Origin: an uncultured Gemmatimonadota bacterium
Lineage (GTDB): Bacteria > JAAXHH01
Assembly: GCA_951812955.1 (NCBI GenBank)
Contig: OX638340.1
Location: 2,272,001 to 2,336,000, forward strand
Length of the DNA stretch: 64,000 bases
Direction: 5' to 3'
Shown: positions 1-64,000 of the stretch, piece by piece
Layout: each line of letters opens with the position of its first letter
How positions within the stretch are numbered: position 1 is the first letter of the stretch
The notes under the pieces: generated by a model
Database searches by the model: none
The model's input: the letters and a program-made list of their open reading frames with translations, nothing else
What the model was told of the DNA's origin: nothing
Program-made: the position numbers and the translations under genes

Positions 1-362
1 TGTATCGTGGCCGGATCGATCACGATGGTAGCGCCGGGGGAGGGCGCCGCGTCCTCGGCCTGTTCGTCCATAGCCTGTTCGGCCACGGCCTGCTCTTCCG
101 CTTCGGCCGTGTTTTTCATCGGCGTAAGATTCATCCCGCAGATCGGACACTGGCCCGGTTCTTCCGTAATTACGTTCGGATGCATACCGCACGTCCACAA
201 CTGAACCTGCGCCGTATCACCGCTATCGGAAGTGGTCGTCGACTCCGGATCGCCACAGCCCGTTAACAGCACCAGCGGCGCGGCGGCCAGCAGCATGACG
301 GCCAGCAACCTGGAGGCCAGTGACCGGAATGCACGCCCGCGTAGTCTCTTGACGATGTTCAT
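1..362 (-). CDS. Partial RND efflux membrane-fusion protein (CusB/CzcB-like). Only the N-terminus lies in the window: a lipoprotein signal and a CxxC heavy-metal-binding domain.
   Basis: Reverse-complement translation from the ATG at 362 reads MNIVKRLRGRAFRSLASRLLAVMLLAAAPLVLLTGCGD...WTCGMHPNV...PGQCPICGMNL. It has a lipobox (LTGC). The paired CxxC motif resembles the N-terminal heavy-metal-binding domain of metal-efflux membrane-fusion proteins. A GGAGG ribosome-binding site lies 8 nt upstream. The gene sits immediately downstream of a TolC-like gene on the same strand and runs off the window edge. Confidence 0.55.
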   Translation of the reverse strand, partial: MNIVKRLRGRAFRSLASRLLAVMLLAAAPLVLLTGCGDPESTTTSDSGDTAQVQLWTCGMHPNVITEEPGQCPICGMNLTPMKNTAEAEEQAVAEQAMDEQAEDAAPSPGATIVIDPATI

Positions 363-378
363 GATTTACCTCCTGTGT

Positions 379-1647
379 CTACGGGAGCGATCCCCCGGCG
401 GCCCGTTCCAGCCGGCTGAGATACTTTCGGTAGTTGGCCGTTTCGGCCACGTACCCGAGCCGGGTACGCAGCACCATGCGTTCCGCGTCGAGCAGGTCGA
501 GGAAGTCCATCTGCCCCGACTGGAAAGCGGCCAGTGTCGCCAGCACGCTGTTTTCCGCCTGGGTGATGAGGCCTTGCTCATAGACGTCGAGAGCCCGTCC
601 GGAATGACGCAGGCGCCCGTATGCCTCCGCGACCTCCGCCGCGACGGTGTCCCGGATGCTCCGCCTGGCATATTGGCTTTCTTCCACGCGTGCCATGGCC
701 TCCTGCACCCCGGCCCGCGTGCGTTTCCTGAACAGGGGCAGATTCACGCTCAACATGACGCCGAAGGCGTCTTTCCCGGCGTCGGATGCCGGGTTCCCTT
801 CGAGCTTCGGAACGGTGATATAAGAAGCCTGCACCATGAAATCCGGCCGGTTGCCGAGGCGCGCGAGCCGGAGACCCAGTTCGTTTTGCCGGATCCGTGC
901 GTCGACCGCCTCCAGTTCCTGCCGGACGGCCAGTGCTTTCTCAACCACCAGGGATTCGGGCTGTGTGTATCTCGTGGTATCAATGGCCGCAACCCGGTCG
1001 ACAGGCGTATCGGACGGACGGCTCAGCGCGCCGTTGAGGCGGGCAACGTGGGCGCTCCGCTCACCTTCCAGCGTAATGCGCTGTTTCAGTATCTCCGAAG
1101 CTTCCACGTGCGACTTGAGTACGTCTGCCTGGGAACCGCTCCCGGTGGCGTACTTCTCCTCCGCGGCGCCGGTGAAGGTCTCCAGCAGGACGAGATAGTC
1201 TTCAAGGATGCGCAGGGACCGGTCTACCCGGAAGAGATCATAGTAGACCGACTTCACTTCGTAGGTGATATCGCGCGCAATCGATTGGATCCCGGCCGTT
1301 TCGACCGCTGTTTCTTCCCCGGATATGTCGCCGCGCAGGCTCAGCTTGCCCGGATATGGAATCTGCTGTCCGAAGGCCAGCACGTTCCTCTGCGGTCCGA
1401 CACGCGTTTCCGGAGAGGATAGCCAACGCGTGTACATTAATACCGGATCCGAGTAGGAAGCGACCTGCGGCCGTCGTTGCGTGACCGCGGTCCGACGGTG
1501 ACGCGCTGCCTGCAGGACGGGGTTGCGGTCCAGGGCCTCGGCGACCAGCGCCTCGAGTCGCGGCGTCTGCGCCCGGGCCGGCAGAACGGCGAAAACGAGG
1601 GCGAAAGACATGATCAGAAAACCCGCGTATCGTGAAAAAACGGACAT
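379..1647 (-). CDS. Outer membrane efflux protein, TolC/CusC-like outer membrane factor of an RND system.
   Basis: 422-aa ORF with an N-terminal signal peptide (MSVFSRYAGFLIMSFALVFAVLPARAQ). The composition (QQIPYPGKLSL, many Leu/Ala/Arg coiled-coil stretches) is typical of the outer-membrane-factor family. It is adjacent to the membrane-fusion protein gene. Confidence 0.8.
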   Translation of the reverse strand: MSVFSRYAGFLIMSFALVFAVLPARAQTPRLEALVAEALDRNPVLQAARHRRTAVTQRRPQVASYSDPVLMYTRWLSSPETRVGPQRNVLAFGQQIPYPGKLSLRGDISGEETAVETAGIQSIARDITYEVKSVYYDLFRVDRSLRILEDYLVLLETFTGAAEEKYATGSGSQADVLKSHVEASEILKQRITLEGERSAHVARLNGALSRPSDTPVDRVAAIDTTRYTQPESLVVEKALAVRQELEAVDARIRQNELGLRLARLGNRPDFMVQASYITVPKLEGNPASDAGKDAFGVMLSVNLPLFRKRTRAGVQEAMARVEESQYARRSIRDTVAAEVAEAYGRLRHSGRALDVYEQGLITQAENSVLATLAAFQSGQMDFLDLLDAERMVLRTRLGYVAETANYRKYLSRLERAAGGSLP

Positions 1648-1893
1648 GGCCTGTTCCTCGGGTTGATATGAATTGATCGTTACAGTTGAATACGGCCTGG
1701 AGAGCGGATGTGGCGGTCCCTTGCGGGATGGCGCTTCGCATCATCGGCGCGCAGTATCGTTAGGCGTTACGCATCGTCCCGGGACGCGCAGGCTGCCGGA
1801 CGGACAAAACCTGGAAGTCCGGATACACGATGCCTTCTACGCGTCGCGTGTTACGCTCACGGCCCGTTGGTGCCCAGTGTTTTCAGGTGGGTA

Positions 1894-2331
1894 TTAGATG
1901 AGGTACGTGCAGAAGAGTGCGCGCAATGGGGGTGGGGACCGGTCGGTATTCGATTCCGGAGAAATCCGTGAGACATGGACCGCCGGTTCAACCAGGTGTA
2001 ACCCCCGCAGCGGCGTCGATAGGACCAGCTGATCGGGTTGAACGGAAGCGGCTGGAAGCAGCGCACCCACCCCGGATTGCCGGTATGGCGCCGGATCGAC
2101 GCTGCAGCAGGACATGGCCAGCGTGCCCGTCGCGCATGTTTCCGTCGCGTGGCCCGTGGCGCATGTTTCCGGAGTCTTGGCCGTCGAGCAACAAGCGTGC
2201 TCGCTCCCGGACGAAGATGCGTCCGGCGACGAAGACTTTGCCATCATGCACACGCCGTCCGCTGCCGTGCCCGCCAGGGACGGAGACGACAAGGAGAGGA
2301 AAAGGATGAGAACGGTGAATCGCCTGATCAT
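1894..2331 (-). CDS. Small secreted Cys/His-rich protein, a possible periplasmic metal-binding protein.
   Basis: 145-aa ORF with a signal peptide (MIRRFTVLILFLSLSSPSLAG). It contains a Cys/His cluster HACCSTAKTPETCATGHATETCATGTLAMSCC with a repeated ETCATG motif. It lies next to the Cu-type efflux genes. The C-terminal third looks low-complexity, so the true stop and the reality of the gene are uncertain. Confidence 0.3.
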   Translation of the reverse strand: MIRRFTVLILFLSLSSPSLAGTAADGVCMMAKSSSPDASSSGSEHACCSTAKTPETCATGHATETCATGTLAMSCCSVDPAPYRQSGVGALLPAASVQPDQLVLSTPLRGLHLVEPAVHVSRISPESNTDRSPPPLRALFCTYLI

Positions 2332-2478
2332 GACCGGATCTCCGGGGAATCAACCTGGCTCGATATATAACAATCTACCCGCATACCGGGAGAAACACAA
2401 TCGAATTCGGGACACCCGCGACGCCTGCCGCGTCGGACCGCACTCCGCCCTGGCCTACCAGTCCGTATCGGATCCGCG

Positions 2479-2703
2479 CTATTTTCCCCGCCTTCGCTGG
2501 CGCCTGACGAGCTTTACTACTTCCTTCACCGAGAGGTTCGTCTTGACCGTTGGTATATCCAGCGGAGACGCTGGAGGCAGTTCGGGGACGACGGCATATC
2601 TCCTGCCATCCTTTCTGCGTATGATTACTTTTCCGGTCGATTCCGCTTCGTCGAGCAAACTCGACAGATGCTGCCTCGCTTCAGTATAGGTATAGACGTC
2701 CAT
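2479..2703 (-). CDS. Phd/YefM-family type II antitoxin.
   Basis: Translation from the internal Met reads MDVYTYTEARQHLSSLLDEAESTGKVIIRRKDGRRYAVVPELP, which matches the Phd/YefM N-terminal fold. It begins 7 nt downstream of the VapC stop, so the two are likely co-transcribed. The longer ORF beginning at 2751 overlaps vapC and is less likely. Confidence 0.65.
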   Translation of the reverse strand: MDVYTYTEARQHLSSLLDEAESTGKVIIRRKDGRRYAVVPELPPASPLDIPTVKTNLSVKEVVKLVRRQRRRGK

Positions 2704-2710
2704 GACGCAG

Positions 2711-3118
2711 TCACTCCCCTTGAAATTCCAGACGCACAACGTCAATGCCAAGCGACTCCGCGGCGCGGGCCAATGACCGGTCCAGGGTCAGCAGAGGCGC
2801 ATTGTACCTGATGGCGGTCTCCAGAAAAAAAGCGTCGGCCGCCACTCCCTTCATTCGAGACGCGATCGAAAGGATCTGGGCCATGTCCACGTCCACGTAA
2901 CGTAGCGGGATGTTGCCCAGGATCTCCATGCCTCTGCGCGCCTCCTCGGCGTCGATCCCTTTCTGCCGGATCATGACGGAGAAGGCATGGCAAATCTCCC
3001 ATCGAACGAAATCCGGCGCGATGAGGACGTGACCCGAAGCCGCTTCGGCCAGGGCACCGCGTTCCGGACCCTGCATTACGGATGCAATAATCGCCGATGT
3101 ATCGATGACCATATTCAC
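2711..3118 (-). CDS. vapC: PIN-domain toxin VapC.
   Basis: The ORF begins at a GTG (ORF-track protein MNMVIDTSAIIA...) and contains acidic PIN residues. It is 135 aa long. A GGGAGG ribosome-binding site lies 7 nt upstream of the GTG start. Confidence 0.8.
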   Translation of the reverse strand: MNMVIDTSAIIASVMQGPERGALAEAASGHVLIAPDFVRWEICHAFSVMIRQKGIDAEEARRGMEILGNIPLRYVDVDMAQILSIASRMKGVAADAFFLETAIRYNAPLLTLDRSLARAAESLGIDVVRLEFQGE

Positions 3119-3138
3119 GCTGAAACCTCCCTTTTAAT

Positions 3139-3166
3139 ATTGTACAATTGTACATCATTATGTCAA
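3139..3166 (-). promoter_or_regulatory. Sigma70-like promoter (TTGACA, 16-nt spacer, TACAAT) for vapC. It overlaps a perfect 14-bp palindrome, TGTACAATTGTACA (3141-3154), that is probably the autoregulatory operator.
   Basis: On the minus strand the sequence reads TTGACAtaatgatgtacaattgTACAAT directly upstream of the vapC ribosome-binding site. The perfect palindrome spans the -10 element. Confidence 0.4.
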
Positions 3167-3490
3167 CAAAAATAACGAAACCCCGTATTTACAGGCCTTT
3201 AGGGGTTGCCGCCGACTTGGCGGCATTGACCAGCGGAGATCACCACAGATGCAATTCATGGTACGTGCGGCCGGCCGATTCAAAGGATTATGACGCAAGA
3301 CGTTCGCGCAATTACCCTTTTTCAGCGGCCATTGTTCACACACCGGTCACACTTATTTCGTTATATTTGAATGGAATGGGCGTTTTTTTAGATACCTTCC
3401 TATTGCCTACGTATCCGGTTGACTTCATGCGGGCTTGGATCCGTCGATCGTAACAGCAGTACGTTAATCACTTCTACGGGGATAGCGATC

Positions 3491-4003
3491 ATGAACGGCA
3501 CATTGAGTGAAGGAAGCAGGCGGGAGTTGACGGACAGGTTCGTTTGTGCGGTGCAGCACCTGGGCCGATTGATGCACAACGGACGGCTTGGCGAACTGAA
3601 GAAACTCGACCTGAACGCCCACCAGGCGGATACCCTGATGTTGCTGTATCATCACGGGCCCACCCGGATGGGGACCCTGGCGAACTACCTGGGGAGTAAA
3701 CTGCCGCACATGTCCCTCATTGTAGGTCACCTGGTCAACAAGGGTTACATTCAACGAAGTTCGGATCCAAAGGACCGGAGAGTGGTTATCTGCGAATTCA
3801 CTGCAAAAGGCAGGAAGGCTGCGCAACAGATCATACAACATACGAGGATACTCGTGAACGAGGTGGCCGAAAAGTGGGATTTCGAACAGTTCGAATCCGT
3901 GGTCGAGTCGCTGGAATCGTTTTGGGACCCAGAATCGGGAGTTCCCGGATCAGCCGTTTCTGGGCAGCGCCAGTCCAGAGACAGGTTGTTGGAAGAGATG
4001 TAA
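3491..4003 (+). CDS. MarR-family transcriptional regulator (paralog 1).
   Basis: MNGTLSEGSRRELTDRFVCAVQHLGRLMHNG...LDLNAHQADTLMLLYHHGPTRMGTLANYL...DPKDRRVVICEFTAKG. This has the MarR winged-helix pattern, with DRR near the wing. The start is taken at the internal ATG at 3491. Confidence 0.8.
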   Translation: MNGTLSEGSRRELTDRFVCAVQHLGRLMHNGRLGELKKLDLNAHQADTLMLLYHHGPTRMGTLANYLGSKLPHMSLIVGHLVNKGYIQRSSDPKDRRVVICEFTAKGRKAAQQIIQHTRILVNEVAEKWDFEQFESVVESLESFWDPESGVPGSAVSGQRQSRDRLLEEM

Positions 4004-4283
4004 TCCCAGATATGGCAGGCCAGTTCAATGCAGGGTGAAGCAGCCGGCGATCCGACTGTTGCCATTGCGCCCGAAGCCGGATCTGCGTGACCGGCGTCAG
4101 TTGGAACTACTTCGGCAATAAATAGTCCGCCAGAACATCGAGGTCGATTGGGGCGTCCCGCCCTAATTCTCCGACCCGCCCCTACATCCGACCCGCCCTT
4201 ACCACCGACCCGCCCACACCCCCGGCCCAACCGGGAGAGTACAGATTCCTACCATATCCTTGGCCATCCGGCACTGCTCGGCT

Positions 4284-4405
4284 GGCCGTCCATTTCCGCC
4301 GCCGAGACGGCTGTCCGCTTTCGCCCCAGTCGGCCGTCCATTTCCGCCGCCGAGACGGCTGTCCGCTTTCGCTCCAGTCGGCCGTCCGCTTTCGCCCCAG
4401 TCGGA
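4284..4405. repeat. Tandem direct repeat: a 48-bp unit present twice plus a truncated third copy. Upstream at 4160-4250 there are also three copies of a CCGACCCGCCC motif with a period of about 16 nt.
   Basis: Units at 4284-4331 and 4332-4379 differ by one mismatch. A partial third copy with an internal deletion lies at 4380-4405. The repeats sit in the intergenic region between the two MarR paralogs. Confidence 0.9.
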
Positions 4406-4698
4406 TCGCGGAACGGCACGCCTGCGGCAATAAAGTTTAATTTGACAAATGTTATTTTACTGGATAGTTTCCATACAGTTTTGTTCGAACTTTGTTTGGA
4501 ACTTCGGTTTATCTCCAGGGCATTCCCCGCCCCGGAGCATTCAACGTGAATTTACACACGTAAAACCGGTTCGATTCAAGGGACTACAACAAGCGGTTTC
4601 CAGACAGGGCCGAGCGTCCCGTGGCATTACCAGAAACACGGAATCGCGGGGTCCCGCGGAAAGCGTGCCGATCCAACCACTCTCATGGTTCTGGGTGA

Positions 4699-5181
4699 AT
4701 GAACGTGGAGAACGAATTCAGGCAGGACATCTCGAACCGCTACTTGAAGTCCGTGGAAGAAATCAACCGGATCATGTACAGCGGCCGTCTGCATGAGTGG
4801 CAGGGGATGGATCTATCGATTTCCCAGTTCAATACCCTTGTCATGCTGAAGCAGATGGGACCGATGCGCATGGGTATGATTTCCTACTATCTGAAGAACA
4901 CGCTTGCCGCCACCACATCGATCGTAGACCGTCTGGAGAACAAGGACCTGGTGATTCGGACCAAGGATCCCGAAGACAGAAGAGTGGTCATCTGCGAATT
5001 GACGGAACACGGGCAGAAAGCAACGGAGCGATTCTGGCGAGTCGCGCGGGAGGCGGCCTTGAGGGTAGCCAGCAAGTGGGACCTGAAGCAGTTCGAATCA
5101 GTGGTCGAGGCGCTGGAACTGGTCTTGCAGACCCATAAGGAGATCGTTCAGTCCGGCACATCTACAAAGCCTGCCGAATAA
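4699..5181 (+). CDS. MarR-family transcriptional regulator (paralog 2).
   Basis: 160 aa. ...DLSISQFNTLVMLKQMGPMRMGMISYYL...DPEDRRVVICELTEHGQKA...KWDLKQFESVVEALE is co-linear with the upstream MarR, including the C-terminal KWDFEQFESVVESLE motif. Confidence 0.8.
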   Translation: MNVENEFRQDISNRYLKSVEEINRIMYSGRLHEWQGMDLSISQFNTLVMLKQMGPMRMGMISYYLKNTLAATTSIVDRLENKDLVIRTKDPEDRRVVICELTEHGQKATERFWRVAREAALRVASKWDLKQFESVVEALELVLQTHKEIVQSGTSTKPAE

Positions 5182-5223
5182 CCCACGCAACAATCTACTA
5201 AGCCTGCCAAATAACCACTGACA

Positions 5224-6194
5224 TCAAGATGAAGAAGAACAGGTAAGCATGAAGTGCCGCGCAGCGCCGATGATGCCGGCGTCGTCGCCGAGTTTGGCAG
5301 GCACGATCCGCAGTATGCCGGCCGACCACTTGTAGGCCCGCCGCGCCACCTCGGCGCCGATGGGATTGAAGATTAGATCGCCCGCCTTAATCACGCCGCC
5401 TCCAATAACGATCAATTCGGGATTCAGCAGGTTGGTGAGGCTGGAAACGGCCGTACCGAGCAGCGTGGCGGACCGGTGCATCACTTCCCGCGCCGTATCG
5501 TCGCCCTGGCCGGCGGCCTCGGCGACCATGGCCGCATCGATTCGGTCCAGGTTGCCCCCGCTCATTTCCCTTAATACGCTCTTCCGGCGACCGTGCACCA
5601 GTTCCCGCGCCTGTTCGGCGATGGCCGTCGCCGAAGCATAGGCTTCCAGGCATCCCGGCGCGCCGCAGCCACACATCCTGCCGTTCTCCACGACGGTCAT
5701 ATGGCCGATCTCGCCGCCCGCGCCGTTGGAGCCGCGCCAGACTTCGTTGTTCATGATGATCGCGCCGCCCACGCCCGTCCCCAGGGTAATACATATGACG
5801 TTCGCCTTGCCGGCGGCGGCGCCTACCCAGTGCTCCCCGATGGCCGCGGCGTTGGCGTCGTTCTCGATCGTCACCGGCAGTCCCAGGCGTTCACGGAGGA
5901 TCGACTGGAGCGGAAGATCCACCCATTCCGGCACGTTCGGCGCGTATACCACGATCCCTGAATCCTCCGGAATCAACCCGGGCGTACCCACGCCCACGCC
6001 GGCCACGCGGCCCCTTCCGCAGGAGTCCATGGTCATCTCGACGCAGGTCACCAGCCGGTCGATCACCTCGCCGGCGGTGCGGCTGCCCGATATGGATTGC
6101 CAGGCCCTGTGGGATATGCGGCCGCCGTCGTCCACTACGGCGCTGTTGACATTGGTCCCCCCCAGGTCCACGCCTATGACCAGGTCTCGCTTCA
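5224..6194 (-). CDS. glk: ROK-family glucokinase.
   Basis: MKRDLVIGVDLGGTNVNSAVVDDGG...ENDANAAAIGE...GTGVGGAIIMNNEVWRGSNGAGGEIGHMTV...CGCGAPGCLEAY. This is the ROK signature, including the CxCGxxGC zinc motif. Its ATG overlaps the gpmI stop in an ATGA arrangement. The 808-aa ORF in the track is an antisense or read-through extension. Confidence 0.8.
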
Positions 6195-7754
6195 TGCCCG
6201 TTCCCTGCTTCCGGCCAGGTCCACGCCCGACATCGGCTCCGGAGCGGGTATGCCTATCATGGACAGCACGGTCGGCGCCACGTCCGCCAGCCGGCCACCG
6301 TCGCGAAGACGCGCGTTTCTCCCGGAATCGTCGACAAGGATGAGCGGCACGGGATTCGTAGTGTGTGCGGTATGGGGCGTGGAGGTGACGGGATCCACCA
6401 TCATCTCCGCGTTGCCGTGGTCCGCCGTGACGATCGCCCCGCCGCCGGCCGACCCGACCGCGTCCATTACCTCTCCCAGGCACCGGTCGACCGTCTCCAC
6501 GGCCGCAACCGCCGCGGGGAGCGAACCCGTATGGCCCACCATGTCCGGATTGGCGAAATTCACCAGCACGAAATCGTATTCCCCGCCGCGAAGGGCGCCG
6601 GCCACGCGGGATGCGACCTCGGGCGCGCTCATTTCGGGCTTCTCGTCGTAGGTGGCCACGTCCCGCGGAGAGGGGACCATTAACCGGTCCTCGCCGTCGA
6701 AAGGCCGCTCGTCGCCTCCGTTGAAGAAATAGGTGACGTGGGGGTATTTCTCCGTTTCCGCCACGCGCAGTTGCCTCCGTCCGGCACGGCTGATCGTTTC
6801 CCCCAGAATACAGGCCATGGGCTCGGGTGGACGGAAGGCGCAAGGCACATCGAAACGTGCATCGTAGGGCGTCATGGTGGCGACGCGTACGTCCGGCACG
6901 GTTCCGCGGCAGAAACCGTCGAAGTCCTCCTCGATGAAGGTCCGGACGATCTGGCGTCCTCGGTCCGCCCGGTAATTGAAGACGATCACCGCGTCGCCAT
7001 CCGCCATCGTCCCGGCGGGGCCGTCCCGCGTCGCCCCGATCACGGTGGGCGATACGAATTCGTCGGTTTCGCCCCGGTCGTAAGCCGCCTGGATCGCCTC
7101 CGCCGCGGAACCGGCCCGGTTCCCCTTTCCCGCGGTGAAGAGATCGTAGGCCCTGCGCACCCGATCCCACCGGTTGTCCCGGTCCATGGCGTAGAAACGT
7201 CCGGTCACGGTGGCGATGCGGCCCGTACCGAGCCGTTCGATAGTCTCCTGCAGCGTCCGCAGATAGGCCGGCGCGCTTCGGGGCGCCGTATCGCGGCCGT
7301 CCACGACTGCGTGCACCAGGACGCGGTCTCCTGTGAATCCCTGGCGGGAGGCCAGTTCCAGTAGCGTCAGGTAGTGTTTTTCGGCGCTGTGGACCAGTCC
7401 GTTCGATGTGAGTCCCAGCAGGTGCAGCCTGCCGCCCGTTCCACGGAGCCGTTCCAGGATTGCGGCAAACGCCGCGTTCTCGAAGAACCTGCCGTCGTCG
7501 ATGGCCTCGTTGATCCGGGTGACTTCCTGCCGCACCACCCGCCCGGCGCCCAGGTTGAGGTGGCCGACTTCCGAGTTGCCCATGATACCGGGAGGAAGAC
7601 CCACGTCTACACCCGATGCACTCAGCATGGTGTGAGGATACCGTTGCCACAGCCTGTCGAAGTTCGGCGTCTCCGCCAGCAAAACGGCGTTGGCGTCGCC
7701 GCGGGGGGCGATGCCCCAGCCGTCCAGGATGACAAGCGCGACGGGAGGATTCAT
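6192..7754 (-). CDS. gpmI: 2,3-bisphosphoglycerate-independent phosphoglycerate mutase.
   Basis: MNPPVALVILDGWGIAP...NSEVGHLNLGAGRVV...TVTGRFYAMDRDNRWDRV...YFFNGG...VTADHGNAEMM. These are the diagnostic iPGM motifs. The start is at the ATG at 7754. Confidence 0.9.
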   Translation of the reverse strand: MNPPVALVILDGWGIAPRGDANAVLLAETPNFDRLWQRYPHTMLSASGVDVGLPPGIMGNSEVGHLNLGAGRVVRQEVTRINEAIDDGRFFENAAFAAILERLRGTGGRLHLLGLTSNGLVHSAEKHYLTLLELASRQGFTGDRVLVHAVVDGRDTAPRSAPAYLRTLQETIERLGTGRIATVTGRFYAMDRDNRWDRVRRAYDLFTAGKGNRAGSAAEAIQAAYDRGETDEFVSPTVIGATRDGPAGTMADGDAVIVFNYRADRGRQIVRTFIEEDFDGFCRGTVPDVRVATMTPYDARFDVPCAFRPPEPMACILGETISRAGRRQLRVAETEKYPHVTYFFNGGDERPFDGEDRLMVPSPRDVATYDEKPEMSAPEVASRVAGALRGGEYDFVLVNFANPDMVGHTGSLPAAVAAVETVDRCLGEVMDAVGSAGGGAIVTADHGNAEMMVDPVTSTPHTAHTTNPVPLILVDDSGRNARLRDGGRLADVAPTVLSMIGIPAPEPMSGVDLAGSRERA

Positions 7755-7888
7755 ATGGAAGTACGTACTCCGGACGTATCGATTCGGGTACCCATTACCC
7801 TTCTGGCGAAGGGCCAATTATGAAGAAAACGCGGAAGTCACTCCGCGTTTTCTGATGTGTCGATCGATATTCCGTAGATCAATTTGTG

Positions 7889-9370
7889 TTATTCTTCGGG
7901 GATCCGCAGGCCGATAAGAAACTGCGCATTGCCCCGCTGTATCCTGAATCGGATGGCCTGGCCGGGTTCGAATTCTCGGACGATGCCTAGGAATTCCTGT
8001 ACGCTGGACACCGACTCGCCGTTCACCTCGCGGATCAGGTCGCCCCGTTGCAGTCTCTTGTCCTCGGCCACGCTGCCCGCGCGAACCTGGGTGATCACCA
8101 CGCCCGAACCCGCCTCGTAGAAACGAGACCACTCCCGCGTCACATCCATGACGTCGATGCCGAGGTTGGTCGCGGGGCTCCTTCTGGGTTCGCTCGTCGA
8201 CGCGACGCGGGTCGGATCTCCATCGGGTAACTCGCCAAGTTCCAGCGCGATCGTCACCGGCGATCCTTCCCGTACGACCTCGATCTCAATTTCCGTCCCC
8301 GGAGCGATATCCGCGATCCGTTTCCGCAGGTCGTCCACGTCTTCCACGTCTTCCCCGTCGACCGCGACGATGACATCCTCCACCTGGAGATCGGAGTCGA
8401 TCGCCGGTCCGTCATCCACGATGTTGCTTATGAGCGCTCCCGCCTTGCTGTCCAGGCCCATGGATTCGGCCACGATCTCATCCAAATCTGCGATTTCCAC
8501 CCCCAGGTACCCGCGGCTCACGCGTCCGTCCTCGACCAGCCGGGTCATGATGTCCCGGGCCATGTTGGCCGGAACCGCGAAGCCGACGCCCTGGTACCCG
8601 CCGGTCCGGGTGGAAATGGCGGTGTTGATGCCCATGAGGTTCCCTTCCAGGTCGACCAGCGCGCCTCCGCTGTTCCCCGGATTGATGGCGGCGTCCGTCT
8701 GGATGAAGTTCTCGTAAGAGTTCGGTTCCAGTACGCGTCCCCGGCCCTTGGCGCTGACGATGCCCGCCGTGACGGTATGGTTCAGTCCGAAGGGATTGCC
8801 CACGGCCAGCACCCACTCGCCGACCCTCAACTTGTCCGAATCGCCAAAGGCCAACACGGGAAGATTATCGAAATCGATCTTGATGACGGCAAGATCTGTA
8901 CGGGGATCCAGTCCGACGATCTCCGCCTCCGTCTCCCGTTCGTCCGACAATTGAACGGTCAGTTTCTCCGCGTTTTCCACCACGTGGTTGTTCGTCACGA
9001 TGTAGCCGTCTTTCGACACGATCACCCCGGACCCCAGACCCTGGAACGGCCGCGGCCGTTGATTTCCCGGCGGTCCGCCGCCGAAAAACTCTTCGAAGGG
9101 ATTCCTGAACCGCTGCTGCGTCTGCGCGACCGCGCGTTTGCTCGTGATGAGTACAACGGAAGGCTTGACCCGCTCCGCGATGGTGGCGAAGGTCTCGCTG
9201 AATTCCTGCATCGACCGCTGGTCAGCGGCGACGACCGGTGTTATCGACCTGTTCTCGTCCTGTTCGACAATGGAGGCGTCCCAGTTGGAAATGAACAGGC
9301 CGCCGAGTACCATGCCCGTGATGAGCAGCGCCGCGCCGGCGAAGCCTCCTATATTCCTTTTCTCCGTCAT
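7889..9370 (-). CDS. htrA: HtrA/DegP/DegQ-family periplasmic serine endoprotease with two PDZ domains.
   Basis: 493 aa with an N-terminal transmembrane/signal segment. The trypsin-like core reads GSGVIVSKDGYIVTNNHVV...DLAVIKI...GNSGGALV. Two PDZ-like regions follow. Confidence 0.9.
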   Translation of the reverse strand: MTEKRNIGGFAGAALLITGMVLGGLFISNWDASIVEQDENRSITPVVAADQRSMQEFSETFATIAERVKPSVVLITSKRAVAQTQQRFRNPFEEFFGGGPPGNQRPRPFQGLGSGVIVSKDGYIVTNNHVVENAEKLTVQLSDERETEAEIVGLDPRTDLAVIKIDFDNLPVLAFGDSDKLRVGEWVLAVGNPFGLNHTVTAGIVSAKGRGRVLEPNSYENFIQTDAAINPGNSGGALVDLEGNLMGINTAISTRTGGYQGVGFAVPANMARDIMTRLVEDGRVSRGYLGVEIADLDEIVAESMGLDSKAGALISNIVDDGPAIDSDLQVEDVIVAVDGEDVEDVDDLRKRIADIAPGTEIEIEVVREGSPVTIALELGELPDGDPTRVASTSEPRRSPATNLGIDVMDVTREWSRFYEAGSGVVITQVRAGSVAEDKRLQRGDLIREVNGESVSSVQEFLGIVREFEPGQAIRFRIQRGNAQFLIGLRIPEE

Positions 9371-9542
9371 GCTCGATCTCCCTTTCTATGCTGTTTTTGC
9401 CCTGCCATTTACAACTATGCATAATACCGGGCACGCGTCCCGGCGTCAAACGATTACGGTCTATCTGCGACTGCCTCTTCCCCTTCCCATCCGGTTTCGC
9501 CAAGCGTCAGTCCGCCGGCCACACCCCGCGCTTCGAGCAATT

Positions 9543-9636
9543 CCTGCCTCAGTTCAGATTCGCGTCCCGGGTCGAAACGGTCACGCCGTCCTGCCTCAGT
9601 TCAGATTCGCGTCCCGGGTCGAAACGGTCACGCCGC
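9543..9636. repeat. Perfect tandem duplication of a 47-bp unit that contains the lon stop codon and last 13 codons.
   Basis: Copy 1 is at 9543-9589 and copy 2 at 9590-9636, with one terminal mismatch. The lon stop codon (minus strand, 9596-9598) lies in copy 2, so copy 1 is a duplicate lying downstream of the gene. Confidence 0.9.
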
Positions 9637-12049
9637 CTTGCATGGACTCCACCCAGGTCCCGTCGCTTTCCGGGGTGTCGGCGGGTTCATCCATGAGCGC
9701 CAGTTCCAGGACCTGGTCGATATGGTCGACCAGGCAGAACCCGAGCTTCTCCTTAACGGCCGCGGGGACGTCGTCCAGGTCTTTCTCGTTCCGGCGGGGC
9801 AGGATGATGGTGGTGATACCGGCCCGCATCGCGCCGAGGACCTTCTCCTTGACGCCGCCGACCGGCATGACCTTCCCGCGCAGAGTGACCTCGCCGGTCA
9901 TGGCCAGATCGTTTCGTACCGGCCGGCCCGTGAGCAGGGAGGTCAGCACCGTCACGAGCGCCACGCCGGCGGACGGACCGTCCTTGGGGATAGCACCCAC
10001 GGGCAGATGGATATGTATGTCGTGCCGACCGAAGAACGCCGGGTCGATCTGCCATTCCTCGGCGTGCGACCTGACGTAGGTCATTGCGGCCCGGGCGGAT
10101 TCCTTCATCACGTCGCCCAGTTGGCCCGTAAGCGTCAGCCCCTTTCTGCCGGGCATCTTGCTGGCTTCGACAAACATGATCTCGCCGCCGGCCGGGGTCC
10201 AGGCCAGCCCGATCGCCACGCCGGGGTCTCCGGTGCGTTCCGCGGTCTCGGAGAAGTACTCGGGCGGACCCAGGTGCCGGTGCAGGTCACCTTCGGAAAT
10301 CTGGAAGGGTGGAGCCTGCCCTTCGGCGACCGAACGGGCCGATTTGCGGGCGACTGTGCGGATCTTCCGCTCCAGGTTGCGCAGGCCCGCCTCCCGGGTA
10401 TAATCGGAGATGATCCGGGCGATCGCCCGGTCGTCAAGACGCAGGTCATCCGTGGACAACCCGTGCGACTCCAGTTCCCTGGGAACGAGGTAGCGCCGCG
10501 CGATTTCGACCTTCTCCTCTTCCGTGTATCCCGACAGCTCGATGATCTCCATGCGGTCGCGCAGCGGCTCCGGTATGCCGGCCAGCATATTGGCAGTGGT
10601 CACGAACATGACGTTGGACAGGTCGAAGGGCAGATCGATGTAGTGATCGGTAAAGGTGTCGTTCTGTTCCGGGTCGAGCACTTCGAGCAGCGCGGAGGAG
10701 GGGTCTCCCCGGAAATCCCGGCCGAGCTTGTCGATCTCGTCCAGCATGAAGACCGGGTTGTTGGTGCCCGCCTTGCGGATGCTCTGGATGATGCGTCCCG
10801 GCAACGCGCCGATGTAGGTCCTGCGGTGTCCCCTGATCTCAGCCTCGTCATGCACACCGCCCAGCGATATGCGCACGAACCGTCGGCCCAGGGCGCGGGC
10901 GATCGACTTGCCGAGCGAGGTCTTGCCCACCCCCGGCGGACCCGCGAAACACAGGATGGAACCCTTCAGGTCCGGCTTCAGGCTCCGCACGGCCAGGTGT
11001 TCGAGGACGCGGTCCTTGATCTTCTCGAGGCCGTAGTGGTCTTCGTCCAGGATTTCCCGGGCCCGCTCGATGTCCAACTGATCATCCGATGAAACGGACC
11101 AGGGCAGCTCCGACAGCCACTCGAGATAGGTCCGCAGTGTCGAATACTCCGGAGAGACGGTCGGAATGCGCTCCAACCTTTTGAGTTCGCGCTCCGCTTC
11201 CGCCCGGGCCTCGCCAGGCAGGCCGGCTTCCTCGATCTTCTCGCGCAGGTCGGACAGGTCCTCGCCCTGTCCTTCGCCGTCTTCTCCGAGCTCCCGTTGT
11301 ATGGCCTTCATCTGCTCGCGGAGATAGTACTCGCGCTGTGCCTTGCCCATCTTGTCCTCGACCTGCGACTGGATGCGGCTGCCCGTCTCCGCCACTTCGA
11401 TCTCCCGGGTTATCAGGAATGTCAGCGCCTTCAGCCTTCCCTTGACATCGCTCAATTCCAGCATGGCCTGCTGGTCTTCGAGGGAAATCTTCAGATTGAA
11501 GGCGATGAAATCGGCCATTTTGGATGGCTGGTCCTCCAGGTTGAGCAGGGGGATGCGCAGCTCTTCGGACATGGTCGGGACCAGTTCGATCAGCCGCTGG
11601 AACTGCTCCGCCAGGTTGTGGGCCAGTGCCTTGCCTTCCATGGACTCATGTTTCTGCTCAGCCTGGAGTTCCACCCGGACGCGCATGATCGGCTCGGTTT
11701 CGAGCACGTCCAGTACACGTGCGCGGGCCACCCCGTGGACCACCGCGTGGAGGCTGTCTTCCGGCAGCTTCATCATCTTGTATATCCGAACCAGCGTACC
11801 GAATTTGTAGAGATCTTCGGGCGACGGCTGGTCCGTGTCCGGGTCCCGCTGCGCCAGGACCATGACCATCTTGTCCTGTTGTAGCGCCTCGTCCAGCGCC
11901 TTGACAGAACCCGTCCGGTCGGCTACCAGCGCGGCCGCCATATGGGGATACACGATCAGGTTGCGCACCGGCAGCACGGCGATGGACTCGATTACCGAGT
12001 TCTCCTGCAGGTTCAACGGTACTTCCTGGAGCGCCTTGATTTCAGCCAT
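9596..12049 (-). CDS. lon: ATP-dependent Lon protease (La).
   Basis: 817 aa. It has the LON N-domain, AAA+ Walker A (GPPGVGKTSLGKSIARAL), and the proteolytic Ser-Lys dyad region (PKDGPSAGVALVTVLTSLLTG...). Confidence 0.95.
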   Translation of the reverse strand: MAEIKALQEVPLNLQENSVIESIAVLPVRNLIVYPHMAAALVADRTGSVKALDEALQQDKMVMVLAQRDPDTDQPSPEDLYKFGTLVRIYKMMKLPEDSLHAVVHGVARARVLDVLETEPIMRVRVELQAEQKHESMEGKALAHNLAEQFQRLIELVPTMSEELRIPLLNLEDQPSKMADFIAFNLKISLEDQQAMLELSDVKGRLKALTFLITREIEVAETGSRIQSQVEDKMGKAQREYYLREQMKAIQRELGEDGEGQGEDLSDLREKIEEAGLPGEARAEAERELKRLERIPTVSPEYSTLRTYLEWLSELPWSVSSDDQLDIERAREILDEDHYGLEKIKDRVLEHLAVRSLKPDLKGSILCFAGPPGVGKTSLGKSIARALGRRFVRISLGGVHDEAEIRGHRRTYIGALPGRIIQSIRKAGTNNPVFMLDEIDKLGRDFRGDPSSALLEVLDPEQNDTFTDHYIDLPFDLSNVMFVTTANMLAGIPEPLRDRMEIIELSGYTEEEKVEIARRYLVPRELESHGLSTDDLRLDDRAIARIISDYTREAGLRNLERKIRTVARKSARSVAEGQAPPFQISEGDLHRHLGPPEYFSETAERTGDPGVAIGLAWTPAGGEIMFVEASKMPGRKGLTLTGQLGDVMKESARAAMTYVRSHAEEWQIDPAFFGRHDIHIHLPVGAIPKDGPSAGVALVTVLTSLLTGRPVRNDLAMTGEVTLRGKVMPVGGVKEKVLGAMRAGITTIILPRRNEKDLDDVPAAVKEKLGFCLVDHIDQVLELALMDEPADTPESDGTWVESMQGGVTVSTRDANLN

Positions 12050-12830
12050 GTCTTACCTCGCTTTCCCTGCCCTTGTGCCGCGTCCTCGGGCGTCCTCAAG
12101 AGGTGGCCGTCGCGAGACTCGGTTAGCCCTCGACCGTCAGTGAACGTCGCCGGGCCTGTTTCCATTCGCATGGCCATGGGAAGCGCCTCGCGGCTGCTTG
12201 ATTCATTATACGCACCAACCGGCCAATACGCTTCATTTGGCCTGGATTTCTACCGTACTACAGCAACATAGGGTGCAAACTCCATGCCACGATGATTCCG
12301 TGTCGACGACTTGATGATTCCGTGCCTCCTTCACGATGCTTCTGGGCCGACGGCATGGTAAATTCGCGCCACGCCAGGATTCTATTCGCGTATATGTGCC
12401 AATTTGGCATATCAGGTCGCACAAACTGCCATTTTAGCATGTGGCTTACTACAGAATCTCACACTATTTGGTCGGCAACTTCATCCCTCCGCTCGAATCC
12501 GTGTATGCCACGGCCTTCGCATAGCTATTCCGAACCGCGCCGGAGGTTTTTCTGCCCAGACCGTACTGCGCCTGTGTGATCTGCTGTCCGGACCGCGCTG
12601 CGCCAGTGTAATTTGCTACCCGGACTGCGATACGCCTTGTGTGTTCTACTTCCATCGAAACAGGTTGACAATTCGACGGTTCGGGTTACCATGTCGAGAA
12701 ATGATCGGCCTGCGTGTCCGTACTTAAACAGAGCGGTCTGTTCAGCCTGTTCCGGGGCAATCACGCGCCTGTTTTCGACGGAAACAGCCGCGACATTTCT
12801 CTGTCTACTGTCTCCATACGAGGAATACCC

Positions 12831-13298
12831 ATGAAACGTCCTTTCATTCGGATCTTGACGACCACGCTGTCATGCTTTCTTATCGCGGGATTGGCCATGG
12901 CGGGTTGCGGCGGCGAAGGCGGCGGAAGCCAGGACCATGCCGAAGAACCGGCCGAAAGCGAGGCGCCCGACCCGAACACCGAGGCGCGCCAGGAGTACAT
13001 GAGAGAGATCGCGCAGCTCTGCGAAGGGATCGCCCTGGCGATCGAGGAAGGATCCGTGGGGACGATCGGCGCCGACGTGTCGAATCTCAAGGGGGTCATG
13101 GAGGAAGTGTCTACGATGCCTCCGCGATACGATTCTTCGAGATTCGGGTTCTACGCCTCCGACTTCCAGATACGCGCCGACACGCTCATCGCAGCTGCGG
13201 AGACCGGTTCGGCCATCGAGGCCGACTCCGCGATGCAAGCCCTCGCGATCACCTGCGGCGTTTGCCATTACAACTGCAAGTTCCCGGCCGATCCGTAA
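12831..13298 (+). CDS. Lipoprotein c-type cytochrome, cytochrome c-prime / class II cytochrome c-like, with a C-terminal CxxCH.
   Basis: MKRPFIRILTTTLSCFLIAGLAMAGCGGEG... has a lipobox. The roughly 150-aa length, Ala/Glu-rich helical body and heme-binding motif (ITCGVCHYNC) 10 residues from the C-terminus match the four-helix-bundle class II cytochromes. A GAGGA ribosome-binding site lies upstream. Confidence 0.5.
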   Translation: MKRPFIRILTTTLSCFLIAGLAMAGCGGEGGGSQDHAEEPAESEAPDPNTEARQEYMREIAQLCEGIALAIEEGSVGTIGADVSNLKGVMEEVSTMPPRYDSSRFGFYASDFQIRADTLIAAAETGSAIEADSAMQALAITCGVCHYNCKFPADP

Positions 13299-13360
13299 TT
13301 CGCGGTTAGTTCCCGGCCGACCCGTAAATATCCGGCAAGTTCCCGGCCGATCCGTAATTC
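13278..13360. repeat. Three tandem copies (period about 30 nt) of AAGTTCCCGGCCGATCCGTAATTC. This is the last 6 codons plus stop of the cytochrome gene repeated twice downstream.
   Basis: Copies lie at 13278-13301 (includes the real TAA stop at 13296-13298), 13307-13330 (two mismatches) and 13337-13360 (identical to copy 1). Confidence 0.85.
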
Positions 13361-13376
13361 CCGCCAAGGAGGAACC

Positions 13377-14360
13377 ATGATACGTCAATTCACCGCGGCG
13401 CTCGTCTGCGCCGCGCTCATAGCCGCGGCGTGCAGTGATTCCGAAGGGCCCGCGCCGTCCGAAGAGGAGCCCGCAACCGTGAACCCGATGAATGAATACG
13501 GCATGACGGCCAGCAACGTATTCCTGTACTACGCCGACGTAGAAGCGGCGACGGAGTTCTACACCCGGACCCTGGGCTTCGCCGTTGCGGCAGATTACGG
13601 GTTCGCCAAGATCCTCCGCGTCGCCCCGAGTTCCTTCATCACCCTCGTCGACGAAGAGATGGGCATGCACAGCGCCAGCGATCCCAAGACCGTGGCCATC
13701 GCCCTCATCACGGACCAGCTGGACGAGTGGTGGGACTACATGAAGGACCAGGAAGTAGAGATGCGGTCCACCTCCTACAACCCGGTCGAGGGACGTCCCC
13801 ATCACGGATTCGTCGCCATCGATCCGGAGGGTTACCTCCTGGAGTTCGAGCGGTTCAACGAACACGCCGAGAACGAGATGCTGGTCCCGGTGCTGAACGA
13901 GACCGAGACGATCTATCCCGCCGAAGGCACGTCCAATGTGCCTCCGGGACTGGGTTTCAAGGCGACGGTGGTGTGGTTCTACTACAAGGACATGCCCGCG
14001 ATCCAGGCCTTCTACGAAGAGGTCATGGGCTTCGACCTGATCGTGGACCAGGGGTGGACCAAGATCTACCGCATCTCGCCATCGGGCTACATGGGCCTCG
14101 TGGACGAGCAACGCGGCATGCACAACTTCACGGAGAAGAAGGCCGTCACCATGTCCTTCTGGACGGACCGTATCGACGACTGGTACGCCTACGTCAGCGG
14201 CCACGGCGACTTTGAAATGCGCTCCGAGAAGGTCGAGGAAACGGACCGGTACCGCGCCTTCGTCGCCTACGATCCGGAAGGCTACTTCCTTGAATGGAAC
14301 GTCTTCAAGGACGCGCCGGACAACGAGACGCTCCACAGAATGCTGCGGGGCGAAGAGTAG
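13377..14360 (+). CDS. Lipoprotein with two tandem VOC (glyoxalase / bleomycin-resistance / dioxygenase) domains.
   Basis: It has a signal and lipobox (LIAAACSDS). An AAGGAGG ribosome-binding site lies upstream. Two internally repeated halves, each about 130 aa, end in ...PEGYLLEFERF and ...PEGYFLEWNVF. Confidence 0.65.
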   Translation: MIRQFTAALVCAALIAAACSDSEGPAPSEEEPATVNPMNEYGMTASNVFLYYADVEAATEFYTRTLGFAVAADYGFAKILRVAPSSFITLVDEEMGMHSASDPKTVAIALITDQLDEWWDYMKDQEVEMRSTSYNPVEGRPHHGFVAIDPEGYLLEFERFNEHAENEMLVPVLNETETIYPAEGTSNVPPGLGFKATVVWFYYKDMPAIQAFYEEVMGFDLIVDQGWTKIYRISPSGYMGLVDEQRGMHNFTEKKAVTMSFWTDRIDDWYAYVSGHGDFEMRSEKVEETDRYRAFVAYDPEGYFLEWNVFKDAPDNETLHRMLRGEE

Positions 14361-14371
14361 AAGGAAGAAAC

Positions 14372-15607
14372 ATGCCGACCATCAGGCCCTACGACCCGGA
14401 ACGCGATCGAGACGCGATCATCCGGGTCTGGCGCGAAGTACATTGGATCACCAGCGACGTGCAGGCCAAGTGGGCGCCGCTGTTCATGGAGAAAACCCGG
14501 ACCGACGTGGCGGAGGTGAACGGCGAAGCGGAGTGCCAGGCTTCATCGACCGACGGGACGTTCCGCTACCAGGACGAAGACCTGGCCATGTCCGCCATCG
14601 TGGGCGTGACGACCAGCCGCGTCGCCCGCAAGCAACGTCTCGCCCAGCGGGTTACGGCGCACCGCATTGCCGAAGACGCCGCCCGGGGGGCGGAGATCTG
14701 CATGCTGACCATGTTCGAGCAGGGATTCTACGACCTGATGGGATTCGGCACGGGTCCCTACGGACACAGGGTGCGGTTCGATCCCGCCGACCTCACGATC
14801 GACCGGCCCTTCCGGGTGCCCAGGCGCCTGACCGCCGACGACTGGGAAATGATCCATTCCGCCATGGTAAACCGCAGGTTGACCCACGGTGGCTGCAGGC
14901 TGTATCCGGCGGAGTTGCTGCAGGTCGAACTGAATCACTCGGAGAAATCCTTCGTGCTGGGCTACTGCGATGGTCCAGGCGGCGAGCTGACCCACTTCTT
15001 CTGGGCGAGCGACAATGAAGAGCACGGTCCCTGCTATGTCTACATGATGGCCTACCAGGATCATTCCCAGCTCATGGAACTGCTCGCGCTCATGAAATCT
15101 CTCGGAGACCAGATTCGGCTCTTCCAGATCGTCGAACCCCCCGACGTGCAAATCCAGGACCTGATCAGGCAGCCCTTTCGGGCCAGGATCGTATCCGAAA
15201 AAGGTCCCTTCAACACACTGATTCGGGGTGATGGGTACTGGCAGGCCCGGATCTGCGACCTGGAAGCCTGCATGGCCAAGACCCGCCTGCACGGCCCGTC
15301 GACGCGGTTCAATCTTTCCCTGAGCGATCCCATCGAGAAGTACCTGGACGCCGGCGCGTCCTGGCGAGGTCTTAGTGGGGAGTACGTGGTCACGCTGGGT
15401 CCCGAGTCCCAGGCTGAACCCGGCGCCGACCCCGCACTACCTACGCTGGCCGCCTCCGTCGGCGCCTTCACCCGTCTCTGGCTCGGCGTTCGTCCCGCCA
15501 CCGGCCTGGCCGTCACCGACGACCTGTCCGGTCCCCCCGAACTGCTGTCCGCGCTGGATCGCACCCTGCGCCTGCCCGTGCCGGGGATGTGCGGGTGGGA
15601 GTTTTAG
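14372..15607 (+). CDS. GNAT-family N-acetyltransferase with a C-terminal sterol-carrier-like domain (Eis-like architecture).
   Basis: MPTIRPYDPERDRDAIIRVWREVHW... is the GNAT fold, followed by a roughly 100-aa C-terminal domain. Total length is about 411 aa. The ribosome-binding site AAGGAAG lies 6 nt upstream of the ATG at 14372. Confidence 0.6.
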   Translation: MPTIRPYDPERDRDAIIRVWREVHWITSDVQAKWAPLFMEKTRTDVAEVNGEAECQASSTDGTFRYQDEDLAMSAIVGVTTSRVARKQRLAQRVTAHRIAEDAARGAEICMLTMFEQGFYDLMGFGTGPYGHRVRFDPADLTIDRPFRVPRRLTADDWEMIHSAMVNRRLTHGGCRLYPAELLQVELNHSEKSFVLGYCDGPGGELTHFFWASDNEEHGPCYVYMMAYQDHSQLMELLALMKSLGDQIRLFQIVEPPDVQIQDLIRQPFRARIVSEKGPFNTLIRGDGYWQARICDLEACMAKTRLHGPSTRFNLSLSDPIEKYLDAGASWRGLSGEYVVTLGPESQAEPGADPALPTLAASVGAFTRLWLGVRPATGLAVTDDLSGPPELLSALDRTLRLPVPGMCGWEF

Positions 15608-15723
15608 ATTTCCGCGACTTTTCCTACTAATGCTATAACTGCATTTCCCGGCGGTTCTTCACGATTCGATGAACCCCTGCCGCGAACGTACTGCTCGGTC
15701 GAGCTAACTTTAAGAGGTTCGTG

Positions 15724-15965
15724 ATGGTTCTCAAGATCAATTCAAAAAGCAAATCACCTTACCGACAAGTGTTCTGGATGCCCTCGGTGTGGATCCCGGT
15801 GACCAGATTGAAATCATCGAGGGACCTGATGGATTCATCCTCAGGCCCCGGAAAATTGACTATTCAAGTCTGGGGACATTGAAGGAGAAAACTCGACGCG
15901 GTCACGACACCTTCGATATCCAGGTCTTCCGCGAGCAGCCCTATAGCCCATCGCTAAAGGAATGA
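15724..15965 (+). pseudogene. AbrB/MazE/SpoVT-family antitoxin gene interrupted by a -1 frameshift in an A5 run (15744-15748).
   Basis: From the ATG at 15724 the frame reads MVLKINSK, then shifts. The adjacent frame reads QFKKQITLPTSVLDALGVDPGDQIEIIEGPDGFILRPRK...KE*. One extra A in the homopolymer would give a clean 80-aa AbrB-fold protein. The downstream 15962-16120 region has only short decayed ORFs and no recognisable toxin. Confidence 0.5.
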
Positions 15966-16165
15966 TACCTCGGTGCTTGCCGAAATCAAGGAAGTGCAGG
16001 ATCGTGCGGGTTTCTGCGTAGGCAGATTTTGGAGATCCATCGGTAAATGCGTTGAAAGTTGGAGTGGTGGAGATGGGGTTCCTCAAGCCACACTTGAAGA
16101 ATACAAACATTAGTTGGTGTGTCCGTGATTGTGTCCTCATTACATTGCGGAACCAGACTGAATAG

Positions 16166-16183
16166 TATATCATACTCGATATA
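16166..16183. promoter_or_regulatory. Inverted repeat TATATC-N6-GATATA about 107 nt upstream of hicB. It is a possible operator.
   Basis: Sequence tatatcatactcgatata in the AT-rich leader of the hicBA pair. Confidence 0.25.
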
Positions 16184-16289
16184 CATTTGGATCTTACGAT
16201 CCAGTGGAAGGAAGAGTTCCCAGGACCAACCCAATCTTGGATTTGTGGATCTTATACAAGCGTTGCGACGATCAGTGGAGCGAACAACG

Positions 16290-16505
16290 ATGAAAAACGA
16301 GTTCACTGCGATTATCGAAAGGGACGAAGAAATATACATTGCTTTTTGTCCCGAAATACCGGAAGCGAATGGCCAAGGCGCGACCAAGGATGAAGCCTGC
16401 GAGAGCTTGGCAGAGGCCATTGCCCTTGTATTGGAAGATCGCCGGGAAGAGGGGCTTCGCGGAGCAGCCCCTGGAGCTATTCGAGAAAGAGTCACCATTT
16501 CGTGA
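16290..16505 (+). CDS. hicB: HicB-family antitoxin (short N-terminal-domain-only form).
   Basis: MKNEFTAIIERDEEIYIAFCPEIPEANGQGATKDEACESLAEAIALVLEDRREEG matches the HicB/UPF0150 N-terminal fold. Its stop overlaps the GTG start of hicA (GTGA). Confidence 0.6.
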   Translation: MKNEFTAIIERDEEIYIAFCPEIPEANGQGATKDEACESLAEAIALVLEDRREEGLRGAAPGAIRERVTIS

Positions 16506-16690
16506 AACGGAGGAGTTTAATCCGACATCTCCAAAGACACAACTGTCAACTCAAACGCGAAGGACGTTCGCATTCATTGTGGTGTAATTCGATAACGGGG
16601 GCTGTCGAAACAATTCCTCGTCATACCGAGATTTCTAACCGTCTGGCGCGTAAGATATGCCGAAATCTCTCAGTTCCTGATATACTGTAA
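16502..16690 (+). CDS. hicA: HicA-family mRNA interferase toxin.
   Basis: (GTG)KRRSLIRHLQRHNCQLKREGRSHSLWCNSITGAVETIPRHTEISNRLARKICRNL has the HicA dsRBD-like fold, with a conserved GSH motif and the 'TIP.H' region. Confidence 0.75.
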   Translation: MKRRSLIRHLQRHNCQLKREGRSHSLWCNSITGAVETIPRHTEISNRLARKICRNLSVPDIL

Positions 16691-16839
16691 CCATGACTAA
16701 TCGTCTTGTGATTTGATCAACAAAGTTGTTTGCAGAATTACCTGTTCTCCAGAAGTACCCCTCCCATCTGAAACAGCACTCCTCAAAGGCAATCTGAGTC
16801 AGCGTTACGACGTCAAGATGACGTTTATCTTCGAAGTAC

Positions 16840-18084
16840 TCAGCGCATGAAGCACGGAAGCGCCTGGCTGACCGCCGGTGGATGAACGATGCGCTTGACC
16901 AGACTGCCTGATCCGTCGTCCTGCCACTGGATCTGTATGCCCTTCAGGTCGCGCTGGGCGCCGGCCTGGGCGTCGCCGATCGGATAGACACCGAACGGTC
17001 CCAGGACAGTCAGTTTGGAGGTCGCAAACAGAAAGTTGCGTATTGACGCCCGGTCGATTTCCCCGGTGGGCGTAGCGGCCCGGTTGATGCCCTCCGCGAG
17101 CAGCTCCACGGCGCCGAAACCTGCGGCGGCCTGGTAGTCCGGCATCCTGTGGTAGGCCGCTTCGTAGCGTCGTACGAACATCTCGTTCGTGGCGATGTAC
17201 CCCTCCGTGCGGATCGTTGGATCCCAGGCCGCGTTGCTGATGACGCAGCGACCAACCGCGCCTACCTCGTTGATGAAGGTTTCCCCGCTCGCCAGGAGGA
17301 GGGACGTCAGGAGCGGTCTGTATTCCACGGCGTCCACGGCCCGCGCGAACGCGATCGCGTCGTCCGAGTATCCTCCGCCGATGAACAGATCGGCGCCCGC
17401 ATCCCGCGCCATGGCCGCCAGTGCCTCGTGGTCCACGCTGCCCAACGCGTAGGCCTGCTCCATAACGATGTCGAGCCCACTGTTCCGCGCCGCGTCGCGT
17501 ATGCCCTGGGCCACCGCAGTGGGAAAGGCCGTATCCTCCCACACCAAAGCCACCGTGCGGGCGCCGGACTGCGCGGCCAGTTCCACCGATCCCTCGAGAT
17601 AAGTCGGGGCCGGATTCGTCACCTGCACGCTCCACTGCCGTCCCCGGTTCGCCCAGATCACGGGAGCCGCCGCCGCCGAGGAGACGAGCGGGATGCCGGC
17701 TGCTTCCGTCACGCCGATCACGGGTTCGGTGATCCCGCTGCTGTAGGGGCCCAGAAAGGCGGTGATCGAATCCGATGCGATCATCTCCTGATAGAGGCGA
17801 ACGCTCGCATCCGCGTCGCTCCCATCGTCGCGTATCACCAGCTGCACCTTCCGCCCGCCGATGCCGCCCTTCTCGTTCAGCATTTCGACGGCGAGCCTAT
17901 AGCCGCGGCTGACTTCCTCCCCGGGCGTGCTGAGGCGGCCGGTCTCCGCCACGGCCGCCCCAAGCGTGATGGGTTTCGGCGCCGGCGCCGGCGTTGACTC
18001 CGGCCCCATCGGATCTTCGTTGCCGCACGCGGCCAACGACATTGCCAGCGCCATTGCCAGCGCGCCAAGCCATCTTTGTCTCAT
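16840..18084 (-). CDS. ABC transporter substrate-binding lipoprotein, branched-chain amino acid (LivJ/LivK) family.
   Basis: It has a lipobox (LAACGNE). A type-I periplasmic-binding-protein pattern follows (RKVQLVIRDDGSDADASV...GPYSSGIT...). Length is 414 aa. Confidence 0.8.
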   Translation of the reverse strand: MRQRWLGALAMALAMSLAACGNEDPMGPESTPAPAPKPITLGAAVAETGRLSTPGEEVSRGYRLAVEMLNEKGGIGGRKVQLVIRDDGSDADASVRLYQEMIASDSITAFLGPYSSGITEPVIGVTEAAGIPLVSSAAAAPVIWANRGRQWSVQVTNPAPTYLEGSVELAAQSGARTVALVWEDTAFPTAVAQGIRDAARNSGLDIVMEQAYALGSVDHEALAAMARDAGADLFIGGGYSDDAIAFARAVDAVEYRPLLTSLLLASGETFINEVGAVGRCVISNAAWDPTIRTEGYIATNEMFVRRYEAAYHRMPDYQAAAGFGAVELLAEGINRAATPTGEIDRASIRNFLFATSKLTVLGPFGVYPIGDAQAGAQRDLKGIQIQWQDDGSGSLVKRIVHPPAVSQALPCFMR

Positions 18085-18114
18085 GATAACACCTCATTGA
18101 TCAGAATTGTCCCA

Positions 18115-18435
18115 TCACAACTTCGGATCCGGATCCCCGGTATTCACGCCGCCTTCCTGTATCAGCAGGTAATTCATCGTCGATGCGGCCTGGCGAAACT
18201 TCATCGCCTCCTGGTAGGCCGGATCGTTGTACCATGCCTCGGCCTGCGCCTTGCTGGAAAATTCCAGAATTACCATCCTCCCGTCGTAATCATTGCCCTC
18301 GACGCAGGCGATCTCCTCGCCCCGCGTCAGGAACTTCCCCCCGTACTTCTTGACGATGGGAGGCGTCCGGTCGGTGTATTTACGGTAGATGTCAGGGTCG
18401 TGGATGGACATCATGGAGATGACATAAGCAGGCAT
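18115..18435 (-). CDS. DUF1330-family protein.
   Basis: 106 aa beginning MPAYVISMMSIHDPDIYRKY..., which is characteristic of the DUF1330 / dimeric alpha-beta barrel family. Confidence 0.65.
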   Translation of the reverse strand: MPAYVISMMSIHDPDIYRKYTDRTPPIVKKYGGKFLTRGEEIACVEGNDYDGRMVILEFSSKAQAEAWYNDPAYQEAMKFRQAASTMNYLLIQEGGVNTGDPDPKL

Positions 18436-18578
18436 TGAAGGTGCTCTCCTGTCTGGTTGGCGTGACCTGGTATGGACTCACTTCAGGGTAGTTCAGCAAG
18501 AGCCGACTTGGCTTCCCAAAACACACGCTGAGCCACAAAGGATGCTTTGGAGGCGGAAGCACCTGTGGCGTCATGGCG

Positions 18579-20246
18579 TCAATCGACCTCGTCCGGATGG
18601 TCCCCTTCCACAATCCGCTCCGCCCGGTGGGTCTTTCCATCCTGGAGAAAGAGGAAATGGTCCACGTTTCCCATCTCGTCCCGGACGAAGGTGATCCGGG
18701 CGTCCTCTACTTCCAGGTAGAAGTCCCCTGAAGATTCGAGGATCAGTTCGCTTCGGGGCTGGCCGGGGGGCTGGCCGTAGAGCTTTCCGTCGCTGTAGGT
18801 GATGTCCACGGTAAACTCGGGGGAGAACGTGTAGGTTCCGGTGCATGCCTCGTAGGCGTCCTCGCTCAGGCGTACGGTCTTCATTGGGGGCGGCGCCAGG
18901 GGATTCCGGGCGCTCAGCAGGTGGAAGCCGATGTCCTCGACGTTGGCCGAGCTGTTGGACAGGACCACGACGCCCTTTCGCCACGCCTTGAGGAAGGCGG
19001 CGAATGCGTAGAACCCGTTGGTCCGGCCGGTGAGCCAGTGGATTTCTCGGCCTTGTTCGTCCTGGCGCACCTTCCAGCCCAGCGCGGTCCGGACGCCCTC
19101 TTCGTCAGTCGGTTCCCTGGCCACGATGAGGCTGTCGAAGGACGCGTGGTAGCGGGTCGAATCGTCTTCGGTGAAGTCTTCCGGCAACGCGTAGATGATA
19201 CCCATGTTGGCCGACACCAGGGTCATCATGTCGTGGAGATTGGACCGCAGCCCCGTGCCGCCCACGAGGGTCGTATCGGACCAGGCGTGCACGGGGCGGC
19301 GGGCTTCGTCGTGTCCGGTCGCCAGATACGTCCGCATGGACTGCGAAGGCGCGTTGGCCGTGTTGGCCAGCTTGATAGGATCGCCGAGCATCTCCCGGAC
19401 CAGGTCGTCGTATGATTCGCCGGTAGCCCGTTCCAATACGTGTCCCAGGAGTCCCATTCCGAGATCTGAATAGGCATAGGGGGCGTCCGTCGAGTAGCGG
19501 TCTTCCGTCTCGAAGGGATCGTCTCCTACCGGATCCTGTCCTTCCGGATCATCTCTCTCCAAAACGTTGTAACCAAACTGGGCCCCAAGCCCGTCGCGCT
19601 GCGCGTCCGTGTACCCGGCGAGGTATTCGTACAGCAACTCCACCGAATATCCCTTCAACGGATCGTCCGGATCGTCCGAAACCAGGTTGTCCGGCACGCG
19701 GGGCAGTCCCGAGGTGTGGGTGGCGAGGTGCTCAATCAGGATGGGGCGTCCGGCGGGTGTCGCCGGCACGGTCACCGTATCCGGGAGATAGACGGACACC
19801 CGGTCGGTCAGGTTCAGGTCGCCCCGCTGGACCAGGAGGGACAGCATGGCCGTCGTATACAGGCTGCTCAACTGGCCGATCTCGAAGACCGTCATGGCGC
19901 TCGCGCGCCGTATCGTGCCGCGGTTAAACGTGCCGTGGGCGTAGACGTACCGGTTGATGCCTCGGATGATCCCGGCGACGATGCCCACCGTCTGGCCGTA
20001 TTCATCGACGCGTTCGCGAAGCACGCGCTGTACGGGGTCCTCTTCCTCGACCTCTTCCGCACCGGAGCTTCCCGCGCTGCTGGGCGTATTGCTCCTCGCG
20101 CCCTGCGCATAGGCCGAGTCCTGCGCATAGGTCGTGCCCTGCGCATATGCCGAGCCCAGCGCGCGCGCCGGTGTGGACACGGCGAGCGTATAACAGATGC
20201 CGAAACAACACAACCACATGAGAAAACGGCCCGTGAATGACCGCAT
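18579..20246 (-). CDS. Secreted serine hydrolase of the beta-lactamase / transpeptidase superfamily, with a C-terminal accessory domain.
   Basis: 555 aa with a signal peptide. Residues about 100-430 resemble class C beta-lactamase-like esterases (...GTIRRASAMTVFEIGQLSSLYT...HLATHTSGL...). In the expected SxxK position the Lys appears to be replaced (SSLY). The N-terminus carries three in-frame 18-nt tandem repeats (SAYAQ GTTYAQ DSAYAQ). Confidence 0.65.
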   Translation of the reverse strand: MRSFTGRFLMWLCCFGICYTLAVSTPARALGSAYAQGTTYAQDSAYAQGARSNTPSSAGSSGAEEVEEEDPVQRVLRERVDEYGQTVGIVAGIIRGINRYVYAHGTFNRGTIRRASAMTVFEIGQLSSLYTTAMLSLLVQRGDLNLTDRVSVYLPDTVTVPATPAGRPILIEHLATHTSGLPRVPDNLVSDDPDDPLKGYSVELLYEYLAGYTDAQRDGLGAQFGYNVLERDDPEGQDPVGDDPFETEDRYSTDAPYAYSDLGMGLLGHVLERATGESYDDLVREMLGDPIKLANTANAPSQSMRTYLATGHDEARRPVHAWSDTTLVGGTGLRSNLHDMMTLVSANMGIIYALPEDFTEDDSTRYHASFDSLIVAREPTDEEGVRTALGWKVRQDEQGREIHWLTGRTNGFYAFAAFLKAWRKGVVVLSNSSANVEDIGFHLLSARNPLAPPPMKTVRLSEDAYEACTGTYTFSPEFTVDITYSDGKLYGQPPGQPRSELILESSGDFYLEVEDARITFVRDEMGNVDHFLFLQDGKTHRAERIVEGDHPDEVD

Positions 20247-20270
20247 GAGTCTGATCCTCTCCGAGTGTGC

Positions 20271-21086
20271 TTAGTGCCGCGGTACCAGCACTTCGTTGGC
20301 GCTGTCCAGCCGGACGGGTTTCGCGTAGTGATACACGTTGACGCCCTCGGCGACCGGCGTGGGCACCCGGACGATGAACTCCACCCAGTCAGGTGTATTA
20401 AACGCGGCGAAGGCCAGTTCGATCCCTTCCATCATGTCTTCCGGGTCGCGGGTCAGGTCCGGCAGCAGTACCGGGCCCGTGTCCGGCTGGTAGATCCAGT
20501 CCCGCTCGTTGGCATTGATCGTCTTGACCGGGTATTCGAGCACCGCGGCGTACCGGTCGTTCCCGATGGTCGTCCGGGCGTTCAGGGGGACGTTGCCGAG
20601 GACGGCCTCGACGATGGTCCGCGGCGTCTCCAGAAGGCGGCCGTCCACGCGGGACAGGTCGATCCGGACGTCGTCGAAGGTCTCCGCGATGGCGACGATC
20701 TGCCGCTCGGGCTGCTCTCCCAGGGAGGGCGGGTAGAGCGTGGCGCCCCGGTTCGCCACCTCGTAGGTCTTGATGGCCATGAAGGTGTCCGACGAGAAGA
20801 TCGGCTTGAAGTCCGCGCTGGGGATGTGCCAGATATCCCGCTCCACCCCGACCTGTTCGGTCTTGCAACTCACCCCCAGGACGTATTCTTCCCGGAACCC
20901 GCCGTCCTTCCCGGTCACGGTCAGGGTGGCCTCTATGGGAATGCGGGCGTTATTCAGGGAATAGGGCACCTTCTGGGTCACGGTCTTCGGCGGTTTCTTC
21001 TCGGAATCCACGCGAAAGGTAAAATAGGAACGCGCGAAATCGATGGTCTGCATGGGCATGGGCACTCCTGAAAGGTTCTGCAGCAA
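20271..21086 (-). CDS. Hypothetical cytoplasmic protein. No family was recognised.
   Basis: 271-aa ORF with several alternative Met starts (M1/M10/M12) and no signal peptide. Its codon usage is typical for the genome. It lies 25 nt upstream of the hydrolase gene on the same strand. Confidence 0.45.
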   Translation of the reverse strand: MLQNLSGVPMPMQTIDFARSYFTFRVDSEKKPPKTVTQKVPYSLNNARIPIEATLTVTGKDGGFREEYVLGVSCKTEQVGVERDIWHIPSADFKPIFSSDTFMAIKTYEVANRGATLYPPSLGEQPERQIVAIAETFDDVRIDLSRVDGRLLETPRTIVEAVLGNVPLNARTTIGNDRYAAVLEYPVKTINANERDWIYQPDTGPVLLPDLTRDPEDMMEGIELAFAAFNTPDWVEFIVRVPTPVAEGVNVYHYAKPVRLDSANEVLVPRH

Positions 21087-21091
21087 CCGGC

Positions 21092-21266
21092 TATGGACTA
21101 CTTGATCCAGATGCAGCCTACAAATGGTTTTTCAACATCTGATTATGGACTACTTGACGCGACTGATTATGGACTACTTGTGATTATGTACCTTCTGTTC
21201 CAGACGCAGATTAAAATGGGTCCTGGACACGGTTATTCATACCTTCTGGACACGGTTATTCATACC
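21092..21266. repeat. Intergenic short direct repeats. TATGGACTACTTG occurs three times, and a 22-bp unit occurs twice; the second copy contains the stop codon of FtsX-1.
   Basis: The three-copy motif lies at about 21092, 21145 and 21169. The 22-bp copies ggacacggttattcatacct lie at 21221-21243 and 21245-21266. The minus-strand TAA of FtsX-1 is at 21256-21258. Confidence 0.85.
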
Positions 21267-23718
21267 TCAATGCATGCACAGGGTCGGACAGCGTGGTCTT
21301 CAACGTATGATACATCACAGTCAGCAGAGCGATCATCGTGACGAAAGCCCCTACGAGACCGAAGATGCCAAGATTGACCACGGCGTGATACGCAAACTCC
21401 TGAATCCACGTCATCATCATCGTGTACGCAATTGGCCAGGCTATGGCGTTTGCGATGAGTGACAAAATGACCACCTCGCGGCATTGCAGGGTTAACAGAC
21501 TCAGAAAAGTCGCTCCCAGTGCCTTTCGTATCCCCACTTCCCTGATGCGTTTTCTTGTCGTGTATGAAACAAGGCCGGTCAGGCCCAGGCAAGCGATAAG
21601 AACCGCTATCAGCGAAAAACTGCCGAGTATCGTAATCAGTCTGTTCTCTTCGTTATAGAACTGTGCGGTGTCTTCATCCAGGAAGTAGTAGGCAAATGCG
21701 AAGTCCGGATTGATGTCCCTCCATGTCTCCTCGATGAATGCCAGGGTTTCCTCGTAGTTCTCCGAACCGAGTTTAATGGACACATTCCAGAATTCATCTG
21801 ATGCGAGCATGGCGAGCGGTTCGATTTCCGACCTTAAGCTATTGTAATGAAAGTCATTTACTACCCCGATTACCGTTCTGAAGGATTCAGCGGCCTCCCC
21901 GGACGCTGACATGCCGCGGGGCGCAATCCACCTTATCCTTTCTCCCACGGCTCCTTCAGCAGAATCCCAGCCGGCTTTCGCGGCCGCGCGCTCGTTGAGA
22001 ATGATTGAACGCCTGTCTTCCGCCGCCAGGGTACTCGAGAAAAAACGTCCTGCTTTCATGGTCATGCCAAGCGTACGGAGGTAGTCGGCGTCGACCCAAA
22101 AGGTCCTTACCTGGATTTGCCCTCCGTCGTCTGCGGTTATCGGCCGTATGGTCGTTTGTAGCGGCGGTCTTCCCGGGGGCATGTCGGACCCGGAAACACT
22201 GAGTACGCTATGGTGTTCAAGCAGTCTTTCTTTCAGGGCCGAGAATGTATTTACGACAGGAGTGAATGTGAGCGGAATGACGACTATCCGTTGGTTGTCA
22301 TAGCCCAGGTCCTTGTCCCGGATGTAATCTATTTGCTGATACACGATGCAGGTAGCGATTATCAGAACAGTCGATATGGTGAATTGAAACACGACCAGCG
22401 TTTGACGCAGCGACGCCTTTTTTATCCCTCTGCTAATCCCGCTTTTAAGTACGTCAATCGGTTTGTAAGATGAAAGCAGGAGGGCGGGGTAAATGCCGGA
22501 GACAAGTCCAACCATCAGCGAAGTGCCGAGTAACGCCGGTATCAACTCGGAGATATCATAACTGATCTGGTCTGCTGACGCTGTCATCATACTGCTGAAC
22601 ACGGGAAGCAGGAACTCGATCATTCCCCAAGCGATAGGCAAGGCGATGATGGCGATAAACACAGACTCTCCGATATGCTGTGCCATCAGTTGGGCTCGTT
22701 GCGCTCCCAGCGTTTTACGCAGTCCTATTTCACCTGCACGGCCGCTCGAGTACGCGGTAGCGAGATTGATGAAGTTCACACAGGCAATCATCAGTATCAG
22801 TACCGCTACGGCGCCGTAGAGGAAAACAGTTGAAATACTGCCGTTTGGTTCCAACTCACCCATGCGACTAGAGTAAAGATGAATGGATGTCAGGGGTTGC
22901 AGAGTGAGGTCAAAAGTAATTTGCTCACTTTCAAACCGGGGATTCACGTGCCTGGAAACAAACTCGGGAAACTTGGTGGTCAATTCACCGGGGATGGAAG
23001 CCGGTGTGAGCAACAAGTAAACATGGCTGCGGTTCCAAAGATCCCAGGTGTACCGCTCATCCGGCCTAAAACTGACCGATGATTCACGTTGATGTGCGAG
23101 AAAATCATAATTCATGTGCGAGTTTGGTGGCAGGTCTCGCATTACCCCCACGATACGATAGTCCCAGGTATCTTCGGCGCGAATCGTTTTACCTATGGGA
23201 TCGGCATCCTTGAAGTACTTCAGCGCCATGGATTCGGACAAAACGACCGTAAAGGCGTCTTTCAGCGCGGTTTCGGGGTTTCCTTGAACGAATTCGACCG
23301 AAAAAACATCGAAAAACGTGGAGTCCGTGTGATAGAACCCCTTTTCATAGAATCGATTTTCGCCGTGGGCTATCATGTAGGAAGAACCCGGTTTCAGAAC
23401 GGTCACCGACGCTTGAATTTCCGGGAACTCCTCTTTCAGGACGCTGACCAGGGGGGTCAAGGCAGCAGCGGTTTCCGTGGTGCTGTTCGGACTGTGTATG
23501 TCCATCGCCACGCGGTATATTCTGTCTGAATTCACATTGAACCGATCGAAACTCAGTTCGAACCGCATGTAGAGCATAATCATCACGAAACATGTTACGC
23601 CAATTGTAAGACCCACTACATTGATGGATACATAAGCCTTATTGTTCCACAGGTGGCGAACAGTAGTCCTTAAAATGTTACTGATCAGCGACGCAGGAAG
23701 AAACCCGGTAGCGGCCAT
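21256..23718 (-). CDS. ABC-transporter permease with two FtsX domains and MacB-like periplasmic domains. No ATPase partner is present (FtsX-1).
   Basis: About 820 aa from MAATGFLPASLISNILRTTVRHLWNNKAYVSINVVGLTIGVTCFVMI.... It has the N-terminal transmembrane helix, large periplasmic domains and two 4-TM FtsX blocks. It is a paralog of the genes at 32238 and 37170. Confidence 0.85.
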   Translation of the reverse strand: MAATGFLPASLISNILRTTVRHLWNNKAYVSINVVGLTIGVTCFVMIMLYMRFELSFDRFNVNSDRIYRVAMDIHSPNSTTETAAALTPLVSVLKEEFPEIQASVTVLKPGSSYMIAHGENRFYEKGFYHTDSTFFDVFSVEFVQGNPETALKDAFTVVLSESMALKYFKDADPIGKTIRAEDTWDYRIVGVMRDLPPNSHMNYDFLAHQRESSVSFRPDERYTWDLWNRSHVYLLLTPASIPGELTTKFPEFVSRHVNPRFESEQITFDLTLQPLTSIHLYSSRMGELEPNGSISTVFLYGAVAVLILMIACVNFINLATAYSSGRAGEIGLRKTLGAQRAQLMAQHIGESVFIAIIALPIAWGMIEFLLPVFSSMMTASADQISYDISELIPALLGTSLMVGLVSGIYPALLLSSYKPIDVLKSGISRGIKKASLRQTLVVFQFTISTVLIIATCIVYQQIDYIRDKDLGYDNQRIVVIPLTFTPVVNTFSALKERLLEHHSVLSVSGSDMPPGRPPLQTTIRPITADDGGQIQVRTFWVDADYLRTLGMTMKAGRFFSSTLAAEDRRSIILNERAAAKAGWDSAEGAVGERIRWIAPRGMSASGEAAESFRTVIGVVNDFHYNSLRSEIEPLAMLASDEFWNVSIKLGSENYEETLAFIEETWRDINPDFAFAYYFLDEDTAQFYNEENRLITILGSFSLIAVLIACLGLTGLVSYTTRKRIREVGIRKALGATFLSLLTLQCREVVILSLIANAIAWPIAYTMMMTWIQEFAYHAVVNLGIFGLVGAFVTMIALLTVMYHTLKTTLSDPVHALRYE

Positions 23719-23852
23719 GGCGGATCTCCAGCAGCTTAAAACGGGATTTCGTACAGGAAGCAGAAGCCACCCCAACCTTATGCGGACAATATAGTGTTCC
23801 CCTCGACTTTTCGGTACGACATTACAGGCGTAACGCGGCAACCAGGAGCACC

Positions 23853-25697
23853 ATGTCAAGCGAACTGACCAGGACCTACCGCCCGTTCTCGGACTCCCGC
23901 CCCTACACCCGCTGGTGGTGGTTCTACGATGACATCAGGGCGGTGGACATCCGGACGCAGTTGCGATGGGTGCGGGACCAGGGATTCGGTGGCGTGGAGA
24001 TCGCCTTCATGTATCCGCAGCCAGGGTCCGGTGAAGGGCCCCACTGGCTGAGCGAGGCGTGGACCGACTTGGTCGCCTTCGCCAAGGAAGAGGCGGACCG
24101 GCTCGGGATCGGATGCGACTTCACCTTCAGCACGTCCTGGCCCTTCGGTGGGTCGATCGTTCCCGAGGAGGACGCGGGACAGGTATTCGGCGGGCCGGCG
24201 ACCCAGCGCCTGGAAAAGTCGTGGGAACTGTCCTATTTCGGCCGCGGCCGGATCCTGAACCACCTGGACACGGGCGCGTTCAGCCGTTACGCCGAGCAGG
24301 TAGGTGGCGCACTGAAACCCGCCCTGCGCGGTACGACCTCGGGAATGTTCTCCGATTCGTGGGAGGTTTTCCCGGAGGGCCTCTGGAGCGCCCACCTGGA
24401 CCCCGTCTTCAGGGATCGTTTCGGGTACGACCTGGAACCGTTCAAGGCATGTATCGACCAGCATCCCGACGTGCGGTACGATTACCGGAAGATCCTGTCG
24501 GATGCGGCGATCGAGGGCTTCTTCAGGCCCTATGCCGAGGTTTGCCACCGCCTCGGCGCCGTGAGCCGCGTGCAGTGTCACGGGGCGCCGACGGACCTGC
24601 TGGCCGCTTTCGCGCTCGTGGACGTCCCGGAATCGGAGGCCCTGCTGTTCGAGACGTTCTTCTCGGCCATACCGGGTTCGGCCGCGGCCCTGGGCTCTCG
24701 GCCCGTGGTGACCTGCGAGACGTTCACCTGTATCTACGGCTACGCGCCATGGCCCGCGCCGTCACCCCATCACGGCGAGGAGAAGGTGGAGGACATGAAG
24801 CTCATGGCGGACGCGGTGTTCGCCAACGGCGTCAACCACATCGTCTGGCACGGCATGCCCTACAACGCGCCGGGCGGGAACAACACCTTCTACGCGACCA
24901 CGCACGTCGGTCCGGGCAGCGGATTCGCCGGCCGGCTTCCGGCCTTCAACGCCTACATGGCCGAGGCCTCCGATTTCGTCAAGCAGGGCAGAACGTATAC
25001 GGACGTGGCCGTGTACCTCCCACTGGAAGACCACTGGATGTGCCATACGCTGCCCGAGGAACGGCGCGGACCGGCCGCGAACTATTACTGGGAACTGCAA
25101 ACCGTCGAACGGCCCGGTGCCTTGCTTGGGTACCATCCCCTCTGGATATCGACGCCTTTTCTGGAGGAAGCGGAGGTGGAGGACGGCCGCGTTCGATATG
25201 GAGAGGCAGTCTTTTCCGTATTGTATGTGGACGTGGAATGGCTGGACGGCGAAGCCCTGTCGGCCCTGCAGCGGCTGGCAAGGGAAGGTGCGCATATCGT
25301 CATTCCGCGCAGGCCTGCCGCGCCCGGCCACCGTCCGCCTGCGGATTACGAGGATCGCCTGAAACAACTGATGAGCCAACCAGCGGTTACCACTGATCCG
25401 GGTGAGGCGCTGCGGCATCCTCCCCTCGTGAGCGGCCTGGACACGCCGGAATTCTGGTGCAGGGAGGTCGACGGCGACTACCACCTATACTTCGCCCATC
25501 CCGATACGAAGCGCATCCGGTACCCCATGGCCTACGAGGGCTGGCGTTCCACGGGCCTGGTCGAGCGGGAAGTAGTCCTGCATGTCAACAGCCGGGAGCG
25601 GACGGTGCGCCTGGCCTTCGAGCCCGAAGATGCCATGCTGGTCAGGGTATCGGCCACGGGCGCGGTGGACGTGGAACCGGGGCGTGTTGATGAGTGA
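23853..25697 (+). CDS. Putative glycoside hydrolase. The family is uncertain, possibly GH106-like.
   Basis: 614 aa. The N-terminal motif RPYTRWWWFYDD and TIM-barrel-like acid-residue spacing point to a glycoside hydrolase. No signal peptide is present. Assignment is from memory of GH N-terminal motifs only. Confidence 0.35.
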   Translation: MSSELTRTYRPFSDSRPYTRWWWFYDDIRAVDIRTQLRWVRDQGFGGVEIAFMYPQPGSGEGPHWLSEAWTDLVAFAKEEADRLGIGCDFTFSTSWPFGGSIVPEEDAGQVFGGPATQRLEKSWELSYFGRGRILNHLDTGAFSRYAEQVGGALKPALRGTTSGMFSDSWEVFPEGLWSAHLDPVFRDRFGYDLEPFKACIDQHPDVRYDYRKILSDAAIEGFFRPYAEVCHRLGAVSRVQCHGAPTDLLAAFALVDVPESEALLFETFFSAIPGSAAALGSRPVVTCETFTCIYGYAPWPAPSPHHGEEKVEDMKLMADAVFANGVNHIVWHGMPYNAPGGNNTFYATTHVGPGSGFAGRLPAFNAYMAEASDFVKQGRTYTDVAVYLPLEDHWMCHTLPEERRGPAANYYWELQTVERPGALLGYHPLWISTPFLEEAEVEDGRVRYGEAVFSVLYVDVEWLDGEALSALQRLAREGAHIVIPRRPAAPGHRPPADYEDRLKQLMSQPAVTTDPGEALRHPPLVSGLDTPEFWCREVDGDYHLYFAHPDTKRIRYPMAYEGWRSTGLVEREVVLHVNSRERTVRLAFEPEDAMLVRVSATGAVDVEPGRVDE

Positions 25698-25702
25698 AGC
25701 AG

Positions 25703-25845
25703 CGCATGGATTCATTGCCACATAGGCGCATTGAGGCGTCGCATCAGCACATTGCCGCAAAGATGCATTGGAGCGCCGCGTAAACTCATTGTCGAACAGG
25801 CGCAATGAAGCGGCGCATAGATTTACTGCCGCAAAAGCGTATCGA
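25703..25845. repeat. Degenerate direct repeats of about 30 bp (GCGCAT..ATTGCCGCAAAG motif). They start 6 nt after the glycoside-hydrolase stop and fill the leader of the aminopeptidase.
   Basis: The unit aagcagcgcatggattcattgccacatagg at 25703 recurs as aagcggcgcatagatttactgccgcaaaag at 25808. Intermediate degenerate copies lie between them. Confidence 0.6.
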
Positions 25846-25871
25846 AAACCAACCACGGAGACTTAACACCC

Positions 25872-26987
25872 ATGCACGACCCACGATATGGTGACCTGGC
25901 GAAGGTGCTTACCGGACACTCGACGAAGATCCAGCCGGGAGACCGGGTACTCATCGAGGCCTTCGACGTGCCCGATGAAATGGTTATCTCGCTCATCCGG
26001 ACGATCCGGGAAGCGGGCGGCGTTCCGCTGGTCTCCATCAAGCACCAGCGCGTCATGCGGGAACTGGTCCATGCCGGGGACGAGGCCGCGATGGAAGCCG
26101 CCGGCGCCTTTGAATCCCATCGCATGGAGCGGGTGCAGGCCTACATGGCCCTGCGCGGCAGCCGGAACGTGATGGAGATGTCGGACGTGCCTGGCGAAGC
26201 CATGCGGCTCTACGAGCAACGCTGGCTCAAGCCCGTGCACTTCGATATCCGCGTGCCAAAGACCCGGTGGGTGGTGCTGCGCTGGCCGACCCCGTCCATG
26301 GCGCAGCAGGCCGGCACGAGCACCGAGGCCTTCGAGGACTTCTTCTTTGACGTGTGCACCCTGGATTATGGGAAGATGGAAAGGGCCCTCGCGCCGCTGA
26401 AGGAGCACATGGACCGCACCGACCGTGTCCGGCTCACAGGTCCGGGTACCGACTTGAGCTTCAGTATAAGGGACATCCCCACCGTCGGATGCTCGGGCGA
26501 CCGTAACATTCCCGACGGCGAGTGCTTTACCGCGCCGGTGCGCGATTCGGTCAATGGCGTCATTACGTTCAACACGCCGACGCTGTATCACGGCGTGACG
26601 TTTACGGACGTGCAGTTGAGATTCGAAGACGGCAAGATAGCGGAGGCGAGCGGCAACCGGACGGAGAAGCTCAACGAGATCTTCGACACCGATGAGGGGG
26701 CGCGCTACATCGGCGAATTCGCCATCGGCTTCAATCCCCACATCACCGCGCCCATGCTGGACATTCTCTTCGACGAGAAGATCGCGGGTTCCTTCCACTT
26801 CACGCCCGGACAGGCCTACGAGGAAGCGGACAACGGCAATCGATCCGCCGTGCACTGGGACATGGTCATGATCCAGACGCCGGAATACGGCGGCGGGACC
26901 ATCGAGTTCGATGGGGAAGTAATCAGGAAAGACGGGATATTCGTCGTTCCGGAACTCGAGGGCCTGAATCCGGAACGATTGAGGTGA
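25872..26987 (+). CDS. M29-family aminopeptidase (AmpS/PepS/aminopeptidase T-like).
   Basis: 371 aa. The text ...[16 protein letters not shown]...[12 protein letters not shown]...HWDMV has the same length and metal-binding pattern as thermophilic M29 aminopeptidases. Confidence 0.75.
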
Positions 26988-27029
26988 AACAGGCGCGCTA
27001 CGACGACGCGGAGAAGATCGAAGAAAGTC

Positions 27030-29555
27030 CTACTGTTCCAACAGCATGAAGCTGGTCGTCCTGGTTGCGCGCTGCCCGGAATGCCGGTCCTCAAGCGTCA
27101 CCGCGAGCACATACACACCGGCCGTCAGGTCCGTGGTATCGATCGCCGTGTACTCGGCTTCCTCGGACGTATCGCCCTCGCCCTCATACGACAGAACGAC
27201 GGTCTGCAGGTCGCCGGACCGATCAACCGGACGGCCGCCCGTATCCGGCATGCCCTCGGGTTTGATCTCGTAGTAGGTCTGGTAGGAGGTCCGTCCCGCT
27301 TCGTCTCTGTCCAGGTTATAGATCTCGTAATACACGTACACCAACTGGCCCCGCCCATATGCGCGCAACGGATGCGGCACGATGTTCAGCCCTTTCCTGA
27401 CGAACGATCCGGTCTGGTCGGTCGGCGTTATACCGGTAGACATCTTGAGGCCGCTGATCATCAGATCGCGTCCCTGGTAATCGGGGATGGAAACCGGTTT
27501 CCTGTAGACGCCGATGCGCTGGGAGGTTTCATCCTGCATCTCCACGGCCGCCGTGAACTGTCCCGAAGGCACCAGGACATCGACGGCCAGCGTGTAGGCC
27601 GATACCCGGGCCTGTTCGGAGCTTATCATCCGCTTCGGCCGTTCGATGGGACCGAAGCGGAACTTCTGATTAAGCACCGGCTTGTTTACCGTATCGCGCA
27701 GCGTGGCCTGGTTTCTCAGGAAAGTTTCGTTTCCAAGGCCGTCGGTGACGTCTCCGAACTGCCAGACTGGAAGGCTGTAGACCAGTTCCATTACCGTTTT
27801 CTTGCCGTTCCCCCGGAAAGTGGTGATGTCGAAGGCATAGTCCAGGCCGTCGCCTCCGAAATCGTGCTCGTAGTCTTCCGGGCTACGCTCGATCAGCTGT
27901 TCGGCGATCCGCTGGGGATGATGCATTTCCTCCTTCTGAATTTCGTTGAATGCAGCGTTGTTATCGGGTTCCGTGGAGATCATCAGCGTGCGCAGGGGGT
28001 AGTCGAACCGGCCCCCTCCCATCTGGTCGACGAAGAACAATTCCATGTCGTGCGCCGCGTATACCCAGCTCTCCGACCTGTAAGACGGCCCCATCGCCCG
28101 TCTTTGAACGATCCTGGTTTCGTAGTTGACCTCGGATTGATCATTTAATGAAGACTCTTCTGTGGCTACGTTGTCCGCGGTGAGGTTGTTCACGGTCAGA
28201 AGTGATGCAGCGCCGAAGCCCGCGCGATTCTTCGTGTCCTGTTCCAGCTGGACGGACACCTGTCCCCGGTCCACTTTCAAGCGGTAACCGAACTGCCAGT
28301 TCTTTTCGCGAATGGCGTCCACGGCCGGATTGCCGGTGGGCATGTAGATATCTCTTGGGTCCTCGTATGAGCGGAAGAGAAACCGTCGGCGGTCGTCGGG
28401 CTCGCCATAGCGGACGTATATCTCCCCACGACGGTCGTAGGGGAACCGAGCCGAGGAAAAGTGTATACGTGCATACATCACCCGCTTGTAATGTTCGACC
28501 AGGCGTTCGTTCTCGACCGTGGCTGGATTCGGGTCCCGGGCATTCCAGAAGTCCTGCCACAACCTGTCGCGGGCCGGTCCTTTCGCGGCCTCCCAGGCCG
28601 CCAGCTCGTCGGGAGAAGCCACGTGGGCCAGGTCCCAGTAAATCTCCTGTTCCTCGGACTCAAGCCCCTTGATGTAGGTCTCCAGCGACCGCTGCAGCAG
28701 GTCGTACTGTTTCTTCGAACTCATGGACAGCGCTTCGAACTGCGTCAGCATGGTCCGGATCAGGTCGGGCGTGATACCCTCCATCTCCTCCGCCATCTTC
28801 CGGAGCTGTTCTGCGCCCCGCTCGTAATATTCGAACCGGTGACAGATGCCGGCGAATTTCCGAAGCGTCTCGGGATGGTCCGGATTGACCTGGTACTGTC
28901 TCAGGTAATTAGTCAGCGCCTTGATGTAGTCGTCGTAACGGTCCCTGACGCGCTTCCCGTGGTCCGCCAGCTTCAGTTCCTCGTAACAACGGCCGAGTTG
29001 ATAGAATGCGTCCGGATGCTCGGGATCCAATTCTACAGTCCGCTCAAAGTACGCCCGGCCATCCTGATGACTGCCGATCAGCCAGGCGGTATCGACCTGG
29101 TCCATGTACGTCAGGCCCATGATGTACTGGATCTGGGCGTTTTCGGGATCCAGTCTCATGGCGGTGCGCAACGCCTTCCGGGCATCGAGGCGCCGGTGCG
29201 GCATGCGATTGTATACGAGCCCCAGGCCCATATGGCCAGGTGCCCATTTCCTGTCTCTCCTGACCGCGTGCTTGAAGGCCTTGAGCGCTTCTGCGTCCCT
29301 GTTCAGTGCGAACAGGGCCATGCCGAGCCAGTAGTGGCCGGAAGCACTGTTCTTATTATCCAGTACCGCCTGCTGCAACGGAGGCAGCGCTTCACGGTAC
29401 ATGCCCAGTTCGTAGTAGCGTTTGCCTTCTTCAAGCGATGACTGGCTTGCCAGCCCTGCATCCGGCGGCAAGGCGGACTGGGCCTGCGAGCGACCGAATG
29501 GGACCCACACGGTCAGAATCAGTGCGGCGGTTGAAATGAAACGGAGTGTAGTCAT
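27030..29555 (-). CDS. Secreted TPR-repeat protein with a conserved C-terminal domain resembling the GWxTD family (TPR-1).
   Basis: The start is at the internal MTTLRFISTAALILTVWVPFGRSQAQ signal. It has about 6 TPR units (YWLGMALFAL..., YIMGLTYM...). The C-terminal domain contains FWNARDPNPATVENERLVEHYKRVMYARIHF...PYDRRGEIYVRYGEPDD. This matches the remembered GWxTD-domain pattern with the GWxTD residues substituted. Confidence 0.6.
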   Translation of the reverse strand: MTTLRFISTAALILTVWVPFGRSQAQSALPPDAGLASQSSLEEGKRYYELGMYREALPPLQQAVLDNKNSASGHYWLGMALFALNRDAEALKAFKHAVRRDRKWAPGHMGLGLVYNRMPHRRLDARKALRTAMRLDPENAQIQYIMGLTYMDQVDTAWLIGSHQDGRAYFERTVELDPEHPDAFYQLGRCYEELKLADHGKRVRDRYDDYIKALTNYLRQYQVNPDHPETLRKFAGICHRFEYYERGAEQLRKMAEEMEGITPDLIRTMLTQFEALSMSSKKQYDLLQRSLETYIKGLESEEQEIYWDLAHVASPDELAAWEAAKGPARDRLWQDFWNARDPNPATVENERLVEHYKRVMYARIHFSSARFPYDRRGEIYVRYGEPDDRRRFLFRSYEDPRDIYMPTGNPAVDAIREKNWQFGYRLKVDRGQVSVQLEQDTKNRAGFGAASLLTVNNLTADNVATEESSLNDQSEVNYETRIVQRRAMGPSYRSESWVYAAHDMELFFVDQMGGGRFDYPLRTLMISTEPDNNAAFNEIQKEEMHHPQRIAEQLIERSPEDYEHDFGGDGLDYAFDITTFRGNGKKTVMELVYSLPVWQFGDVTDGLGNETFLRNQATLRDTVNKPVLNQKFRFGPIERPKRMISSEQARVSAYTLAVDVLVPSGQFTAAVEMQDETSQRIGVYRKPVSIPDYQGRDLMISGLKMSTGITPTDQTGSFVRKGLNIVPHPLRAYGRGQLVYVYYEIYNLDRDEAGRTSYQTYYEIKPEGMPDTGGRPVDRSGDLQTVVLSYEGEGDTSEEAEYTAIDTTDLTAGVYVLAVTLEDRHSGQRATRTTSFMLLEQ

Positions 29556-29575
29556 GATCTCTATGTGATAAACCG

Positions 29576-29630
29576 GGTACGGTATGGCCTGCAAGGTACG
29601 GTGTAGCCCGCATGGTACGATATGGCCTGC
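29576..29630. repeat. Three tandem 19-bp direct repeats (GGTACGGTATGGCCTGC-like) about 20-75 nt upstream of the TPR-1 start.
   Basis: Copies lie at 29576-29592, 29595-29611 and 29614-29630, with 2-3 mismatches between them. Confidence 0.8.
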
Positions 29631-29704
29631 GAACAAACTGAACCGTCGATCAAAGCGGCTGTTTCCCCACACGTTCGGCGACGCGGGGAAGACCGAAGAA
29701 AGTC

Positions 29705-32125
29705 CTACCGTTCCATGACCAGGAAGTTGGCTGATTTGGAAACGGTACTTCCCGCGTGCAGGTCGGTAAGCCTGACAGTAAGTATATACTCACCCGCCGG
29801 CAGACCCGAAGTATCCAATGAAGTATACTCACGGTCCTCGGCTGAAGACCCTTCTCCCGCGAAGGCCATCATTACCGTCTGCATGTCTCTTTGCCTGCGG
29901 GCCGACCAGCCACGCCTTTCAGTAACCTCCAGGGGGCTGATCTCGTAGTGGAATTCGTACGCTGTTCTCTTCTCCCTGTCCAGGCTGAGGTTGTATATCT
30001 CGCAGTAAACGTAAACGGGGTTTCCCCGAAGGTAGAGCCGTCCCGGATTGGGCGTGATGTTCAATCCCTTGCGCACAAAGGGGCCCTGTACGCCTGTCGG
30101 AGCGATGATGGTGGCCAACTTGAGATCGCTGATGAGTAATTCTTCGCCGCTGTAATCAGACAGGGTGACTGGCTTGCGATACACTCCGATCCGGCTCGTC
30201 GTCTCGTCCTGCACCTGGACCGCCAGCGTGAAGCGTCCCGCCGGCGCCACGACGCTAGCGGGCAACGAATACACCGGGACATTCACTTGGCTTTCGGCCA
30301 TCGGCCCCTTCGGCCGGTCGAAGGGGCCGAAACCGAACTCGTGGGTGAACTGCGGGCTCATGGTCGAATCACGCAGGGTGACCAGGTGCGCGAGCCGGGT
30401 CCTGATCCCTCTGCCGTCCGACACCTCACCGAACTGCCATATGGGTATGCTGTAGGACAGATCCAGTTCCGTTGCACCGTTGTCCGCCCTGAAACTTACG
30501 GCGTCGAAGGCGTACTCGAGCGGCTCTCCGCCGTAGTCGTGCAGGTATTCCTCCGGGGCTTTGGCGATCAGTTCTTTGGCGAGCCGCCGGGGACTGAACC
30601 TTTCCTGCCGGGCCATCGCCTGCGGGTTGGTAAGCAGGTTGCCCTGGGGGTAATCGAATCGGCCCCCGCCGAACTGGTCGACGAAGAACAGTTCCAGGCC
30701 ATGCCGGACGTATACCCAGCTCTCGGTAGTGTATCCCGCACCCATTTCCTTTCTCTCCCTCTGCAGGTCAAAGACCGCGGATGATGCAACGATTCCGTCG
30801 GCCAGCGTTCCGCCAAGGGAGTCCAGTTCTGCTACAGTTACCCCCTCGGGCGGGACGATCGTCAAATTGCCCCGGTCGACACGCAATTGATAGCCAAACC
30901 GGTTATTCTGCTCTCGGATCGCGTCCACTGCCGCGTCATCGGAAATCGTAGCACTTTGATAGGCAATCCGATCTGCGTTATAGACGTTGCCGCGGCGGTC
31001 TTCCGGTTCACCGTAACGGACGTACATCTCGCCGCGGCGGTCATAGGGGTGCTGTCCCTGTGAAAAATGGTACCGGGCATACATTACGCGACGGTAATGC
31101 GCTACGAGGCGTTCGTTGGTCACGGTGGCGGGATTCGAATCCCTGGCATTCCAGAAGGCATGCCAGCGCGCATCGCGTTCGAGTCCGCCGGCTTCCTTCC
31201 AGGACGCCAGCTCGTCAGGAGTAGCCACGTGCGCCAGATCCCGGTAAACGCGCTGTTCGTCAGGGCCAAGAAGGGAAATGTACGTTTCAAAAATCCCATG
31301 CAGCACATCCGGCCGTGATTTCGAGTCTTCGGAAAGCGTGCTGAATTGCGTAAGCAGGGTCTGGACGATAGCTGAACCCGAATCTTCAAGTTCTGCTCCG
31401 GCATGTTCCAGTAACTCAACGGCCAGACCATACCTTTCGGAAAGAAGGGCCAGATAGACGAAACGGCCGAGTGCGTCGTAATGGCCGGGATTTACCTTGA
31501 ACTGCGAGATATATGCCGCCATCGCCTTGTCGAATTCGGGCGACTCGGGCCGTTCAAAACAACGGCCGATCTGAAAATACGCATCGGGATGGGAAGGATC
31601 CAATACCGCCGCTTTGAGGAAATAGTTCCGGCCGTCCCGGCCGCCACCCAGAATCCGGTCGGTCTTTCGCGGATTCATATGGGCGATTCCGATATGGTAC
31701 TGGATTTCCGGGTCGTCAGGCGCCAGCCTGGCCGCCATACGCAAGGCGTGACGCGCGTCCAGTCTTCGGTATTTCAACTGAATGTAGGACTTGCCCAGCC
31801 CCACGTAGCCTAACGCCAACTTCTCGTCCAGTTCGACTGAACGCTTGAACGAACTTACCGCCTTCCGGTATTGCTCCAACCCGTATTGAGCCATGCCGAG
31901 CCAGTAGTGGGCGGGCGCCGAACCCCCATCAGCCTCGACGGCCTGATTAAAGTACGGCAATGCTTCCGCGAACTTTTCCTGGTCGAATAGCGTCCGGCCC
32001 GCTTCCAGGGGAGTCCGCTGGCCGGTTTCAGCGACTGTATCCGTTGCGGAGGATTGGGCCTGTAGGCGACCCTGCATGAGTAAAACGAGCAGCACCGCTA
32101 CCAGAAGAACAGGGTATCTGGTCAT
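29705..32125 (-). CDS. Secreted TPR-repeat protein with a GWxTD-like C-terminal domain (TPR-2, paralog of 27030..29555).
   Basis: Signal peptide MTRYPVLLVAVLLVLLMQGRLQAQS, then TPR repeats. The C-terminal domain (FWNARDSNPATVTNERLVAHYRRVMYARYHF...PYDRRGEMYVRYGEPED) is co-linear with TPR-1. Confidence 0.6.
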   Translation of the reverse strand: MTRYPVLLVAVLLVLLMQGRLQAQSSATDTVAETGQRTPLEAGRTLFDQEKFAEALPYFNQAVEADGGSAPAHYWLGMAQYGLEQYRKAVSSFKRSVELDEKLALGYVGLGKSYIQLKYRRLDARHALRMAARLAPDDPEIQYHIGIAHMNPRKTDRILGGGRDGRNYFLKAAVLDPSHPDAYFQIGRCFERPESPEFDKAMAAYISQFKVNPGHYDALGRFVYLALLSERYGLAVELLEHAGAELEDSGSAIVQTLLTQFSTLSEDSKSRPDVLHGIFETYISLLGPDEQRVYRDLAHVATPDELASWKEAGGLERDARWHAFWNARDSNPATVTNERLVAHYRRVMYARYHFSQGQHPYDRRGEMYVRYGEPEDRRGNVYNADRIAYQSATISDDAAVDAIREQNNRFGYQLRVDRGNLTIVPPEGVTVAELDSLGGTLADGIVASSAVFDLQRERKEMGAGYTTESWVYVRHGLELFFVDQFGGGRFDYPQGNLLTNPQAMARQERFSPRRLAKELIAKAPEEYLHDYGGEPLEYAFDAVSFRADNGATELDLSYSIPIWQFGEVSDGRGIRTRLAHLVTLRDSTMSPQFTHEFGFGPFDRPKGPMAESQVNVPVYSLPASVVAPAGRFTLAVQVQDETTSRIGVYRKPVTLSDYSGEELLISDLKLATIIAPTGVQGPFVRKGLNITPNPGRLYLRGNPVYVYCEIYNLSLDREKRTAYEFHYEISPLEVTERRGWSARRQRDMQTVMMAFAGEGSSAEDREYTSLDTSGLPAGEYILTVRLTDLHAGSTVSKSANFLVMER

Positions 32126-32630
32126 GCCAAACCAACTTGTAGGGGGAAATGACGAAAAGAGATGGAACCTGCTTTAACAGATCCAGGTAATGCCTGCAAC
32201 CTACCCTTATTCGCGGCCACAGTCAAACAAAAGCGGCCTAATCTCGCCGCAGGGTGTCCGCCGGGTTGAGCATGGCGCTTCGGAAGGTATGCACGCTCAC
32301 GGTGAGCAGGGCGGTGGCCAGGACAACCAGTCCCGCCGCGACGAAAGGCGCAGCACCGATCTCCGTCCGGTAGGCGAAGTCCGCCAGCCACTCGTTCATG
32401 AGCCACCAGGCGGCCGGCCAGGCGAGGACGTTGCCGATCACCACGAGGACGACGAACTGCCTCGACAGCAGGCCGACTATATCTGAGACCGCGGCGCCCA
32501 TCACCTTGCGGATGCCGACTTCCCGCGTGCGGCGCGCGATGTCCAGCGACACGAGTCCATATACACCCAGGCAGGCGATCAGCAGGGCGAATACCGCGGA
32601 ATAGGTGAAAATGCGCGCAAGGTTGGCTTC
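31970..32630. repeat. Segment about 97% identical to 36903..37565. It covers the TPR-2 5-prime end, the intergenic region and the FtsX 3-prime end.
   Basis: Direct alignment of the two stretches shows only scattered mismatches across 660 bp. Divergence begins upstream of about 32630 and 37565. Confidence 0.85.
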
Positions 32631-34610
32631 ACCCTCGTAGAATCGGGCGATGTCGTCATCAAGGAAGGAATACTCGAAAAGCGATTCCGGGGCGATCTCC
32701 ATCCATGCCGCTCTCAACAGATCCAACGTGGCAGGCAGGTCCCGCCCGCTGACGCGTACCAGGAGGAAATTAACACCACCCTGGGTTTCCTCCCCGAAGG
32801 AAGCGGGATTCATCGTCAGGATTACCGGCTCTATTTCTTGATGCATCGACTGGTAGTGGTAGTCCTCCAACACGCCGATGACCGTATATCCGTGGGGCAG
32901 GGTCCGTCCGAGGGGGTCGTCCCATTCCATCACCCTGGCCGCGGCTTGGTTGATTATACATGACCCGGATTCGTCGTTGCCGAACTCCCGGGAAAAATCT
33001 CGTCCTGAGACCAGGTTCAGCTCTAGCGCCTTCACGTAATCGTAATCCACCGTGAACATATATGCTTCAAGCTTGTTCCCGTCCTTATCTGTATAGGCGG
33101 ACTGACCCAGGCCCCGACCGAAGGTGTTGGAAGCTCCCGTCACCAGGATTACGTTCTCATACGAGTTTATCCTGGATTTATAGACGTCCGCGGAGTTGGA
33201 ATTGGGCCCCATGTGGATGACGATGACGTTTTCCTTGTTGTATCCCAGATCTGTGTTCATGACGAAGTCCAACTGTCGGGTCATGACGAGTATGGAAACA
33301 ACGAGTAAGGCAGACAGGCCGAACTGGACGACCATCAGGCCGCGGATAACCAGGTTTGGGCTCCCGATCCGAACCTGATGTCTGAATACGGCAACGGGAT
33401 TGAAACGGGAGAGGATCAGGGCGGGATAGCTCCCGGACGCCAGGGCAACCAGGCCAGTCAACACTAGTAGCGCGGCGATCGTAGAGCCGTTGGAGAGATA
33501 ATCTAGGACGTATGAGCTTCCCGCCAGCGTGTTGAATACAGGAAGAAACAGGTGGGCCAGGATAACGCCTAAGATGAGGGCGAAGCAACTCAACACCGCG
33601 GTCTCACCCAGGAACTGTTTCATGATCTGGGTTTTCTGCGCACCGAACACCTTCCGCAGTCCAACCTCCCTGGCGCGCGAAGACGATCGGCAGAAGGCCA
33701 GGTTCATGAAATTCACGCAGGCGATGAAAAGAACGAAAAGCGCCGTGCAAATCAGTATGTAAGACCTGTTGGGATCGCTCGTGGTACCCTGGCCAAACCT
33801 CACACCCTGAGCAAGATACATGTCCGTTAAAGGCTGCAATTCCAGGTATGGCGATCCCATCTGTGAAAAATGAGTCTCGACAAAACCCGGCAACTGGTTT
33901 TCAAGCATGTCTGCCATTTCCGGATCCGACAGCTCGACGTAGGTTGAGGAGACACTGTAGTTCCAATTGCCGATCGCCTGATTCGTCCAGTTGTCGATAG
34001 CAAACATTTTGTCGAAGGGGATCAGGAAATCGAACCGTATGCTGGAATTAACCGGAGTGTTCTCTGCTACCCCGGCCACCAAAAACGGTTCACCTCGTAT
34101 CGTGAGTTGCCTGCCCAGGGGGCTTCCCGTCCCAAAATACTTCTCGGCGGCGGACTGGCTGATCACCACCGAGTTCAGTTCGTTCAGGACCGTCCCGGGA
34201 TCACCTTCGATCAATGGGAAGGAGAACACGCTGAATATCGATGGATCGCTATACAGAACGTGTTCTTCCCGGAACACATCATTACCAACACGGACTTCCG
34301 CCCCTCCGGTGGTTCGTATTCGCACGGTCTGTTCGACGCCGGGATACTGTTCCTTAAAGGCAGCGGCAAGTGGAAGAGGGGTAATCCCACTGGTATATAA
34401 GTTATCCTCGAAACCTGATCCACCGACGTTGACCCGGTAGATCCGGTCCGCCTTCTCGTGAAAGGCGTCGTAGGTCCACTCCTGGCGCACGAAGAGAAAT
34501 ACGAGGAGGCTGCAGGCGATGCCGGTGGACAGGCCCAGCGTGTTGATGAAGAAGTAGCCCTTGTTGCCGAACAGGTGCCGAAACGCGATGACAAGGTGGT
34601 TTTTCAGCAT
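32238..34610 (-). CDS. ABC-transporter FtsX/MacB-type permease (FtsX-2).
   Basis: 790 aa beginning MLKNHLVIAFRHLFGNKGYFFINTLGLSTGIACSLLVFLFV.... It has two FtsX blocks. Its last roughly 130 aa are identical to FtsX-3. Confidence 0.85.
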   Translation of the reverse strand: MLKNHLVIAFRHLFGNKGYFFINTLGLSTGIACSLLVFLFVRQEWTYDAFHEKADRIYRVNVGGSGFEDNLYTSGITPLPLAAAFKEQYPGVEQTVRIRTTGGAEVRVGNDVFREEHVLYSDPSIFSVFSFPLIEGDPGTVLNELNSVVISQSAAEKYFGTGSPLGRQLTIRGEPFLVAGVAENTPVNSSIRFDFLIPFDKMFAIDNWTNQAIGNWNYSVSSTYVELSDPEMADMLENQLPGFVETHFSQMGSPYLELQPLTDMYLAQGVRFGQGTTSDPNRSYILICTALFVLFIACVNFMNLAFCRSSSRAREVGLRKVFGAQKTQIMKQFLGETAVLSCFALILGVILAHLFLPVFNTLAGSSYVLDYLSNGSTIAALLVLTGLVALASGSYPALILSRFNPVAVFRHQVRIGSPNLVIRGLMVVQFGLSALLVVSILVMTRQLDFVMNTDLGYNKENVIVIHMGPNSNSADVYKSRINSYENVILVTGASNTFGRGLGQSAYTDKDGNKLEAYMFTVDYDYVKALELNLVSGRDFSREFGNDESGSCIINQAAARVMEWDDPLGRTLPHGYTVIGVLEDYHYQSMHQEIEPVILTMNPASFGEETQGGVNFLLVRVSGRDLPATLDLLRAAWMEIAPESLFEYSFLDDDIARFYEGEANLARIFTYSAVFALLIACLGVYGLVSLDIARRTREVGIRKVMGAAVSDIVGLLSRQFVVLVVIGNVLAWPAAWWLMNEWLADFAYRTEIGAAPFVAAGLVVLATALLTVSVHTFRSAMLNPADTLRRD

Positions 34611-34686
34611 GATCGTTTTGCCTCCTGTCGCTTACGAGCTGTAAGCCGGAAAACGTTCCTGAGGAAACACGATCTTGGAATGGCAA

Positions 34687-34719
34687 AGGGGATCTACGGT
34701 TTCGACCCGTCGATCCCCT
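34687..34719. other. Hairpin with an 8-bp stem (AGGGGATC / GATCCCCT) and a 17-nt loop, between Big_2-1 and FtsX-2. It is repeated at 39617-39649 with a 9-bp stem.
   Basis: Sequence aggggatctacggtttcgacccgtcgatcccct. There is no strong U-tract, so it could be a weak terminator for the Big_2 gene or a regulatory element for the FtsX gene. Confidence 0.35.
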
Positions 34720-34779
34720 GAAAAGTTGCATGTTGGTAACTATTGCGATGCCGGAACTTACGTAGTGCATTCCCGACTG

Positions 34780-36381
34780 TCAGTCAACGACAAACGTGTT
34801 TTCACTACGGCGAAAACTCCTATCATCGCCAAACGAAACATCATAAACCAGTCTATACTCACCGGCGACTTCCGGATCGTATGGGCAAGCGTCGAATTCC
34901 ACCCGTGTGGCCTCGATGTCTTCCCATGTACTGCCCATATCGTCGCTTCGCTGCCATACGGAGTAATGGACCGTCATGGGGATACCTAACGGCTGAGTTG
35001 GGTAGTTGTTTAGTTCAGCACGAAAGAGTGAACTTGCACAGTATTCTATAGTTATAGGAGTATATCCTGGTCCCGTGAATATCAACTTACCGGGCTCGAC
35101 CTTCCAACCTTCCCACGGGACATAGACTATCTCGTCGACTGGCTCGTCGACGCCTTCGCCGCCATCCCCGCCATCCCCGCCTTCACCACCTTCCCCTTCA
35201 GTCGGAACCATGACCGTGATACTCACCATGGCCGACACGTCGCCGGACGCGGCCGTGACTACGGCCATGCCGTTGCCCACCGCTTCTACCAATCCATCCT
35301 CGTCCACGGTGATCACGTTTTCGTCACCGCTCGTCCACGTGACGGCCGGTTCGGCAATGGCATTGTCGTTCCCGTCGCTGACGGAAACCATGAGTTGCAG
35401 GGTCTGTTCGATCTCGGTCAGCGTGGTGGCATCGGGTGCGACCTCGATGCTGATGCCGGCCGGAACCTGGGCGACGGTGATCGACGCAGTCCCCATAGCG
35501 TCTCCGGCCTGTGCCGTGATCTCCGCCATGCCGTTGTCCACCGCGGTCACAAGCCCGTTCTCGTCCACGGTGGCCACGGCGTCATCGGCGCTTGACCAGG
35601 TCACCATCACGTCCTCCATCGCGTTTTCGTGCTGGTCCAGCACGACGGCCGCGAGTTCCACGGTGTCGCCGATCGCTTCCAGCGTGTGCGCAGCGGGCTC
35701 GATCGTCAGGCTCGTCGGCACGGATACGGATACCGTGATGGACGCACTGGCGGACAGGCTGCCGGATGTGGCCGTGATCTCAGCCATCCCGTTACTCACC
35801 GCCGTTACAAGGCCCGCCCCGCTCACGGTCGCCACGGCGTCGTCGCCGCTCGACCAGGTGATGGACTGGCCGGACATGATGTTGTTCCGCTGATCCCGCA
35901 CCGTAGCCGACAACTGTACCGTTTCCCCGATCGCCTTCAGCGTATGGGACGTCGGTGCGACCGTGATCCGGGTCGGCACCGGCTCGGCCACCGTGATGTT
36001 CGCAGTGCCCGTCGCGTTGCCGGACTGCGCCCTTATTTGCGCGGCGCCGTTGGCCACGGCCGTCACCAGGCCATTTCCGCTGACAGTCGCCACCGCGGTA
36101 TTGCTGCTCGACCAAGTCACCGCCTGGCCGGTCATCGGATTGTTGTTCTGGTCCCTCACCATGGCCATCAGTTGCACGGTCGCGCCAATCGTCGCCAGCG
36201 TGTGCGAAGACGGCGTGACAGAAATGCTCGTCGCAACGGGCGCAGGCGGTGGAGCAGGCGGGGTCGGTGTGGACGGCTCGGGACTCGTCGGGCTGCTGTC
36301 CCCGCCACCGCATCCCGCCAGAAAAACCAGGTACAAGGATGCCGTGATCTTGGCGAACACGCGACTGTATGGACCAAACAC
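34780..36381 (-). CDS. Surface lipoprotein with four Big_2 (bacterial Ig-like group 2) domains, a Gly/Glu/Asp linker and an unclassified roughly 125-aa Cys-containing C-terminal domain (Big2-1).
   Basis: GTG start with an AAGGAG ribosome-binding site. It begins MFGPYSRVFAKITASLYLVFLAGCGGGDSS (lipobox), followed by a Pro/Thr linker. Four repeats carry the Big_2 signature (..TVQL.A.V.DQ.NN.M.GQ..TWSS....VATV...GLVTAV.NG.A.I.A..). The C-terminal domain reads VPWEG...CASSL...VHYSVWQRSDDMGSTWEDIE...DACPY.PEVAGEYRLV. Confidence 0.8.
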   Translation of the reverse strand: MFGPYSRVFAKITASLYLVFLAGCGGGDSSPTSPEPSTPTPPAPPPAPVATSISVTPSSHTLATIGATVQLMAMVRDQNNNPMTGQAVTWSSSNTAVATVSGNGLVTAVANGAAQIRAQSGNATGTANITVAEPVPTRITVAPTSHTLKAIGETVQLSATVRDQRNNIMSGQSITWSSGDDAVATVSGAGLVTAVSNGMAEITATSGSLSASASITVSVSVPTSLTIEPAAHTLEAIGDTVELAAVVLDQHENAMEDVMVTWSSADDAVATVDENGLVTAVDNGMAEITAQAGDAMGTASITVAQVPAGISIEVAPDATTLTEIEQTLQLMVSVSDGNDNAIAEPAVTWTSGDENVITVDEDGLVEAVGNGMAVVTAASGDVSAMVSITVMVPTEGEGGEGGDGGDGGEGVDEPVDEIVYVPWEGWKVEPGKLIFTGPGYTPITIEYCASSLFRAELNNYPTQPLGIPMTVHYSVWQRSDDMGSTWEDIEATRVEFDACPYDPEVAGEYRLVYDVSFGDDRSFRRSENTFVVD

Positions 36382-36463
36382 TGCTGTCTCCTTTCGGCTA
36401 ATTACTGAAAAGCGGTTCGTTGTAATCTACCGTTCTTGATCTCGATGAACAGATTATCTGACT

Positions 36464-37057
36464 TCATGCACGCAGGCCCTTCATACTCTCCCGGGCCGCT
36501 TCGAGGGTCCGGTCGATGTCTTCTTCGGTATGGGCCAGGGACACAAACCCCGTTTCAAGGCGCGAAGGCGCCAGGTAGACGCCCCGGTCCAGCATATTCC
36601 AGAAGTATCGCCCGTACGTATCCGCGTCTGACGTGGAAGCTGCATCGAAATTGTTGACGGTCTGATCTGTGAAGAAGGTACACATCATGGAGCCCACACG
36701 GGTCAGGCAGGCCGGGACGCCGGCCGCTTCCGCCGCGGCGCGAAGGCCGTCGCCGAGGCGGGCGGCCAGGGATTCCAGCCGGTCGTAGACCCCGGGTTCC
36801 TGAAGCTGCCGCACCGTTTCATATCCAGCGGTCATGGCAAGCGGATTGCCGGACAGCGTGCCGGCCTGGTAAACCTCACCGGCGGGCGCCACGGTTTCCA
36901 TGAACTTTTCCTGGTCGAATAGCGCACGTCCCGCTTCCAGGGGAGTCCGCTGGCCGGTTTCAGCGACTGTATCATCTGCGGTGGATTGGGCCTGGAGGCG
37001 ACCCTGCATGAGAAAAACGAGCAGGACCGCTACCAGAAGTACAGGGTATCTGGTCAT
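36464..37057 (-). pseudogene. Chimeric in-frame ORF. The TPR-2-type promoter, ribosome-binding site and signal peptide (50 codons) are fused to the C-terminal 147 codons of hemL. It is the junction product of the tandem segmental duplication.
   Basis: The N-terminus MTRYPVLLVAVLLVFLMQGRLQAQSTADDTVAETGQRTPLEAGRALFDQEKF equals the start of the 29705..32125 gene. The remainder, METVAPAGEVYQAGTLSGNPLAMTAGYETV...MKGLRA, equals the end of the 41855..43144 hemL gene. The breakpoint is at about 36903. Confidence 0.7.
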
Positions 37058-37169
37058 GGCAAACCAACTCGTAGGGGGAAATGACGGAAAGAAATGGAAC
37101 CTGCTTTAACATATGCAGGTAATGCCTGCAACCTACCCTTATTCGCGGCCTCAGTCAAACAAATGCGGC

Positions 37170-39541
37170 CTACTCGCTCCGCAGGGTGTCCGCCGGGTTG
37201 AGCATAGCGCTTCGGAAAGTATGCACGCTCACGGTGAGCAGGGCGGTGGCCAGGACAACTAGTCCCGCCGCGACGAAAGGCGCAGCACCGATCTCCGTCC
37301 GGTAGGCGAAGTCCGCCAGCCACTCGTTCATGAGCCACCAGGCGGCCGGCCAGGCCAGGACGTTGCCGATCACCACGAGGACGACGAACTGCCTCGACAG
37401 CAGGCCGACTATATCTGAGACCGCGGCGCCCATCACCTTGCGGATGCCGACTTCCCGCGTGCGGCGCGCGATGTCCAGCGACACGAGTCCATATACGCCG
37501 AGGCAGGCGATCAGCAGGGCGAATACCGCGGAATAGGTGAAAATCAGCGCCAGGTTGTTCTCATCCTGGTAGAACCGTTCTATATCGTCTTCCATGAAGA
37601 AATACTCGTAGGGCGTCTCAGGCGCTGTCCCCTTCCACGCGTCCTCGAGCAGGGAAAGCGTGGTTGGCAGATCCCTGCCGCTGACCCGGACCAGGAGGAA
37701 GCCGTAACTGACCGAAGTGTTACCCATGGATGTGGGATTGAGGGAGAGTATAATCGGATCGATCTCCTGGTGCAGCGACTGGAAATGGAAGTCCTTGACT
37801 ACGCCGATTACCGTATACCCATGGGGCAGTTTGCGCCCGATCGGATCTTCCCATTCCAGCTTCTTTGCCGCGGCCTCGTTGATGATGCACGATTGGAACT
37901 CGTCGTTTACGAATTCGCTGGAAAAATCACGGCCACGGACGAGGTTCAGTTCAAGCGTCTCCAGGTAATCGCGGTCCACGGTCGCCATGAACGCTTCCAG
38001 CTTGTTTCCGTCCGGTCGGTGTAGGCAACCTGGGGCAAGAAATGCCCCTGACCAAAGGTGCTGGAAGTGCCGGAAACCAGGAGTATGTCTTCGTACGGTA
38101 TCACTTTGCTGCGAAAGATCTCCAGGTCGTTTGAATTGAAGGGGGCCTGGATGACTACCACGTTGTGCGGGTTGAACCCCAAATCCCCCGTCCGCACAAA
38201 GTCCAGCTGCCGGGTCATGATGAGAATTGAAATGACGAGCAACGCGGACAACCCGAACTGCACGACCATCAAGCCGCGCACGAAGAGATTCGGCCCTCCG
38301 ATCTGAACCTGTTGCCGGAAGATGGTGACGGGGTTGTAGTGTGAGAGCACCAGGGAAGGATAACTGCCGGAAACCAGGGCGACCAGCACGGTCAAACCCG
38401 TCAGCGCGGCCAGCGTGGATCCGTTCGTCAGGTAGTCCAGCACGAGGGACTTTCCCGCCAGCATATTGAAAACCGGAAGGAACAGGTGGGCCAGGGCCAC
38501 GCTCAGCACCAGGGCGAAGCAGCACAGCGCCGCGGTTTCGCCCAAGTGCTGTCCCATGATCTGGGTTCGGCGCGCGCCGTAAACTTTCCTGACACCGACC
38601 TCTTTCACACGCGAAGACGAACGGCAGACGGCCAGGTTCATGAAGTTGACGCAGGCGATGAATAGTACGAGCAGCGCCGTGCAAATCAGGATGTAGGACC
38701 GGTTGGGATCGCTGGTGGGACCCAGCCCGAATTTGACTTCCTGATCCAGGTAGATATCGGTGATGGGTTGCAGGATCAGATAGGGCGACGAGTAGGCCGG
38801 GAAATGGGTTTCGACGAATTCCGGCAGTTGACTGAGGAGCGATTCTACTCGATCCGGATCCCCGAGTTCGATGAAAGTGGCCGTGGACGAATAGTTCCAC
38901 TTTCCGATGGCATTCGATATCCAGGGGTTTATTTCCGGCGCCTTGTCAAAGGGTATGAGCAGGTCGAACCGAATACTGGAGTTATCCGGTCCGTTCTCCG
39001 CGACGCCGGTTACGGTCAGCGGAATGCCCTGTACCAGGAGCGTCCTGCCCGTCGGAGACTCCTGGCCGAAGTACTTCGCCGCGGCGGATTTGCTGACGAC
39101 CACTGAATTCGCCTCGCCGAGGGCCGTACCGGGATCGCCTTCGATCATCGTGAAGGAGAACATCTCGAAGAAGGACGGATCGCAGAAAAGGGCGTTCTCC
39201 TTGCGGAACGTATCTTCTCCGATGCGAATATCGGATGGATATTCCGTTATGCGCACGGTCCGGACCACGTCGGGATATTGCTGCTCCAGGGTAGCCGCGA
39301 GCGGGAGGGGAGTTCTCGCGCTTATGAACGGGTTGTCGTCGAAATCCACTCCACCGGCTGCGACCTGGTAGATCCGGTCCGATTTCTCGTGGAAGGCGTC
39401 GTAGGTCCACTCGTGGCGGACGAAGAGAAAGATCAGGAGGCAGCACGCGATACCGGTCGACAGGCCAAAAGTATTGATGAAGAAATAACCCTTGTTGGCG
39501 AACAGGTACCGCAACGCGATGACGAGGTTGTTTTTCACCAT
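37170..39541 (-). pseudogene. FtsX/MacB-type permease paralog (FtsX-3) disrupted by a single-nucleotide deletion near 38012.
   Basis: The N-terminal 531-aa ORF (37946..39541) and the C-terminal ORF (37170..38900) overlap in different frames. Restoring one G in cgggac (expected AYTDRDGNKLEA, as in FtsX-2 AYTDKDGNKLEA) gives a continuous roughly 790-aa protein. This could be a real pseudogene or a homopolymer sequencing error. Confidence 0.7.
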
Positions 39542-39708
39542 GATCGTATTGCCTCCTGTCGCTTACGCATGCAAGCAGGAAAACGCACCTGGGGAAAGAC
39601 GATCCTGCAATGGCAAAGGGGATCTACGGTTTCGACCCGTCGATCCCCTTAAAGGTTGCATGTTGGTAACTATTGCGATTGGGAACTTACGTTGTGCATT
39701 CCTGACTG

Positions 39709-41772
39709 TCAGGGGATGACAAACGTATTCTCACTACGGCGAAAACTCCTATCATCGTCAAGCGAAATATCACCAACCAGTCTATACTCACCGGCGACTT
39801 CCGGATTGTATGGGCAAGCGTCGAATTCCACCCGTGTGTCCTCGATGTCTTCCCATGTACTGCCCATATCGTCGCTTCGCTGCCATACGGAGTAATGGAC
39901 CGTAATGGTGACACCTAACGGAGTTGGGCGGTTGTTTAGTTCTCCACCTAAGAGTGAACTTGCGCAGTTTACTATAGGTATTGTAGCAAGTCCTGGGACC
40001 GTAAAAACCAACCGACCGGGCTCGACCCGCACACCTTCCCACGGGACGTAGGTGACTTCATCCACCGTAATGGTCACCGTGATGCTCACCATGGCCGACA
40101 CGTCGCCGGACGCGGCCGTAACTTCGGTCATGCCGTTGCCCACAGCTTCTACCAACCCATCCTCGTCCACGGTGACCACGTTCTCGTCACCGCTCGTCCA
40201 CGTGACGGCCGGTTCGGCAATGGCATTGTCGTTCCCGTCGCTGACGGAAACCATGAGTTGCAGGGTCTGTTCGATCTCGGTCAGCGTGGTGGCATCGGGT
40301 GCGACCTCGATGCTGATGCCGGCCGGAACCTGGGCGACGGTGATCGACGCAGTCCCCATAGCGCCTCCGGCCTGGGCCGTGATCTCCGCCATGCCGTTGT
40401 CCACCGCGGTGACCACGCCGTTCTCGTCCACGGTGGCCACGGCGTCGTCGCCGCTCGACCAGGTCACCATCACGTCCTCCATCGCGTTTTCGTGCTGGTC
40501 CAGTACGACGGCCGCGAGTTCCACGGTGTCGCCGATCGCTCCCAGCGTGTGCGCGGCTGGCTCGATCGTGATGCTCGTTGCCACGGGCTCGGATATCACC
40601 ATGACCGTGATACTCACCATGGCCGATACGTCGCCGGATGCGGCCGTAACTGCGGCCATGCCGTTCCCCACCGCTTCTACCAAACCATCCTCGTCCACGG
40701 TGGCCACGTTTTCGTCACCGCTCGTCCACGTGACGGCCGGTTCGGCAATGGCATTGTCGTTCCCGTCGCTGACGGAAACCATGAGTTGCAGGGTCTGTTC
40801 GATCTCGGTCAGCGTGGTGGCATCGGGTGCGACCTCGATGCTGATGCCGGCCGGAACCTGGGCGACGGTGATCGACGCAGTCCCCATAGCGTCTCCGGCC
40901 TGTGCCGTGATCTCCGCCATGCCGTTGTCCACCGCGGTCACAAGCCCGTTCTCGTCCACGGTGGCCACGGCGTCATCGGCGCTTGACCAGGTCACCATCA
41001 CGTCCTCCATCGCGTTTTCGTGCTGGTCCAGCACGACGGCCGCGAGTTCCACGGTGTCGCCGATCGCTTCCAGCGTGTGCGCAGCGGGCTCGATCGTCAG
41101 GCTCGTCGGCACGGATACGGATACCGTGATGGACGCACTGGCGGACAGGCTGCCGGATGTGGCCGTGATCTCAGCCATCCCGTTACTCACCGCCGTTACA
41201 AGGCCCGCCCCGCTCACGGTCGCCACGGCGTCGTCGCCGCTCGACCAGGTGATGGACTGGCCGGACATGATGTTGTTCCGCTGATCCCGCACCGTAGCCG
41301 ACAACTGTACCGTTTCCCCGATCGCCTTCAGCGTATGGGACGTCGGTGCGACCGTGATCCGGGTCGGCACCGGCTCGGCCACCGTGATGTTCGCAGTGCC
41401 CGTCGCGTTGCCGGACTGCGCCCTTATTTGCGCGGCGCCGTTGGCCACGGCCGTCACCAGGCCATTTCCGCTGACAGTCGCCACCGCGGTATTGCTGCTC
41501 GACCAAGTCACCGCCTGGCCGGTCATCGGATTGTTGTTCTGGTCCCTCACCATGGCCATCAGTTGCACGGTCGCGCCAATCGTCGCCAGCGTGTGCGAAG
41601 ACGGCGTGACAGAAATGCTCGTCGCAACGGGCGCAGGCGGTGGAGCAGGCGGGGTCGGTGTGGACGGCTCGGGACTCGTCGGGCTGCTGTCCCCGCCACC
41701 GCATCCCGCCAGAAAAACCAGGTACAAGGATGCCGTGATCTTGGCGAACACGCGACTGTATGGACCAAACAC
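39709..41772 (-). CDS. Surface lipoprotein with six Big_2 domains and a diverged copy of the same C-terminal domain (Big2-2).
   Basis: The first roughly 410 aa are identical to Big2-1. Two extra Big_2 domains from an internal tandem duplication (about 40060-40600 versus 40600-41160) follow. The C-terminal domain is about 75% identical to that of Big2-1. Confidence 0.8.
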   Translation of the reverse strand: MFGPYSRVFAKITASLYLVFLAGCGGGDSSPTSPEPSTPTPPAPPPAPVATSISVTPSSHTLATIGATVQLMAMVRDQNNNPMTGQAVTWSSSNTAVATVSGNGLVTAVANGAAQIRAQSGNATGTANITVAEPVPTRITVAPTSHTLKAIGETVQLSATVRDQRNNIMSGQSITWSSGDDAVATVSGAGLVTAVSNGMAEITATSGSLSASASITVSVSVPTSLTIEPAAHTLEAIGDTVELAAVVLDQHENAMEDVMVTWSSADDAVATVDENGLVTAVDNGMAEITAQAGDAMGTASITVAQVPAGISIEVAPDATTLTEIEQTLQLMVSVSDGNDNAIAEPAVTWTSGDENVATVDEDGLVEAVGNGMAAVTAASGDVSAMVSITVMVISEPVATSITIEPAAHTLGAIGDTVELAAVVLDQHENAMEDVMVTWSSGDDAVATVDENGVVTAVDNGMAEITAQAGGAMGTASITVAQVPAGISIEVAPDATTLTEIEQTLQLMVSVSDGNDNAIAEPAVTWTSGDENVVTVDEDGLVEAVGNGMTEVTAASGDVSAMVSITVTITVDEVTYVPWEGVRVEPGRLVFTVPGLATIPIVNCASSLLGGELNNRPTPLGVTITVHYSVWQRSDDMGSTWEDIEDTRVEFDACPYNPEVAGEYRLVGDISLDDDRSFRRSENTFVIP

Positions 41773-41854
41773 TGCTGTCTCCTTTCGGCTAATTACTGAA
41801 AAGCGGTTCGTTGTAATCTACCGTTCTTGATCTCGATGAACAGATTATCTGACT

Positions 41855-43144
41855 TCATGCACGCAGGCCCTTCATACTCTCCCGGGCCGCTTCGAGGGTC
41901 CGGTCGATGTCTTCTTCGGTATGGGCCAGGGACACAAACCCCGTTTCAAGGCGCGAAGGCGCCAGGTAGACGCCCCGGTCCAGCATATTCCAGAAGTATC
42001 GCCCGTACGTATCCGCGTCTGACGTGGAAGCTGCATCGAAATTGTTGACGGTCTGATCTGTGAAGAAGGTACACATCATGGAGCCCACACGGGTCAGGCA
42101 GGCCGGGACGCCGGCCGCTTCCGCCGCGGCGCGAAGGCCGTCGCCGAGGCGGGCGGCCAGGGATTCCAGCCGGTCGTAGACCCCGGGTTCCTGAAGCTGC
42201 CGCACCGTTTCATATCCAGCGGTCATGGCAAGCGGATTGCCGGACAGCGTGCCGGCCTGGTAAACCTCACCGGCGGGCGCCACGGTTTCCATGATTTCCC
42301 TGCGACCGCCATAGGCCCCCACGGGAAGTCCTCCCCCGATGATCTTGCCCAGGCAGGTCATGTCGGCCGAGATGCCGAATCGTTCCTGCGCTCCGCCGAA
42401 TGCGATCCTGAATCCCGTGATGACCTCGTCAAAAATCAGAATGATCCCCCGCTTCTCCGTCTCTTCCCGAATGGTTTCGAGAAAGCCTTCGGCCGGAGGG
42501 ATCATGCCCATGTTGCCGGCGACCGGCTCTACGATCACGCAGGCGACGTCGCCGCCCCGCTCCGCCAGGGTGCGCCGGACGGCCTCGACGTCGTTGTAGG
42601 GTAGATTGATGGTCATCTTCGCCAGGTCCGCAGGCACGCCGGGACTGTCGGGGATGCCGAATGTCGCGGCGCCGGAACCGGCCTGGATGAGAAAGCTGTC
42701 TCCGTGGCCGTGGTATCCCGCCTCGAATTTGACCGCCAGGTCGCGCCCCGTGTATCCGCGGGCGACGCGCAGGGCGCTCATGGTCGCTTCCGTGCCGGAG
42801 TTGACCATGCGTATCAGGTCGATGGACGGGAAGGCGGTCCTGACCAGTTCCGCCAGCCTGATCTCGGCTTCGGTGGGCGTGCCGAAACTCGTACCCCGTT
42901 CACAGGCCTTCTTCAGGGCCTCGACCACGGCGGGATGGCCGTGGCCCAGGATCAGCGGTCCCCAGGATCCCAGGTAATCGATGTACTCGTTGCCGTCCAC
43001 GTCGTAGACCCTGGAACCCGCGCCCCGGTCCATGAAGACGGGGCTTCCTCCAACCCGCCCGAAATTCCGCACGGGGCTGTTCACCCCGCCGGGCATGGAT
43101 CGCTGGGCCTGGTCGAAGAGGGTACTGGATCGGGAACGGTTCAT
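41855..43144 (-). CDS. hemL: Glutamate-1-semialdehyde 2,1-aminomutase.
   Basis: 429 aa. MNRSRSSTLFDQAQRSMPGGVNSPVR...GSWGPLILGH... is an aminotransferase class III protein with the typical HemL N-terminus. Confidence 0.9.
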   Translation of the reverse strand: MNRSRSSTLFDQAQRSMPGGVNSPVRNFGRVGGSPVFMDRGAGSRVYDVDGNEYIDYLGSWGPLILGHGHPAVVEALKKACERGTSFGTPTEAEIRLAELVRTAFPSIDLIRMVNSGTEATMSALRVARGYTGRDLAVKFEAGYHGHGDSFLIQAGSGAATFGIPDSPGVPADLAKMTINLPYNDVEAVRRTLAERGGDVACVIVEPVAGNMGMIPPAEGFLETIREETEKRGIILIFDEVITGFRIAFGGAQERFGISADMTCLGKIIGGGLPVGAYGGRREIMETVAPAGEVYQAGTLSGNPLAMTAGYETVRQLQEPGVYDRLESLAARLGDGLRAAAEAAGVPACLTRVGSMMCTFFTDQTVNNFDAASTSDADTYGRYFWNMLDRGVYLAPSRLETGFVSLAHTEEDIDRTLEAARESMKGLRA

Positions 43145-43159
43145 ACGATTTATTCCATT

Positions 43160-44128
43160 TCAGAGTCTTCGGGCGACATCCATCGCGAAATAAGTGAGGA
43201 TCATGTCGGCGCCGGCGCGTTTTATGGCGGTCAGCGACTCCAGGACGATCCGTTCTTCGTCGATCCAGCCTTTCTGTCCTGCCGCCTTGATCATGGCGTA
43301 TTCCCCGCTCACGTTGTAGGCGGCCACCGGCACTTCAAAGGCCGATTTGACTCGTTGTATCACGTCGAGATAGGCCAGGGCCGGCTTGACCATGACGATA
43401 TCGGCGCCTTCCTCAAGGTCGAGTTCTACTTCCCGCAGCGCTTCGGTGGCGTTCGCCGGGTCCATCTGGTAGGAACGGCGGTCGCCGAATTGCGGGACCG
43501 AGTCCGCGGCGTCGCGAAAGGGCCCGTAATACGCCGAAGCGTACTTGGCGGAATAGGCCAGGATCGGGACATGCCCGAGGTGTTCGCCGTCCAGACCCTC
43601 CCGGATCGCACGCACGCGGCCGTCCATCATGTCCGACGGCGCAACCAGGTCCGCGCCGGCGCGGGCCTGCGAGAGCGCGGTCCTGACGAGCAGGCGAAGC
43701 GTGGCATCGTTCTCCACGTCGCCGTCCCGGATCACGCCGCAGTGCCCGTGATCGGTGTACTCGCAGAGGCATACGTCGCCGATGACGGTCAGTTCCGGTA
43801 CCGCTTGCTTGATCGCGCCAATGGCCCGTTGCACGATGCCGTCGTCCGCATAGGCTCCGGAACCGTAGGCGTCCTTGCTCTCCGGGATGCCGAAGAGCAT
43901 GACGGCCGGGATACCCAGGTCCACGACTTCACGGCAGGCCTCCACGGCCTGGTCAACCGACTGCCGGTCCACGCCGGGCATCGAATCTACCGGGGAACGT
44001 ACGCCTTCGCCCGGGCAGATGAACATGGGATAGACCAGGTCGTCCACGGAGAGCCGGGTCTCGCCGATCATGGCGCGCAGGCTTCCGGTCCGCCGCAGGC
44101 GCCGTAGCCGATGTACGGGAAATGCCAT
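43160..44128 (-). CDS. hemB: Porphobilinogen synthase (delta-aminolevulinic acid dehydratase).
   Basis: 322 aa. [36 protein letters not shown]..., with the active-site Lys region (YNVSGEYAM). Confidence 0.9.
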
Positions 44129-44154
44129 GAGTTATCCTGCCCGCCGCCGGGACA

Positions 44155-44772
44155 TCAGTACCCCCCGCAGTTGGCGCAACCGCCGCTGTCAAATCCGTTC
44201 AAAGCACTGCAGCGTTCACACTGGAACAGGAGATGCCCGGCGTCTATGGACCGTGACGCCATCAAATTCAGCGCCGTCGCCCGGAGTTTCGAGGGCACGA
44301 TGATCCTCGCCGACTCGTCCGAACATGGACCGGTAAGCAGGCCGGAGTCCTGCTTGGTCGAGAACACCCGGCTGTCCACACCCTGCTGTGCGAGGAAACG
44401 CTGGTAGCTCAGCGCTTCACGGTCTTCGGCCCGATAGAGGATTTCCTCCTTCGGAAACTCTTCTACCAATCCATGTCTTTCACAGAAATACCGGCCATGA
44501 CGGCGTATCCCGCAGTCCTCGCACACGTGCCGTCCGCAGACGACGCACAGGCCGTGCGCAGGTCCGGCCGGATGGTTCAGGCATCGAAGATCGTCGATGA
44601 ATACTGTGCCGCAGACCGGGCAGGACCCCAGGTCGCCCGGGATCTCCTCCTTGCACTCGTCGCAAACCCACGTCGACACCTCATTCAGGGCGTTAACCAG
44701 GGTGGACGCGCAGATAGGGCATTTTTCCTCGCCGCGGGCGTATTCACATTCGCATTCCGGGCAGAAAGGCAT
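44155..44772 (-). CDS. Multi-zinc-ribbon (CxxC-rich) protein of unknown function, embedded in the heme operon.
   Basis: 205 aa with at least 8 CxxC pairs (MPFCPECECEY...CPICAS...CDECKEE...CPVCGT...CVVCGRHVCEDCG...CERCSA...CANCGGY). It lies 26 nt upstream of hemB and 195 nt downstream of cobA/hemD. Confidence 0.5.
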   Translation of the reverse strand: MPFCPECECEYARGEEKCPICASTLVNALNEVSTWVCDECKEEIPGDLGSCPVCGTVFIDDLRCLNHPAGPAHGLCVVCGRHVCEDCGIRRHGRYFCERHGLVEEFPKEEILYRAEDREALSYQRFLAQQGVDSRVFSTKQDSGLLTGPCSDESARIIVPSKLRATALNLMASRSIDAGHLLFQCERCSALNGFDSGGCANCGGY

Positions 44773-44967
44773 AGAAGTCCGCTCATATCAACAGGATGGT
44801 GCCATGACGGGCGCGGTGAAGCCACTGGCCCGATGCCGGAAAGTATACGAACCCGATGCCGGATAGTTTACTGGTCCAAAGTCGGCCGCGCGTCGTATTT
44901 CACACGGATATGTCCCTTATTCACGGACCCGACAAATATACACCGGGCCGCAAAGTCATGGCAATCG

Positions 44968-46539
44968 TTATTCCGTGTGCTGCTTTCCCGCGGCCAGCCG
45001 GTCGCGCACGATCGCGGCCACGAGCGCTGAGACGGTGGCCTGAGCGGGCACAATGTCCACGGACAGGCCTGCTTCCGCGGCGGTTTTGGCCGTGGCCGGA
45101 CCTATGCAGGCGATGCGGACGCCCCCGGCCAGCCGCTTAAGGCGATCCGGCCCCGCGGCCTTCGTAAACGCCGACACGGCCGACGAACTCGCGAATACGG
45201 CGAGATGGATCTTCCGGTCTTCCAGCATGGACGCGATGCCGTCCGGCAACCTCTCTTCCATGACCGTTCGATAGACCGTTATCCTCGTCACGGACGCACC
45301 GGCGCGGGCAAGTCCCTCCACGACGGCTGGCCCCGCGATATCCGCCGCGGGAAAGAGGATCCGTGCATCCAGCAGGTCGCGGTTTCCGGCCAGGGTTTCC
45401 ACCAGGTTTTCGGCCCGGAAGACATCGGGTTGGCAGTCCGCTTCAATCCCGCAGTTTCGCAGCGCGCCGGCCGTGGCCCGGCCTACCGCGGCGACGCGAA
45501 CTCCGCCCAGGGCCCTGGCGTCCAGGCCCTGTTCGACTAAACGCGAGAAAAACGCCTTCACGGCGTTACCGCTGGTGAAAACCACGTAATCGAATCCGGA
45601 AAGGTCGGACAGCGCGGCATCGGTTTCCGACCAGTCATCGGGCGCTTCGATCCGTATCAGCGGAGCTTCGACCGGCTCCGCGCCCTGCCGGACGAGAGAT
45701 TCCGACAGTTCGCCGGCCTGGTCGCGGGCGCGTGTTACCAGTGCTCGGACCCCGAAAAGCGGTTTCGATTCGAACCAATCGAGCTGCGAACGCAGCGAAA
45801 CGACTTCGCCCACGACGATCAGTACGGGCGGGGTGAAGGAAGCCGGACGGGACCTGGATACGATATCGTCCAAAGTGCCGACGAGGGTCCTTTGCTTCGG
45901 CGTCGTGCCCCACTGGATCAGCGCGATGGGCGTATCCTTCGGCCGCCCGTGTTCGATCAACCGTTCCACGATGAAGGGCAGGTTCCGCGCGCCCATGTAG
46001 AAGATCAGCGTGCCGATCCGTTTGGCGAAAGCCTCCCAGTCTAGATCCGTCCGGGACTTGTCCGGCGATTCGTGGCCGGTGACCACGGTCATCGTCGAGG
46101 TGATCTCACGATGGGTCACCGGTATGCCGGCGTAGGCCGGGACCGCGACGGCCGCCGTGACGCCGGGAACGACCTCGAATGGGATTCCGTGGCGTTGCAG
46201 GTGCAGTCCTTCTTCGCCTCCCCGGCCGAACACGAATGGGTCGCCGCCCTTCAACCGGACCACGGTCTTCCCGGCCTCGCTGTGACGCACCAGCAGGTTG
46301 TTGATCTCCTCCTGCCGTCCGGGACGCCAGGGAACGCGGATGCGCACGGCCTGTGAAGGCGCCTCCGCCACCAGCCGGTCATCGGCGAGGAAATCGGCAA
46401 CGACGACGTCGGCCCGGCGCACGCATTCCAGGCCCTTCACGGTAATCAGTCCGGGGTCGCCGGGACCCGCGCCCACCAGGTAAACGATTCCTGCGGACCG
46501 CGGGGTGGATACGCGCTTGGTCGGGGATTCGCCGTTCAT
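44968..46539 (-). CDS. cobA/hemD: Bifunctional uroporphyrinogen-III C-methyltransferase / uroporphyrinogen-III synthase (CobA-HemD fusion).
   Basis: The N-terminal half (IVYLVGAGPGDPGLITVKG...VVRLKGGDPFVFGRGGEE) is a SUMT. The C-terminal roughly 250 aa has the HemD fold. A 4-nt overlap with hemC follows. Confidence 0.85.
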   Translation of the reverse strand: MNGESPTKRVSTPRSAGIVYLVGAGPGDPGLITVKGLECVRRADVVVADFLADDRLVAEAPSQAVRIRVPWRPGRQEEINNLLVRHSEAGKTVVRLKGGDPFVFGRGGEEGLHLQRHGIPFEVVPGVTAAVAVPAYAGIPVTHREITSTMTVVTGHESPDKSRTDLDWEAFAKRIGTLIFYMGARNLPFIVERLIEHGRPKDTPIALIQWGTTPKQRTLVGTLDDIVSRSRPASFTPPVLIVVGEVVSLRSQLDWFESKPLFGVRALVTRARDQAGELSESLVRQGAEPVEAPLIRIEAPDDWSETDAALSDLSGFDYVVFTSGNAVKAFFSRLVEQGLDARALGGVRVAAVGRATAGALRNCGIEADCQPDVFRAENLVETLAGNRDLLDARILFPAADIAGPAVVEGLARAGASVTRITVYRTVMEERLPDGIASMLEDRKIHLAVFASSSAVSAFTKAAGPDRLKRLAGGVRIACIGPATAKTAAEAGLSVDIVPAQATVSALVAAIVRDRLAAGKQHTE

Positions 46540-47516
46540 TGGGATTCCGTGGTCCGCCTGGTCGGCCCGGACGACTTGGACTGCGTGTTACCTTCGGCCT
46601 GCTCGGCCTGCTCGGCTTGTTCGGCCCGTGCCATCACCGCTTCCGCCAGCCGGCGGCCCAGTTCCGGTCCTTCTTCCGGCAGTCCCCGCAGGCCGTGGCG
46701 CGCGATCCAGCTGCCGTCATCGGCGGCCAGCACGGCGTCCAGCTCCAGGCAATCGTCCCGGATTCTCCCCCAGGCGCCAACCGGGGTATGGCAACCGCCG
46801 CCTATACGATAGAGAAAAGACCGCTCCGCCATCACCGCCTGCCTGGCCGGGAGGTCCTCGATTCGCCTTGCCGCTTCCAAGGTGGGATGATCGTCCTTAC
46901 GGGTTTCAATCGCGAGCGCCGCCTGGCCGACGGCCGGCATGCAGACCTCCGGCGGCAATATCTCGGATATGCGGTCATTCCAGCCCAGTCGCTGCAATCC
47001 CGCCACGGCCAGCACGATGGCGTCCGGACCGTCCGGTTCTTCCAGTTTCTTCAACCTGGTGTCTATATTCCCTCGAATGCCCGAAAAGCGCAGATCCGGC
47101 CGGTAATGTTGAAGCTGCGAGCGCCGCCTCGGACTCCCCGTGGCGACCAGGGCGCCCGATGGGAGCTCGTCGAGTCTGGCGCTGTCGCGGCTGATCAGGG
47201 CGTCCCGCACGTCCACGCGCTCCGGCACCGCGGCGATCGCCAATCCATCGGGAAGGGACGTGGGCAGGTCCTTGAGACTGTGTACGGCCATGTCGATCTC
47301 TCCCGAGACCAGGGCCCGTTCCAGTTCCTTGACGAAGACGCCCTCGCCGCCGAAGGTGTCCAGGGAAGCGCTTCTGTCAGAATCGCCCTTCGTCTTGATG
47401 ACGCGCACCTGTACGGACAGGCCGCCCTGGCCCGCTTCCAGGTCCTTGGCCACCGAATGGGCCTGGACGAGGGCCAGCCTGCTGCCGCGGGTGCCTATGA
47501 TCAATGAAGAAGCCAT
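46536..47516 (-). CDS. hemC: Hydroxymethylbilane synthase (porphobilinogen deaminase).
   Basis: MASSLIIGTRGSRLALVQAHSV...LKGNIDTRL... The C-terminus carries an AEQAEQAEQAE repeat from 9-nt tandem repeats. Confidence 0.9.
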   Translation of the reverse strand: MASSLIIGTRGSRLALVQAHSVAKDLEAGQGGLSVQVRVIKTKGDSDRSASLDTFGGEGVFVKELERALVSGEIDMAVHSLKDLPTSLPDGLAIAAVPERVDVRDALISRDSARLDELPSGALVATGSPRRRSQLQHYRPDLRFSGIRGNIDTRLKKLEEPDGPDAIVLAVAGLQRLGWNDRISEILPPEVCMPAVGQAALAIETRKDDHPTLEAARRIEDLPARQAVMAERSFLYRIGGGCHTPVGAWGRIRDDCLELDAVLAADDGSWIARHGLRGLPEEGPELGRRLAEAVMARAEQAEQAEQAEGNTQSKSSGPTRRTTESQ

Positions 47517-47555
47517 GGGAAGGGATCGACGTCCCGGACGCCTGGACTCGCCGCG

Positions 47556-48854
47556 CTATTCGTTTCCGGCGCCGTTCTTTTCGTTCCCGTGTTCGTCGAG
47601 TCCGAAGAGGTGTCGCAGGCTGTAGAGGTGGTAGTCCTTGTGCTCCGGATCGGTAGTGTTTCTGAGCTGGACCGTCGGTTGATGCAGCAGCTTGTTTACG
47701 ATGGCGCGGGTCATCTTGTCCACGGTCTCGCGGTCCTCTTCGGAAAGATGACCGAGTTGCGCGAAGGCGCGGCCGACTTCCTGGTGCCGGACGTCGTCCG
47801 CGAAGTGGCGGAGTTGGGCAATGGTGGGCGTGATGGAGAGATTCTGGTACCATGCGAGTAGCCGTTCTACCTCTGTCTCGACAATCGCCTCCACCTTCTG
47901 CGCTTCCACCTTACGCGCCTCTGCGTTGTCGTCCACCACCGATTGCAGGTCGTCCATGTCGTAAAGGATCACATTATAGAGATCACGCACGCGGGGGTCG
48001 ATATCCCGTGGCGCGGCGATGTCGATCAGGAAAATGGGCCGGTTATGACGATCGTGCATGATGTCGATCATCCGGTCCCTTCCCAGCACCGGTTCGGTGG
48101 CGCCGGTGGAACTGATGACGATATCGACATCGGAGATCATCTGCAGTCCGTCGTGCAGGGAAACGGCGATCCCGTCGAAGCGGTGGGCCAGGTCGGCAGC
48201 CCGGTCGTAGGTCCTGTTGGCGACGATGAGCCGCTTCACGCCCTGGTCGACGAGGTACTCCGCGGTGCGTTCGCCGGTCTCTCCCGCCCCGATCAACATG
48301 GCCGTATGCTGCCGCAGATCCTTGAAGATCTTCCGGGCGAGTTCGACCGCCACGGAACTGACGGAAACCGAACCCGACCCGATCTCCGTTGTCTCCCGCA
48401 CCTGCTTGCCCACGGCCAGCGCCTTTTCAAACAACCGGTTGAGGACCAGTCCCGTGGTCTTCGTATTCAGCGACTGCATGTAGGCCTCTCTGACCTGGCC
48501 GAGGATCTGCTGTTCCCCGACGACCATCGAGTCCAGGCTGGAGACGACCCGGAACAGGTGCCGGATGACCGCCTCGTCCCTCCGGTGATAGAGGTAAGGA
48601 GACAGTACGCCTTTGTCCACGCCGTGGATCTCGTGAAACCACGCTTCGATCGGACCGGGATCGGTATGTTCCTCATCGGTGGTCGCGTACATTTCACTGC
48701 GGTTGCACGTGGAAAGCAGTACCGCTTCCAAAATGCCGGTCGAAGTCTTCACGAAGGAAAGGGCCTTATCCTGGAGCGACTTCGTCAGTACCGCCTGGTC
48801 GCGTACATCCACAGGCGCGGTATGGTGACTCAGTCCGACGAGTGTAAGATGCAT
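47556..48854 (-). CDS. hemA: Glutamyl-tRNA reductase.
   Basis: Taken from the internal start MHLTLVGLSHHTAPVDVRDQ...STCNRSEMY..., which has the HemA catalytic Cys motif. It is followed by an NAD-binding region (LIGAGETG). The longer 530-aa ORF is an upstream extension overlapping sirC. Confidence 0.9.
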   Translation of the reverse strand: MHLTLVGLSHHTAPVDVRDQAVLTKSLQDKALSFVKTSTGILEAVLLSTCNRSEMYATTDEEHTDPGPIEAWFHEIHGVDKGVLSPYLYHRRDEAVIRHLFRVVSSLDSMVVGEQQILGQVREAYMQSLNTKTTGLVLNRLFEKALAVGKQVRETTEIGSGSVSVSSVAVELARKIFKDLRQHTAMLIGAGETGERTAEYLVDQGVKRLIVANRTYDRAADLAHRFDGIAVSLHDGLQMISDVDIVISSTGATEPVLGRDRMIDIMHDRHNRPIFLIDIAAPRDIDPRVRDLYNVILYDMDDLQSVVDDNAEARKVEAQKVEAIVETEVERLLAWYQNLSITPTIAQLRHFADDVRHQEVGRAFAQLGHLSEEDRETVDKMTRAIVNKLLHQPTVQLRNTTDPEHKDYHLYSLRHLFGLDEHGNEKNGAGNE

Positions 48855-49507
48855 GACTCCACCCTGTCGCGTGCTTCTTCCGCGCGTCCGGCGCGTATGA
48901 GATCGAGGAGGTCGGAATCTACCAGGGACGTCCACAACCTCGCGCGTGTTTCGATTTCGTCGGGGTGCCTGTCCTTCATCCGGGGACGGAACTCCCCCAG
49001 CAGGTCGAGCAGGACGGCGTACTCGGCCCCGAATGCCTCTTCCAGCTGCCCACGGATCTTCTTCGCCAGCGCGGGGCTCTTGCCCCCTGTGGATATGGCG
49101 ATGCACAGGTCGCCCTGTCGAACGATGGATGGCACGATGTACCTGCACAGTTCGGGCACGTCCACCACGTTGACCATGATGCCTTCCGTCTCGGCATCCA
49201 CGTAGACCCGCTCGTTGACTTCCGCGGAGTCGGTCGCGGAGATGACCAGCCTGAAATCCCGGACGTCGCCGGGTTCGTACCGCCTTGCGAGCCAGCGCAA
49301 TTCGCTATTGTCCGCCCGGTCACGCAGTTCCTCCGTCAGATCGGGGCTGATCACGGTTACAACCCCTCCGCATTCGAGCAACGATCCAGCCTTCTCAGCC
49401 GCGATCGCGCCGCCGCCTACCACCAGGCACGGCTGTCCTTCGATGTCAACGAAAGCGGGGTAGTATTTCTTCATGGCCTTTCTTCCATCTTTCACCGGAT
49501 CGGTCAC
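48830..49507 (-). CDS. sirC: Precorrin-2 dehydrogenase / sirohydrochlorin ferrochelatase (siroheme synthase N-terminal domain, SirC/Met8-like).
   Basis: ...PAFVDIEGQPCLVVGGGAIAAEKAGSLLECGGVVTVISP... matches the CysG N-terminal Rossmann domain. It overlaps the hemA start. Confidence 0.7.
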   Translation of the reverse strand: MTDPVKDGRKAMKKYYPAFVDIEGQPCLVVGGGAIAAEKAGSLLECGGVVTVISPDLTEELRDRADNSELRWLARRYEPGDVRDFRLVISATDSAEVNERVYVDAETEGIMVNVVDVPELCRYIVPSIVRQGDLCIAISTGGKSPALAKKIRGQLEEAFGAEYAVLLDLLGEFRPRMKDRHPDEIETRARLWTSLVDSDLLDLIRAGRAEEARDRVESCILHSSD

Positions 49508-49537
49508 CGAAATCTCTCGCCGGCATCAGGCTTCGGA

Positions 49538-50359
49538 TCAGTCGAATATATGCAGGTTGGTCCATAGTCCGGCGCCGAGATAGGCCAGCAGCACGGACGC
49601 GAACCCGGCCATGGAAATGATGGCCGCCCTTTCGCCCTGCCAACCCGCGGTATAGCGCGTAATCAGCTGGGAAGTGTAGATAACCCAGGTCAGCATCACG
49701 CACAGTACTTTCGGATCCAGCAGCCAGGGCATTATCGAATCCCACGCGGCCGTCGCCCACCAGATCCCCGTTGCGATACCCGCGGACAGGAATACCCATC
49801 CGATGAGCGTTGCCTTCAGGTTCATCTCGTCCAGCATGCCCAGCGCGGGCAGCCGCGAAAACACCAGGCCCACGCGCCGGTGGTGGATGTAGTACATCTG
49901 CATGACGTACAACAGCCCGGTGATGAATGTGAAGGAAAACGCCGCGTATGCCAGGAAACTCGCCGTTACGTGGAAATTGAACCATGGGCTCTGGAGGAGT
50001 GGCGGCAACGGATCGACTGGACTCATGAACGCCGTGGAGGCTGTCTGCGCCGCCAGGATCAGGGGCAGGACGAACACCCCCAGCGACCGGTCGTGGAAAC
50101 GGCGCTCCAGGAACAGGTAGACCACGGCGATGAGCCATGCGAAGAAGCTCATCGACTCGTGAAGGCCGACGAAAGGCGCGTGGCTGGATTCGACGGCGCG
50201 GGCGATCAGAAAGGCGCTGTGGCAGGCCAGCGCCAGCACCAGGCACAGGCTGGCGTAGAACCCTGACCTGGGTTGCTTCGTCCAGAAATGGCGGAAGTAG
50301 ATCACCGTGGCGACCGCGTAACCCGCCAGAATCAATCCATGCAGAATATAGATGCCCAA
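49538..50359 (-). CDS. CcsA/ResC-family cytochrome c assembly-like membrane protein, in the HemX position of a hemAXCDBL-type operon.
   Basis: 273 aa with 8 predicted transmembrane helices and a Trp-rich region (TGIWWATAAWDSIMPW). It is the first gene of the heme cluster, as in Bacillus hemX. Confidence 0.65.
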   Translation of the reverse strand: MGIYILHGLILAGYAVATVIYFRHFWTKQPRSGFYASLCLVLALACHSAFLIARAVESSHAPFVGLHESMSFFAWLIAVVYLFLERRFHDRSLGVFVLPLILAAQTASTAFMSPVDPLPPLLQSPWFNFHVTASFLAYAAFSFTFITGLLYVMQMYYIHHRRVGLVFSRLPALGMLDEMNLKATLIGWVFLSAGIATGIWWATAAWDSIMPWLLDPKVLCVMLTWVIYTSQLITRYTAGWQGERAAIISMAGFASVLLAYLGAGLWTNLHIFD

Positions 50360-50507
50360 GGATGTAACCTCGAAGTGATACCGCCTCGATAATTCAGACC
50401 CGATAAGATACCGTAAAATACCGTCCTATCATGTATTTATCAAGTCGAAAGGGGTGCGGGCCGGGTCGCCTGGGTCGCACGCGCCTGGATCGCCTCGCTA
50501 GGGTCGC

Positions 50508-51425
50508 CTAGTCCACGTTTCTCATTTGTGCCAGTATATCCATGCCTACGCTTCGGCCCCACGCCTCCATGACCCGCGCGAACAGTGGGCCGGGCTTGCC
50601 GTCGCCGATGGGCGTGTTGTTGATGCGCGTACAAGGCGCGAGACAATACGGCGTACTCGTCAGCCACGCCTCGTCGGCATTGACGGCGTCGTATGGCTGA
50701 AGATCCTTCTCGACCCAGTCCAGCCCCAGGTCGGGCGCTAGTTCCCGCAGCGTGACCAGACTTACGCCTTCGAGGATGTTCCGGCTGGTGGGCGTATAGA
50801 TAGTATCATTTTCCACCACGACGAAGTTGGCCCCCGAGCACTCGGTGAGGTTGCCGTCCAGGTCGAGCAGCAGCGAGGTGGCGGAGGGGTCGACGGACTG
50901 CGTCTGCCGATCGGCCAGCCAGTAGTGCAGGCGCGAGCGGTTTTTCGTCTTGGGATCGACGCACTGGGGCGGTACGTGCCGGATGGAGGGTGTGACCACG
51001 TGGACGCCCTGCTCGAAGAAGGGGCGCCACACGGTGAAGGGCAGCGGAAAGGAGTGGATGCACAAGGTAGGCGAAAGGCGCACCGGCTTACCGGCGCTGC
51101 CCGCGTAGATCTGGTTTTCCCCGGGGGTTACGAAGTGGACGACGCCCAGGTCCTGCTCCGGGCCGATCAGCCTGCAGTTGGTCTCGATGAGGCTTCGTGT
51201 GCGTTCGACCAGGCCATCGTGGTCCGTATCCAGCTCGAAACCGGCGTATTTGCACGACCGCAGGAGCCGCCGCACATGCTCTTCCAGGCGAAACGGCGCA
51301 TGCCCGAAAGTGCGGGTCATTTCGGTCACGGTGGCCCCCAGGACAATCCCCAGGTCATAGATATTCAAATGGGCCTCGGAAGCTGGGACGAATCCATCGT
51401 TGAGATAGACGACCGGTTCATTCAT
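50508..51425 (-). CDS. Class IV (branched-chain / D-amino-acid) aminotransferase-family protein.
   Basis: 305 aa with the fold-type IV PLP pattern (...LNIYDLGIVLGATVTEMTRTFG...EAWLTSTPYCLAPCTRIN...). Confidence 0.7.
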   Translation of the reverse strand: MNEPVVYLNDGFVPASEAHLNIYDLGIVLGATVTEMTRTFGHAPFRLEEHVRRLLRSCKYAGFELDTDHDGLVERTRSLIETNCRLIGPEQDLGVVHFVTPGENQIYAGSAGKPVRLSPTLCIHSFPLPFTVWRPFFEQGVHVVTPSIRHVPPQCVDPKTKNRSRLHYWLADRQTQSVDPSATSLLLDLDGNLTECSGANFVVVENDTIYTPTSRNILEGVSLVTLRELAPDLGLDWVEKDLQPYDAVNADEAWLTSTPYCLAPCTRINNTPIGDGKPGPLFARVMEAWGRSVGMDILAQMRNVD

Positions 51426-51491
51426 AACGCGTTTTTCTCCTGTCTATAAAACCGTAACTCATGGGTCTTCAGTGCAACGGGTCCACGCCGG

Positions 51492-51545
51492 ATGGCGCCT
51501 TTCGTTCGCCGCGCCAGATGGCGCCTTTCGTTCGCCGCGCCCCGT
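51492..51545. repeat. Two tandem 27-bp units, each able to form a GGCGC-N12-GCGCC hairpin. They lie in the leader of the aminotransferase gene and the divergent era promoter region.
   Basis: gatggcgcctttcgttcgccgcgcca is repeated directly. Further GCCGTAAC(A/T)G and CGTGACAGG direct motifs lie at 51590-51720. Confidence 0.75.
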
Positions 51546-51862
51546 ATTCACGTCGCATTCGAAATACAAACTACACCCTCGGCCGTGACAATTAAACAGC
51601 GAATGATAAAAACATCCGGTTCACGGTCGCGCGGGCAGCCGTAACAGGCCGTTCGCGGGCAGGCCTTCAGTGGCCTGTACACGGGAAGGCCGTAACTGCC
51701 CGTGACAGGCCGATACTGGCAATTATCGGGCATGTCCCACCTGTTCCCGTCGTGCGGCCAACAGTCTTTTCTCTTTTGTTAAATCATAGTATTACGTATA
51801 AAGAACGTTCCAGTCCTATCTTGACTCATCGTACGCCCCTGGCTGTCAAACGGCAGTTTCTC

Positions 51863-52792
51863 ATGGCACCCACTGAACATATGGAAAGCACGGACAGCGC
51901 CGGATCGCATCGCGCAGGCTTCGTCGCCCTGGTCGGGAAACCGAATGTGGGCAAGTCCACCCTGATGAACGCGTTCCTTCAGCACCGGCTTTCCATCGTC
52001 ACCCCCAGGCCCCAGACCACCCGTCAACGGGTGCTTGGCATTCTGACGAAGGATACCTGCCAGGTCCTGATCCTGGATACGCCCGGGTTGCTCGAACCCG
52101 GCTACCGGCTCCAGGAATACATGCTGCAGTCCGCGGTCCATACGCTGCACGACTCCGATGCGGCCGTGGCCATCGTCGACGCCACCCGTTTCGAACGCGA
52201 TCTCGACGACCGCGTCGTCGGGTTCCTCGAGCATAGCCGCGGACCGGTGATCCTGGCCATAAACAAAATCGACAGGGCATCCAGAACTTCCCTGCTTCCC
52301 ATGATCGACCGGGCCGCAGGCCGTTTCCCCTTTGCCGAGATCGTACCCGTGTCCGCCCTCAAGGGAGACGGTCTCGACCCTTTGCTCTCCGCCGTCATCC
52401 GCCTGCTCCCATCCGGGCCGGCACTGTATCCCGCCGACATGCTCACCGATCAACCGGAACGGTTCTTCGTGGGTGAAATCATCCGGGAGCACCTGTTTCT
52501 GGCCCTGCACGAGGAACTGCCCTACGCATCGGCCGTGATCGTGGAGGACTTCACGGACCGGCCCAACGGCACAGCCTTCATACAGGCGGGTATCATTATC
52601 GAGCGGACATCCCAGAAGGGCATCATCATCGGCAGGAACGGCCGCATGCTGAAGCGCATCGGCACGTCCGCGAGGAAGGCAATCGTCGAATTCCTCGACC
52701 GTCCCGTCTATCTCGACCTGCGGGTCAAGGTCAGGCCGTCCTGGCGTAAGAAAGAACAGGATCTGAAGCGTCTGGGCTACACCACGAGGTGA
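51863..52792 (+). CDS. era: GTPase Era.
   Basis: The G1-G4 motifs are present (GKPNVGKST, DTPG, NKID) and a C-terminal KH domain follows. The start is taken at the internal Met (MAPTEH...). Confidence 0.9.
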   Translation: MAPTEHMESTDSAGSHRAGFVALVGKPNVGKSTLMNAFLQHRLSIVTPRPQTTRQRVLGILTKDTCQVLILDTPGLLEPGYRLQEYMLQSAVHTLHDSDAAVAIVDATRFERDLDDRVVGFLEHSRGPVILAINKIDRASRTSLLPMIDRAAGRFPFAEIVPVSALKGDGLDPLLSAVIRLLPSGPALYPADMLTDQPERFFVGEIIREHLFLALHEELPYASAVIVEDFTDRPNGTAFIQAGIIIERTSQKGIIIGRNGRMLKRIGTSARKAIVEFLDRPVYLDLRVKVRPSWRKKEQDLKRLGYTTR

Positions 52793-52860
52793 GCGTCGCC
52801 GAGGCGAGCATCTGGGCTACACCGCGAGGTGAGTGTCGCCGAGGTGAGCGTCGCCGCAGG
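52772..52860. repeat. Tandem duplication of a roughly 40-bp unit comprising the last 7 codons and stop of era.
   Basis: Copy 1 at 52772-52811 contains the real TGA at 52790-52792. Copy 2, ctgggctacaccgcgaggtgagtgtcgccgaggtgagcgtcgcc..., starts at 52812. Confidence 0.85.
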
Positions 52861-52864
52861 GACC

Positions 52865-53953
52865 TTAAACCGGTCCCCGCAGCGCTGTGCCTAGTCTCTT
52901 GCCGGCGAGCCCGGCGTACCGTTCCAGATCCTCCCACAACGCCTCCAGCGGCCGGAGTTCGTTCCAGGGCCGGACTGCCTGACGGTCGTATCCTTCGATC
53001 AGGGACAGGATCCGCACGCACCACTGCACGGGCAGGATGGCTTGGTATACGTCCATCTTCTCGAAGGCGTGGGGATCGGCGCTTTTTTCGCAGTAAACCG
53101 CGATCATCTCTTCCCGCAAACCAGACGCCAGCGCCGCGCTCTCCGGATGCCAGAAAAAACCGGCGATCTCGTAAAAAGGGTCCATGATCCCCGCGTGTTC
53201 CCAGTCTACCAGCCCGACGACGTCCCGTTCCGCCTTGATCACATTGGCCGGCCGTAAATCTCCATGACACAGGCGTGGCGGGGCATCTGCCCATAACGCG
53301 GGCTGCAGGTCCGCCATGGCCAGGCACCGCCTCAGGTCGAGCAACCTGTCCACGGTCCGGCAGAAAGACGGATCGTTCATGGCGGGCGATGCGGACATGG
53401 CGCGCATTGTCTCGTCCATATACGCGAGGCAGTCAGCGGGACGGGACGGCCCCGCCGGTGGGGCCAGTAAGGGATCTCCGGGATCCCTATGGCCATGCAC
53501 CGCGACCGCGATTCCGAGGAGCAGGGCCAGGTCCTCCCTGGTCATGCTTGCGGGTACCACCGCCGACCCCGGTAGTTTATCGTAGATCAGCACGGGGGCG
53601 TTCAGAACCGCTGCCAAGGAATCCGCAAAAACGGCATTCGGCACTTCTTCCAGGCTGGCAAGCCGGGTCAACGCCGCAAACTCCCGTTCGAGGCGCCGTG
53701 CGCGATCACCCGGATATACCTTAAGGAGAAAGATGCCTGCGGATGTATCTACTTCGTATATAAGGTTGTTGAATCCGCCGGCCAGAGACCGGACACGGCG
53801 TGGGCCCATGGCGAACCCGTGCCCTTCCTCGGCCAGCCGCCGGAGGTAGCGCGATACGGCCGCCAGGTCCGCGGACTCACCTTCACGGAGCGGCGGCGTT
53901 CCCCGATCGTCCCTGGATTCAGTCATCATCGAGCGATACATAGGACGATACAT
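52865..53953 (-). CDS. Phosphotransferase (APH / choline-kinase-like protein-kinase fold) family protein.
   Basis: 362 aa. ...LCHGDLRPANVIKAE...VGLVDWEHAG... has the catalytic HGD and DWE motifs of the APH family. Confidence 0.65.
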   Translation of the reverse strand: MYRPMYRSMMTESRDDRGTPPLREGESADLAAVSRYLRRLAEEGHGFAMGPRRVRSLAGGFNNLIYEVDTSAGIFLLKVYPGDRARRLEREFAALTRLASLEEVPNAVFADSLAAVLNAPVLIYDKLPGSAVVPASMTREDLALLLGIAVAVHGHRDPGDPLLAPPAGPSRPADCLAYMDETMRAMSASPAMNDPSFCRTVDRLLDLRRCLAMADLQPALWADAPPRLCHGDLRPANVIKAERDVVGLVDWEHAGIMDPFYEIAGFFWHPESAALASGLREEMIAVYCEKSADPHAFEKMDVYQAILPVQWCVRILSLIEGYDRQAVRPWNELRPLEALWEDLERYAGLAGKRLGTALRGPV

Positions 53954-54109
53954 GACCGGCTGTTCCCTCCTGGCCTTTTCCGATTGCCCGCGGGTCTGCC
54001 CGTTCGTATCTTCATTACTCGGAACCCATCATCCGGCGCACCCCGGAACACAGGTTTCCGAGTGTCCCGTTCCACGTCCGGCTCATCCCTTATACCGGTG
54101 TGATGCAAG

Positions 54110-55012
54110 ATGAAACCCCTTTGCCGGCTCCGGTTTGCCGCAAAGAACCTGTCCCGGTACCTGTCGCTCCTGTCGCTCAGACAGGCCACCGCGTCGATCT
54201 CCGTCCTGCTGCTGACGACCCTGGGTTGCGGAAGCGCCTTCCAGAATATCAACGTCCTCAGCGAGTCGGATGAAATAGCGCTCGGCCGCGAGTTTTCGAG
54301 AGAAATCGAAAGAGAGATCAAACTGTTCACGGACCCGGAGGTGGTCCGCTACGTCGACGAACTGGGGCAGACCCTCGTCCGGCATTCCAAACGGTCCAAT
54401 TTACAATACTACATAAAAGTCGTGGATACGGATGAAGTCAACGCCTTTGCCCTTCCCGGCGGCTTTCTCTATGTCAATCGGGGCCTCATCTCCTTAGCGA
54501 ACACCGAATCGGAACTGGCGGGGGTGATCTCCCACGAAATCGGGCACGTGGTGGGGCGTCACGGCGCCAAGGCCCTGACCCGGCAACTCGGGCTGGAGAT
54601 CGTGCTGGGCATGATATCGGGAAGGAACTCCACCGGCGTCCAGCGCGTCGCTTCGCAACTGGCGGGAATCGGCGGCATCCTCTCCATGTTGCACTACTCC
54701 CGGGAAGCGGAACGGGAAGCGGACGCCCTAGCGGTCGAGAACCTCCGGGAGGCCGGCTACGATCCCGATGGCGTCTCGGCGTTCTTCGAGAAGCTCCTGG
54801 AAATCAACGACCGTGAACCCGGCGCGCTGGCCCTGCTGTTCTCGACTCATCCACCGAGCAGGGAACGCATCGATCAAACCAGGAAACAGATCGCCGGACT
54901 ACCGGTCCTGGACGGACTGATTACCGATTCGGAACGGTTTCATCAGATCAAGAGCCGGCTGCCGCCGCTTAAGAAGAACCCGCTGGACAATGAAGTACCA
55001 ACTGGACAATAA
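54110..55012 (+). CDS. M48-family zinc metallopeptidase lipoprotein.
   Basis: It has a lipobox (LTTLGCGS). HEIGHVVGRH is the HExxH motif, and a downstream Glu (REAEREAD) is present. Confidence 0.8.
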   Translation: MKPLCRLRFAAKNLSRYLSLLSLRQATASISVLLLTTLGCGSAFQNINVLSESDEIALGREFSREIEREIKLFTDPEVVRYVDELGQTLVRHSKRSNLQYYIKVVDTDEVNAFALPGGFLYVNRGLISLANTESELAGVISHEIGHVVGRHGAKALTRQLGLEIVLGMISGRNSTGVQRVASQLAGIGGILSMLHYSREAEREADALAVENLREAGYDPDGVSAFFEKLLEINDREPGALALLFSTHPPSRERIDQTRKQIAGLPVLDGLITDSERFHQIKSRLPPLKKNPLDNEVPTGQ

Positions 55013-55050
55013 GGAATAAGCGCAACCGCTCCGCACGCACCGATCAGCCC

Positions 55051-56244
55051 ATGCCGCCATCAAACCTCGAAAACAGCCCTGGCCTCCTCCTGCGTGGGGG
55101 GACCGTCGTGGACCCGTCGCAGGATCTGAACCGGGTATGCGATGTCTCCATTTGCGGCGGTTCGATTTCGGCCGTAGGCGACGGCCTGCCAGTGGAGGGC
55201 CGACGCGTCCTCGACGTATCCGGCCGCTACGTCTTTCCCGGACTGGTCGACCTGCACGCCCACATCTGCTGGGGATTCACCGACATCGGCCTGGTTCCCG
55301 ACGACGTCTGTCCCTCCACCGGCGTAACCGCTATCGTGGACGCCGGAAGCTCTAGCTGGCCCAGCCAGGAGGCCTTCCGCCGCAACGTTGCGGAACCTTC
55401 CAGGACCCGGGTTTTCGGCTTCTCCAACATCTCGAGCGTGGGCATCCCGACGGCGGGCACTCCCGAACTGGCCAGCCTGCGGTTCGTGGACGTGGACCGT
55501 TCCGTGACCGCCGTAGCCGGCAATCGGGACCTGATGACCGGTATCAAGGTAAGACAGGGCCGGCACCTGGTGGGCGACAATGGCGTCGAGCCGACGCGCC
55601 TGGCGGTAGAGGCCGCCGAACAGCTCGGCGTCCCGGTCATGGTCCACGTGGGCAATACGCCGTGTCCCCTCGGCGGCATTATGGACCTGCTTCGGCCAGG
55701 CGACATCATCACGCACGCCTATCACGGCCATCCCCACGGCATTCTGGACGACCACCGGGCCATTTGGGAGGACGTCATCGAGGGACGTTCCCGGGGCATC
55801 CTGATGGACGTGGGACACGGCGCAGGCAGTTTCAGCTTCGACGTGGCCAAAGCGGCCTTCGAGCGGGGGTTCTTCCCGGACGCCATCAGCACGGACCTGT
55901 ACACCGTAAACGTCAATGGCCCGGTTTTCGACTTGCCGACCACCATGTCCAAGATGCTTAACCTGGGCATGCCCCTCACGGACATCGTGGAGAGTACGAC
56001 CACCATACCGGCCGCGGCGATCGGGCGCACGGAACTCGGCACGCTCCGGCCGGGCGCGTCGGCCGACGTGGCGGTCTTCGTAAAGGAGGAGGGCGAGTTC
56101 GAATTCACCGATTCGCACGGGGAACGCCGGATATGGCCGCGGCGCCTGGCCTGTGAAATGACCCTGCTGGACGGGGAGATCGTATTTGACCGGGAACGAT
56201 CCGCACGTCCGTCATTGGACGTCAACAACGGGGAAAACGCGTAA
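55051..56244 (+). CDS. Amidohydrolase-superfamily metallohydrolase (dihydroorotase / D-aminoacylase-like).
   Basis: ...GLVDLHAHI... is the HxH metal ligand, followed by a downstream His/Asp pattern. Length is 397 aa. Confidence 0.7.
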   Translation: MPPSNLENSPGLLLRGGTVVDPSQDLNRVCDVSICGGSISAVGDGLPVEGRRVLDVSGRYVFPGLVDLHAHICWGFTDIGLVPDDVCPSTGVTAIVDAGSSSWPSQEAFRRNVAEPSRTRVFGFSNISSVGIPTAGTPELASLRFVDVDRSVTAVAGNRDLMTGIKVRQGRHLVGDNGVEPTRLAVEAAEQLGVPVMVHVGNTPCPLGGIMDLLRPGDIITHAYHGHPHGILDDHRAIWEDVIEGRSRGILMDVGHGAGSFSFDVAKAAFERGFFPDAISTDLYTVNVNGPVFDLPTTMSKMLNLGMPLTDIVESTTTIPAAAIGRTELGTLRPGASADVAVFVKEEGEFEFTDSHGERRIWPRRLACEMTLLDGEIVFDRERSARPSLDVNNGENA

Positions 56245-56879
56245 TGAAAACCAGATACTGGGTGGGCGGTTGTCTATCCGCGATCATTCTGCTCGCCGTA
56301 ATCGCAGGCGCAACCTACTATTTTCTCCTCCAGGCGAGCGATGAACTGGTCGAGACTTACACGAGTCCGGAGCCCCGCGATTTCTCCCGCACTGAGTCCC
56401 GTGTAGAGAAGGGTCGGGAAGAAGCGCTGTCGGCAATCGAACGGTTCAGGGATTTCATCTTTGCGCTTGAGACGGGCGAAGATACCGAAAGCTTTTCGCT
56501 GTCTGCGGACGATATCAATGCCCTCCTCGAGCAAGAGGATCTGTTCAAAGAAATCCACGGGATGGCGCGCGTGGACATCCAGGATGACAAGCTTCAGGCC
56601 GAGATCAGCGTGCCCCTCGGCTTGTTCAACGATCGATTCGAAGGCCAATACCTGAACGGTACAGGCGAACTCTCCATCGAGATGAAGGACGACCGGCTGG
56701 AGGTCACCATCGACCGGCTGGAGGTCGGCGGCAGAGACATTCCTGCAGAATTCATGAATGAAATCCGTAAAAACAACCTGGTGGAAACCCTGTACCGGGA
56801 GCCGGCTCTGGATCGATTTCTACAAATGGTGAAGGACGTGAAGATCGAAGACGGCCGGCTCGTTATCCAACCCAGGTAG
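56244..56879 (+). CDS. Hypothetical membrane-anchored protein.
   Basis: It has an N-terminal transmembrane helix (GGCLSAIILLAVIAGATYYFLL). Its start overlaps the amidohydrolase stop (TAATG). No family was recognised. Confidence 0.5.
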   Translation: MKTRYWVGGCLSAIILLAVIAGATYYFLLQASDELVETYTSPEPRDFSRTESRVEKGREEALSAIERFRDFIFALETGEDTESFSLSADDINALLEQEDLFKEIHGMARVDIQDDKLQAEISVPLGLFNDRFEGQYLNGTGELSIEMKDDRLEVTIDRLEVGGRDIPAEFMNEIRKNNLVETLYREPALDRFLQMVKDVKIEDGRLVIQPR

Positions 56880-56911
56880 GATCCGGACCCTCGCGCCGTG
56901 GAAACAACGCC

Positions 56912-57757
56912 ATGCCCATCCTCCTCGCCATCGCCCTGCACGCGGAAGCGCGGCCTGTGATCGAGCGATTCCGATTGAAGCAGGACGCATCCTTCGACCT
57001 GCCCGTTTTCCGGCGGGACGAGGTCTGGCTTACCGTGACCGGTACGGGACGCATGAAGTCCGCCATCGCGACCACCTGCCTGGTCACCCGGATTGAAAGA
57101 GATGAGCGAACGGTCATCTTCAACCTCGGCGTCGCCGGCCATACGCAGAAGGCGGAGGAGGGACCCGTCAAGGTCGGGGACCGGTTCCTCGCGAACAAGA
57201 TCACGGAGCAAAGCACCGGCCGATCCTTCTATCCCGACCTGCTGGCGAGGACGCCCCTGGCGGAATCCGCGGTCACGACCGTGGAACGTCCCCTGGACCG
57301 GGCGGACGCCGGCGCCGTCGAGCCGGGCCTGGCCGACATGGAAGCGGCCGGATTCTTCCAGGCGGCGGCGACCTTCCTCCCGCCCCACCGGATCGGCTGC
57401 GTCAAGGTCGTTTCCGACCACCTGGAAACGAGACGCTTCGACAAGGACTGGATAAGTGAACTGATCGCGGGATCCCTGGACGATTTCGAGGCAGCGATCG
57501 CGGCTTACAGGACGATCTCCGACGGGGAACCGGACGCGTTGACCGACGCGGACGTGCGCGTCGTGGAAGACATCCGCGACCGGCTGCGACTGACGGCCAG
57601 CCGGCACCGGATGCTGTCCGACCTGGTGCGGTCTTACAAGCTACACACCGGCTCGGACCTGCCTGACCTCACACGGATCTCCCAGGTCTCCGTCAAGACG
57701 AAACAGGAAGGCGATGCAGAATTTGAAAGACTACGCGGCATCCTCTCGGTGGAATAA
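56912..57757 (+). CDS. PNP_UDP_1-family nucleosidase (MTA/SAH/5-prime-deoxyadenosine nucleosidase or futalosine-hydrolase-like).
   Basis: MPILLAIALHAEARPVIERF... and ...NLGVAGHT... match the Pfs/MqnB-type nucleosidase fold by pattern. Confidence 0.5.
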   Translation: MPILLAIALHAEARPVIERFRLKQDASFDLPVFRRDEVWLTVTGTGRMKSAIATTCLVTRIERDERTVIFNLGVAGHTQKAEEGPVKVGDRFLANKITEQSTGRSFYPDLLARTPLAESAVTTVERPLDRADAGAVEPGLADMEAAGFFQAAATFLPPHRIGCVKVVSDHLETRRFDKDWISELIAGSLDDFEAAIAAYRTISDGEPDALTDADVRVVEDIRDRLRLTASRHRMLSDLVRSYKLHTGSDLPDLTRISQVSVKTKQEGDAEFERLRGILSVE

Positions 57758-58754
57758 CTTCTCCCACCTCTATGTCGAGCGCGGCGCAGACGAATACTCG
57801 CTCACCCGGCGCATACGGGATCGTTTTTCGAAAGCCCGCGTGGTGGAGATCGACGACTACAAGGCGGTCTTCGCCCGGCCGCGTCAGCGGTTCCAGGCAC
57901 AAAAGGAGACCATGAAACTGATCCTGGCCGTGAAGAAGGACCGGTTCCTGTACGAAGGGTCGGGGAACAGCCAGAACTTCAACCTCGAGGATTTCTACTA
58001 CAACACGCTTATGTTCAATTGCGTGTACAACTGCGACTACTGCTACCTGCAGGGCATGTATCCATCGGCGAATATCGTGGTTTTCGTGAACCTGGAGGAC
58101 TACTTTAAGGCGACGCGCAGGGCCATACGCGAGAGGTCGAACCCCTCGCAGCCGTTTTACCTGTGTATCTCTTACGACACCGACCTGCTCGCTTTCGAGT
58201 CGGTCGTGCCCTATTGCCGCGCCTGGATAGAATTCGCCCGCGAGGAGCCGGACCTGCTCGTTGAAATCCGTACCAAGAGCGCCGCGTACCGCGCCATCGG
58301 GGACCTGTCGCCTTCAGAACGCGTCATCCTGGCGTGGACCCTGTCCCCCGAACCGGTCGCCGCACGCTTCGAACACGGGACGGCGCCGCTCAATCAGAGG
58401 CTGGACGCCGCCCGGTCGGCCATTGACGACGGCTGGCCGGTCCGTCTCTGCTTCGACCCGGTCCTCGCCGTTCCGTCCTGGGAGTCCGTTTACGGAGACC
58501 TGGTCGAGGAGGTCGTCCGGCGGATCGAGCCGGCCGCCGTTCGAGACGTGACCGTGGGCGTCTTCCGATTGTCGAAGATCCATTATCAGCGCATGAGACG
58601 TTTGCGGCGGGATACGCCGCTTCTGTACGACGAATACGTACAGGAGGGCACGACCGTGACCTACACGGCCGAACGGCGGGAGGAGATGACCGCCTTCATG
58701 CGGCAGCGCCTGGGAGACCACTTCGAAGAGGAGCGAATCGTCACATGGACGTAG
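57714..58754 (+). CDS. Radical SAM enzyme of the spore photoproduct lyase (SplB) family.
   Basis: The CxxxCxxC motif sits in the context FNCVYNCDYCYLQG; the B. subtilis SPL has the comparable motif. The N-terminus (MQN...) and overall length are also SPL-like. Confidence 0.65.
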   Translation: MQNLKDYAASSRWNNFSHLYVERGADEYSLTRRIRDRFSKARVVEIDDYKAVFARPRQRFQAQKETMKLILAVKKDRFLYEGSGNSQNFNLEDFYYNTLMFNCVYNCDYCYLQGMYPSANIVVFVNLEDYFKATRRAIRERSNPSQPFYLCISYDTDLLAFESVVPYCRAWIEFAREEPDLLVEIRTKSAAYRAIGDLSPSERVILAWTLSPEPVAARFEHGTAPLNQRLDAARSAIDDGWPVRLCFDPVLAVPSWESVYGDLVEEVVRRIEPAAVRDVTVGVFRLSKIHYQRMRRLRRDTPLLYDEYVQEGTTVTYTAERREEMTAFMRQRLGDHFEEERIVTWT

Positions 58755-59464
58755 CACTGGTCACCGGCGCTTCATCCGGAATCGGCCTGGCCATCGCCGC
58801 GCGCCTGGTCGAGTCGGGCTACAACGTATACGGGTATGCCCGCGACCACGGGAAGACCTCCTACCGCCACGCCCGGTACAAACCCGTCGAATGTGACGTG
58901 ACCGATACCCGGGTGCTGCTGGATCGCACCGAGGATTTGCTCAAGGAAACCGGGGGACTGAAGGTCCTGGTCAACAACGCCGGTGTGGGGTTCTTCGGTC
59001 CCCATGCCACCATGGCGCCCGGGCGGATAGAAACCATGGTGCGGACCAACCTGATCGCGCCCATGGTCCTGACCCGGGCGACCCTGCGGCACCTGGAGGC
59101 CTCGCGGGGGTATGTCGTCAACATCGCTTCCACCGCCGCGTTGAATCCCGGTCCCTTCGGCGCGGCCTACGGCGCCACGAAGGCCGGCCTCCACCAGTTC
59201 GGCCAGGCGCTCTTCAGCGAGGTGCGGAAGAGCGGCGTCCGGGTGGTGACCCTGTACCCGGACATGACACGGACGCCGTTTTACGACGGGGCCGACTTCG
59301 AACCCGGCGAGGAACCCGGCACCCACATCACGCCCGAGTGCGTGGCCGACGCCGTTGCACAGGCCGTGGACCAGCGGGAGGGGACGGTGATCACGCAGAT
59401 CGTCATCAGGCCTCAGCGGACGCAAGTCGTCCGCAAGGGAAAGCCGCGGCGGGAGAAGGATTAA
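58745..59464 (+). CDS. SDR-family short-chain dehydrogenase/reductase.
   Basis: TGASSGIG is the Gly-rich NAD(P)-binding motif and YGATKAG is the catalytic YxxxK. It overlaps the upstream gene stop. Confidence 0.85.
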   Translation: MDVALVTGASSGIGLAIAARLVESGYNVYGYARDHGKTSYRHARYKPVECDVTDTRVLLDRTEDLLKETGGLKVLVNNAGVGFFGPHATMAPGRIETMVRTNLIAPMVLTRATLRHLEASRGYVVNIASTAALNPGPFGAAYGATKAGLHQFGQALFSEVRKSGVRVVTLYPDMTRTPFYDGADFEPGEEPGTHITPECVADAVAQAVDQREGTVITQIVIRPQRTQVVRKGKPRREKD

Positions 59465-59632
59465 GCGTCCGTCGGCTCAAGCAGCGGAATGGACTGCCCC
59501 GTGAAACCGCGCGAAACCATGCCAACGAATCCGCGCAAACGAGATTCCGCAAACGAACGAAATCCCCTGGCCCGGTGTTTTGGCACATGAATGAATTGCC
59601 CATCCGGTAGCTCATTTGCGAAAGGAACATTC

Positions 59633-60445
59633 ATGCCCTACATATCCTCCCTCCACGTCTATCCCATCAAGTCCTGCGCCGGACACGAGGTAAATCGGGC
59701 GGAGCTTGACGCCCGGGGGATCCTCTACGACCGGTCGTGGATCGTCGTCGGCAGTGGCGGCGGAATGCTCACCCAGCGCGACACGCCCGCCCTGGCGCTC
59801 GTTCGGCCTGCCGTGGAAAACGGCGGGCTGGTCCTTTCGGCACCGGGGATGGAGGACCTCGCGGTGCCGCGAACCGAGGAGGGCAATATACGGAACGTGG
59901 AAGTATGGGGAGATGCCTGCGACGGGATCGACCAGGGCGACGACGCGGCGGACTGGTTCAGCTCGTACCTAGACACTGCCAGCCGCCTGCTGTATTTCAA
60001 ACCGGGCTTCGTGCGTCCCGTAGACCCGGATTACGCGACCCGGCCAGGCGACCAGGTGGGCTTCGCGGACGGCTTTCCGCTGTTGATGATCTCCGAAGCC
60101 TCCCTGGCGGACCTGAATGCGCGGCTCGCATCGCCTGTCCGCATGAACCGCTTCAGACCCAATGTCGTCGTGGCAGACTGTCCGCCCTACGCGGAGGACA
60201 CGTGGAAGCACGTTCGCGCAGGGAACCTGGAACTCGACCTGGTAAAACCCTGCGGCCGGTGCGCCACGATCCTAGTGGAGCAGGAGAGCGGGACACCGGG
60301 CAAGGAACCGCTGCGCACGCTGGCGACCTACCGCAAACTCGGTCGGCCAACCCCGTCTTTCGGCCATAACGCCGTGCACCGGTCGCCCGGCGTGTTGGAA
60401 GCGGGCATGGCCATTCAGATTCTCGACATGCGGCAGAGCGCATAA
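59633..60445 (+). CDS. MOSC-domain protein (YcbX-like, with an N-terminal beta-barrel plus MOSC domain).
   Basis: MPYISSLHVYPIKSCAGHEV... is the typical MOSC N-terminal start, and the conserved Cys context LVKPCGRCA lies near the C-terminus. Confidence 0.75.
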   Translation: MPYISSLHVYPIKSCAGHEVNRAELDARGILYDRSWIVVGSGGGMLTQRDTPALALVRPAVENGGLVLSAPGMEDLAVPRTEEGNIRNVEVWGDACDGIDQGDDAADWFSSYLDTASRLLYFKPGFVRPVDPDYATRPGDQVGFADGFPLLMISEASLADLNARLASPVRMNRFRPNVVVADCPPYAEDTWKHVRAGNLELDLVKPCGRCATILVEQESGTPGKEPLRTLATYRKLGRPTPSFGHNAVHRSPGVLEAGMAIQILDMRQSA

Positions 60446-60465
60446 TAGTCAAGGAGGAGGACCCT

Positions 60466-61911
60466 TTGAGTCAGCGTGTAATCGCCATGCCGGCCGGCCG
60501 TTGCGATCTGGGCTTCGCACGGATCGATATCACCCCGCCCGAGGGGATATACCACCGCAGCTGGGGCGCGGCGAAGCATGACGCGTCCACGGGCGCACAC
60601 CGGGAACTGACCGCTTCCGCGCTGGTCTTCGTGGATCCCGGTTCGGGGGTGGAACACGCCCTCGTCGTCCTCGAACTGGGCTGGCTGCAGGCCGTCGACC
60701 TGCAGCGTCTTTCGGATACCGTCTCTTCCGGTTCGGGCCTGCCCGCCGAACGCGTCGTCATCACCTTCTCCCATACCCACGCCGCGGGCAACTACGATCC
60801 GGATCGACTGGAGCACGAGGGCGGCGCGCTGATCCCGGGATACCTGGACGAACTCGGCAAGGGACTGGCCGGCCTCGTGGAAGATGCCAGGGCCGCCGTG
60901 CTGCCGGTCGACCTGGCCTTCGGGCTCGGCCGCTGCGACCTGGCGTTTAACCGTGACTACTGGGACGCGGAAAACCGGCTGTATGCCTGCGGGACCAACC
61001 CGGAACGAGCCGCCGACGACACGGTCGTGGTCACGCGCGCCAGCGACCGGGAAGGCGGGTTGGTCGTCACCCTCGTCAACTATGGCTGCCATCCCACGAC
61101 CCTGGCCTGGGACAATACGCTGATCAGCCCCGACTACCCCGGCGCCATGCGGGAGGTCGTGGAACGGGAAACCGGCGCGCCCTGCGTGTTCATGCTGGGC
61201 GCAAGCGGCGATCTCGGTCCGCGGTACGGGTTCGTGGGCGAAACGGCGGCGGCGGACCGGAACGGCCGTCAGCTGGGCTATGCCGCGCTGTCGGCCATGG
61301 AGTCCCTGCTGCCTGACGGCTCAGAAATGCATTACGACGGCCCCGTGATATCGGGCGCCACCATAGGGGTCTGGCTACACAGCCCCATGGATGCCGGACG
61401 CGCCCGGCGGCTCGAAACCTTCGACTCCTCCGTGATGACGCTGGACCTGCCCCTGCTGGACCTGCCCACGCAGGCGGAACTGGACCGGCAGCTTGCCGAA
61501 TGGATGTCCCGCGAAGAAACCGCCAGGCGGGACGGGCGAAACCGGGAAGCCGCCGATTGTCGCGCCCGCATTGAACGGGTTCGGCGGACCATGCGGCGCG
61601 TCGAAAGCATTCCGCCGGACAGAAAGTCCGCCCCCTACGGTGTCACGCTCTGGCGCATCGGCGAAAGCGTCCTCGTGCTGGTCAGCGGCGAACCCTACAG
61701 CGTGTTCCAGCGCGAACTCAGGGCGCGCTTTCCGGCTACCGCCATCGTCGTGGTCGTCCTGTGCAACAGGGGAACGGGCGGTTACCTGCTGCCCGCGGAC
61801 GACTACGGCAAGGGCCTCTACCAGGAAGAGGCCGCGTCGATCGGTCCGGGCGGGCTCGAAGCGGCGACCGACGCGATTGCGCGGCAGCTTGCAGCCTGGG
61901 GCCTGAAGTAG
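60466..61911 (+). CDS. Neutral/alkaline ceramidase-like superfamily hypothetical protein.
   Basis: 481 aa. ...LVFVDPGSGVEHALVVLELGW...TFSHTHAAGN...NYGCHPTTL... weakly matches the bacterial ceramidase-like N-terminal domain. Low confidence. Confidence 0.4.
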   Translation: MSQRVIAMPAGRCDLGFARIDITPPEGIYHRSWGAAKHDASTGAHRELTASALVFVDPGSGVEHALVVLELGWLQAVDLQRLSDTVSSGSGLPAERVVITFSHTHAAGNYDPDRLEHEGGALIPGYLDELGKGLAGLVEDARAAVLPVDLAFGLGRCDLAFNRDYWDAENRLYACGTNPERAADDTVVVTRASDREGGLVVTLVNYGCHPTTLAWDNTLISPDYPGAMREVVERETGAPCVFMLGASGDLGPRYGFVGETAAADRNGRQLGYAALSAMESLLPDGSEMHYDGPVISGATIGVWLHSPMDAGRARRLETFDSSVMTLDLPLLDLPTQAELDRQLAEWMSREETARRDGRNREAADCRARIERVRRTMRRVESIPPDRKSAPYGVTLWRIGESVLVLVSGEPYSVFQRELRARFPATAIVVVVLCNRGTGGYLLPADDYGKGLYQEEAASIGPGGLEAATDAIARQLAAWGLK

Positions 61912-62048
61912 CAGGATGCCCGTCCCCGAGGGCGTCTACGGCCGGGACGGGGCGCAACCAATCGGAACCTGGAACAGGATGCAGATCAGACAGGAGCGGT
62001 GACATGGCAGCAGGCAACACGGTAGAAGGCAACACGGCAGAAGGCAAC

Positions 62049-63146
62049 ATGACAACAGGCAACTTACGTATCGGGCTCATCGGGCTCGGAACGGTGTGCG
62101 AATACGTGCATTACCCTGGGTTCTCCCGTATTCCGGGCGTGGAAATCGCCGGGCTGTGCGAGGTGGACGGGGATCTGCTGGCCCGCAGACAGGCACAGTG
62201 GGGCGTCGCGGATGGTTTCACGGACGTGGACCGGTTCCTGGCCACCGTCAAACCGGACGCCGTGGCCGTCGCCGTGCCGAACGTGTATCACCGCGATATC
62301 GTGATTAAATCCGTCGAGGCGGGTTGTCACGTGCTCTGTGAAAAACCCATCGGCATGACCGTAGCGGAGACCGTGGATATGTACGTATCCGCCAGAAACG
62401 CAGGCGTTCGCCACATGACCGCCTTTACCTACCGGTTCGTACCGGGCATGCGCTACCTGAAGCACCTGGTCGACGAAGGGCAACTCGGCGAGATACGCCA
62501 CGCGCGCTTCCAGCGCCTCCAGGACTGGGGCGAACATTCCGTGGGATGGCGCCAGTACCGGCGCATGGCCGCCACGGGGGAACTCGGGGACATGGGCATA
62601 CACCGCATCGACTTCGCCGAGGACCTGCTCGGTCCGATCAAGTCGGTGTGCGCGTCACTGAAGCAGGTCATTCCCCGGGACCGGACGGAGGACGGAAGGC
62701 CCTGCGAACCGCAGGACGTGGAGGACTGGGTCGCCTGGATCGCCGAATTCGAATCGGGGACCACGGGCGTATTCGAGATGGGAAAACTGACCAAGGGCCA
62801 CGGGCCCGGGGGTGATCACGACATCTGCGAGTTGAACGGGACCATCGGATCCGCCGCCTACCGGCTTCACACGCCCTGTGCCATCCTGGCCGGTCCGCGC
62901 CGCGCCAGATACCGGAGACGCCGTGTGCCTGCGGGCTTCCTCACCGTGCCCGGTTCTCCCCGCGACCCGAAAGAAGGCGATCCTGCACAGACTTTTCGTT
63001 TCGACCAGGCCTGGGAGTTCGTCTGTGCCATCCGCGAGGAACGGGACTGCGTGCCTTCCTTCTACCACGGCATGCGCGCACAGGTCGTCGCGGAGGCTAT
63101 CCTCGAGGCGGCCGAGTCCCGGAGGTGGGTGGACGTGCCGGCTTGA
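62049..63146 (+). CDS. Gfo/Idh/MocA-family NAD(P)-dependent oxidoreductase.
   Basis: MTTGNLRIGLIGLGTVCEYVHYPGF... is the Rossmann start, and ...EKPIGMTVAE... follows. Four tandem 15-nt repeats (61997-62056) precede and overlap the start. The alternative upstream start at 62004 would add GNTVEGNTAEGN. Confidence 0.8.
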   Translation: MTTGNLRIGLIGLGTVCEYVHYPGFSRIPGVEIAGLCEVDGDLLARRQAQWGVADGFTDVDRFLATVKPDAVAVAVPNVYHRDIVIKSVEAGCHVLCEKPIGMTVAETVDMYVSARNAGVRHMTAFTYRFVPGMRYLKHLVDEGQLGEIRHARFQRLQDWGEHSVGWRQYRRMAATGELGDMGIHRIDFAEDLLGPIKSVCASLKQVIPRDRTEDGRPCEPQDVEDWVAWIAEFESGTTGVFEMGKLTKGHGPGGDHDICELNGTIGSAAYRLHTPCAILAGPRRARYRRRRVPAGFLTVPGSPRDPKEGDPAQTFRFDQAWEFVCAIREERDCVPSFYHGMRAQVVAEAILEAAESRRWVDVPA

Positions 63147-63372
63147 ACCGGTATCGGGCCGGTCCGCCTGCCGGACAGGCTGAAATCCCACACCACCGAA
63201 TTTTCATTTCATCGTCATGGTTTCGTCATACTTGGCCCTTATCTTACGACCGTTCTGACGATGGGACACATAGTCCCGGCACAAGCCGGGCATAGTGACC
63301 ACAGATATCGCAGGGTGCCCGTGACCGTTGGGTACCCGATTGTCCTGACGGGTCAATTTTGGAGGAGAAGCC

Positions 63373-64000
63373 GTGAAAGCTCTGAGCTACCTGTTCATCG
63401 CAACGCTACTGGTTTTACCGGTCCAGCGGTCCCAGGCCGGCGTCGGTCAGGCCGGCGGACTGTTCCTGCAGATCGCGCCCGACGCGAGGTCCACGGCCAT
63501 GGGCGAGACCGGCGTTGCCCACGCCCGCGGCGCACAGGTCCCTGCGTGGAATCCCGGCGGACTGGGATACCTCGAGTACAACGGGCTTTCGGGAACCTAT
63601 TTCAAATGGCTGCCTTACCTGGCAGACGATCTCTACTACCTGCATTTCTCCTACGTGCGCCCGGTCGAAGGCATAGGCACATTCGGCGTCAGCGTTCCCT
63701 ATCTTTCATTGGGAGAACAGGAAAGAGTCAATGCGGCAGGGGACAGCCAGGGCACGTTCAGCAGTTCGGACATGGCGGTGTCCCTTTCTTACGGAACCCT
63801 TCTCAACGATCGCCTGGGAATCGGTTCCAATCTGAAGCTCATACGCAGCGCCCTGTCCGATGAGGACAATGGGGTGGGGACGAGTTTCGCCCTGGATATC
63901 GGAGTGACCGCCCGCGTCCTGCCTCGACTCACCTTGGCCGGCGTCGTGCAGAACCTGGGCAAGGATATCAAATATGTTGATCCGGACCAGGGAGATCCGC
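63373..64000 (+). CDS. PorV/LptO-like (FadL-like) outer-membrane beta-barrel protein, 5-prime partial.
   Basis: GTG start with a GGAGGA ribosome-binding site. It has a signal peptide (VKALSYLFIATLLVLPVQRSQA). ...GGLFLQIAPDARSTAMGETGVAHARGAQVPAWNPGGL is the conserved N-terminal motif of the PorV/UPF0164 family. The gene runs off the window. Confidence 0.55.
   Translation, partial: MKALSYLFIATLLVLPVQRSQAGVGQAGGLFLQIAPDARSTAMGETGVAHARGAQVPAWNPGGLGYLEYNGLSGTYFKWLPYLADDLYYLHFSYVRPVEGIGTFGVSVPYLSLGEQERVNAAGDSQGTFSSSDMAVSLSYGTLLNDRLGIGSNLKLIRSALSDEDNGVGTSFALDIGVTARVLPRLTLAGVVQNLGKDIKYVDPDQGDP

Follow-up and report, generated by a model that had tools for sequence, protein, structure and literature searches.

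In the intimin/invasin adhesins, a rod of bacterial Ig-like domains ends in a distal C-terminal binding domain. The ligA and ligB genes of Leptospira are identical from -266 to +1890, in the seventh Big_2 domain, and then diverge (PMC7821625), and recombination between lineages has been described for the lig genes (PMC7821625; PMC10534446). Sponge-associated Latescibacterota have also been studied through their MAGs, which are reported to be rich in LRR, TPR and FN3 proteins (PMC12993501). We have analyzed a window of 64,000 nt (the whole stretch of DNA, in which all positions are counted) that codes for two Big_2 lipoproteins, each ending in a C-terminal domain (CTD), and the closest analogue of this pair is LigA/LigB.

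Self-BLAST and a 100-nt identity profile showed that the two Big_2 lipoprotein genes are paralogues from a tandem segmental duplication of ~5 kb, which affected a conserved chromosomal cassette (Table 1). The first-pass annotation had confined itself to the lipoprotein pair, but the neighboring genes are duplicated as well, as each of the two adjacent units contains a hemL 3' fragment, a Big_2 lipoprotein gene, a duplicated permease gene of the FtsX/MacB type, and the 5' end of the TPR/GWxTD gene. The identity between units is a mosaic along the profile, and self-BLAST aligns 31964-35125 with 36896-40051 at 78% and 35207-36913 with 40598-42302 at 99.4%. The 806-aa protein coded by the last gene contains the GWxTD domain (TIGR04514) at residues 294-380 (49.8 bits, cut-off of 28), for which we found no literature. 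In the related loci, which come from MAGs with record names suggestive of sponge and coral hosts, the cassette is found as a single copy (13/13), and the order hemB-hemL-lipoprotein-permease-TPR is maintained in the 12 loci with enough flank (12/12), several of which sit on chromosomes of 3.7-3.96 Mb, plus L014, a short locus added by a second metagenome scan. Among the loci compared, the ~5-kb tandem duplication is present in this genome alone. No Rfam family was identified in 31900-42400, and scans for promoter and terminator consensus sequences were at or below chance.

Table 1. Features of the duplicated locus, with positions in the window.
Feature	Positions	Strand	Basis
TPR + GWxTD-domain protein, 806 aa, third gene of the conserved cassette; first ~160 nt within the duplicated unit	29705..32125	-	
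Duplication unit 1 (promoter-distal): hemL 3' fragment, lipoprotein copy 1, intact permease copy 1, real TPR/GWxTD 5' end	31964..36903	-	self-BLAST, 100-nt identity profile
Permease copy 1, 790 aa, intact: MacB_PCD x2 + FtsX x2, ADOP-like	32238..34610	-	
Conserved 35-nt hairpin between lipoprotein and permease genes	34686..34720	-	
Big_2 lipoprotein copy 1, 533 aa: lipobox LAGC, Pro-rich linker, 4 Big_2, acidic Gly/Glu/Asp linker, CTD	34780..36381	-	ORF, Pfam
CTD of copy 1, 119 aa, predicted Ig/FN3-like beta-sandwich family, conserved Cys C34 + C85	34783..35139	-	
Perfectly identical tract, unit-1 copy	35314..36903	-	base-by-base extension from start codons
Chimeric in-frame ORF, 197 aa, spanning the junction	36464..37057	-	Pfam, tblastn
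Duplication unit 2 (adjoins intact hemL): hemL 3' end, lipoprotein copy 2, frameshifted permease copy 2, TPR 5' remnant	36904..42294	-	self-BLAST, 100-nt identity profile, base-by-base extension
Permease copy 2, frameshifted	37170..39541	-	
Second copy of the conserved intergenic hairpin	39616..39650	-	
Big_2 lipoprotein copy 2, 687 aa: N terminus as copy 1, 6 Big_2, short linker, CTD	39709..41772	-	ORF, Pfam
CTD of copy 2, 118 aa, 75-76% identical to that of copy 1	39712..40065	-	
528-bp internal tandem repeat of copy 2: D5D6 40057-40584, D3D4 40585-41112	40057..41112	-	92% nt identity
Perfectly identical tract, unit-2 copy	40705..42294	-	base-by-base extension from start codons
Intact hemL (glutamate-1-semialdehyde aminomutase-type Aminotran_3); last ~440 nt within the duplicated unit	41855..43144	-	

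The two units meet between positions 36903 and 36904 in an illegitimate join of hemL (nt ~840) to the TPR gene (nt ~160), with a microhomology of only 2 bp (GA) and 6/8 matches between the flanking sequences (TTCCATGA versus TTCCGCGA). The chimeric ORF at this point consists of ~52 aa of the TPR/GWxTD N terminus, which is signal-peptide-like, and ~145 aa of the HemL C terminus; Pfam identifies Aminotran_3 on the C-terminal part only, and tblastn recovers HemL residues 281-429 and TPR residues 1-56. The junction 26-mer was absent from the JGI metagenome contigs. Exact-sequence look-ups gave no record for the chimeric ORF, copy 1, hemL, or copy 2, although copy 2 is identical to the database protein P0004, which is located on a single contig of 3,813,436 bp, a size that suggests a long-read assembly.

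The first-pass annotation had considered that the difference between copies could be an assembly artifact. Such an artifact would consist of two strain haplotypes of a single-copy locus strung in series, with the shared part made identical by polishing. The units do carry different allele classes, like those of coexisting strains, the exact identity over 1,590 nt described below could stem from consensus polishing, and the junction was seen in no second assembly. However, a k-mer or overlap assembly cannot make a 2-bp join without reads containing the junction, and when haplotypes are concatenated, this normally happens at homologous sequence. At 3.81 Mb, the source contig has the size usual for long-read assemblies, in which reads cover 5 kb, and the TPR remnant and the intergenic DNA are 6 to 7% off the real copy, yet are mutually nearest relatives, as in a real aging duplicate. 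We thus consider an artifact unlikely.

Both Big_2 proteins are predicted lipoproteins, with the lipobox LAGC at residues 21-24 of MFGPYSRVFAKITASLYLVFLAGC and ILAGC in the orthologues (by pattern inspection only). Big_2 (PF02368) scored 157 bits over four stretches in copy 1 and 213 bits over six in copy 2 (gathering cut-off of the HMM, 22.8), in agreement with the count of four versus six domains made from the first reading of the sequence. The same reading had described a near-perfect internal duplication of two Big_2 domains in copy 2; the duplication is real, but D3D4 and D5D6 share 487/528 nt (92%) and 161/176 aa, with perfect runs of up to 180 nt, which makes "near-perfect" too strong. 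The N termini had been reported as identical over 410 aa, a length that has to be shortened, as the identity is exact over 356 aa (1068 nt) and extends to 392 aa with 2 substitutions. These N termini belong to a tract of 1,590 nt with zero mismatches, which spans nt 1-1068 of the Big_2 gene and the 522 nt upstream of the start codon, that is, the intergenic spacer and the hemL 3' fragment. The upstream end of the tract falls exactly at the duplication junction, and the other end lies inside the fourth Big_2 domain. Since the identical tract includes a hemL pseudogene fragment as well as noncoding sequence and goes no further than the junction, it points to duplication and gene conversion and not to selection on a trafficking domain.

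The permease copies are only ~66% identical to each other, and copy 2 has a 1-nt deletion at about 38012-38016, outside any homopolymer. Codons ~30-680 of copy 1 belong to the allele class of L011/L012, while copy 2 is of the class found in L002-L005/L007/L009/L010. In the tree of codons 31-680, copy 1 groups with L011/L012 in 470/500 bootstraps (94%) and with copy 2 in 0/500, and in the tree of the last 113 aa, both copies are sisters in 454/500. By hemL and hemB, no taxa are more distant than L011 and L012 (84.5% nt identity; L004, 93.7%). The dS between the permease copies is 1.26 (hemL dS between the window and L004, 0.26), and their omega of 0.19 implies that both alleles have been functional through most of their history. 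A simple duplication followed by divergence in place, in which no allele was imported and the 3' halves were under positive selection, would agree with the CTDs of both copies being mutually nearest relatives (76%) with a raised omega. It does not agree with the permease tree of codons 31-680, nor with a permease dS above the 0.85 of the most distant species compared at such a low omega. In-place divergence is refuted for 32700-34500 (permease) and possible for the CTD alone; as an explanation of the locus, we regard it as quite improbable.

Throughout the clade, this locus is hypervariable and undergoes recombination, and the orthologues vary in Big_2 domain number, in CTD alleles, and in LRR content, with the LRR blocks placed between Big_2 and the CTD. 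CTD and permease distances across the clade are uncorrelated (Mantel r = 0.14, p = 0.11), and coevolution of the CTD with the periplasmic domains of the permease was rejected on this basis. A functional link between lipoprotein and permease is suggested by their conserved adjacency only, and the alleles reshuffle independently. The distant CTD-family locus L013 has no permease neighbor, only mobile-element genes, so the pairing is a trait of this clade and not of the CTD family. With a locus that is mosaic clade-wide, at least one clear conversion tract between copies, and an upstream region common to both, one could think of a dedicated system of antigenic or phase variation in which the copies swap 3' segments by programmed gene conversion, in the style of donor cassettes. 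We find this very improbable, as there are two copies only, both full length and with start codons, no silent-cassette array, and no recombinase or invertible element nearby, all 13 relatives make do with one copy, and the converted tract is the conserved part instead of the variable one.

The CTDs of both copies had been estimated to be about 75% identical and to match no recognized family, and both statements held: the measured identity is 75 to 76%, and there was no match to Pfam at E<=1, to NCBIfam at E<=0.1, or to PDB sequences. In each of the 13 related loci, the single-copy orthologue has the CTD as its conserved C terminus, and we identified 294 representatives of its relatives at E<=0.001. 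Approximately half of the matches are at the extreme C terminus, some proteins contain 2 to 5 copies, including internal tandem ones, and the partner domains are extracellular (Big_2, He_PIG, PKD, LRR, NHL, and FGE-sulfatase). One of these proteins shows a weak NCBIfam similarity to intimin, through its Big_2 domains. A broader alignment (A2) matched 7 proteins in a word-indexed protein search and was too diverged for locus scanning. The AlphaFold model based on an alignment of 31 sequences is confident (pLDDT of 93) and predicts a generic Ig/FN3-like β-sandwich that superposes on Ig/FN3 domains; it supersedes an unusable model (pLDDT of 48) from an alignment of 5 sequences. Foldseek, which had been proposed as a check, gave nothing significant against the PDB or against viral models. 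Among the 31 sequences, C85 never varies, and C34 is conserved in at least 90%. On the evidence of its sequence relatives and the predicted fold, the CTD is a member of a widespread, undescribed family of modular extracellular Ig-like domains. A C-terminal sorting signal, like the cargo domain of the T9SS, instead of a binding module, seems highly improbable, as the Pfam and NCBIfam libraries, which presumably include the T9SS models PF18962 (Por_Secre_tail) and TIGR04183, gave no match at the thresholds above, the domain also occurs internally in multicopy proteins, and the proteins already have a lipoprotein signal. Two conserved Cys are not, to our knowledge, a known feature of T9SS C-terminal domains.

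The first-pass annotation had also compared the pair to surface-variation or polymorphic effector architectures and proposed a dN/dS calculation, which gave an omega of 0.66 between both CTDs, above the 0.13 to 0.33 of orthologue pairs (Fisher test, p = 0.005). Surface variation is acceptable as a loose description of the clade-wide variability. A polymorphic effector or toxin, with a constant N-terminal delivery region and interchangeable C-terminal effector modules, is superficially suggested by the identical N terminus, the diverged C terminus, and this excess of omega but is hardly credible, as the CTD has no toxin or enzyme family match (Pfam, NCBIfam, PDB sequences), its predicted fold is a plain Ig/FN3-like sandwich, it is the ancestral C terminus of every orthologue and is repeated in tandem within other proteins, the downstream gene codes for the 790-aa permease conserved in all relatives and no small immunity-like ORF is present, the permease alleles do not follow those of the CTD, and the N-terminal identity continues into a pseudogene fragment.

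We consider it likely, taken as a whole, that the locus reflects tandem duplication, conversion, allele import, and repeat gain in a lipid-anchored stalk with a ligand-binding tip. Over a background divergence between units of probably about 5 to 10%, a recent gene conversion would have erased all differences over 1,590 nt at the 5' end, as far as the homology reaches. Permease copy 1 would have received by homologous recombination an allele of ~2 kb related to that of a distant lineage, lipoprotein copy 2 would have gained two Big_2 domains via the internal 528-bp duplication, and permease copy 2 would have taken on its frameshift. Each protein would be a lipid-anchored stalk of Big_2 Ig-like domains displaying a putative distal tip domain of about 110 aa, Ig/FN3-like and probably disulfide stabilized. 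The tip most likely binds a ligand, which would make these proteins putative adhesins or host/matrix-contact proteins of a sponge- or coral-associated bacterium, and the duplication would equip the cell with stalks of two lengths and two variants of the tip, behind a common upstream sequence. A more ambitious and doubtful extension is that lipoprotein, permease, and GWxTD/TPR protein form an unrecognized, fast-evolving surface module of invertebrate-associated Latescibacterota/Gemmatimonadota-like symbionts, in which the tip, of a new family, would determine the specificity for a ligand of a host or phage. Recombination would pass alleles from species to species, and the duplicated cassette would endow this genome with two specificities. 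The locus does not reveal a new kind of system; it is a clean, datable case of a bacterial surface-protein locus diversifying, which combines illegitimate tandem duplication, edge-of-homology gene conversion, entry of a foreign allele into one copy, a changed number of repeats, and a spare permease that has begun to decay. The CTD family has hundreds of members, its structure is predicted with confidence, and neither Pfam nor NCBIfam covers it. As it occurs in surface proteins of the LRR, Big_2, and NHL types, it is a candidate both for curation and for studies of how sponge and coral symbionts interact with their hosts.

Compared with known systems, the permease has the same MacB_PCD x2 + FtsX x2 architecture as ADOP (TIGR03434) and the MacB/FtsX type VII ABC permeases. 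It matches the ADOP model over positions 5-803/803 (E = 4e-87), and as its 293 bits are below the curated cut-off of 622, we treat it as a relative and not as a called member; there is no adjacent ATPase gene, as in "orphan" permeases. The likeness to the eukaryotic-like repeat proteins of sponge symbionts consists of the LRR blocks of the orthologues and the TPR protein of the cassette, and the study of PMC12993501 is a domain census that does not describe the locus, the CTD, or the duplication. With intimin and invasin, these proteins share an Ig-like stalk presenting a distal C-terminal domain, but the former have a beta-barrel anchor and a C-type-lectin-like tip, while here the anchor is a lipid (predicted) and the tip a beta-sandwich; they are not members of that group. 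The likeness to Lig lies in the type of domain, Big_2, and in how identity is distributed between the paralogues, and no more: both cases are tandem Big_2 lipoproteins, paralogues by partial duplication, one of them with a distinct C-terminal region, and in the pair described here, the identical stretch starts at -522 and extends to +1068, within the fourth Big_2 domain. The C-terminal extension of LigB has been described with putative Big_5 domains, which had no match in either Big_2 protein, and the CTD, with no Pfam match, is a different, unclassified domain. Unlike the vertebrate-pathogen Leptospira, the organisms here are probably invertebrate symbionts, and unlike in Lig, the duplication is tandem and takes the permease gene along.

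Self-comparison of the window showed that 31964-36913 repeats at 36896-42302, as two tandem units of about 5 kb (unit 1, 31964-36903; unit 2, 36904-42294). Read in gene orientation, the region carries in turn an intact hemL, lipoprotein copy 2, a frameshifted FtsX/MacB_PCD permease, a 197-aa chimeric ORF, lipoprotein copy 1, an intact permease and an 806-aa TPR/GWxTD protein. Between 36903 and 36904 the parental sequences have only GA in common, inside an imperfect 8-mer, and this junction is the signature of a tandem duplication by illegitimate recombination. The same adjacency is the main argument against an assembly artifact, as an assembler cannot make it from sequence overlap. Copy 2 is on record in a single contig of 3,813,436 bp, and the source is suggested to be a long-read, chromosome-level MAG. 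In the chimeric ORF, the N-terminal ~52 aa of the TPR protein, which are signal-peptide-like and come with that gene's own start region, run in frame into the C-terminal ~145 aa of HemL. The ORF is probably a by-product, yet it could be transcribed, with read-through into lipoprotein copy 1.

With a profile of the lipoprotein C-terminal domain (CTD), we found 13 related loci in MAGs labelled Gemmatimonadetes or Latescibacterota, several of them on 3.7-3.96-Mb chromosomes; their isolate codes point to sponges and corals as hosts. In every relative whose flanks are long enough, hemB, hemL, the Big_2/CTD lipoprotein gene, the permease gene and the TPR/GWxTD gene follow one another in this order, a single time per locus. 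Across these genomes HemL is 90-95% identical at the protein level, and identity is about 70-82% for the permease and 38-68% for the CTD. In one of these loci, L001, the orthologous CTD (9860-10207) is split by a frameshift that leaves a 68-aa ORF, and another, L002, has a run of N within the Big_2 array (~1180-1310), where short-read assembly broke in the repeats, so genes of this family are often fragmented in public annotations.

Identity between the two units is a mosaic. The perfect tract comprises 1,068 nt of the lipoprotein gene and 522 nt upstream (spacer and hemL fragment), and it ends exactly at the duplication junction.

Features of the duplicated cassette and its surroundings, with identity between units
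Feature	Position	Strand	Description
TPR 5' end and spacer			93%, unit 1 vs unit 2
Last ~340 nt of permease			98-99%, unit 1 vs unit 2
Rest of permease			56-74%, unit 1 vs unit 2
Permease 5' end, spacer and CTD 3' half			84-96%, unit 1 vs unit 2
CTD 5' half, then 528-bp indel			about 75%, unit 1 vs unit 2
Last 108 nt of Big_2 domain 4			92%, unit 1 vs unit 2
Perfect tract, 1,590 nt	35314-36903 = 40705-42294		100%, unit 1 vs unit 2
Big_2 lipoprotein copy 1	34780-36381	-	ORF, 533 aa
Big_2 lipoprotein copy 2	39709-41772	-	ORF, 687 aa
Permease copy 2, frameshift ~38012-38016	within 37170-39541	-	1-nt deletion vs copy 1 and all orthologues
Chimeric ORF, 197 aa	36464-37057	-	spans duplication junction
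35-nt hairpin	34686-34720 and 39616-39650	-	between lipoprotein stop and permease start
Older TPR/GWxTD-type paralogue	27030-29672	-	45% aa identity, directly downstream of cassette
Further duplicated MacB_PCD/FtsX permease	21256-23859	-	33% aa identity, about 8 kb away
Cys-rich ORF, 205 aa, many CxxC pairs	44155-44772	-	between hemB and cobA/hemD-like gene

Over permease codons 31-680, 94% of bootstraps place copy 1 with L011 and L012 and none place it with copy 2, the split parting the two copies having 100% support; copies 1 and 2 come out as sisters over the last 113 aa (91% of bootstraps). L011 and L012 are the loci most distant from the window in hemL plus hemB (84.5% nucleotide identity), and L004 is the closest (93.7%). 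The permease copies differ by a dS of 1.26 with a dN/dS of 0.19, and hemL of the window and of L004 by a dS of 0.26. The copies are old, functional alleles and not the product of recent divergence in place. Across the clade, CTD similarity shows no correlation with permease similarity (Mantel r = 0.14, p = 0.11): L002 has a CTD 97% identical to that of L006, yet the permeases closest to its own are those of L005 and L007, and comparisons of L009 with L010 and of L002 with L006 and L008 include near-identical permeases (97%) with unrelated CTD alleles in some and the reverse in others. Such discordant pairs indicate that recombination breakpoints between the two genes recur across the clade, and the whole locus is a recombination hotspot.

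The most parsimonious order of events would start with a duplication dating from somewhat after the split from L004, with a background divergence of about 5-10%, after which a foreign permease allele would have been imported into copy 1. Recent gene conversion would then have homogenised the 5' 1.59 kb as far as homology reaches, followed by the internal Big_2 duplication in copy 2 and by a frameshift in the permease that had become redundant. A possible alternative to this order is a very recent duplication and then several imports. As for the frameshift, the deletion lies outside any homopolymer and leaves two overlapping ORFs of 531 and 576 aa in place of the single gene, marking either an early pseudogene or else a sequencing error.

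Both lipoproteins start with a lipoprotein-type signal (...LVFLAGC). The first-pass annotation had described the pair as sharing an identical 410-aa N terminus; the identity measured is 356 aa perfect, or 392 aa with two substitutions. Its count of four versus six Big_2 domains agrees with Pfam, and its estimate of ~75% for the CTDs (the last 118-119 aa) with our 75-76%. The tandem duplication of two domains in copy 2 is also there, as a 528-bp block in which domains D5D6 (40057-40584) repeat D3D4 (40585-41112), but it is not near-perfect as claimed (487/528 nt and 161/176 aa identical, with a perfect core of 180 nt). The observation is real, with numbers needing correction, and is one facet of a larger, well-understood type of event. 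A difference in domain count is normal for this family, as the middle region varies, some orthologues combining three Big_2 domains with an LRR block, others having four or five Big_2 domains and one database homologue many more. In copy 1 only, a 9-bp tandem repeat at 35151-35196 (CGCCTTCCC x5 on the + strand) encodes an acidic Gly/Glu/Asp linker, GEGGEGGDGGDGGEG, from the last Big_2 domain to the CTD. Similar acidic linkers in L001 and in the database protein P0006 make linker length another variable feature.

The CTD had been noted as matching no recognised family, and it gave no match in Pfam (E≤1) or NCBIfam (E≤0.1). Searching 1.84 billion proteins with a profile of five close sequences retrieved 294 relatives (cluster representatives) at E≤1e-3, of which 72 passed E≤1e-10, with the consensus Y.PLEGLRV..G...F......C......YTVH.SKWQRR.D..S.W.DI.GTE..G..C.Y.P...GEYRLV..ITIDG.RG.YSSENTFTV. 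Of the conserved cysteine pair noticed at first pass, C85 is invariant and C34 at least 90% conserved among 31 sequences of the family. About half of the matches lie at the extreme C terminus, some proteins carry 2-5 copies, and the partner domains (Big_2, He_PIG, Big_9, PKD, LRR, NHL propellers, FGE-sulfatase, CARDB) are typical extracellular modules. The profile matched no PDB sequence, and the Foldseek search proposed at first pass, run on the AlphaFold model (pLDDT 93.2, pTM 0.85, 31-sequence alignment), gave no significant match to either PDB structures or viral models. On these results the CTD is an undescribed family with a predicted generic Ig/FN3-like core and a ~45-residue N-terminal extension, and neither a toxin nor an enzyme. 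The dN/dS between the two CTDs, also proposed at first pass, is 0.66 (dS 0.21), above that of orthologue pairs (0.13-0.33) yet below 1, from 50 substitutions; a Fisher test sets it significantly apart from the L006-L008 pair (p = 0.005). The result is compatible with relaxed or diversifying selection and also with a mosaic origin of the N-terminal half.

The spacer before the permease contains a 35-nt hairpin, AAGGGGATCGACGGGTCGAAACCGTAGATCCCCTT, with a 13-bp stem (about -21 kcal/mol) and then a short T-run. It is almost invariant in 14/14 sequences (both window copies and L001-L012) within a spacer that varies, occurs only twice in the window and has no Rfam match. Upstream of the permease, it may serve as a terminator, an attenuator or a processing site. 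Pfam shows only TPR repeats in the older TPR/GWxTD-type paralogue, which, with the further permease, indicates that both families have repeatedly expanded in this genome; L007 likewise has two TPR/GWxTD-type proteins. The Cys-rich ORF has no Pfam match, and L001 has at this position a gene of equal size, also without one.

The likeliest reading of the lipoprotein, by analogy with Ig-stalk adhesins, is a stalk of Ig-like domains that is anchored by lipid and presents a binding domain at its far end. The polymorphic-effector architecture suggested earlier is not supported; surface variation, in a loose sense, is. The CTD family itself is uncurated. In sponge-associated Latescibacterota, LRR, TPR and FN3 proteins are reportedly abundant (PMC12993501). 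Among known systems, Leptospira LigA/LigB comes closest, as a functional analogue and not as a fellow family member, and the CTD sets this lipoprotein apart from the Lig proteins.

Follow-up and report, generated by a model that had tools for sequence, protein, structure and literature searches.

Introduction

A textbook way for new genes to arise is through chimeras formed at the join points of tandem duplications, although the bacterial examples are mainly short-lived laboratory variants. In Salmonella, the work of Anderson and Roth in the 1970s is said to have described fusions at duplication join points that placed a gene's 3' part behind the signals of a different gene. These duplications were reportedly unstable, recombining between the copies, and they were selected in the laboratory and short-lived.

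In Staphylococcus aureus, short-junction (SJ) tandem duplications create the chimeric genes nusG'-'sigH and rplK'-'sigH (Morikawa et al. 2012, PMC3486894). The duplicated segments measure 1.2-1.9 kb and have very short flanking repeats, and the in-frame fusion takes in the first 42-50 codons of the downstream gene (PMC3486894). Outside bacteria, a study of Drosophila populations describes chimeric genes that arise at the boundaries of tandem duplications (Rogers et al. 2014, PMC4069613).

Here we analyse an open reading frame (ORF) that joins the start of a gene for a TPR protein to the 3' part of hemL. It lies within the 64,000-nucleotide stretch of DNA that was analysed as a whole (the window), and we compared it with its two parent genes, with the array around it and with its counterparts in other assemblies.

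Results

The ORF fuses a TPR gene start to the end of hemL

The chimeric ORF (TPR'-'hemL) occupies positions 36464-37057 of the minus strand, starts with ATG and encodes 197 amino acids. The initial annotation had described an in-frame fusion without a stop at a duplication junction, and the ORF list indeed contains a frame free of internal stops at exactly these positions. Residues 1-52, encoded by 36902-37057 (minus strand), match the N-terminus of an 806-aa protein with TPR repeats and a GWxTD domain (TPR-2), whose intact gene lies at 29705-32125 on the minus strand. Here 48 of the 52 amino acids are shared with the start of TPR-2 at 31970-32125, corresponding to ∼93% nucleotide identity. 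The remaining 145 codons and the stop codon (36464-36901, minus strand) are 100% identical to 41855-42292, the 3' end of the intact hemL gene of the same genome (429 aa; 41855-43144, minus strand). Residues 53-197 of the chimera are accordingly identical to residues 285-429 of that HemL, which make up its C-terminal domain. The parent hemL scores 620 bits against TIGR00713 (cut-off 527.3) and matches PDB entry 3k28 with E=8e-166.

A three-way alignment of the ORF with hemL and the TPR-2 N-terminus located the fusion, as the annotation had anticipated, and placed the join point (a strand-neutral feature) at 36902-36903. The dinucleotide TC (plus strand) at these two positions is the sole overlap of both parents at the joint, amounting to a microhomology of 2 nt. 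The coding-strand sequence here is ...GAAAAGTTC/ATGGAAACC..., with the slash at the joint, and codon 52 of the TPR/GWxTD gene is joined in frame to codon 285 of hemL. The proposal of a hemL tail behind a TPR start thus stands as to the fusion, but the tail comprises 145 residues and not the 147 claimed. The peptide across the joint is ...FDQEKF-METVAP..., and the junction-spanning sequence is ...ALFDQEKFMETVAPAGEVYQAGTLSGNPLAMTAGYETVR.

When the chimera was compared with TIGR00713 (NCBIfam hemL), residues 48-193 aligned to profile positions 276-421. The match to the Pfam family Aminotran_3 likewise involved the C-terminal part of the profile only. The breakpoint falls after the lysine that binds PLP (Lys267, in the CLGK motif), and the fragment begins with Met285. 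The large PLP-binding domain and HemL residues 1-284 are absent from the chimera, and the HemL C-terminal domain is present. Because both the PLP lysine and the N-terminal two thirds are missing, the chimera cannot be a HemL enzyme. HemL was accordingly rejected as an identity for the ORF, given a score of 172.5 bits that does not reach the cut-off of 527.3 bits and the lack of Lys267. An AlphaFold2 (AF2) model assigned a pLDDT >90 to residues ∼72-197 and <50 to residues 1-64, with a low-confidence helix at residues 5-21. This confidence reflects the hemL alignment and not the chimera, and the model was used for domain boundaries and was not counted as evidence of function.

The ORF spans the boundary of two diverged tandem units

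Self-comparison of the window showed that the chimera spans the boundary of two direct repeats, which abut head-to-tail with nothing between them. Unit A (4,932 bp; 31970-36901, minus strand) holds the hemL' part of the chimera, a gene for a Big_2 lipoprotein of 533 aa (34780-36381, minus strand), an ADOP/MacB-type permease of 790 aa termed alpha (32238-34610, minus strand) and the first 156 nt of TPR-2. Unit B (5,391 bp; 36902-42292, minus strand) holds the last 438 nt of the real hemL, a Big_2 gene of 687 aa (39709-41772, minus strand), a permease pseudogene termed beta (37170-39541, minus strand) and the TPR' part of the chimera. On the coding strand the order is hemB, hemL, Big_2 (687 aa), a frameshifted MacB/FtsX 'ADOP-like' permease and the chimera, followed by Big_2 (533 aa), permease (790 aa), TPR-2 and TPR-1. 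Both parents, hemL and TPR-2, are intact and stand on the outer flanks of the array.

The two units form a marked mosaic of well-matched and poorly matched parts. TPR' and its leader agree at 92-93% and the 3' end of the permease at 97-99%, while the permease body reaches only about 53-85%. The 3' parts of the Big_2 genes are diverged, with a length difference of 459 bp and six versus four Big_2 domains. By contrast, a tract of 1,588 nt at 35314-36901 has zero differences from 40705-42292; it covers the hemL tail, an 82-nt spacer and the first ∼1.07 kb of Big_2. This perfect tract ends exactly at the join point, and the two sides of the joint differ accordingly in their divergence from the parents (0% for hemL', ∼7% for TPR'). 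Homology goes no further than the join, so a conversion tract would have to end at that point.

The two permeases are separated by a dS of 0.91 with an omega of 0.22. These values resemble those between orthologues of different species and indicate that alpha and beta diverged as functional genes. In beta, a 1-nt deletion near 38013 splits the frame into ORFs of 531 and 576 aa; when the deletion is repaired, 790 codons are obtained without a further stop. A search for near relatives of beta, which might have revealed a donor or a three-unit array, returned a best amino-acid identity of 78-79%. No recombinase or other mobility gene was found near the array.

The same joint is present in other assemblies

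A protein search with the chimera returned a 100% match on a 3.81-Mb contig, presumably the source, a 197-aa protein with 90% full-length identity, a version of 146 aa, and cluster members of 195 and 197 aa. All instances outside the window come from ENA assemblies reached through this search. Six further contigs, each from a different assembly accession (L001, L002, L003, L086, L087 and L088), share the junction down to the nucleotide, and four chimera variants were found beyond that of the window (197, 197, 195 and 146 aa). The L001 contig measures 39 kb and those of L002 and L003 ∼2 kb each, with names of the short-read style; L086, L087 and L088 are contigs of 8-11 kb with names of the long-read style. 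The presence of the junction in L001 and the other assemblies shows that it is real and not peculiar to the source assembly.

L001 contains a whole array, in the order hemB-hemL-Big_2-permease-chimera-Big_2-permease-TPR-TPR-M29, and the partial contigs L086, L087 and L088 agree with this layout. Six relatives (L004 and L007-L011) display the single-copy order hemB-hemL-Big_2-permease-TPR. Some of these single-copy relatives, SB0665_bin_8 among them, are MAGs labelled Gemmatimonadetes bacterium. The closest relative, APA_bin_41 (L006), shares 94-96% nucleotide identity in hemB and hemL, and its contig ends inside Big_2. We take the bins of these relatives to be sponge-derived. The joint is common to several related bacteria that are apparently sponge-associated. 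In JGI metagenome contigs the junction was absent from both an exact scan and a codon-degenerate scan, and a scan of genome contigs of species representatives gave full-length hemL matches only and no junction.

The unit is less diverged than its surroundings

The hemL part of all chimeras is 87-94% identical to the hemL of the window and 86-92% identical to that of L006, but only 77-82% identical to the resident hemL of L001 and L087. Set against the chimera of its own genome, the 3' end of the resident hemL in L001 and L087 reaches 79-82%, as compared with 89-94% between these chimeras and the hemL of the window. A tree places the chimeras among the functional hemL genes of the window and L006, interleaved with both. 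The TPR part of the L001 chimera behaves in the same way, with 94% identity to the window chimera as opposed to 75% for the TPR gene of L001 itself. Both halves of the chimera are thus of the window type, which suggests that the join was made once, in the lineage of the window. Conversion of the real hemL by the chimera would be expected to leave a step in identity between the window and L006 at the breakpoint in hemL; divergence is slightly higher on the 3' side, but no clear boundary emerged.

Between the window and L001 the backbone genes have dS values of 0.64 (hemB), 0.69 (hemL 5' part), 0.54 (TPR-2 body) and 0.58 (TPR-1). The corresponding values within the unit are 0.17 for permease alpha, 0.15 for the Big_2 5' part (first 350 codons, downstream copy) and 0.32 for hemL'. 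That the unit is far less diverged than the backbone requires lateral exchange between species-level lineages. The initial annotation had presented a clean case of gene fusion by tandem duplication. The joint itself is real and recurs in six other assemblies, but it is neither clean nor recent, as the permeases of the two units differ at a dS of 0.91 and the joint occurs in genomes whose backbone lies at a dS of 0.5-0.7 from the window.

The window-like segment in L001 corresponds to one circularly permuted unit, permease alpha-TPR'/hemL'-Big_2, both edges of which fall in the same conserved Big_2/permease spacer. Permease alpha occupies the downstream position in the window and the upstream position in L001 and L086-88. 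Three routes fit this pattern equally and cannot be told apart: a single crossover with a circle, replacement within an existing array, and differential loss from a longer ancestral array.

The leader is conserved but shows no recognizable promoter or SD motif

The 112 nt from the permease stop codon to the ATG of the chimera (37058-37169, minus strand) are a copy of the region upstream of TPR-2 at 32126-32237, with ∼93% identity. When 13 nt from the end of the permease gene are included, the region ahead of the ATG reaches 125 nt and is nearly invariant among the chimeras, with 1 difference between the window and L001 and 3 between the window and L087. Both the TPR promoter and the ribosome-binding site that had been attributed to this leader failed to appear. 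No sigma-70-like promoter or terminator was recognized in the leader, and the 30 nt before the ATG contain no Shine-Dalgarno (SD)-like motif, whereas AGGAG precedes other genes of the window, among them those for the permease, Big_2 and HtrA. The leader had no Rfam match and its folding was not unusual. Since TPR-2, the parent, is itself preceded by this leader without an SD, translation may nonetheless occur. Transcription may be no more than read-through from the permease upstream.

By inspection, the N-terminus MTRYPVLLVAVLLVFLMQGRLQAQS... resembles a Sec-type signal peptide, with a short linker behind it. The inspected layout is MTR / YPVLLVAVLLVFLM / QGRLQA-QS and is conserved in TPR orthologues. 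A Sec signal peptide on the chimera is thus a plausible prediction.

The hemL part appears to drift

Pairwise dN/dS values between the hemL parts of the chimeras range from 0.14 to 0.26, rising to 0.34-0.53 in pairs that include the variant with a deletion, and those between functional hemL genes range from 0.08 to 0.22. Most differences between chimeras are states that are also found in functional hemL genes. We attribute the low pairwise dN/dS to inheritance from functional hemL alleles, although purifying selection would give the same figure.

Singleton changes within the clade gave a different picture. The chimeras have 15 non-synonymous and 7 synonymous singletons, as compared with 7 and 20 for functional hemL (Fisher p=0.004), in a count that comprises only 22 and 27 changes from a close clade. 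The 15:7 ratio is compatible with a neutral expectation of 3:1 (p=0.46), and the deficit of non-synonymous changes on chimera-only lineages that purifying selection would leave was not seen (15:7 versus 7:20). An earlier count of private states over all sequences (p=0.10) was biased by saturation of synonymous sites and was superseded by the clade-restricted count. The chimera-private exchanges G302A, M356I, A340T, V366L and M285I fall on positions that are invariant or near-invariant among ∼115 HemL homologues.

Larger changes were also found. The L002/L003 variant has a 153-nt in-frame deletion that removes 51 residues of the domain core, and in the L087/L088 variant the 3' end is replaced. 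Even so, each of the five variants retains its start codon, a frame without stops and an N-terminus that resembles a signal peptide. Only 2.8% of the possible single substitutions in the ORF create a stop codon, so that a frame would still be open after 20-40 neutral changes with a probability of ∼0.3-0.5. Judging from these sequence comparisons, we conclude that the hemL part drifts neutrally for as long as it is part of a chimera, and that it owes its apparent conservation to functional hemL, by way of conversion or recent descent. The absence of the PLP lysine and the neutral chimera-private changes agree with the earlier view of the ORF as a probable non-functional by-product.

Discussion

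Taken together, the chimera is probably an old short-junction duplication joint, that is, a neutrally drifting scar that has been partly refreshed by gene conversion and passed on laterally. In an ancestor from the lineage of the window, the genes would have stood in the order hemB-hemL-Big_2-permease-TPR. The 2-nt microhomology would then have been the site of an illegitimate join that connected TPR/GWxTD codon 52 to hemL codon 285, duplicating the ∼5 kb in between and leaving both parents intact. The mosaic identity suggests that the array was later remodelled by homologous recombination, and the identity patterns point to a recent homogenization of 1,588 nt between the copies by gene conversion in the genome of the window. 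Beta, the upstream permease, would be a divergent allele that has since acquired a frameshift. Related species appear to have received a circularly permuted unit of permease alpha, chimera and Big_2, the direction being suggested by the identity values. Meanwhile, the scarcity of stop-creating substitutions in a GC-rich frame would have kept the ORF open, and its hemL part would have been periodically overwritten from, or be descended from, functional hemL. Were the chimera both transcribed (whether by read-through from the permease or from a putative TPR promoter) and translated, it would yield a HemL C-terminal domain of ∼170 aa that is Sec-targeted and has no expected activity.

The same observations invite other readings. 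Selection might keep the ORF open as a real new gene, encoding an exported stand-alone HemL C-terminal domain with a periplasmic or surface role, and that role might be tied to the Big_2 lipoprotein and ADOP permease just downstream. We regard this as unlikely. A functional product would explain why the frame is open in five variants from seven assemblies, why pairs of chimeras give an omega of 0.14-0.26 in their hemL part, why leader and signal-peptide-like N-terminus are conserved, why AF2 shows residues ∼72-197 as a complete and confident domain, and why the unit carrying the chimera spread between species. It is, however, difficult to reconcile with private changes that are neutral (15:7) and strike invariant or near-invariant residues of HemL, with the deletion of 51 residues in L002/L003 or with the replaced C-terminal end in L087/L088. 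Moreover, an open frame is expected by chance, the SD motif of the neighbouring genes is lacking, the AF2 confidence derives from the hemL alignment, and the sequence in the window is simply a converted copy of hemL. A fresh fusion, produced by a recent simple tandem duplication in this very genome, is very improbable even though the 1,588-nt perfect tract ends at the junction and the geometry is that of an exact head-to-tail repeat. The rest of the units is only 55-93% identical, the permeases have a dS of 0.91 at an omega of 0.22, and the TPR' side of the junction is ∼7% off its parent; in addition, the identical junction occurs in other species-level lineages, whose flanks at a dS of 0.5-0.7 exclude the same strain. 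Least credible, to the point of being nearly dismissible, is an artefact in which a chimeric read, or two co-occurring strains assembled in series, produced the junction. The units do look like alleles from different strains, and the source is apparently a metagenome-assembled chromosome. Yet an overlap of 2 nt cannot mislead an assembler, the junction recurs in seven assemblies with sequence differences around it and, by their contig naming, with differing assemblers and read types, and the overall array layout is the same in L001 and consistent in L086, L087 and L088.

A further reading concerns the array rather than a function of the ORF. The units could form a cassette system, in which circles excised through recombination of the repeats are transferred and re-integrated by a single crossover, thereby shuffling divergent Big_2 and permease alleles among co-resident symbionts, and in which the ORF is the scar of circle closure, carried along with every unit. 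This would fit the L001 segment, which is exactly one circularly permuted unit with both edges in the same Big_2/permease spacer, as well as a unit that is 3-4 times less diverged than the backbone, permease types that stand at different positions in different genomes (alpha downstream here, upstream in L001 and L086-88) and a hypervariable permease family. We nevertheless consider it decidedly doubtful, because circles were unobserved, no recombinase or mobility gene lies nearby, only two array configurations are sampled, and homologous replacement in a pre-existing array, or loss from an ancestral array of at least three units, gives the same pattern. We view as doubtful, too, if slightly less so, the idea that the ∼5-kb unit is a recombination-driven cassette exchanged among co-resident symbiont species, with the ORF as its conserved circle joint that might encode a retained exported HemL-domain protein. 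If this were true, it would amount to a means of diversifying a surface Ig-like lipoprotein together with its ADOP-type permease.

If the chimera is the drifting duplication scar that we favour, it offers a natural join-point scar that can be traced across several genomes and in which an open frame persists for long without selection on its product. Such persistence would be helped by the small number of stop mutations available in a GC-rich frame, by gene conversion from a housekeeping parent and by transfer of the unit. It also carries a warning: when a fragment is homogenized with a functional paralogue, an open frame, a low pairwise dN/dS and conservation across assemblies can all look like function. 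The fusion ORF is probably of less biological interest than the hypervariable, laterally exchanged cassette of Big_2 and ADOP permease.

The locus shares with described join-point fusions its abutting units, intact parents, unduplicated relatives and a joint at short microhomology instead of a long repeat or IS, but its copies range from 100% to ∼55% identity and are not near-identical. As compared with HemL (TIGR00713; PDB 3k28 and 2gsa), the ORF retains the C-terminal domain, lacks residues 1-284 and has gained a foreign N-terminus that resembles a signal peptide. Like the join-point fusions of Salmonella, it represents a novel joint at a duplication boundary, but one that persists in natural populations with diverged copies. 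The Drosophila chimeras share with it the origin of chimeric ORFs by tandem duplication of partial genes and are reportedly, for the most part, neutral or deleterious by-products (PMC4069613). They are eukaryotic and are not known to come with the operon context, the gene conversion from a housekeeping parent and the lateral transfer that mark the window. The closest resemblance in topology is to the SJ duplications of S. aureus, in which the parents likewise remain intact and the start signals of the downstream gene come to stand ahead of the 3' part of the upstream gene. The S. aureus fusion contains nearly the whole of SigH, is expressed as judged by western blot, is selected and reverts; that of the window contains the last third of an enzyme, for which no catalysis is possible and expression is hypothetical. 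The microhomology measures 2 nt in the window as opposed to 7-8 nt in S. aureus. Finally, whereas the S. aureus joint is a transient laboratory variant, that of the window is old and common to several species.

Permease and Big_2 genes

The permease gene adjoining Big_2 was hypervariable within the clade, as judged from the two copies in the window (alpha, 790 aa, in unit A at 32238-34610; beta, in unit B at 37170-39541) and from contigs L001, L004, L007-L011 and L086. Permease types alpha, beta, gamma and others displayed nucleotide identities of 70-77%, dS values of 0.7-1.0 and an omega of ∼0.2. In contrast, the hemL proteins of the same clade were at least 90% identical. Alpha occupies the downstream position in the window and the upstream position in L001 and L086-L088, contigs of other assemblies that carry the same chimera junction.

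The upstream permease of the window, the ADOP/MacB-type beta (minus strand), is interrupted by a 1-nt deletion near 38013, located outside any long homopolymer, which yields ORFs of 531 and 576 aa. Repairing the frameshift restored 790 codons with no further stops. The upstream permease, of type alpha, was likewise broken in L087 and L088 and intact in L001 and L086.

An additional permease of the duplicated MacB_PCD/FtsX type, 867 aa long and with a TTG start (21256-23859, minus strand), has a GC content of 0.51, compared with ∼0.62 in its surroundings, and falls within a low-GC region at 21-24 kb; this permease may have been acquired laterally. Further low-GC patches occur at 3-4 kb and 16-17 kb of the window.

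The two Big_2 genes (34780-36381 and 39709-41772, minus strand) encode four and six Big_2 domains, respectively, and their products are probably lipoproteins, given an LAGCGG lipobox recognized by inspection. Internal repeats of ∼520 bp are 65-80% identical, and domain number therefore varies via inter-repeat recombination; in relatives the lengths were 529-634 aa. Long plus-strand ORFs of 158-410 aa antisense to these genes (35210-36440 and 40052-41830) are most likely artefacts of repetitive GC-rich coding sequence and not genes.

hemL and TPR genes in relatives

In the closest relative, APA_bin_41 (L006), an insertion of ∼1 kb (1867-2892) with small opposite-strand ORFs of 71 and 74 aa separates hemL from Big_2; the corresponding spacer in the window measures 82 nt. 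hemL is represented by two overlapping ORFs in both L004 (9130-10372; 295 and 123 aa) and L005 (8835-10369; 389 and 122 aa), reflecting either sequencing frameshifts or real disruptions. These splits account for the 122-123-aa 'hypothetical proteins' that match the chimera.

TPR-1 and TPR-2 (27030-29672 and 29705-32125, minus strand), which encode TPR plus GWxTD-domain proteins of ∼45% amino-acid identity, are an older tandem pair. The pair is kept in L001, L004, L007 and L010; within the flanks retrieved for L008, L009 and L011 a single TPR gene was found. The resident TPR gene of L086 (8450-8730) combines a 5′ coding region of the chimera (window) type with a group-specific upstream region. 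This arrangement suggests that the real TPR gene has undergone gene conversion with TPR′, the TPR-2-derived part of the chimera.

Follow-up and report, generated by a model that had tools for sequence, protein, structure and literature searches.

The nucleosidase gene and the radical SAM gene analyzed here are at the centre of a self-contained cassette of three genes, which has been passed on as a unit in at least 11 phyla. The radical SAM enzyme has the fold of spore photoproduct lyase (SPL), and the residues with which SPL binds and repairs the photoproduct are replaced throughout its family, which suggests that it is not an SP lyase and would catalyze a different reaction. By analogy with HpnH/HpnG and MqnE/MqnB, the cassette may process an adenosyl adduct; this reading is preferred here, tentatively.

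Within the window, i.e. the whole stretch of 64 000 nucleotides that was analyzed, the nucleosidase, radical SAM and SDR genes follow one another on the + strand with overlapping ends (Table 1), and AGGAAGG lies upstream of the ATG of the radical SAM gene. The overlap of 44 nt between the nucleosidase and radical SAM genes, reported in an earlier reading of the sequence alone, was confirmed. That sequence-only reading had also placed the pair in an operon with peptidase and amidohydrolase genes, but only the SDR gene accompanies the pair beyond close relatives. The possibility that the M48 peptidase, amidohydrolase, 211-aa, MOSC and ceramidase-like genes belong to a functional operon with the pair was rejected, since this arrangement is limited to 11-12 close Latescibacterota loci and 1-2 others. 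The genomes nearest to this locus are Latescibacterota MAGs. No sporulation genes are found among the annotated genes of the window, in agreement with the earlier remark that sporulation hallmarks are absent.

Table 1. Positions of the cassette genes and their main features in the window.
Feature	Positions	Strand	Remarks
Nucleosidase gene, 281 aa	56912..57757	+	MTAN-fold catalytic domain (approximately residues 1-200) and family-specific C-terminal helical domain
Nucleosidase Glu12 codon	56945..56947	+	Corresponds in the alignment to the water-activating Glu12 of E. coli MTAN
Nucleosidase loop TGRSFYPD, residues 102-109	57215..57238	+	Family-specific
Nucleosidase Met143-Glu144	57338..57343	+	Corresponds to MTAN Met173-Glu174 (ribose binding); VDMEA aligned to VEMEG/A
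Nucleosidase Ser168-Asp169	57413..57418	+	Corresponds to MTAN Ser196-Asp197; KVVSD aligned to RAISD/RAMSD
Nucleosidase C-terminal helical domain, residues 205-281	57524..57754	+	Matches no known family
Overlap of nucleosidase 3' end and radical SAM 5' end, 44 nt	57714..57757	+	Translational coupling
Radical SAM gene, 346 aa, SPL fold	57714..58754	+	PF20903 member; neither SplB nor TIGR03886 equivalog
[4Fe-4S]/SAM motif CVYNCDYCYLQ	58020..58052	+	C103, C107 and C110 aligned to SPL C90, C94 and C97
Radical SAM Tyr154	58173..58175	+	Invariant; aligns with the SPL hydrogen donor Cys140 (MAFFT, G. thermodenitrificans SPL)
Radical SAM C-terminal beta-hairpin VQEGTTVTY	58638..58664	+	Strands 309-311 and 314-316 in the model
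Overlap of radical SAM 3' end and SDR start, 10 nt	58745..58754	+	
SDR gene, 239 aa, classical	58745..59464	+	Third cassette gene; adh_short 143 bits
SDR motif TGASSGIG	58763..58786	+	
SDR motif NNAG	58973..58984	+	
SDR motif YGATK	59168..59182	+	

The survey covered 80 loci from about ten phyla, with radical SAM proteins that are 42-92% identical. The nucleosidase gene lies directly upstream of the radical SAM gene on the same strand in 76 of these loci, and an SDR homologue lies directly downstream in 42. A search that started from the nucleosidase led to three distant loci (25-28% identity, including Campylobacterales), and all three carry the triad in the same order. In most of the 80 loci the nucleosidase and radical SAM genes overlap or lie no more than 3 nt apart; these values are upper bounds, since genes were taken from their first in-frame start. 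Where the SDR is present, its gene mostly overlaps the radical SAM gene by 4 or 10 nt. The sequence-only reading had allowed that the pairing might not be conserved in other genomes, that the radical SAM protein might belong to another family such as the Mqn enzymes and that the nucleosidase might be an unrelated PNP; none of these proved to be the case, and the pairing extends well beyond the source genome.

In a census of 101 flanking genes no other family proved to be enriched, and nothing exceeded 6-8 loci. Some neighbours appear to be lineage-specific, such as a MiaB-like gene that flanks the cassette in Opitutales, a VOC/glyoxalase-type isomerase gene directly upstream in eight loci, and flanking UDG and PNPOx genes (four each; 101 genes surveyed). 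No fusion of nucleosidase and radical SAM protein was seen among the matches listed. PADLOC returned zero matches for the nucleosidase, the radical SAM protein, the SDR and the 211-aa neighbour, and this result together with the syntenic housekeeping context ruled out an anti-phage defence system. No paper on the pairing or on the clade was found in the literature.

The AF2 model of the radical SAM protein (pLDDT 90, pTM 0.89) matched 4fhc in Foldseek over 343 columns (TM 0.80, 21% identity, E = 4e-21); 4FHC/4FHD is the structure of Geobacillus thermodenitrificans SPL, and to our knowledge SPL is the only one of its fold family to have been characterized. PFL-AE follows as the second fold at a TM of 0.45, and the protein is SPL-like rather than an Mqn enzyme (TM 0.35 to MqnE). 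It belongs to PF20903 (77.2 bits over residues 18-285, with a gathering threshold of 27 bits), as do 120 of 120 of its homologues among the matches listed. Its scores fall below the cut-offs of both the SplB model TIGR04070 (85.1 versus 400 bits), to which all 22 family members tested gave weak matches (best E = 5.6e-28), and TIGR03886, the model for SPL-family proteins of non-sporeformers (62.5 versus 437.55 bits). The family is therefore a third clade inside PF20903.

The likeness to SPL comprises the whole-length fold, the CxxxCxYCYLQ motif with both tyrosines, the SAM Lys and Ser/Thr, the C-terminal hairpin and PF20903 membership. C103, C107, C110 and Y109 are invariant in 29 family members; Y109 and Y111 correspond to SPL Y96 and Y98, with position 111 occupied by Tyr in 26 members and by Phe in three. 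K188 corresponds to the SAM-carboxylate lysine K174 of SPL, and T209 to S195. Other invariant residues are Y49, F53, R55, K64, Y80, E162, E184 and R186, as well as W208, E220, R229, W241, R244, D248, R285 and R298, the polarity of which suggests a polar substrate. Unlike splB, the gene adjoins a nucleosidase gene, and it occurs mainly in non-sporulating phyla. The SPL-type assignment in the sequence-only reading thus holds for the fold, the superfamily and the cluster motif, but not for the residues that handle the lesion.

In the MAFFT alignment the column of SPL Cys140 holds Tyr in 29 of 29 family members, whereas HMMER shifts the gap by two residues and SPL C140 then meets I152, beside the non-conserved C151, which is replaced by Ala in many members. 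The column of SPL S76, where the Clostridial Cys is located, holds Ser in 27 and Asn in two of the 29. A fourth conserved Cys as a hydrogen-atom donor is absent from both the C140 (MAFFT) and S76 columns in these 29 members. Phosphate is bound in SPL by Arg273 and Lys309. The columns of SPL R273, R304, Y305 and K309 hold N/S/T, T/V/I, G/D/E/N and a gap in a region where the sequence alignment is weak, and the invariant Arg285 lies two residues off the R273 column in this weakly aligned region. The C-terminal hairpin is three residues shorter than that of SPL, with a polar or acidic tip that lacks Arg304 and Tyr305. Furthermore, the lesion-base-binding residues of SPL, Arg193, Glu268 and Tyr339 (PMC3467042), are replaced by Ala (29/29), by Gly (29/29) and by variable residues (T/V/A/I). 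A genuine SP lyase was ruled out by the HMM score and these replacements.

Action of the radical SAM enzyme on some other DNA or RNA lesion or base, with the nucleosidase and SDR as accessories, is improbable. The full-length SPL fold including the C-terminal hairpin would suit such a role, as would the basic character that many members share with SPL (in Opitutales pI ∼9 and net charge +8 to +11), the long histone-H1-like K/R/A/P tails of Verrucomicrobiota cassette SDRs, which are specific to this gene (control of 204 ORFs), and the links of other SplB-like families to SOS and UDG systems (PMC3323433, PMC3765255). However, the lesion-base residues are lost, the hairpin is altered and the phosphate-binding Arg/Lys columns, although weakly aligned, are substituted in register. 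In addition, the pI of the window protein and of close relatives is nearly neutral, at 6.2-8.7, repair genes are not enriched nearby (UDG in 4/101 flanking genes), and the cassette contains a hydrolase of free-nucleoside type and an SDR without an obvious repair role. SPL places the pyrimidine C5-C6 bond 3.9 Å from the 5'-carbon of SAM. It is conceivable, but very improbable, that this scaffold was repurposed to adenosylate an unsaturated carbon, possibly of a DNA or RNA nucleobase, with the nucleosidase and SDR cutting the adduct back until a C-linked ribosyl or pentitol group is left and the verrucomicrobial SDR tails tethering the system to nucleic acid. If this were true, HpnH and MqnE would be joined by a third adenosylating radical SAM family of independent origin, and the modification would be of a new kind.

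The upstream protein is a nucleosidase of Pfs/MqnB type, as had been proposed, with the MTAN fold and counterparts of the catalytic Glu12, Glu174 and Asp197, the last of which protonates adenine N7 in MTAN. Among 77 family members, Glu is found at position 12 in 75, Met at position 143 in 75, Glu at position 144 in 76 and Asp at position 169 in 75. The scores fall below the MtnN/Pfs cut-offs (PRK05584, 18.9 versus 169 bits; PNP_UDP_1 in Pfam, 19.5 versus 25.1 bits) and also below that of MqnB TIGR03664, the top curated-model match (32.2 versus 124.7 bits). The protein is roughly equidistant from the MTAN and MqnB models, with all scores far under the family cut-offs. It is only 13-19% identical to MTA/SAH nucleosidase (Pfs/MtnN), from which it differs by a shorter catalytic domain, a family-specific TGRxYYPD loop, an additional C-terminal helical domain of 77-90 amino acids and the fixed position of its gene beside the radical SAM gene. 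In the loop, P108 is conserved in 74/77 members, D/E109 in 77/77 and R/K104 in 64/77; it probably occupies the place of the MTAN loop that lines the 5'-substituent pocket. The C-terminal domain carries a conserved LRLT-x-[ST]Q motif, and its last helix a K-x-E...F-x-x-LR pattern.

MTAN hydrolyzes 5'-deoxyadenosine and relieves product inhibition of radical SAM enzymes. A rival explanation, almost as probable as the preferred one, is that the co-translated nucleosidase hydrolyzes this inhibitory by-product where the SPL-like enzyme produces it. The radical SAM enzyme would then use SAM stoichiometrically, the nucleosidase would perhaps dock via its C-terminal domain, and the SDR would either handle the true product of the radical SAM enzyme or be unrelated. 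The MTAN fold with its intact catalytic triad is in keeping with by-product clearance, as are the MTAN-like residues by the ribose 5' position (L9, V/T/I45 and M143), and the tight translational coupling and near-universal co-occurrence fit a 1:1 partner. However, the conserved SDR, the TGRxYYPD loop and the C-terminal domain of the nucleosidase are left unaccounted for. A scavenger would be dispensable given a housekeeping MTAN, yet the gene is kept in 96% of loci despite deep divergence. In Campylobacterota a housekeeping MTAN serves menaquinone synthesis, so a pure scavenger would probably be redundant there. Furthermore, SPL needs no such partner: the canonical enzyme acts without a dedicated nucleosidase, and B. 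subtilis splAB lacks one. We know of no characterized case of a nucleosidase dedicated to 5'-deoxyadenosine clearance for one radical SAM enzyme, and no nucleosidase dedicated to clearing the by-product of one such enzyme was found in the literature.

In HpnH/HpnG and MqnE/MqnB, the two characterized pairs known to us, nucleosidase partners of the MTAN/PNP family that work with a specific radical SAM enzyme process covalent adenosyl adducts rather than the by-product. The cassette protein is a classical SDR, with TGxxxGxG, NNAG and the catalytic Ser...YxxxK, and may favour NADP(H). In the preferred model of adduct processing, the SAM-derived 5'-deoxyadenosyl radical would add to an sp2 carbon of the substrate, beyond mere hydrogen abstraction, and the adduct radical would be quenched by the invariant Tyr154 at the position of the SPL hydrogen-donor Cys. 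The nucleosidase, with its intact MTAN triad, would then hydrolyze adenine from the adenosyl adduct, and the SDR would reduce the ribose carbonyl released in this step, yielding a product with a polyol tail. The frequency and constant order of the three genes, from the 76 upstream nucleosidases and 42 downstream SDRs in the 80 loci to the three distant triads, are consistent with this sequence of steps, as is the Tyr that is invariant at the Cys140 position in the MAFFT alignment. There is also a precedent in HpnH, where the 5'-dA radical joins an olefin, an active-site residue quenches the resulting radical and the PNP homologue HpnG strips adenine, while the subsequent reduction to the tetrol in the hopanoid route has no assigned enzyme (PMC13459092).

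The comparison with HpnH/HpnG is one of analogy: both systems combine a radical SAM enzyme with a nucleosidase of the MTAN/PNP superfamily, and the chemistry of HpnH/HpnG relies on a protein residue as the radical quencher and requires that the ribosyl group be reduced afterwards. However, the cassette radical SAM enzyme has the SPL fold and gave only SPL-type models in NCBIfam, the nucleosidase matched only models of MTAN or futalosine-hydrolase type and none of HpnG, and neither squalene-hopene cyclase nor other hpn genes are present in the window or the annotated flanks. The nucleosidase resembles MqnB in that TIGR03664 is its best curated match and in that its structural neighbours include Helicobacter pylori futalosine hydrolase/MTAN and Chlamydia CT263. 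With MqnE/MqnB the cassette may also share the principle that adenine is trimmed from an adduct derived from 5'-dA, but the radical SAM enzyme is unrelated to MqnE and the nucleosidase has its added domain. In the survey of 101 flanking genes, the top 25 families (each with at least two members) include no Mqn family. Membership of the cassette in either the Mqn or the Hpn enzyme pairs was ruled out by family scores, fold and the NCBIfam scans.

Several points weigh against the adduct model. The SPL lineage is known for hydrogen abstraction only, and no sequence signature tells addition from abstraction. No acceptor, tailoring or transport genes are linked to the cassette in any lineage, which is odd for a biosynthetic route; the adjacent SDR is missing from about half of the loci; and the nucleosidase lies about as far from the MqnB as from the MTAN models.

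Salvage or catabolism, which we consider unlikely, would use the same enzymes in another order. The nucleosidase would first split an adenosine-type nucleoside, such as MTA, 5'-deoxyadenosine, SAH or a modified adenosine, the freed base or 5-substituted ribose would be the substrate of the radical SAM enzyme, acting as a radical lyase or isomerase, and the sugar-derived product would be completed by the SDR. PhnI/PhnJ and queuosine hydrolase/queuine lyase are precedents for such a route, although their nucleosidase families are unrelated. A compact and self-sufficient cassette with random neighbours is typical of a salvage module, the gene order puts the nucleosidase first, and chemistry of the SPL type consists of a lyase reaction in which the hydrogen is returned. 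The invariant residues of the radical SAM enzyme are rich in aromatics and in Arg, Lys, Glu and Asp, as in sugar- and nucleotide-binding sites, and the upstream VOC/glyoxalase-type isomerase gene of eight loci would also fit. However, recycling SAM by-products at the cost of SAM would be worthwhile only if the use of SAM were catalytic. In addition, the cassette has no linked kinase, isomerase or transporter gene, and nothing points to a particular nucleoside.

This work defines a large clade of SPL homologues (2208 matches in one search) that is marked by a nucleosidase partner, usually an SDR, and specific active-site substitutions, which together argue against photoproduct repair. The clade includes the cultured organisms Leptospira gomenensis, L. 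ellisii, Thermobrachium celere and Caloramator proteoclasticus, so that its function can be tested directly. If the adduct model is true, the clade would represent a new adenosylating radical SAM family and would provide a candidate type for the unassigned ribosyl-to-polyol reductase step; if by-product clearance is true, the nucleosidase would be the first scavenger of 5'-deoxyadenosine to be dedicated to one radical SAM enzyme. Under both models, the current annotations 'spore photoproduct lyase', 'DNA photolyase' and 'hypothetical protein' are misleading.

The nucleosidase and the spore photoproduct lyase (SPL)-like radical SAM protein (rSAM) are encoded by overlapping open reading frames, both of which an ORF check of the window located where the sequence-only reading had placed them, and are followed by the gene of an SDR of the classical type, in which the catalytic motifs are present. 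An AGGAAGG sequence precedes the ATG of the rSAM frame. Genes for an M48 peptidase, an amidohydrolase and a 211-aa protein of no family lie 5' of this triad on the same strand, and those for a MOSC protein and then a weakly ceramidase-like protein lie 3'. In a simple scan no terminator-like sites were found between the three cassette genes, and the sole plus-strand site of the gene run lies inside the peptidase gene. An antisense frame that overlaps the nucleosidase gene was unsupported as a real gene and was treated as a GC-rich artefact; a gene caller choosing the longest ORF would take the wrong strand here.

The 211-aa protein has no match in Pfam, NCBIfam or PADLOC, and its gene starts on the final base of the stop codon of the amidohydrolase gene; the protein is kept in close Latescibacterota relatives, with a weaker homologue (37% identity) in one further locus, L016. 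The ceramidase-like match covers the N-terminal half of neutral ceramidase, and every close relative has this gene beside the one for the MOSC protein. The ten large upstream ORFs annotated (Lon, HemA, MacB/FtsX permeases, TPR proteins, ROK-domain, rhamnosidase-like and Ig-domain proteins) include no sporulation genes, in agreement with the claimed lack of sporulation hallmarks. Two paralogous TPR proteins are interleaved with the MacB/FtsX-type permease genes.

Features of the window and of related loci (L numbers are fetched loci of relatives, each with its own coordinates)
Feature	Position	Strand	Remark
MacB/FtsX-type permease genes (three)	21259-23859, 32241-34610, 37173-38900	-	within 21256-38900
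Paralogous TPR proteins (two)	27033-29672, 29708-32125	-	~800-880 aa
211-aa protein	56244-56879	+	hydrophobic N-terminus; between amidohydrolase and nucleosidase
Antisense ORF	56594-57607	-	337 aa, longer than the nucleosidase (281 aa)
Nucleosidase	56912-57757	+	281 aa
rSAM	57714-58754	+	346 aa; shares 44 nt with nucleosidase ORF
SDR	58745-59464	+	239 aa; 10-nt overlap with rSAM ORF
Weakly ceramidase-like protein	60466-61911	+	481 aa; sub-threshold, 21 bits against a 32-bit cut-off
Loci without nucleosidase	L053:4931-5992, L056:4943-5992, L066
Nucleosidase homologues with losses among the catalytic residues	L075:5088-5960, L078:701-1468		upstream of rSAM
Triads in Campylobacterales MAGs	L085:7492-10789, L086:7521-10795
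MiaB/RimO-type arrangement	L020, L022-L024, L029-L032, L035, L046; also L002, L004		e.g. L029:7276-8673, 8683-9222
Tailed SDRs	L020:6990-8288, L023:6990-8216, L024:6993-7916, L025:6993-8075, L043:7619-8935, L045:6990-8567
VOC genes	L033:4749-5171, L038:1735-2163, L040:1248-1661, L041:2693-3115, L044:4745-5170, L050:371-790, L055:4426-5187, L064:4762-5184

A pattern scan with one genome per species gave 563 confirmed rSAM relatives, the best 80 of which were fetched (42-92% identity); the sample reaches down to about 42% identity, with more distant PF20903 members outside it. The nearest genomes, with identity up to 92%, are MAGs of Latescibacterota, some of which bear a Gemmatimonadetes label. 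The other loci come from Zixibacteria, Verrucomicrobiota (Opitutales, Lentisphaeria), Bacteroidota/Balneolales, Marinimicrobia, Spirochaetota, Bacillota (Thermobrachium celere, Caloramator proteoclasticus and a Paenibacillaceae MAG), Vulcanimicrobiota, Bdellovibrionales and others; the cultured spirochaetes Leptospira gomenensis and L. ellisii (L070, L080) have the complete triad.

The pairing is kept in other genomes: a full-length same-strand nucleosidase homologue is present in 77/80 loci and lies directly upstream of rSAM in 76/80, mostly with an overlap or a gap of a few nucleotides and never with a gap above 175 nt. It lies 2.9 kb away in one locus and is absent from three; in two Leptospiraceae MAGs that lack it, a gene for a 354-aa alpha/beta hydrolase (PGAP1-like) is found upstream of the SPL-like gene instead. 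An SDR homologue directly follows rSAM in 42/80 loci, usually overlapping by 4 or 10 nt. All-against-all clustering of every flank ORF gave no other family beyond single lineages, and a Pfam census of 101 immediate neighbours gave none in more than six. Furthermore, a search from the nucleosidase side recovered three distant homologues at 25-28% identity, two of them in Campylobacterales MAGs and the third on another contig, and at each locus the gene order is nucleosidase, SPL-like protein, SDR. The pair and the SDR recur whereas the other neighbours are lineage-bound, and therefore the conserved unit is limited to a cassette of three genes within the longer run in the window. The wider operon described by the sequence-only reading does not hold as a unit: the peptidase and amidohydrolase genes, like the 211-aa, MOSC and ceramidase-like genes, travel with the pair only in close Latescibacterota relatives. 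The cassette genes are shown to be inherited together and translationally coupled.

Some lineages have neighbours of their own. Downstream of the triad, the two Campylobacterales MAGs carry fliD together with a Polysacc_synt_2 dehydratase gene and a DegT aminotransferase gene, both typical of flagellin glycosylation sugars. In Opitutales, ~250-450 nt separate the cassette from two same-strand genes 3' of it, one for a methylthiotransferase of the MiaB/RimO type (UPF0004, Radical_SAM, TRAM) and one for a hypothetical protein of 179 aa. This second radical SAM enzyme, the substrate of which is tRNA or a ribosomal protein, is probably there by lineage synteny.

The rSAM protein belongs to the Pfam family PF20903 SPL (77 bits against a cut-off of 27), whereas it falls below the cut-offs of the SplB equivalog model (85 against 400) and of TIGR03886, the SPL-family model of non-sporeformers (62 against 437); 22 diverse relatives score likewise. 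An AlphaFold model built from 29 family sequences (pLDDT 90, pTM 0.89) matched Geobacillus SPL over its whole length (TM-score 0.80, 21% identity), the next fold being PFL-activating enzyme (0.45). Since SPL is the best structural match and MqnE reaches only 0.35, rSAM is, as modelled, an SPL-fold protein, and the alternative of a Mqn enzyme is excluded.

The Geobacillus SPL sequence was aligned to the rSAM family, with the functional residues (hydrogen donor, SAM ligands, base and phosphate contacts) taken from the structure paper (PMC3467042). The three cluster cysteines (CVYNCDYCYLQ, residues 103-113; CMGHCHYCYLQ in Geobacillus SPL), Y96 and Y98 are kept, as are the SAM-carboxylate ligands (SPL K174 as K188, S195 as T209). 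In contrast, the position of the hydrogen donor C140 is Tyr in 29/29 members, although HMMER alignment moves it two residues, onto a non-conserved Cys/Ala; S76, the Clostridial alternative position, is still Ser. The base-binding residues are replaced (R193 by Ala and E268 by Gly, both 29/29; Y339 is variable), K309 becomes T/V/I, and the hairpin is three residues shorter, with G/D/E/N for its Arg-Tyr tip. R273 is N/S/T in register, yet an invariant Arg lies two residues off. The pI is 6.0-9.3 in the family and 6.2 for the window protein, against 9.26 for SPL. The scaffold and cluster motif of the proposed SPL-like enzyme stand; by the alignment, rSAM has kept the radical machinery of SPL and lost its photoproduct site.

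The window nucleosidase by itself matches PNP_UDP_1 below threshold; however, a profile of 26 family members finds MTANs (MTA/SAH nucleosidases) in the PDB (E 3e-9). In the alignment E12 falls on the catalytic Glu of MTAN, VDME corresponds to VEME (Glu174) and KVVSD to RAISD (Asp197), which dismisses an unrelated PNP. The curated models matched were futalosine hydrolase (25/26), PRK05634 'nucleosidase' (25/26) and MTAN (24/26), all with scores far under cut-offs. Unlike MTAN, the family has an extra C-terminal helical domain (~77-90 aa, LRLTx[ST]Q motif), confined to it in a search of 1.84 billion representatives and matching no family or solved structure; a TGRxYYPD loop is likewise conserved and family-specific. 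NCBI records label these nucleosidases 'hypothetical protein'. From its residues, the nucleosidase appears to be an active adenosine-type hydrolase. Catalytic residues have changed in two homologues (E12 to I and D169 to G; E12 to L, E144 to S and D169 to T), both still placed upstream of rSAM; these may be pseudo-enzymes, or their ORFs may be miscalled. If the losses are real, they suggest a structural role for the nucleosidase as well.

No dedicated curated model matched either protein, neither is a member of the Hpn or Mqn families, and the literature searched held no description of the clade or the pairing. The cassette joins two known kinds, SPL-superfamily radical SAM enzymes and nucleosidase-assisted radical SAM systems. 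To our knowledge, an MTAN/PNP-family nucleosidase serves one particular radical SAM enzyme in two characterized cases, HpnH/HpnG and MqnE/MqnB, in which an sp2 carbon receives the 5'-deoxyadenosyl radical and adenine is cut from the resulting adduct by the nucleosidase. Four reaction models were considered; the gaps in probability are modest, resting mainly on precedent and on the number of conserved parts explained. Adduct processing is put forward tentatively, by analogy: rSAM would add the radical at an sp2 carbon, after which the nucleosidase would strip adenine from the adduct, with Tyr154 in a radical-quenching role and the SDR in ribosyl reduction. In hopanoid synthesis the radical is quenched by a residue of the protein, and no enzyme has been assigned to the ribosyl reduction that comes later (PMC13459092). 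The slight lean of the nucleosidase to futalosine-hydrolase models is a point for adduct processing. By-product clearance, as first proposed, in which the nucleosidase removes 5'-deoxyadenosine made by rSAM, is compatible with the fold, catalytic residues and gene coupling; however, we found no precedent for it, it does not account for the SDR, the extra domain or the conserved loop, and it is somewhat doubtful.

In eight loci, mostly Bacteroidota-labelled MAGs, the next gene 5' of the nucleosidase, in the same orientation, encodes a VOC/glyoxalase-family protein (~140 aa, Glyoxalase_4), which gives a four-gene arrangement. This, the compact, context-free cassette and invariant rSAM residues resembling a sugar site favour a salvage route in which the nucleosidase acts first and rSAM is a lyase on the freed sugar or base, as in PhnI/PhnJ and queuosine hydrolase/queuine lyase; such a route is considered unlikely. 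In six Verrucomicrobial (Opitutales) loci, the SDR bears a disordered, strongly basic K/R/A/P-rich C-terminal tail of 70-290 aa of histone-H1 type, with AKKA repeats in L043 and L045. Among 204 control ORFs of at least 150 aa from 20 such loci, K+R made up at least 30% of some 60-aa stretch in six, five of which were the cassette SDR. The tails hint that the SDR may be tethered to nucleic acid or another polyanion and are a point for nucleic-acid repair or modification, which is nevertheless improbable given that the lesion contacts of SPL, and apparently its phosphate contacts, are lost.

The rSAM clade is large, widespread, mis-annotated and accessible to experiment. What SPL homologues do outside spores is a long-standing question, on which this clade has a bearing.
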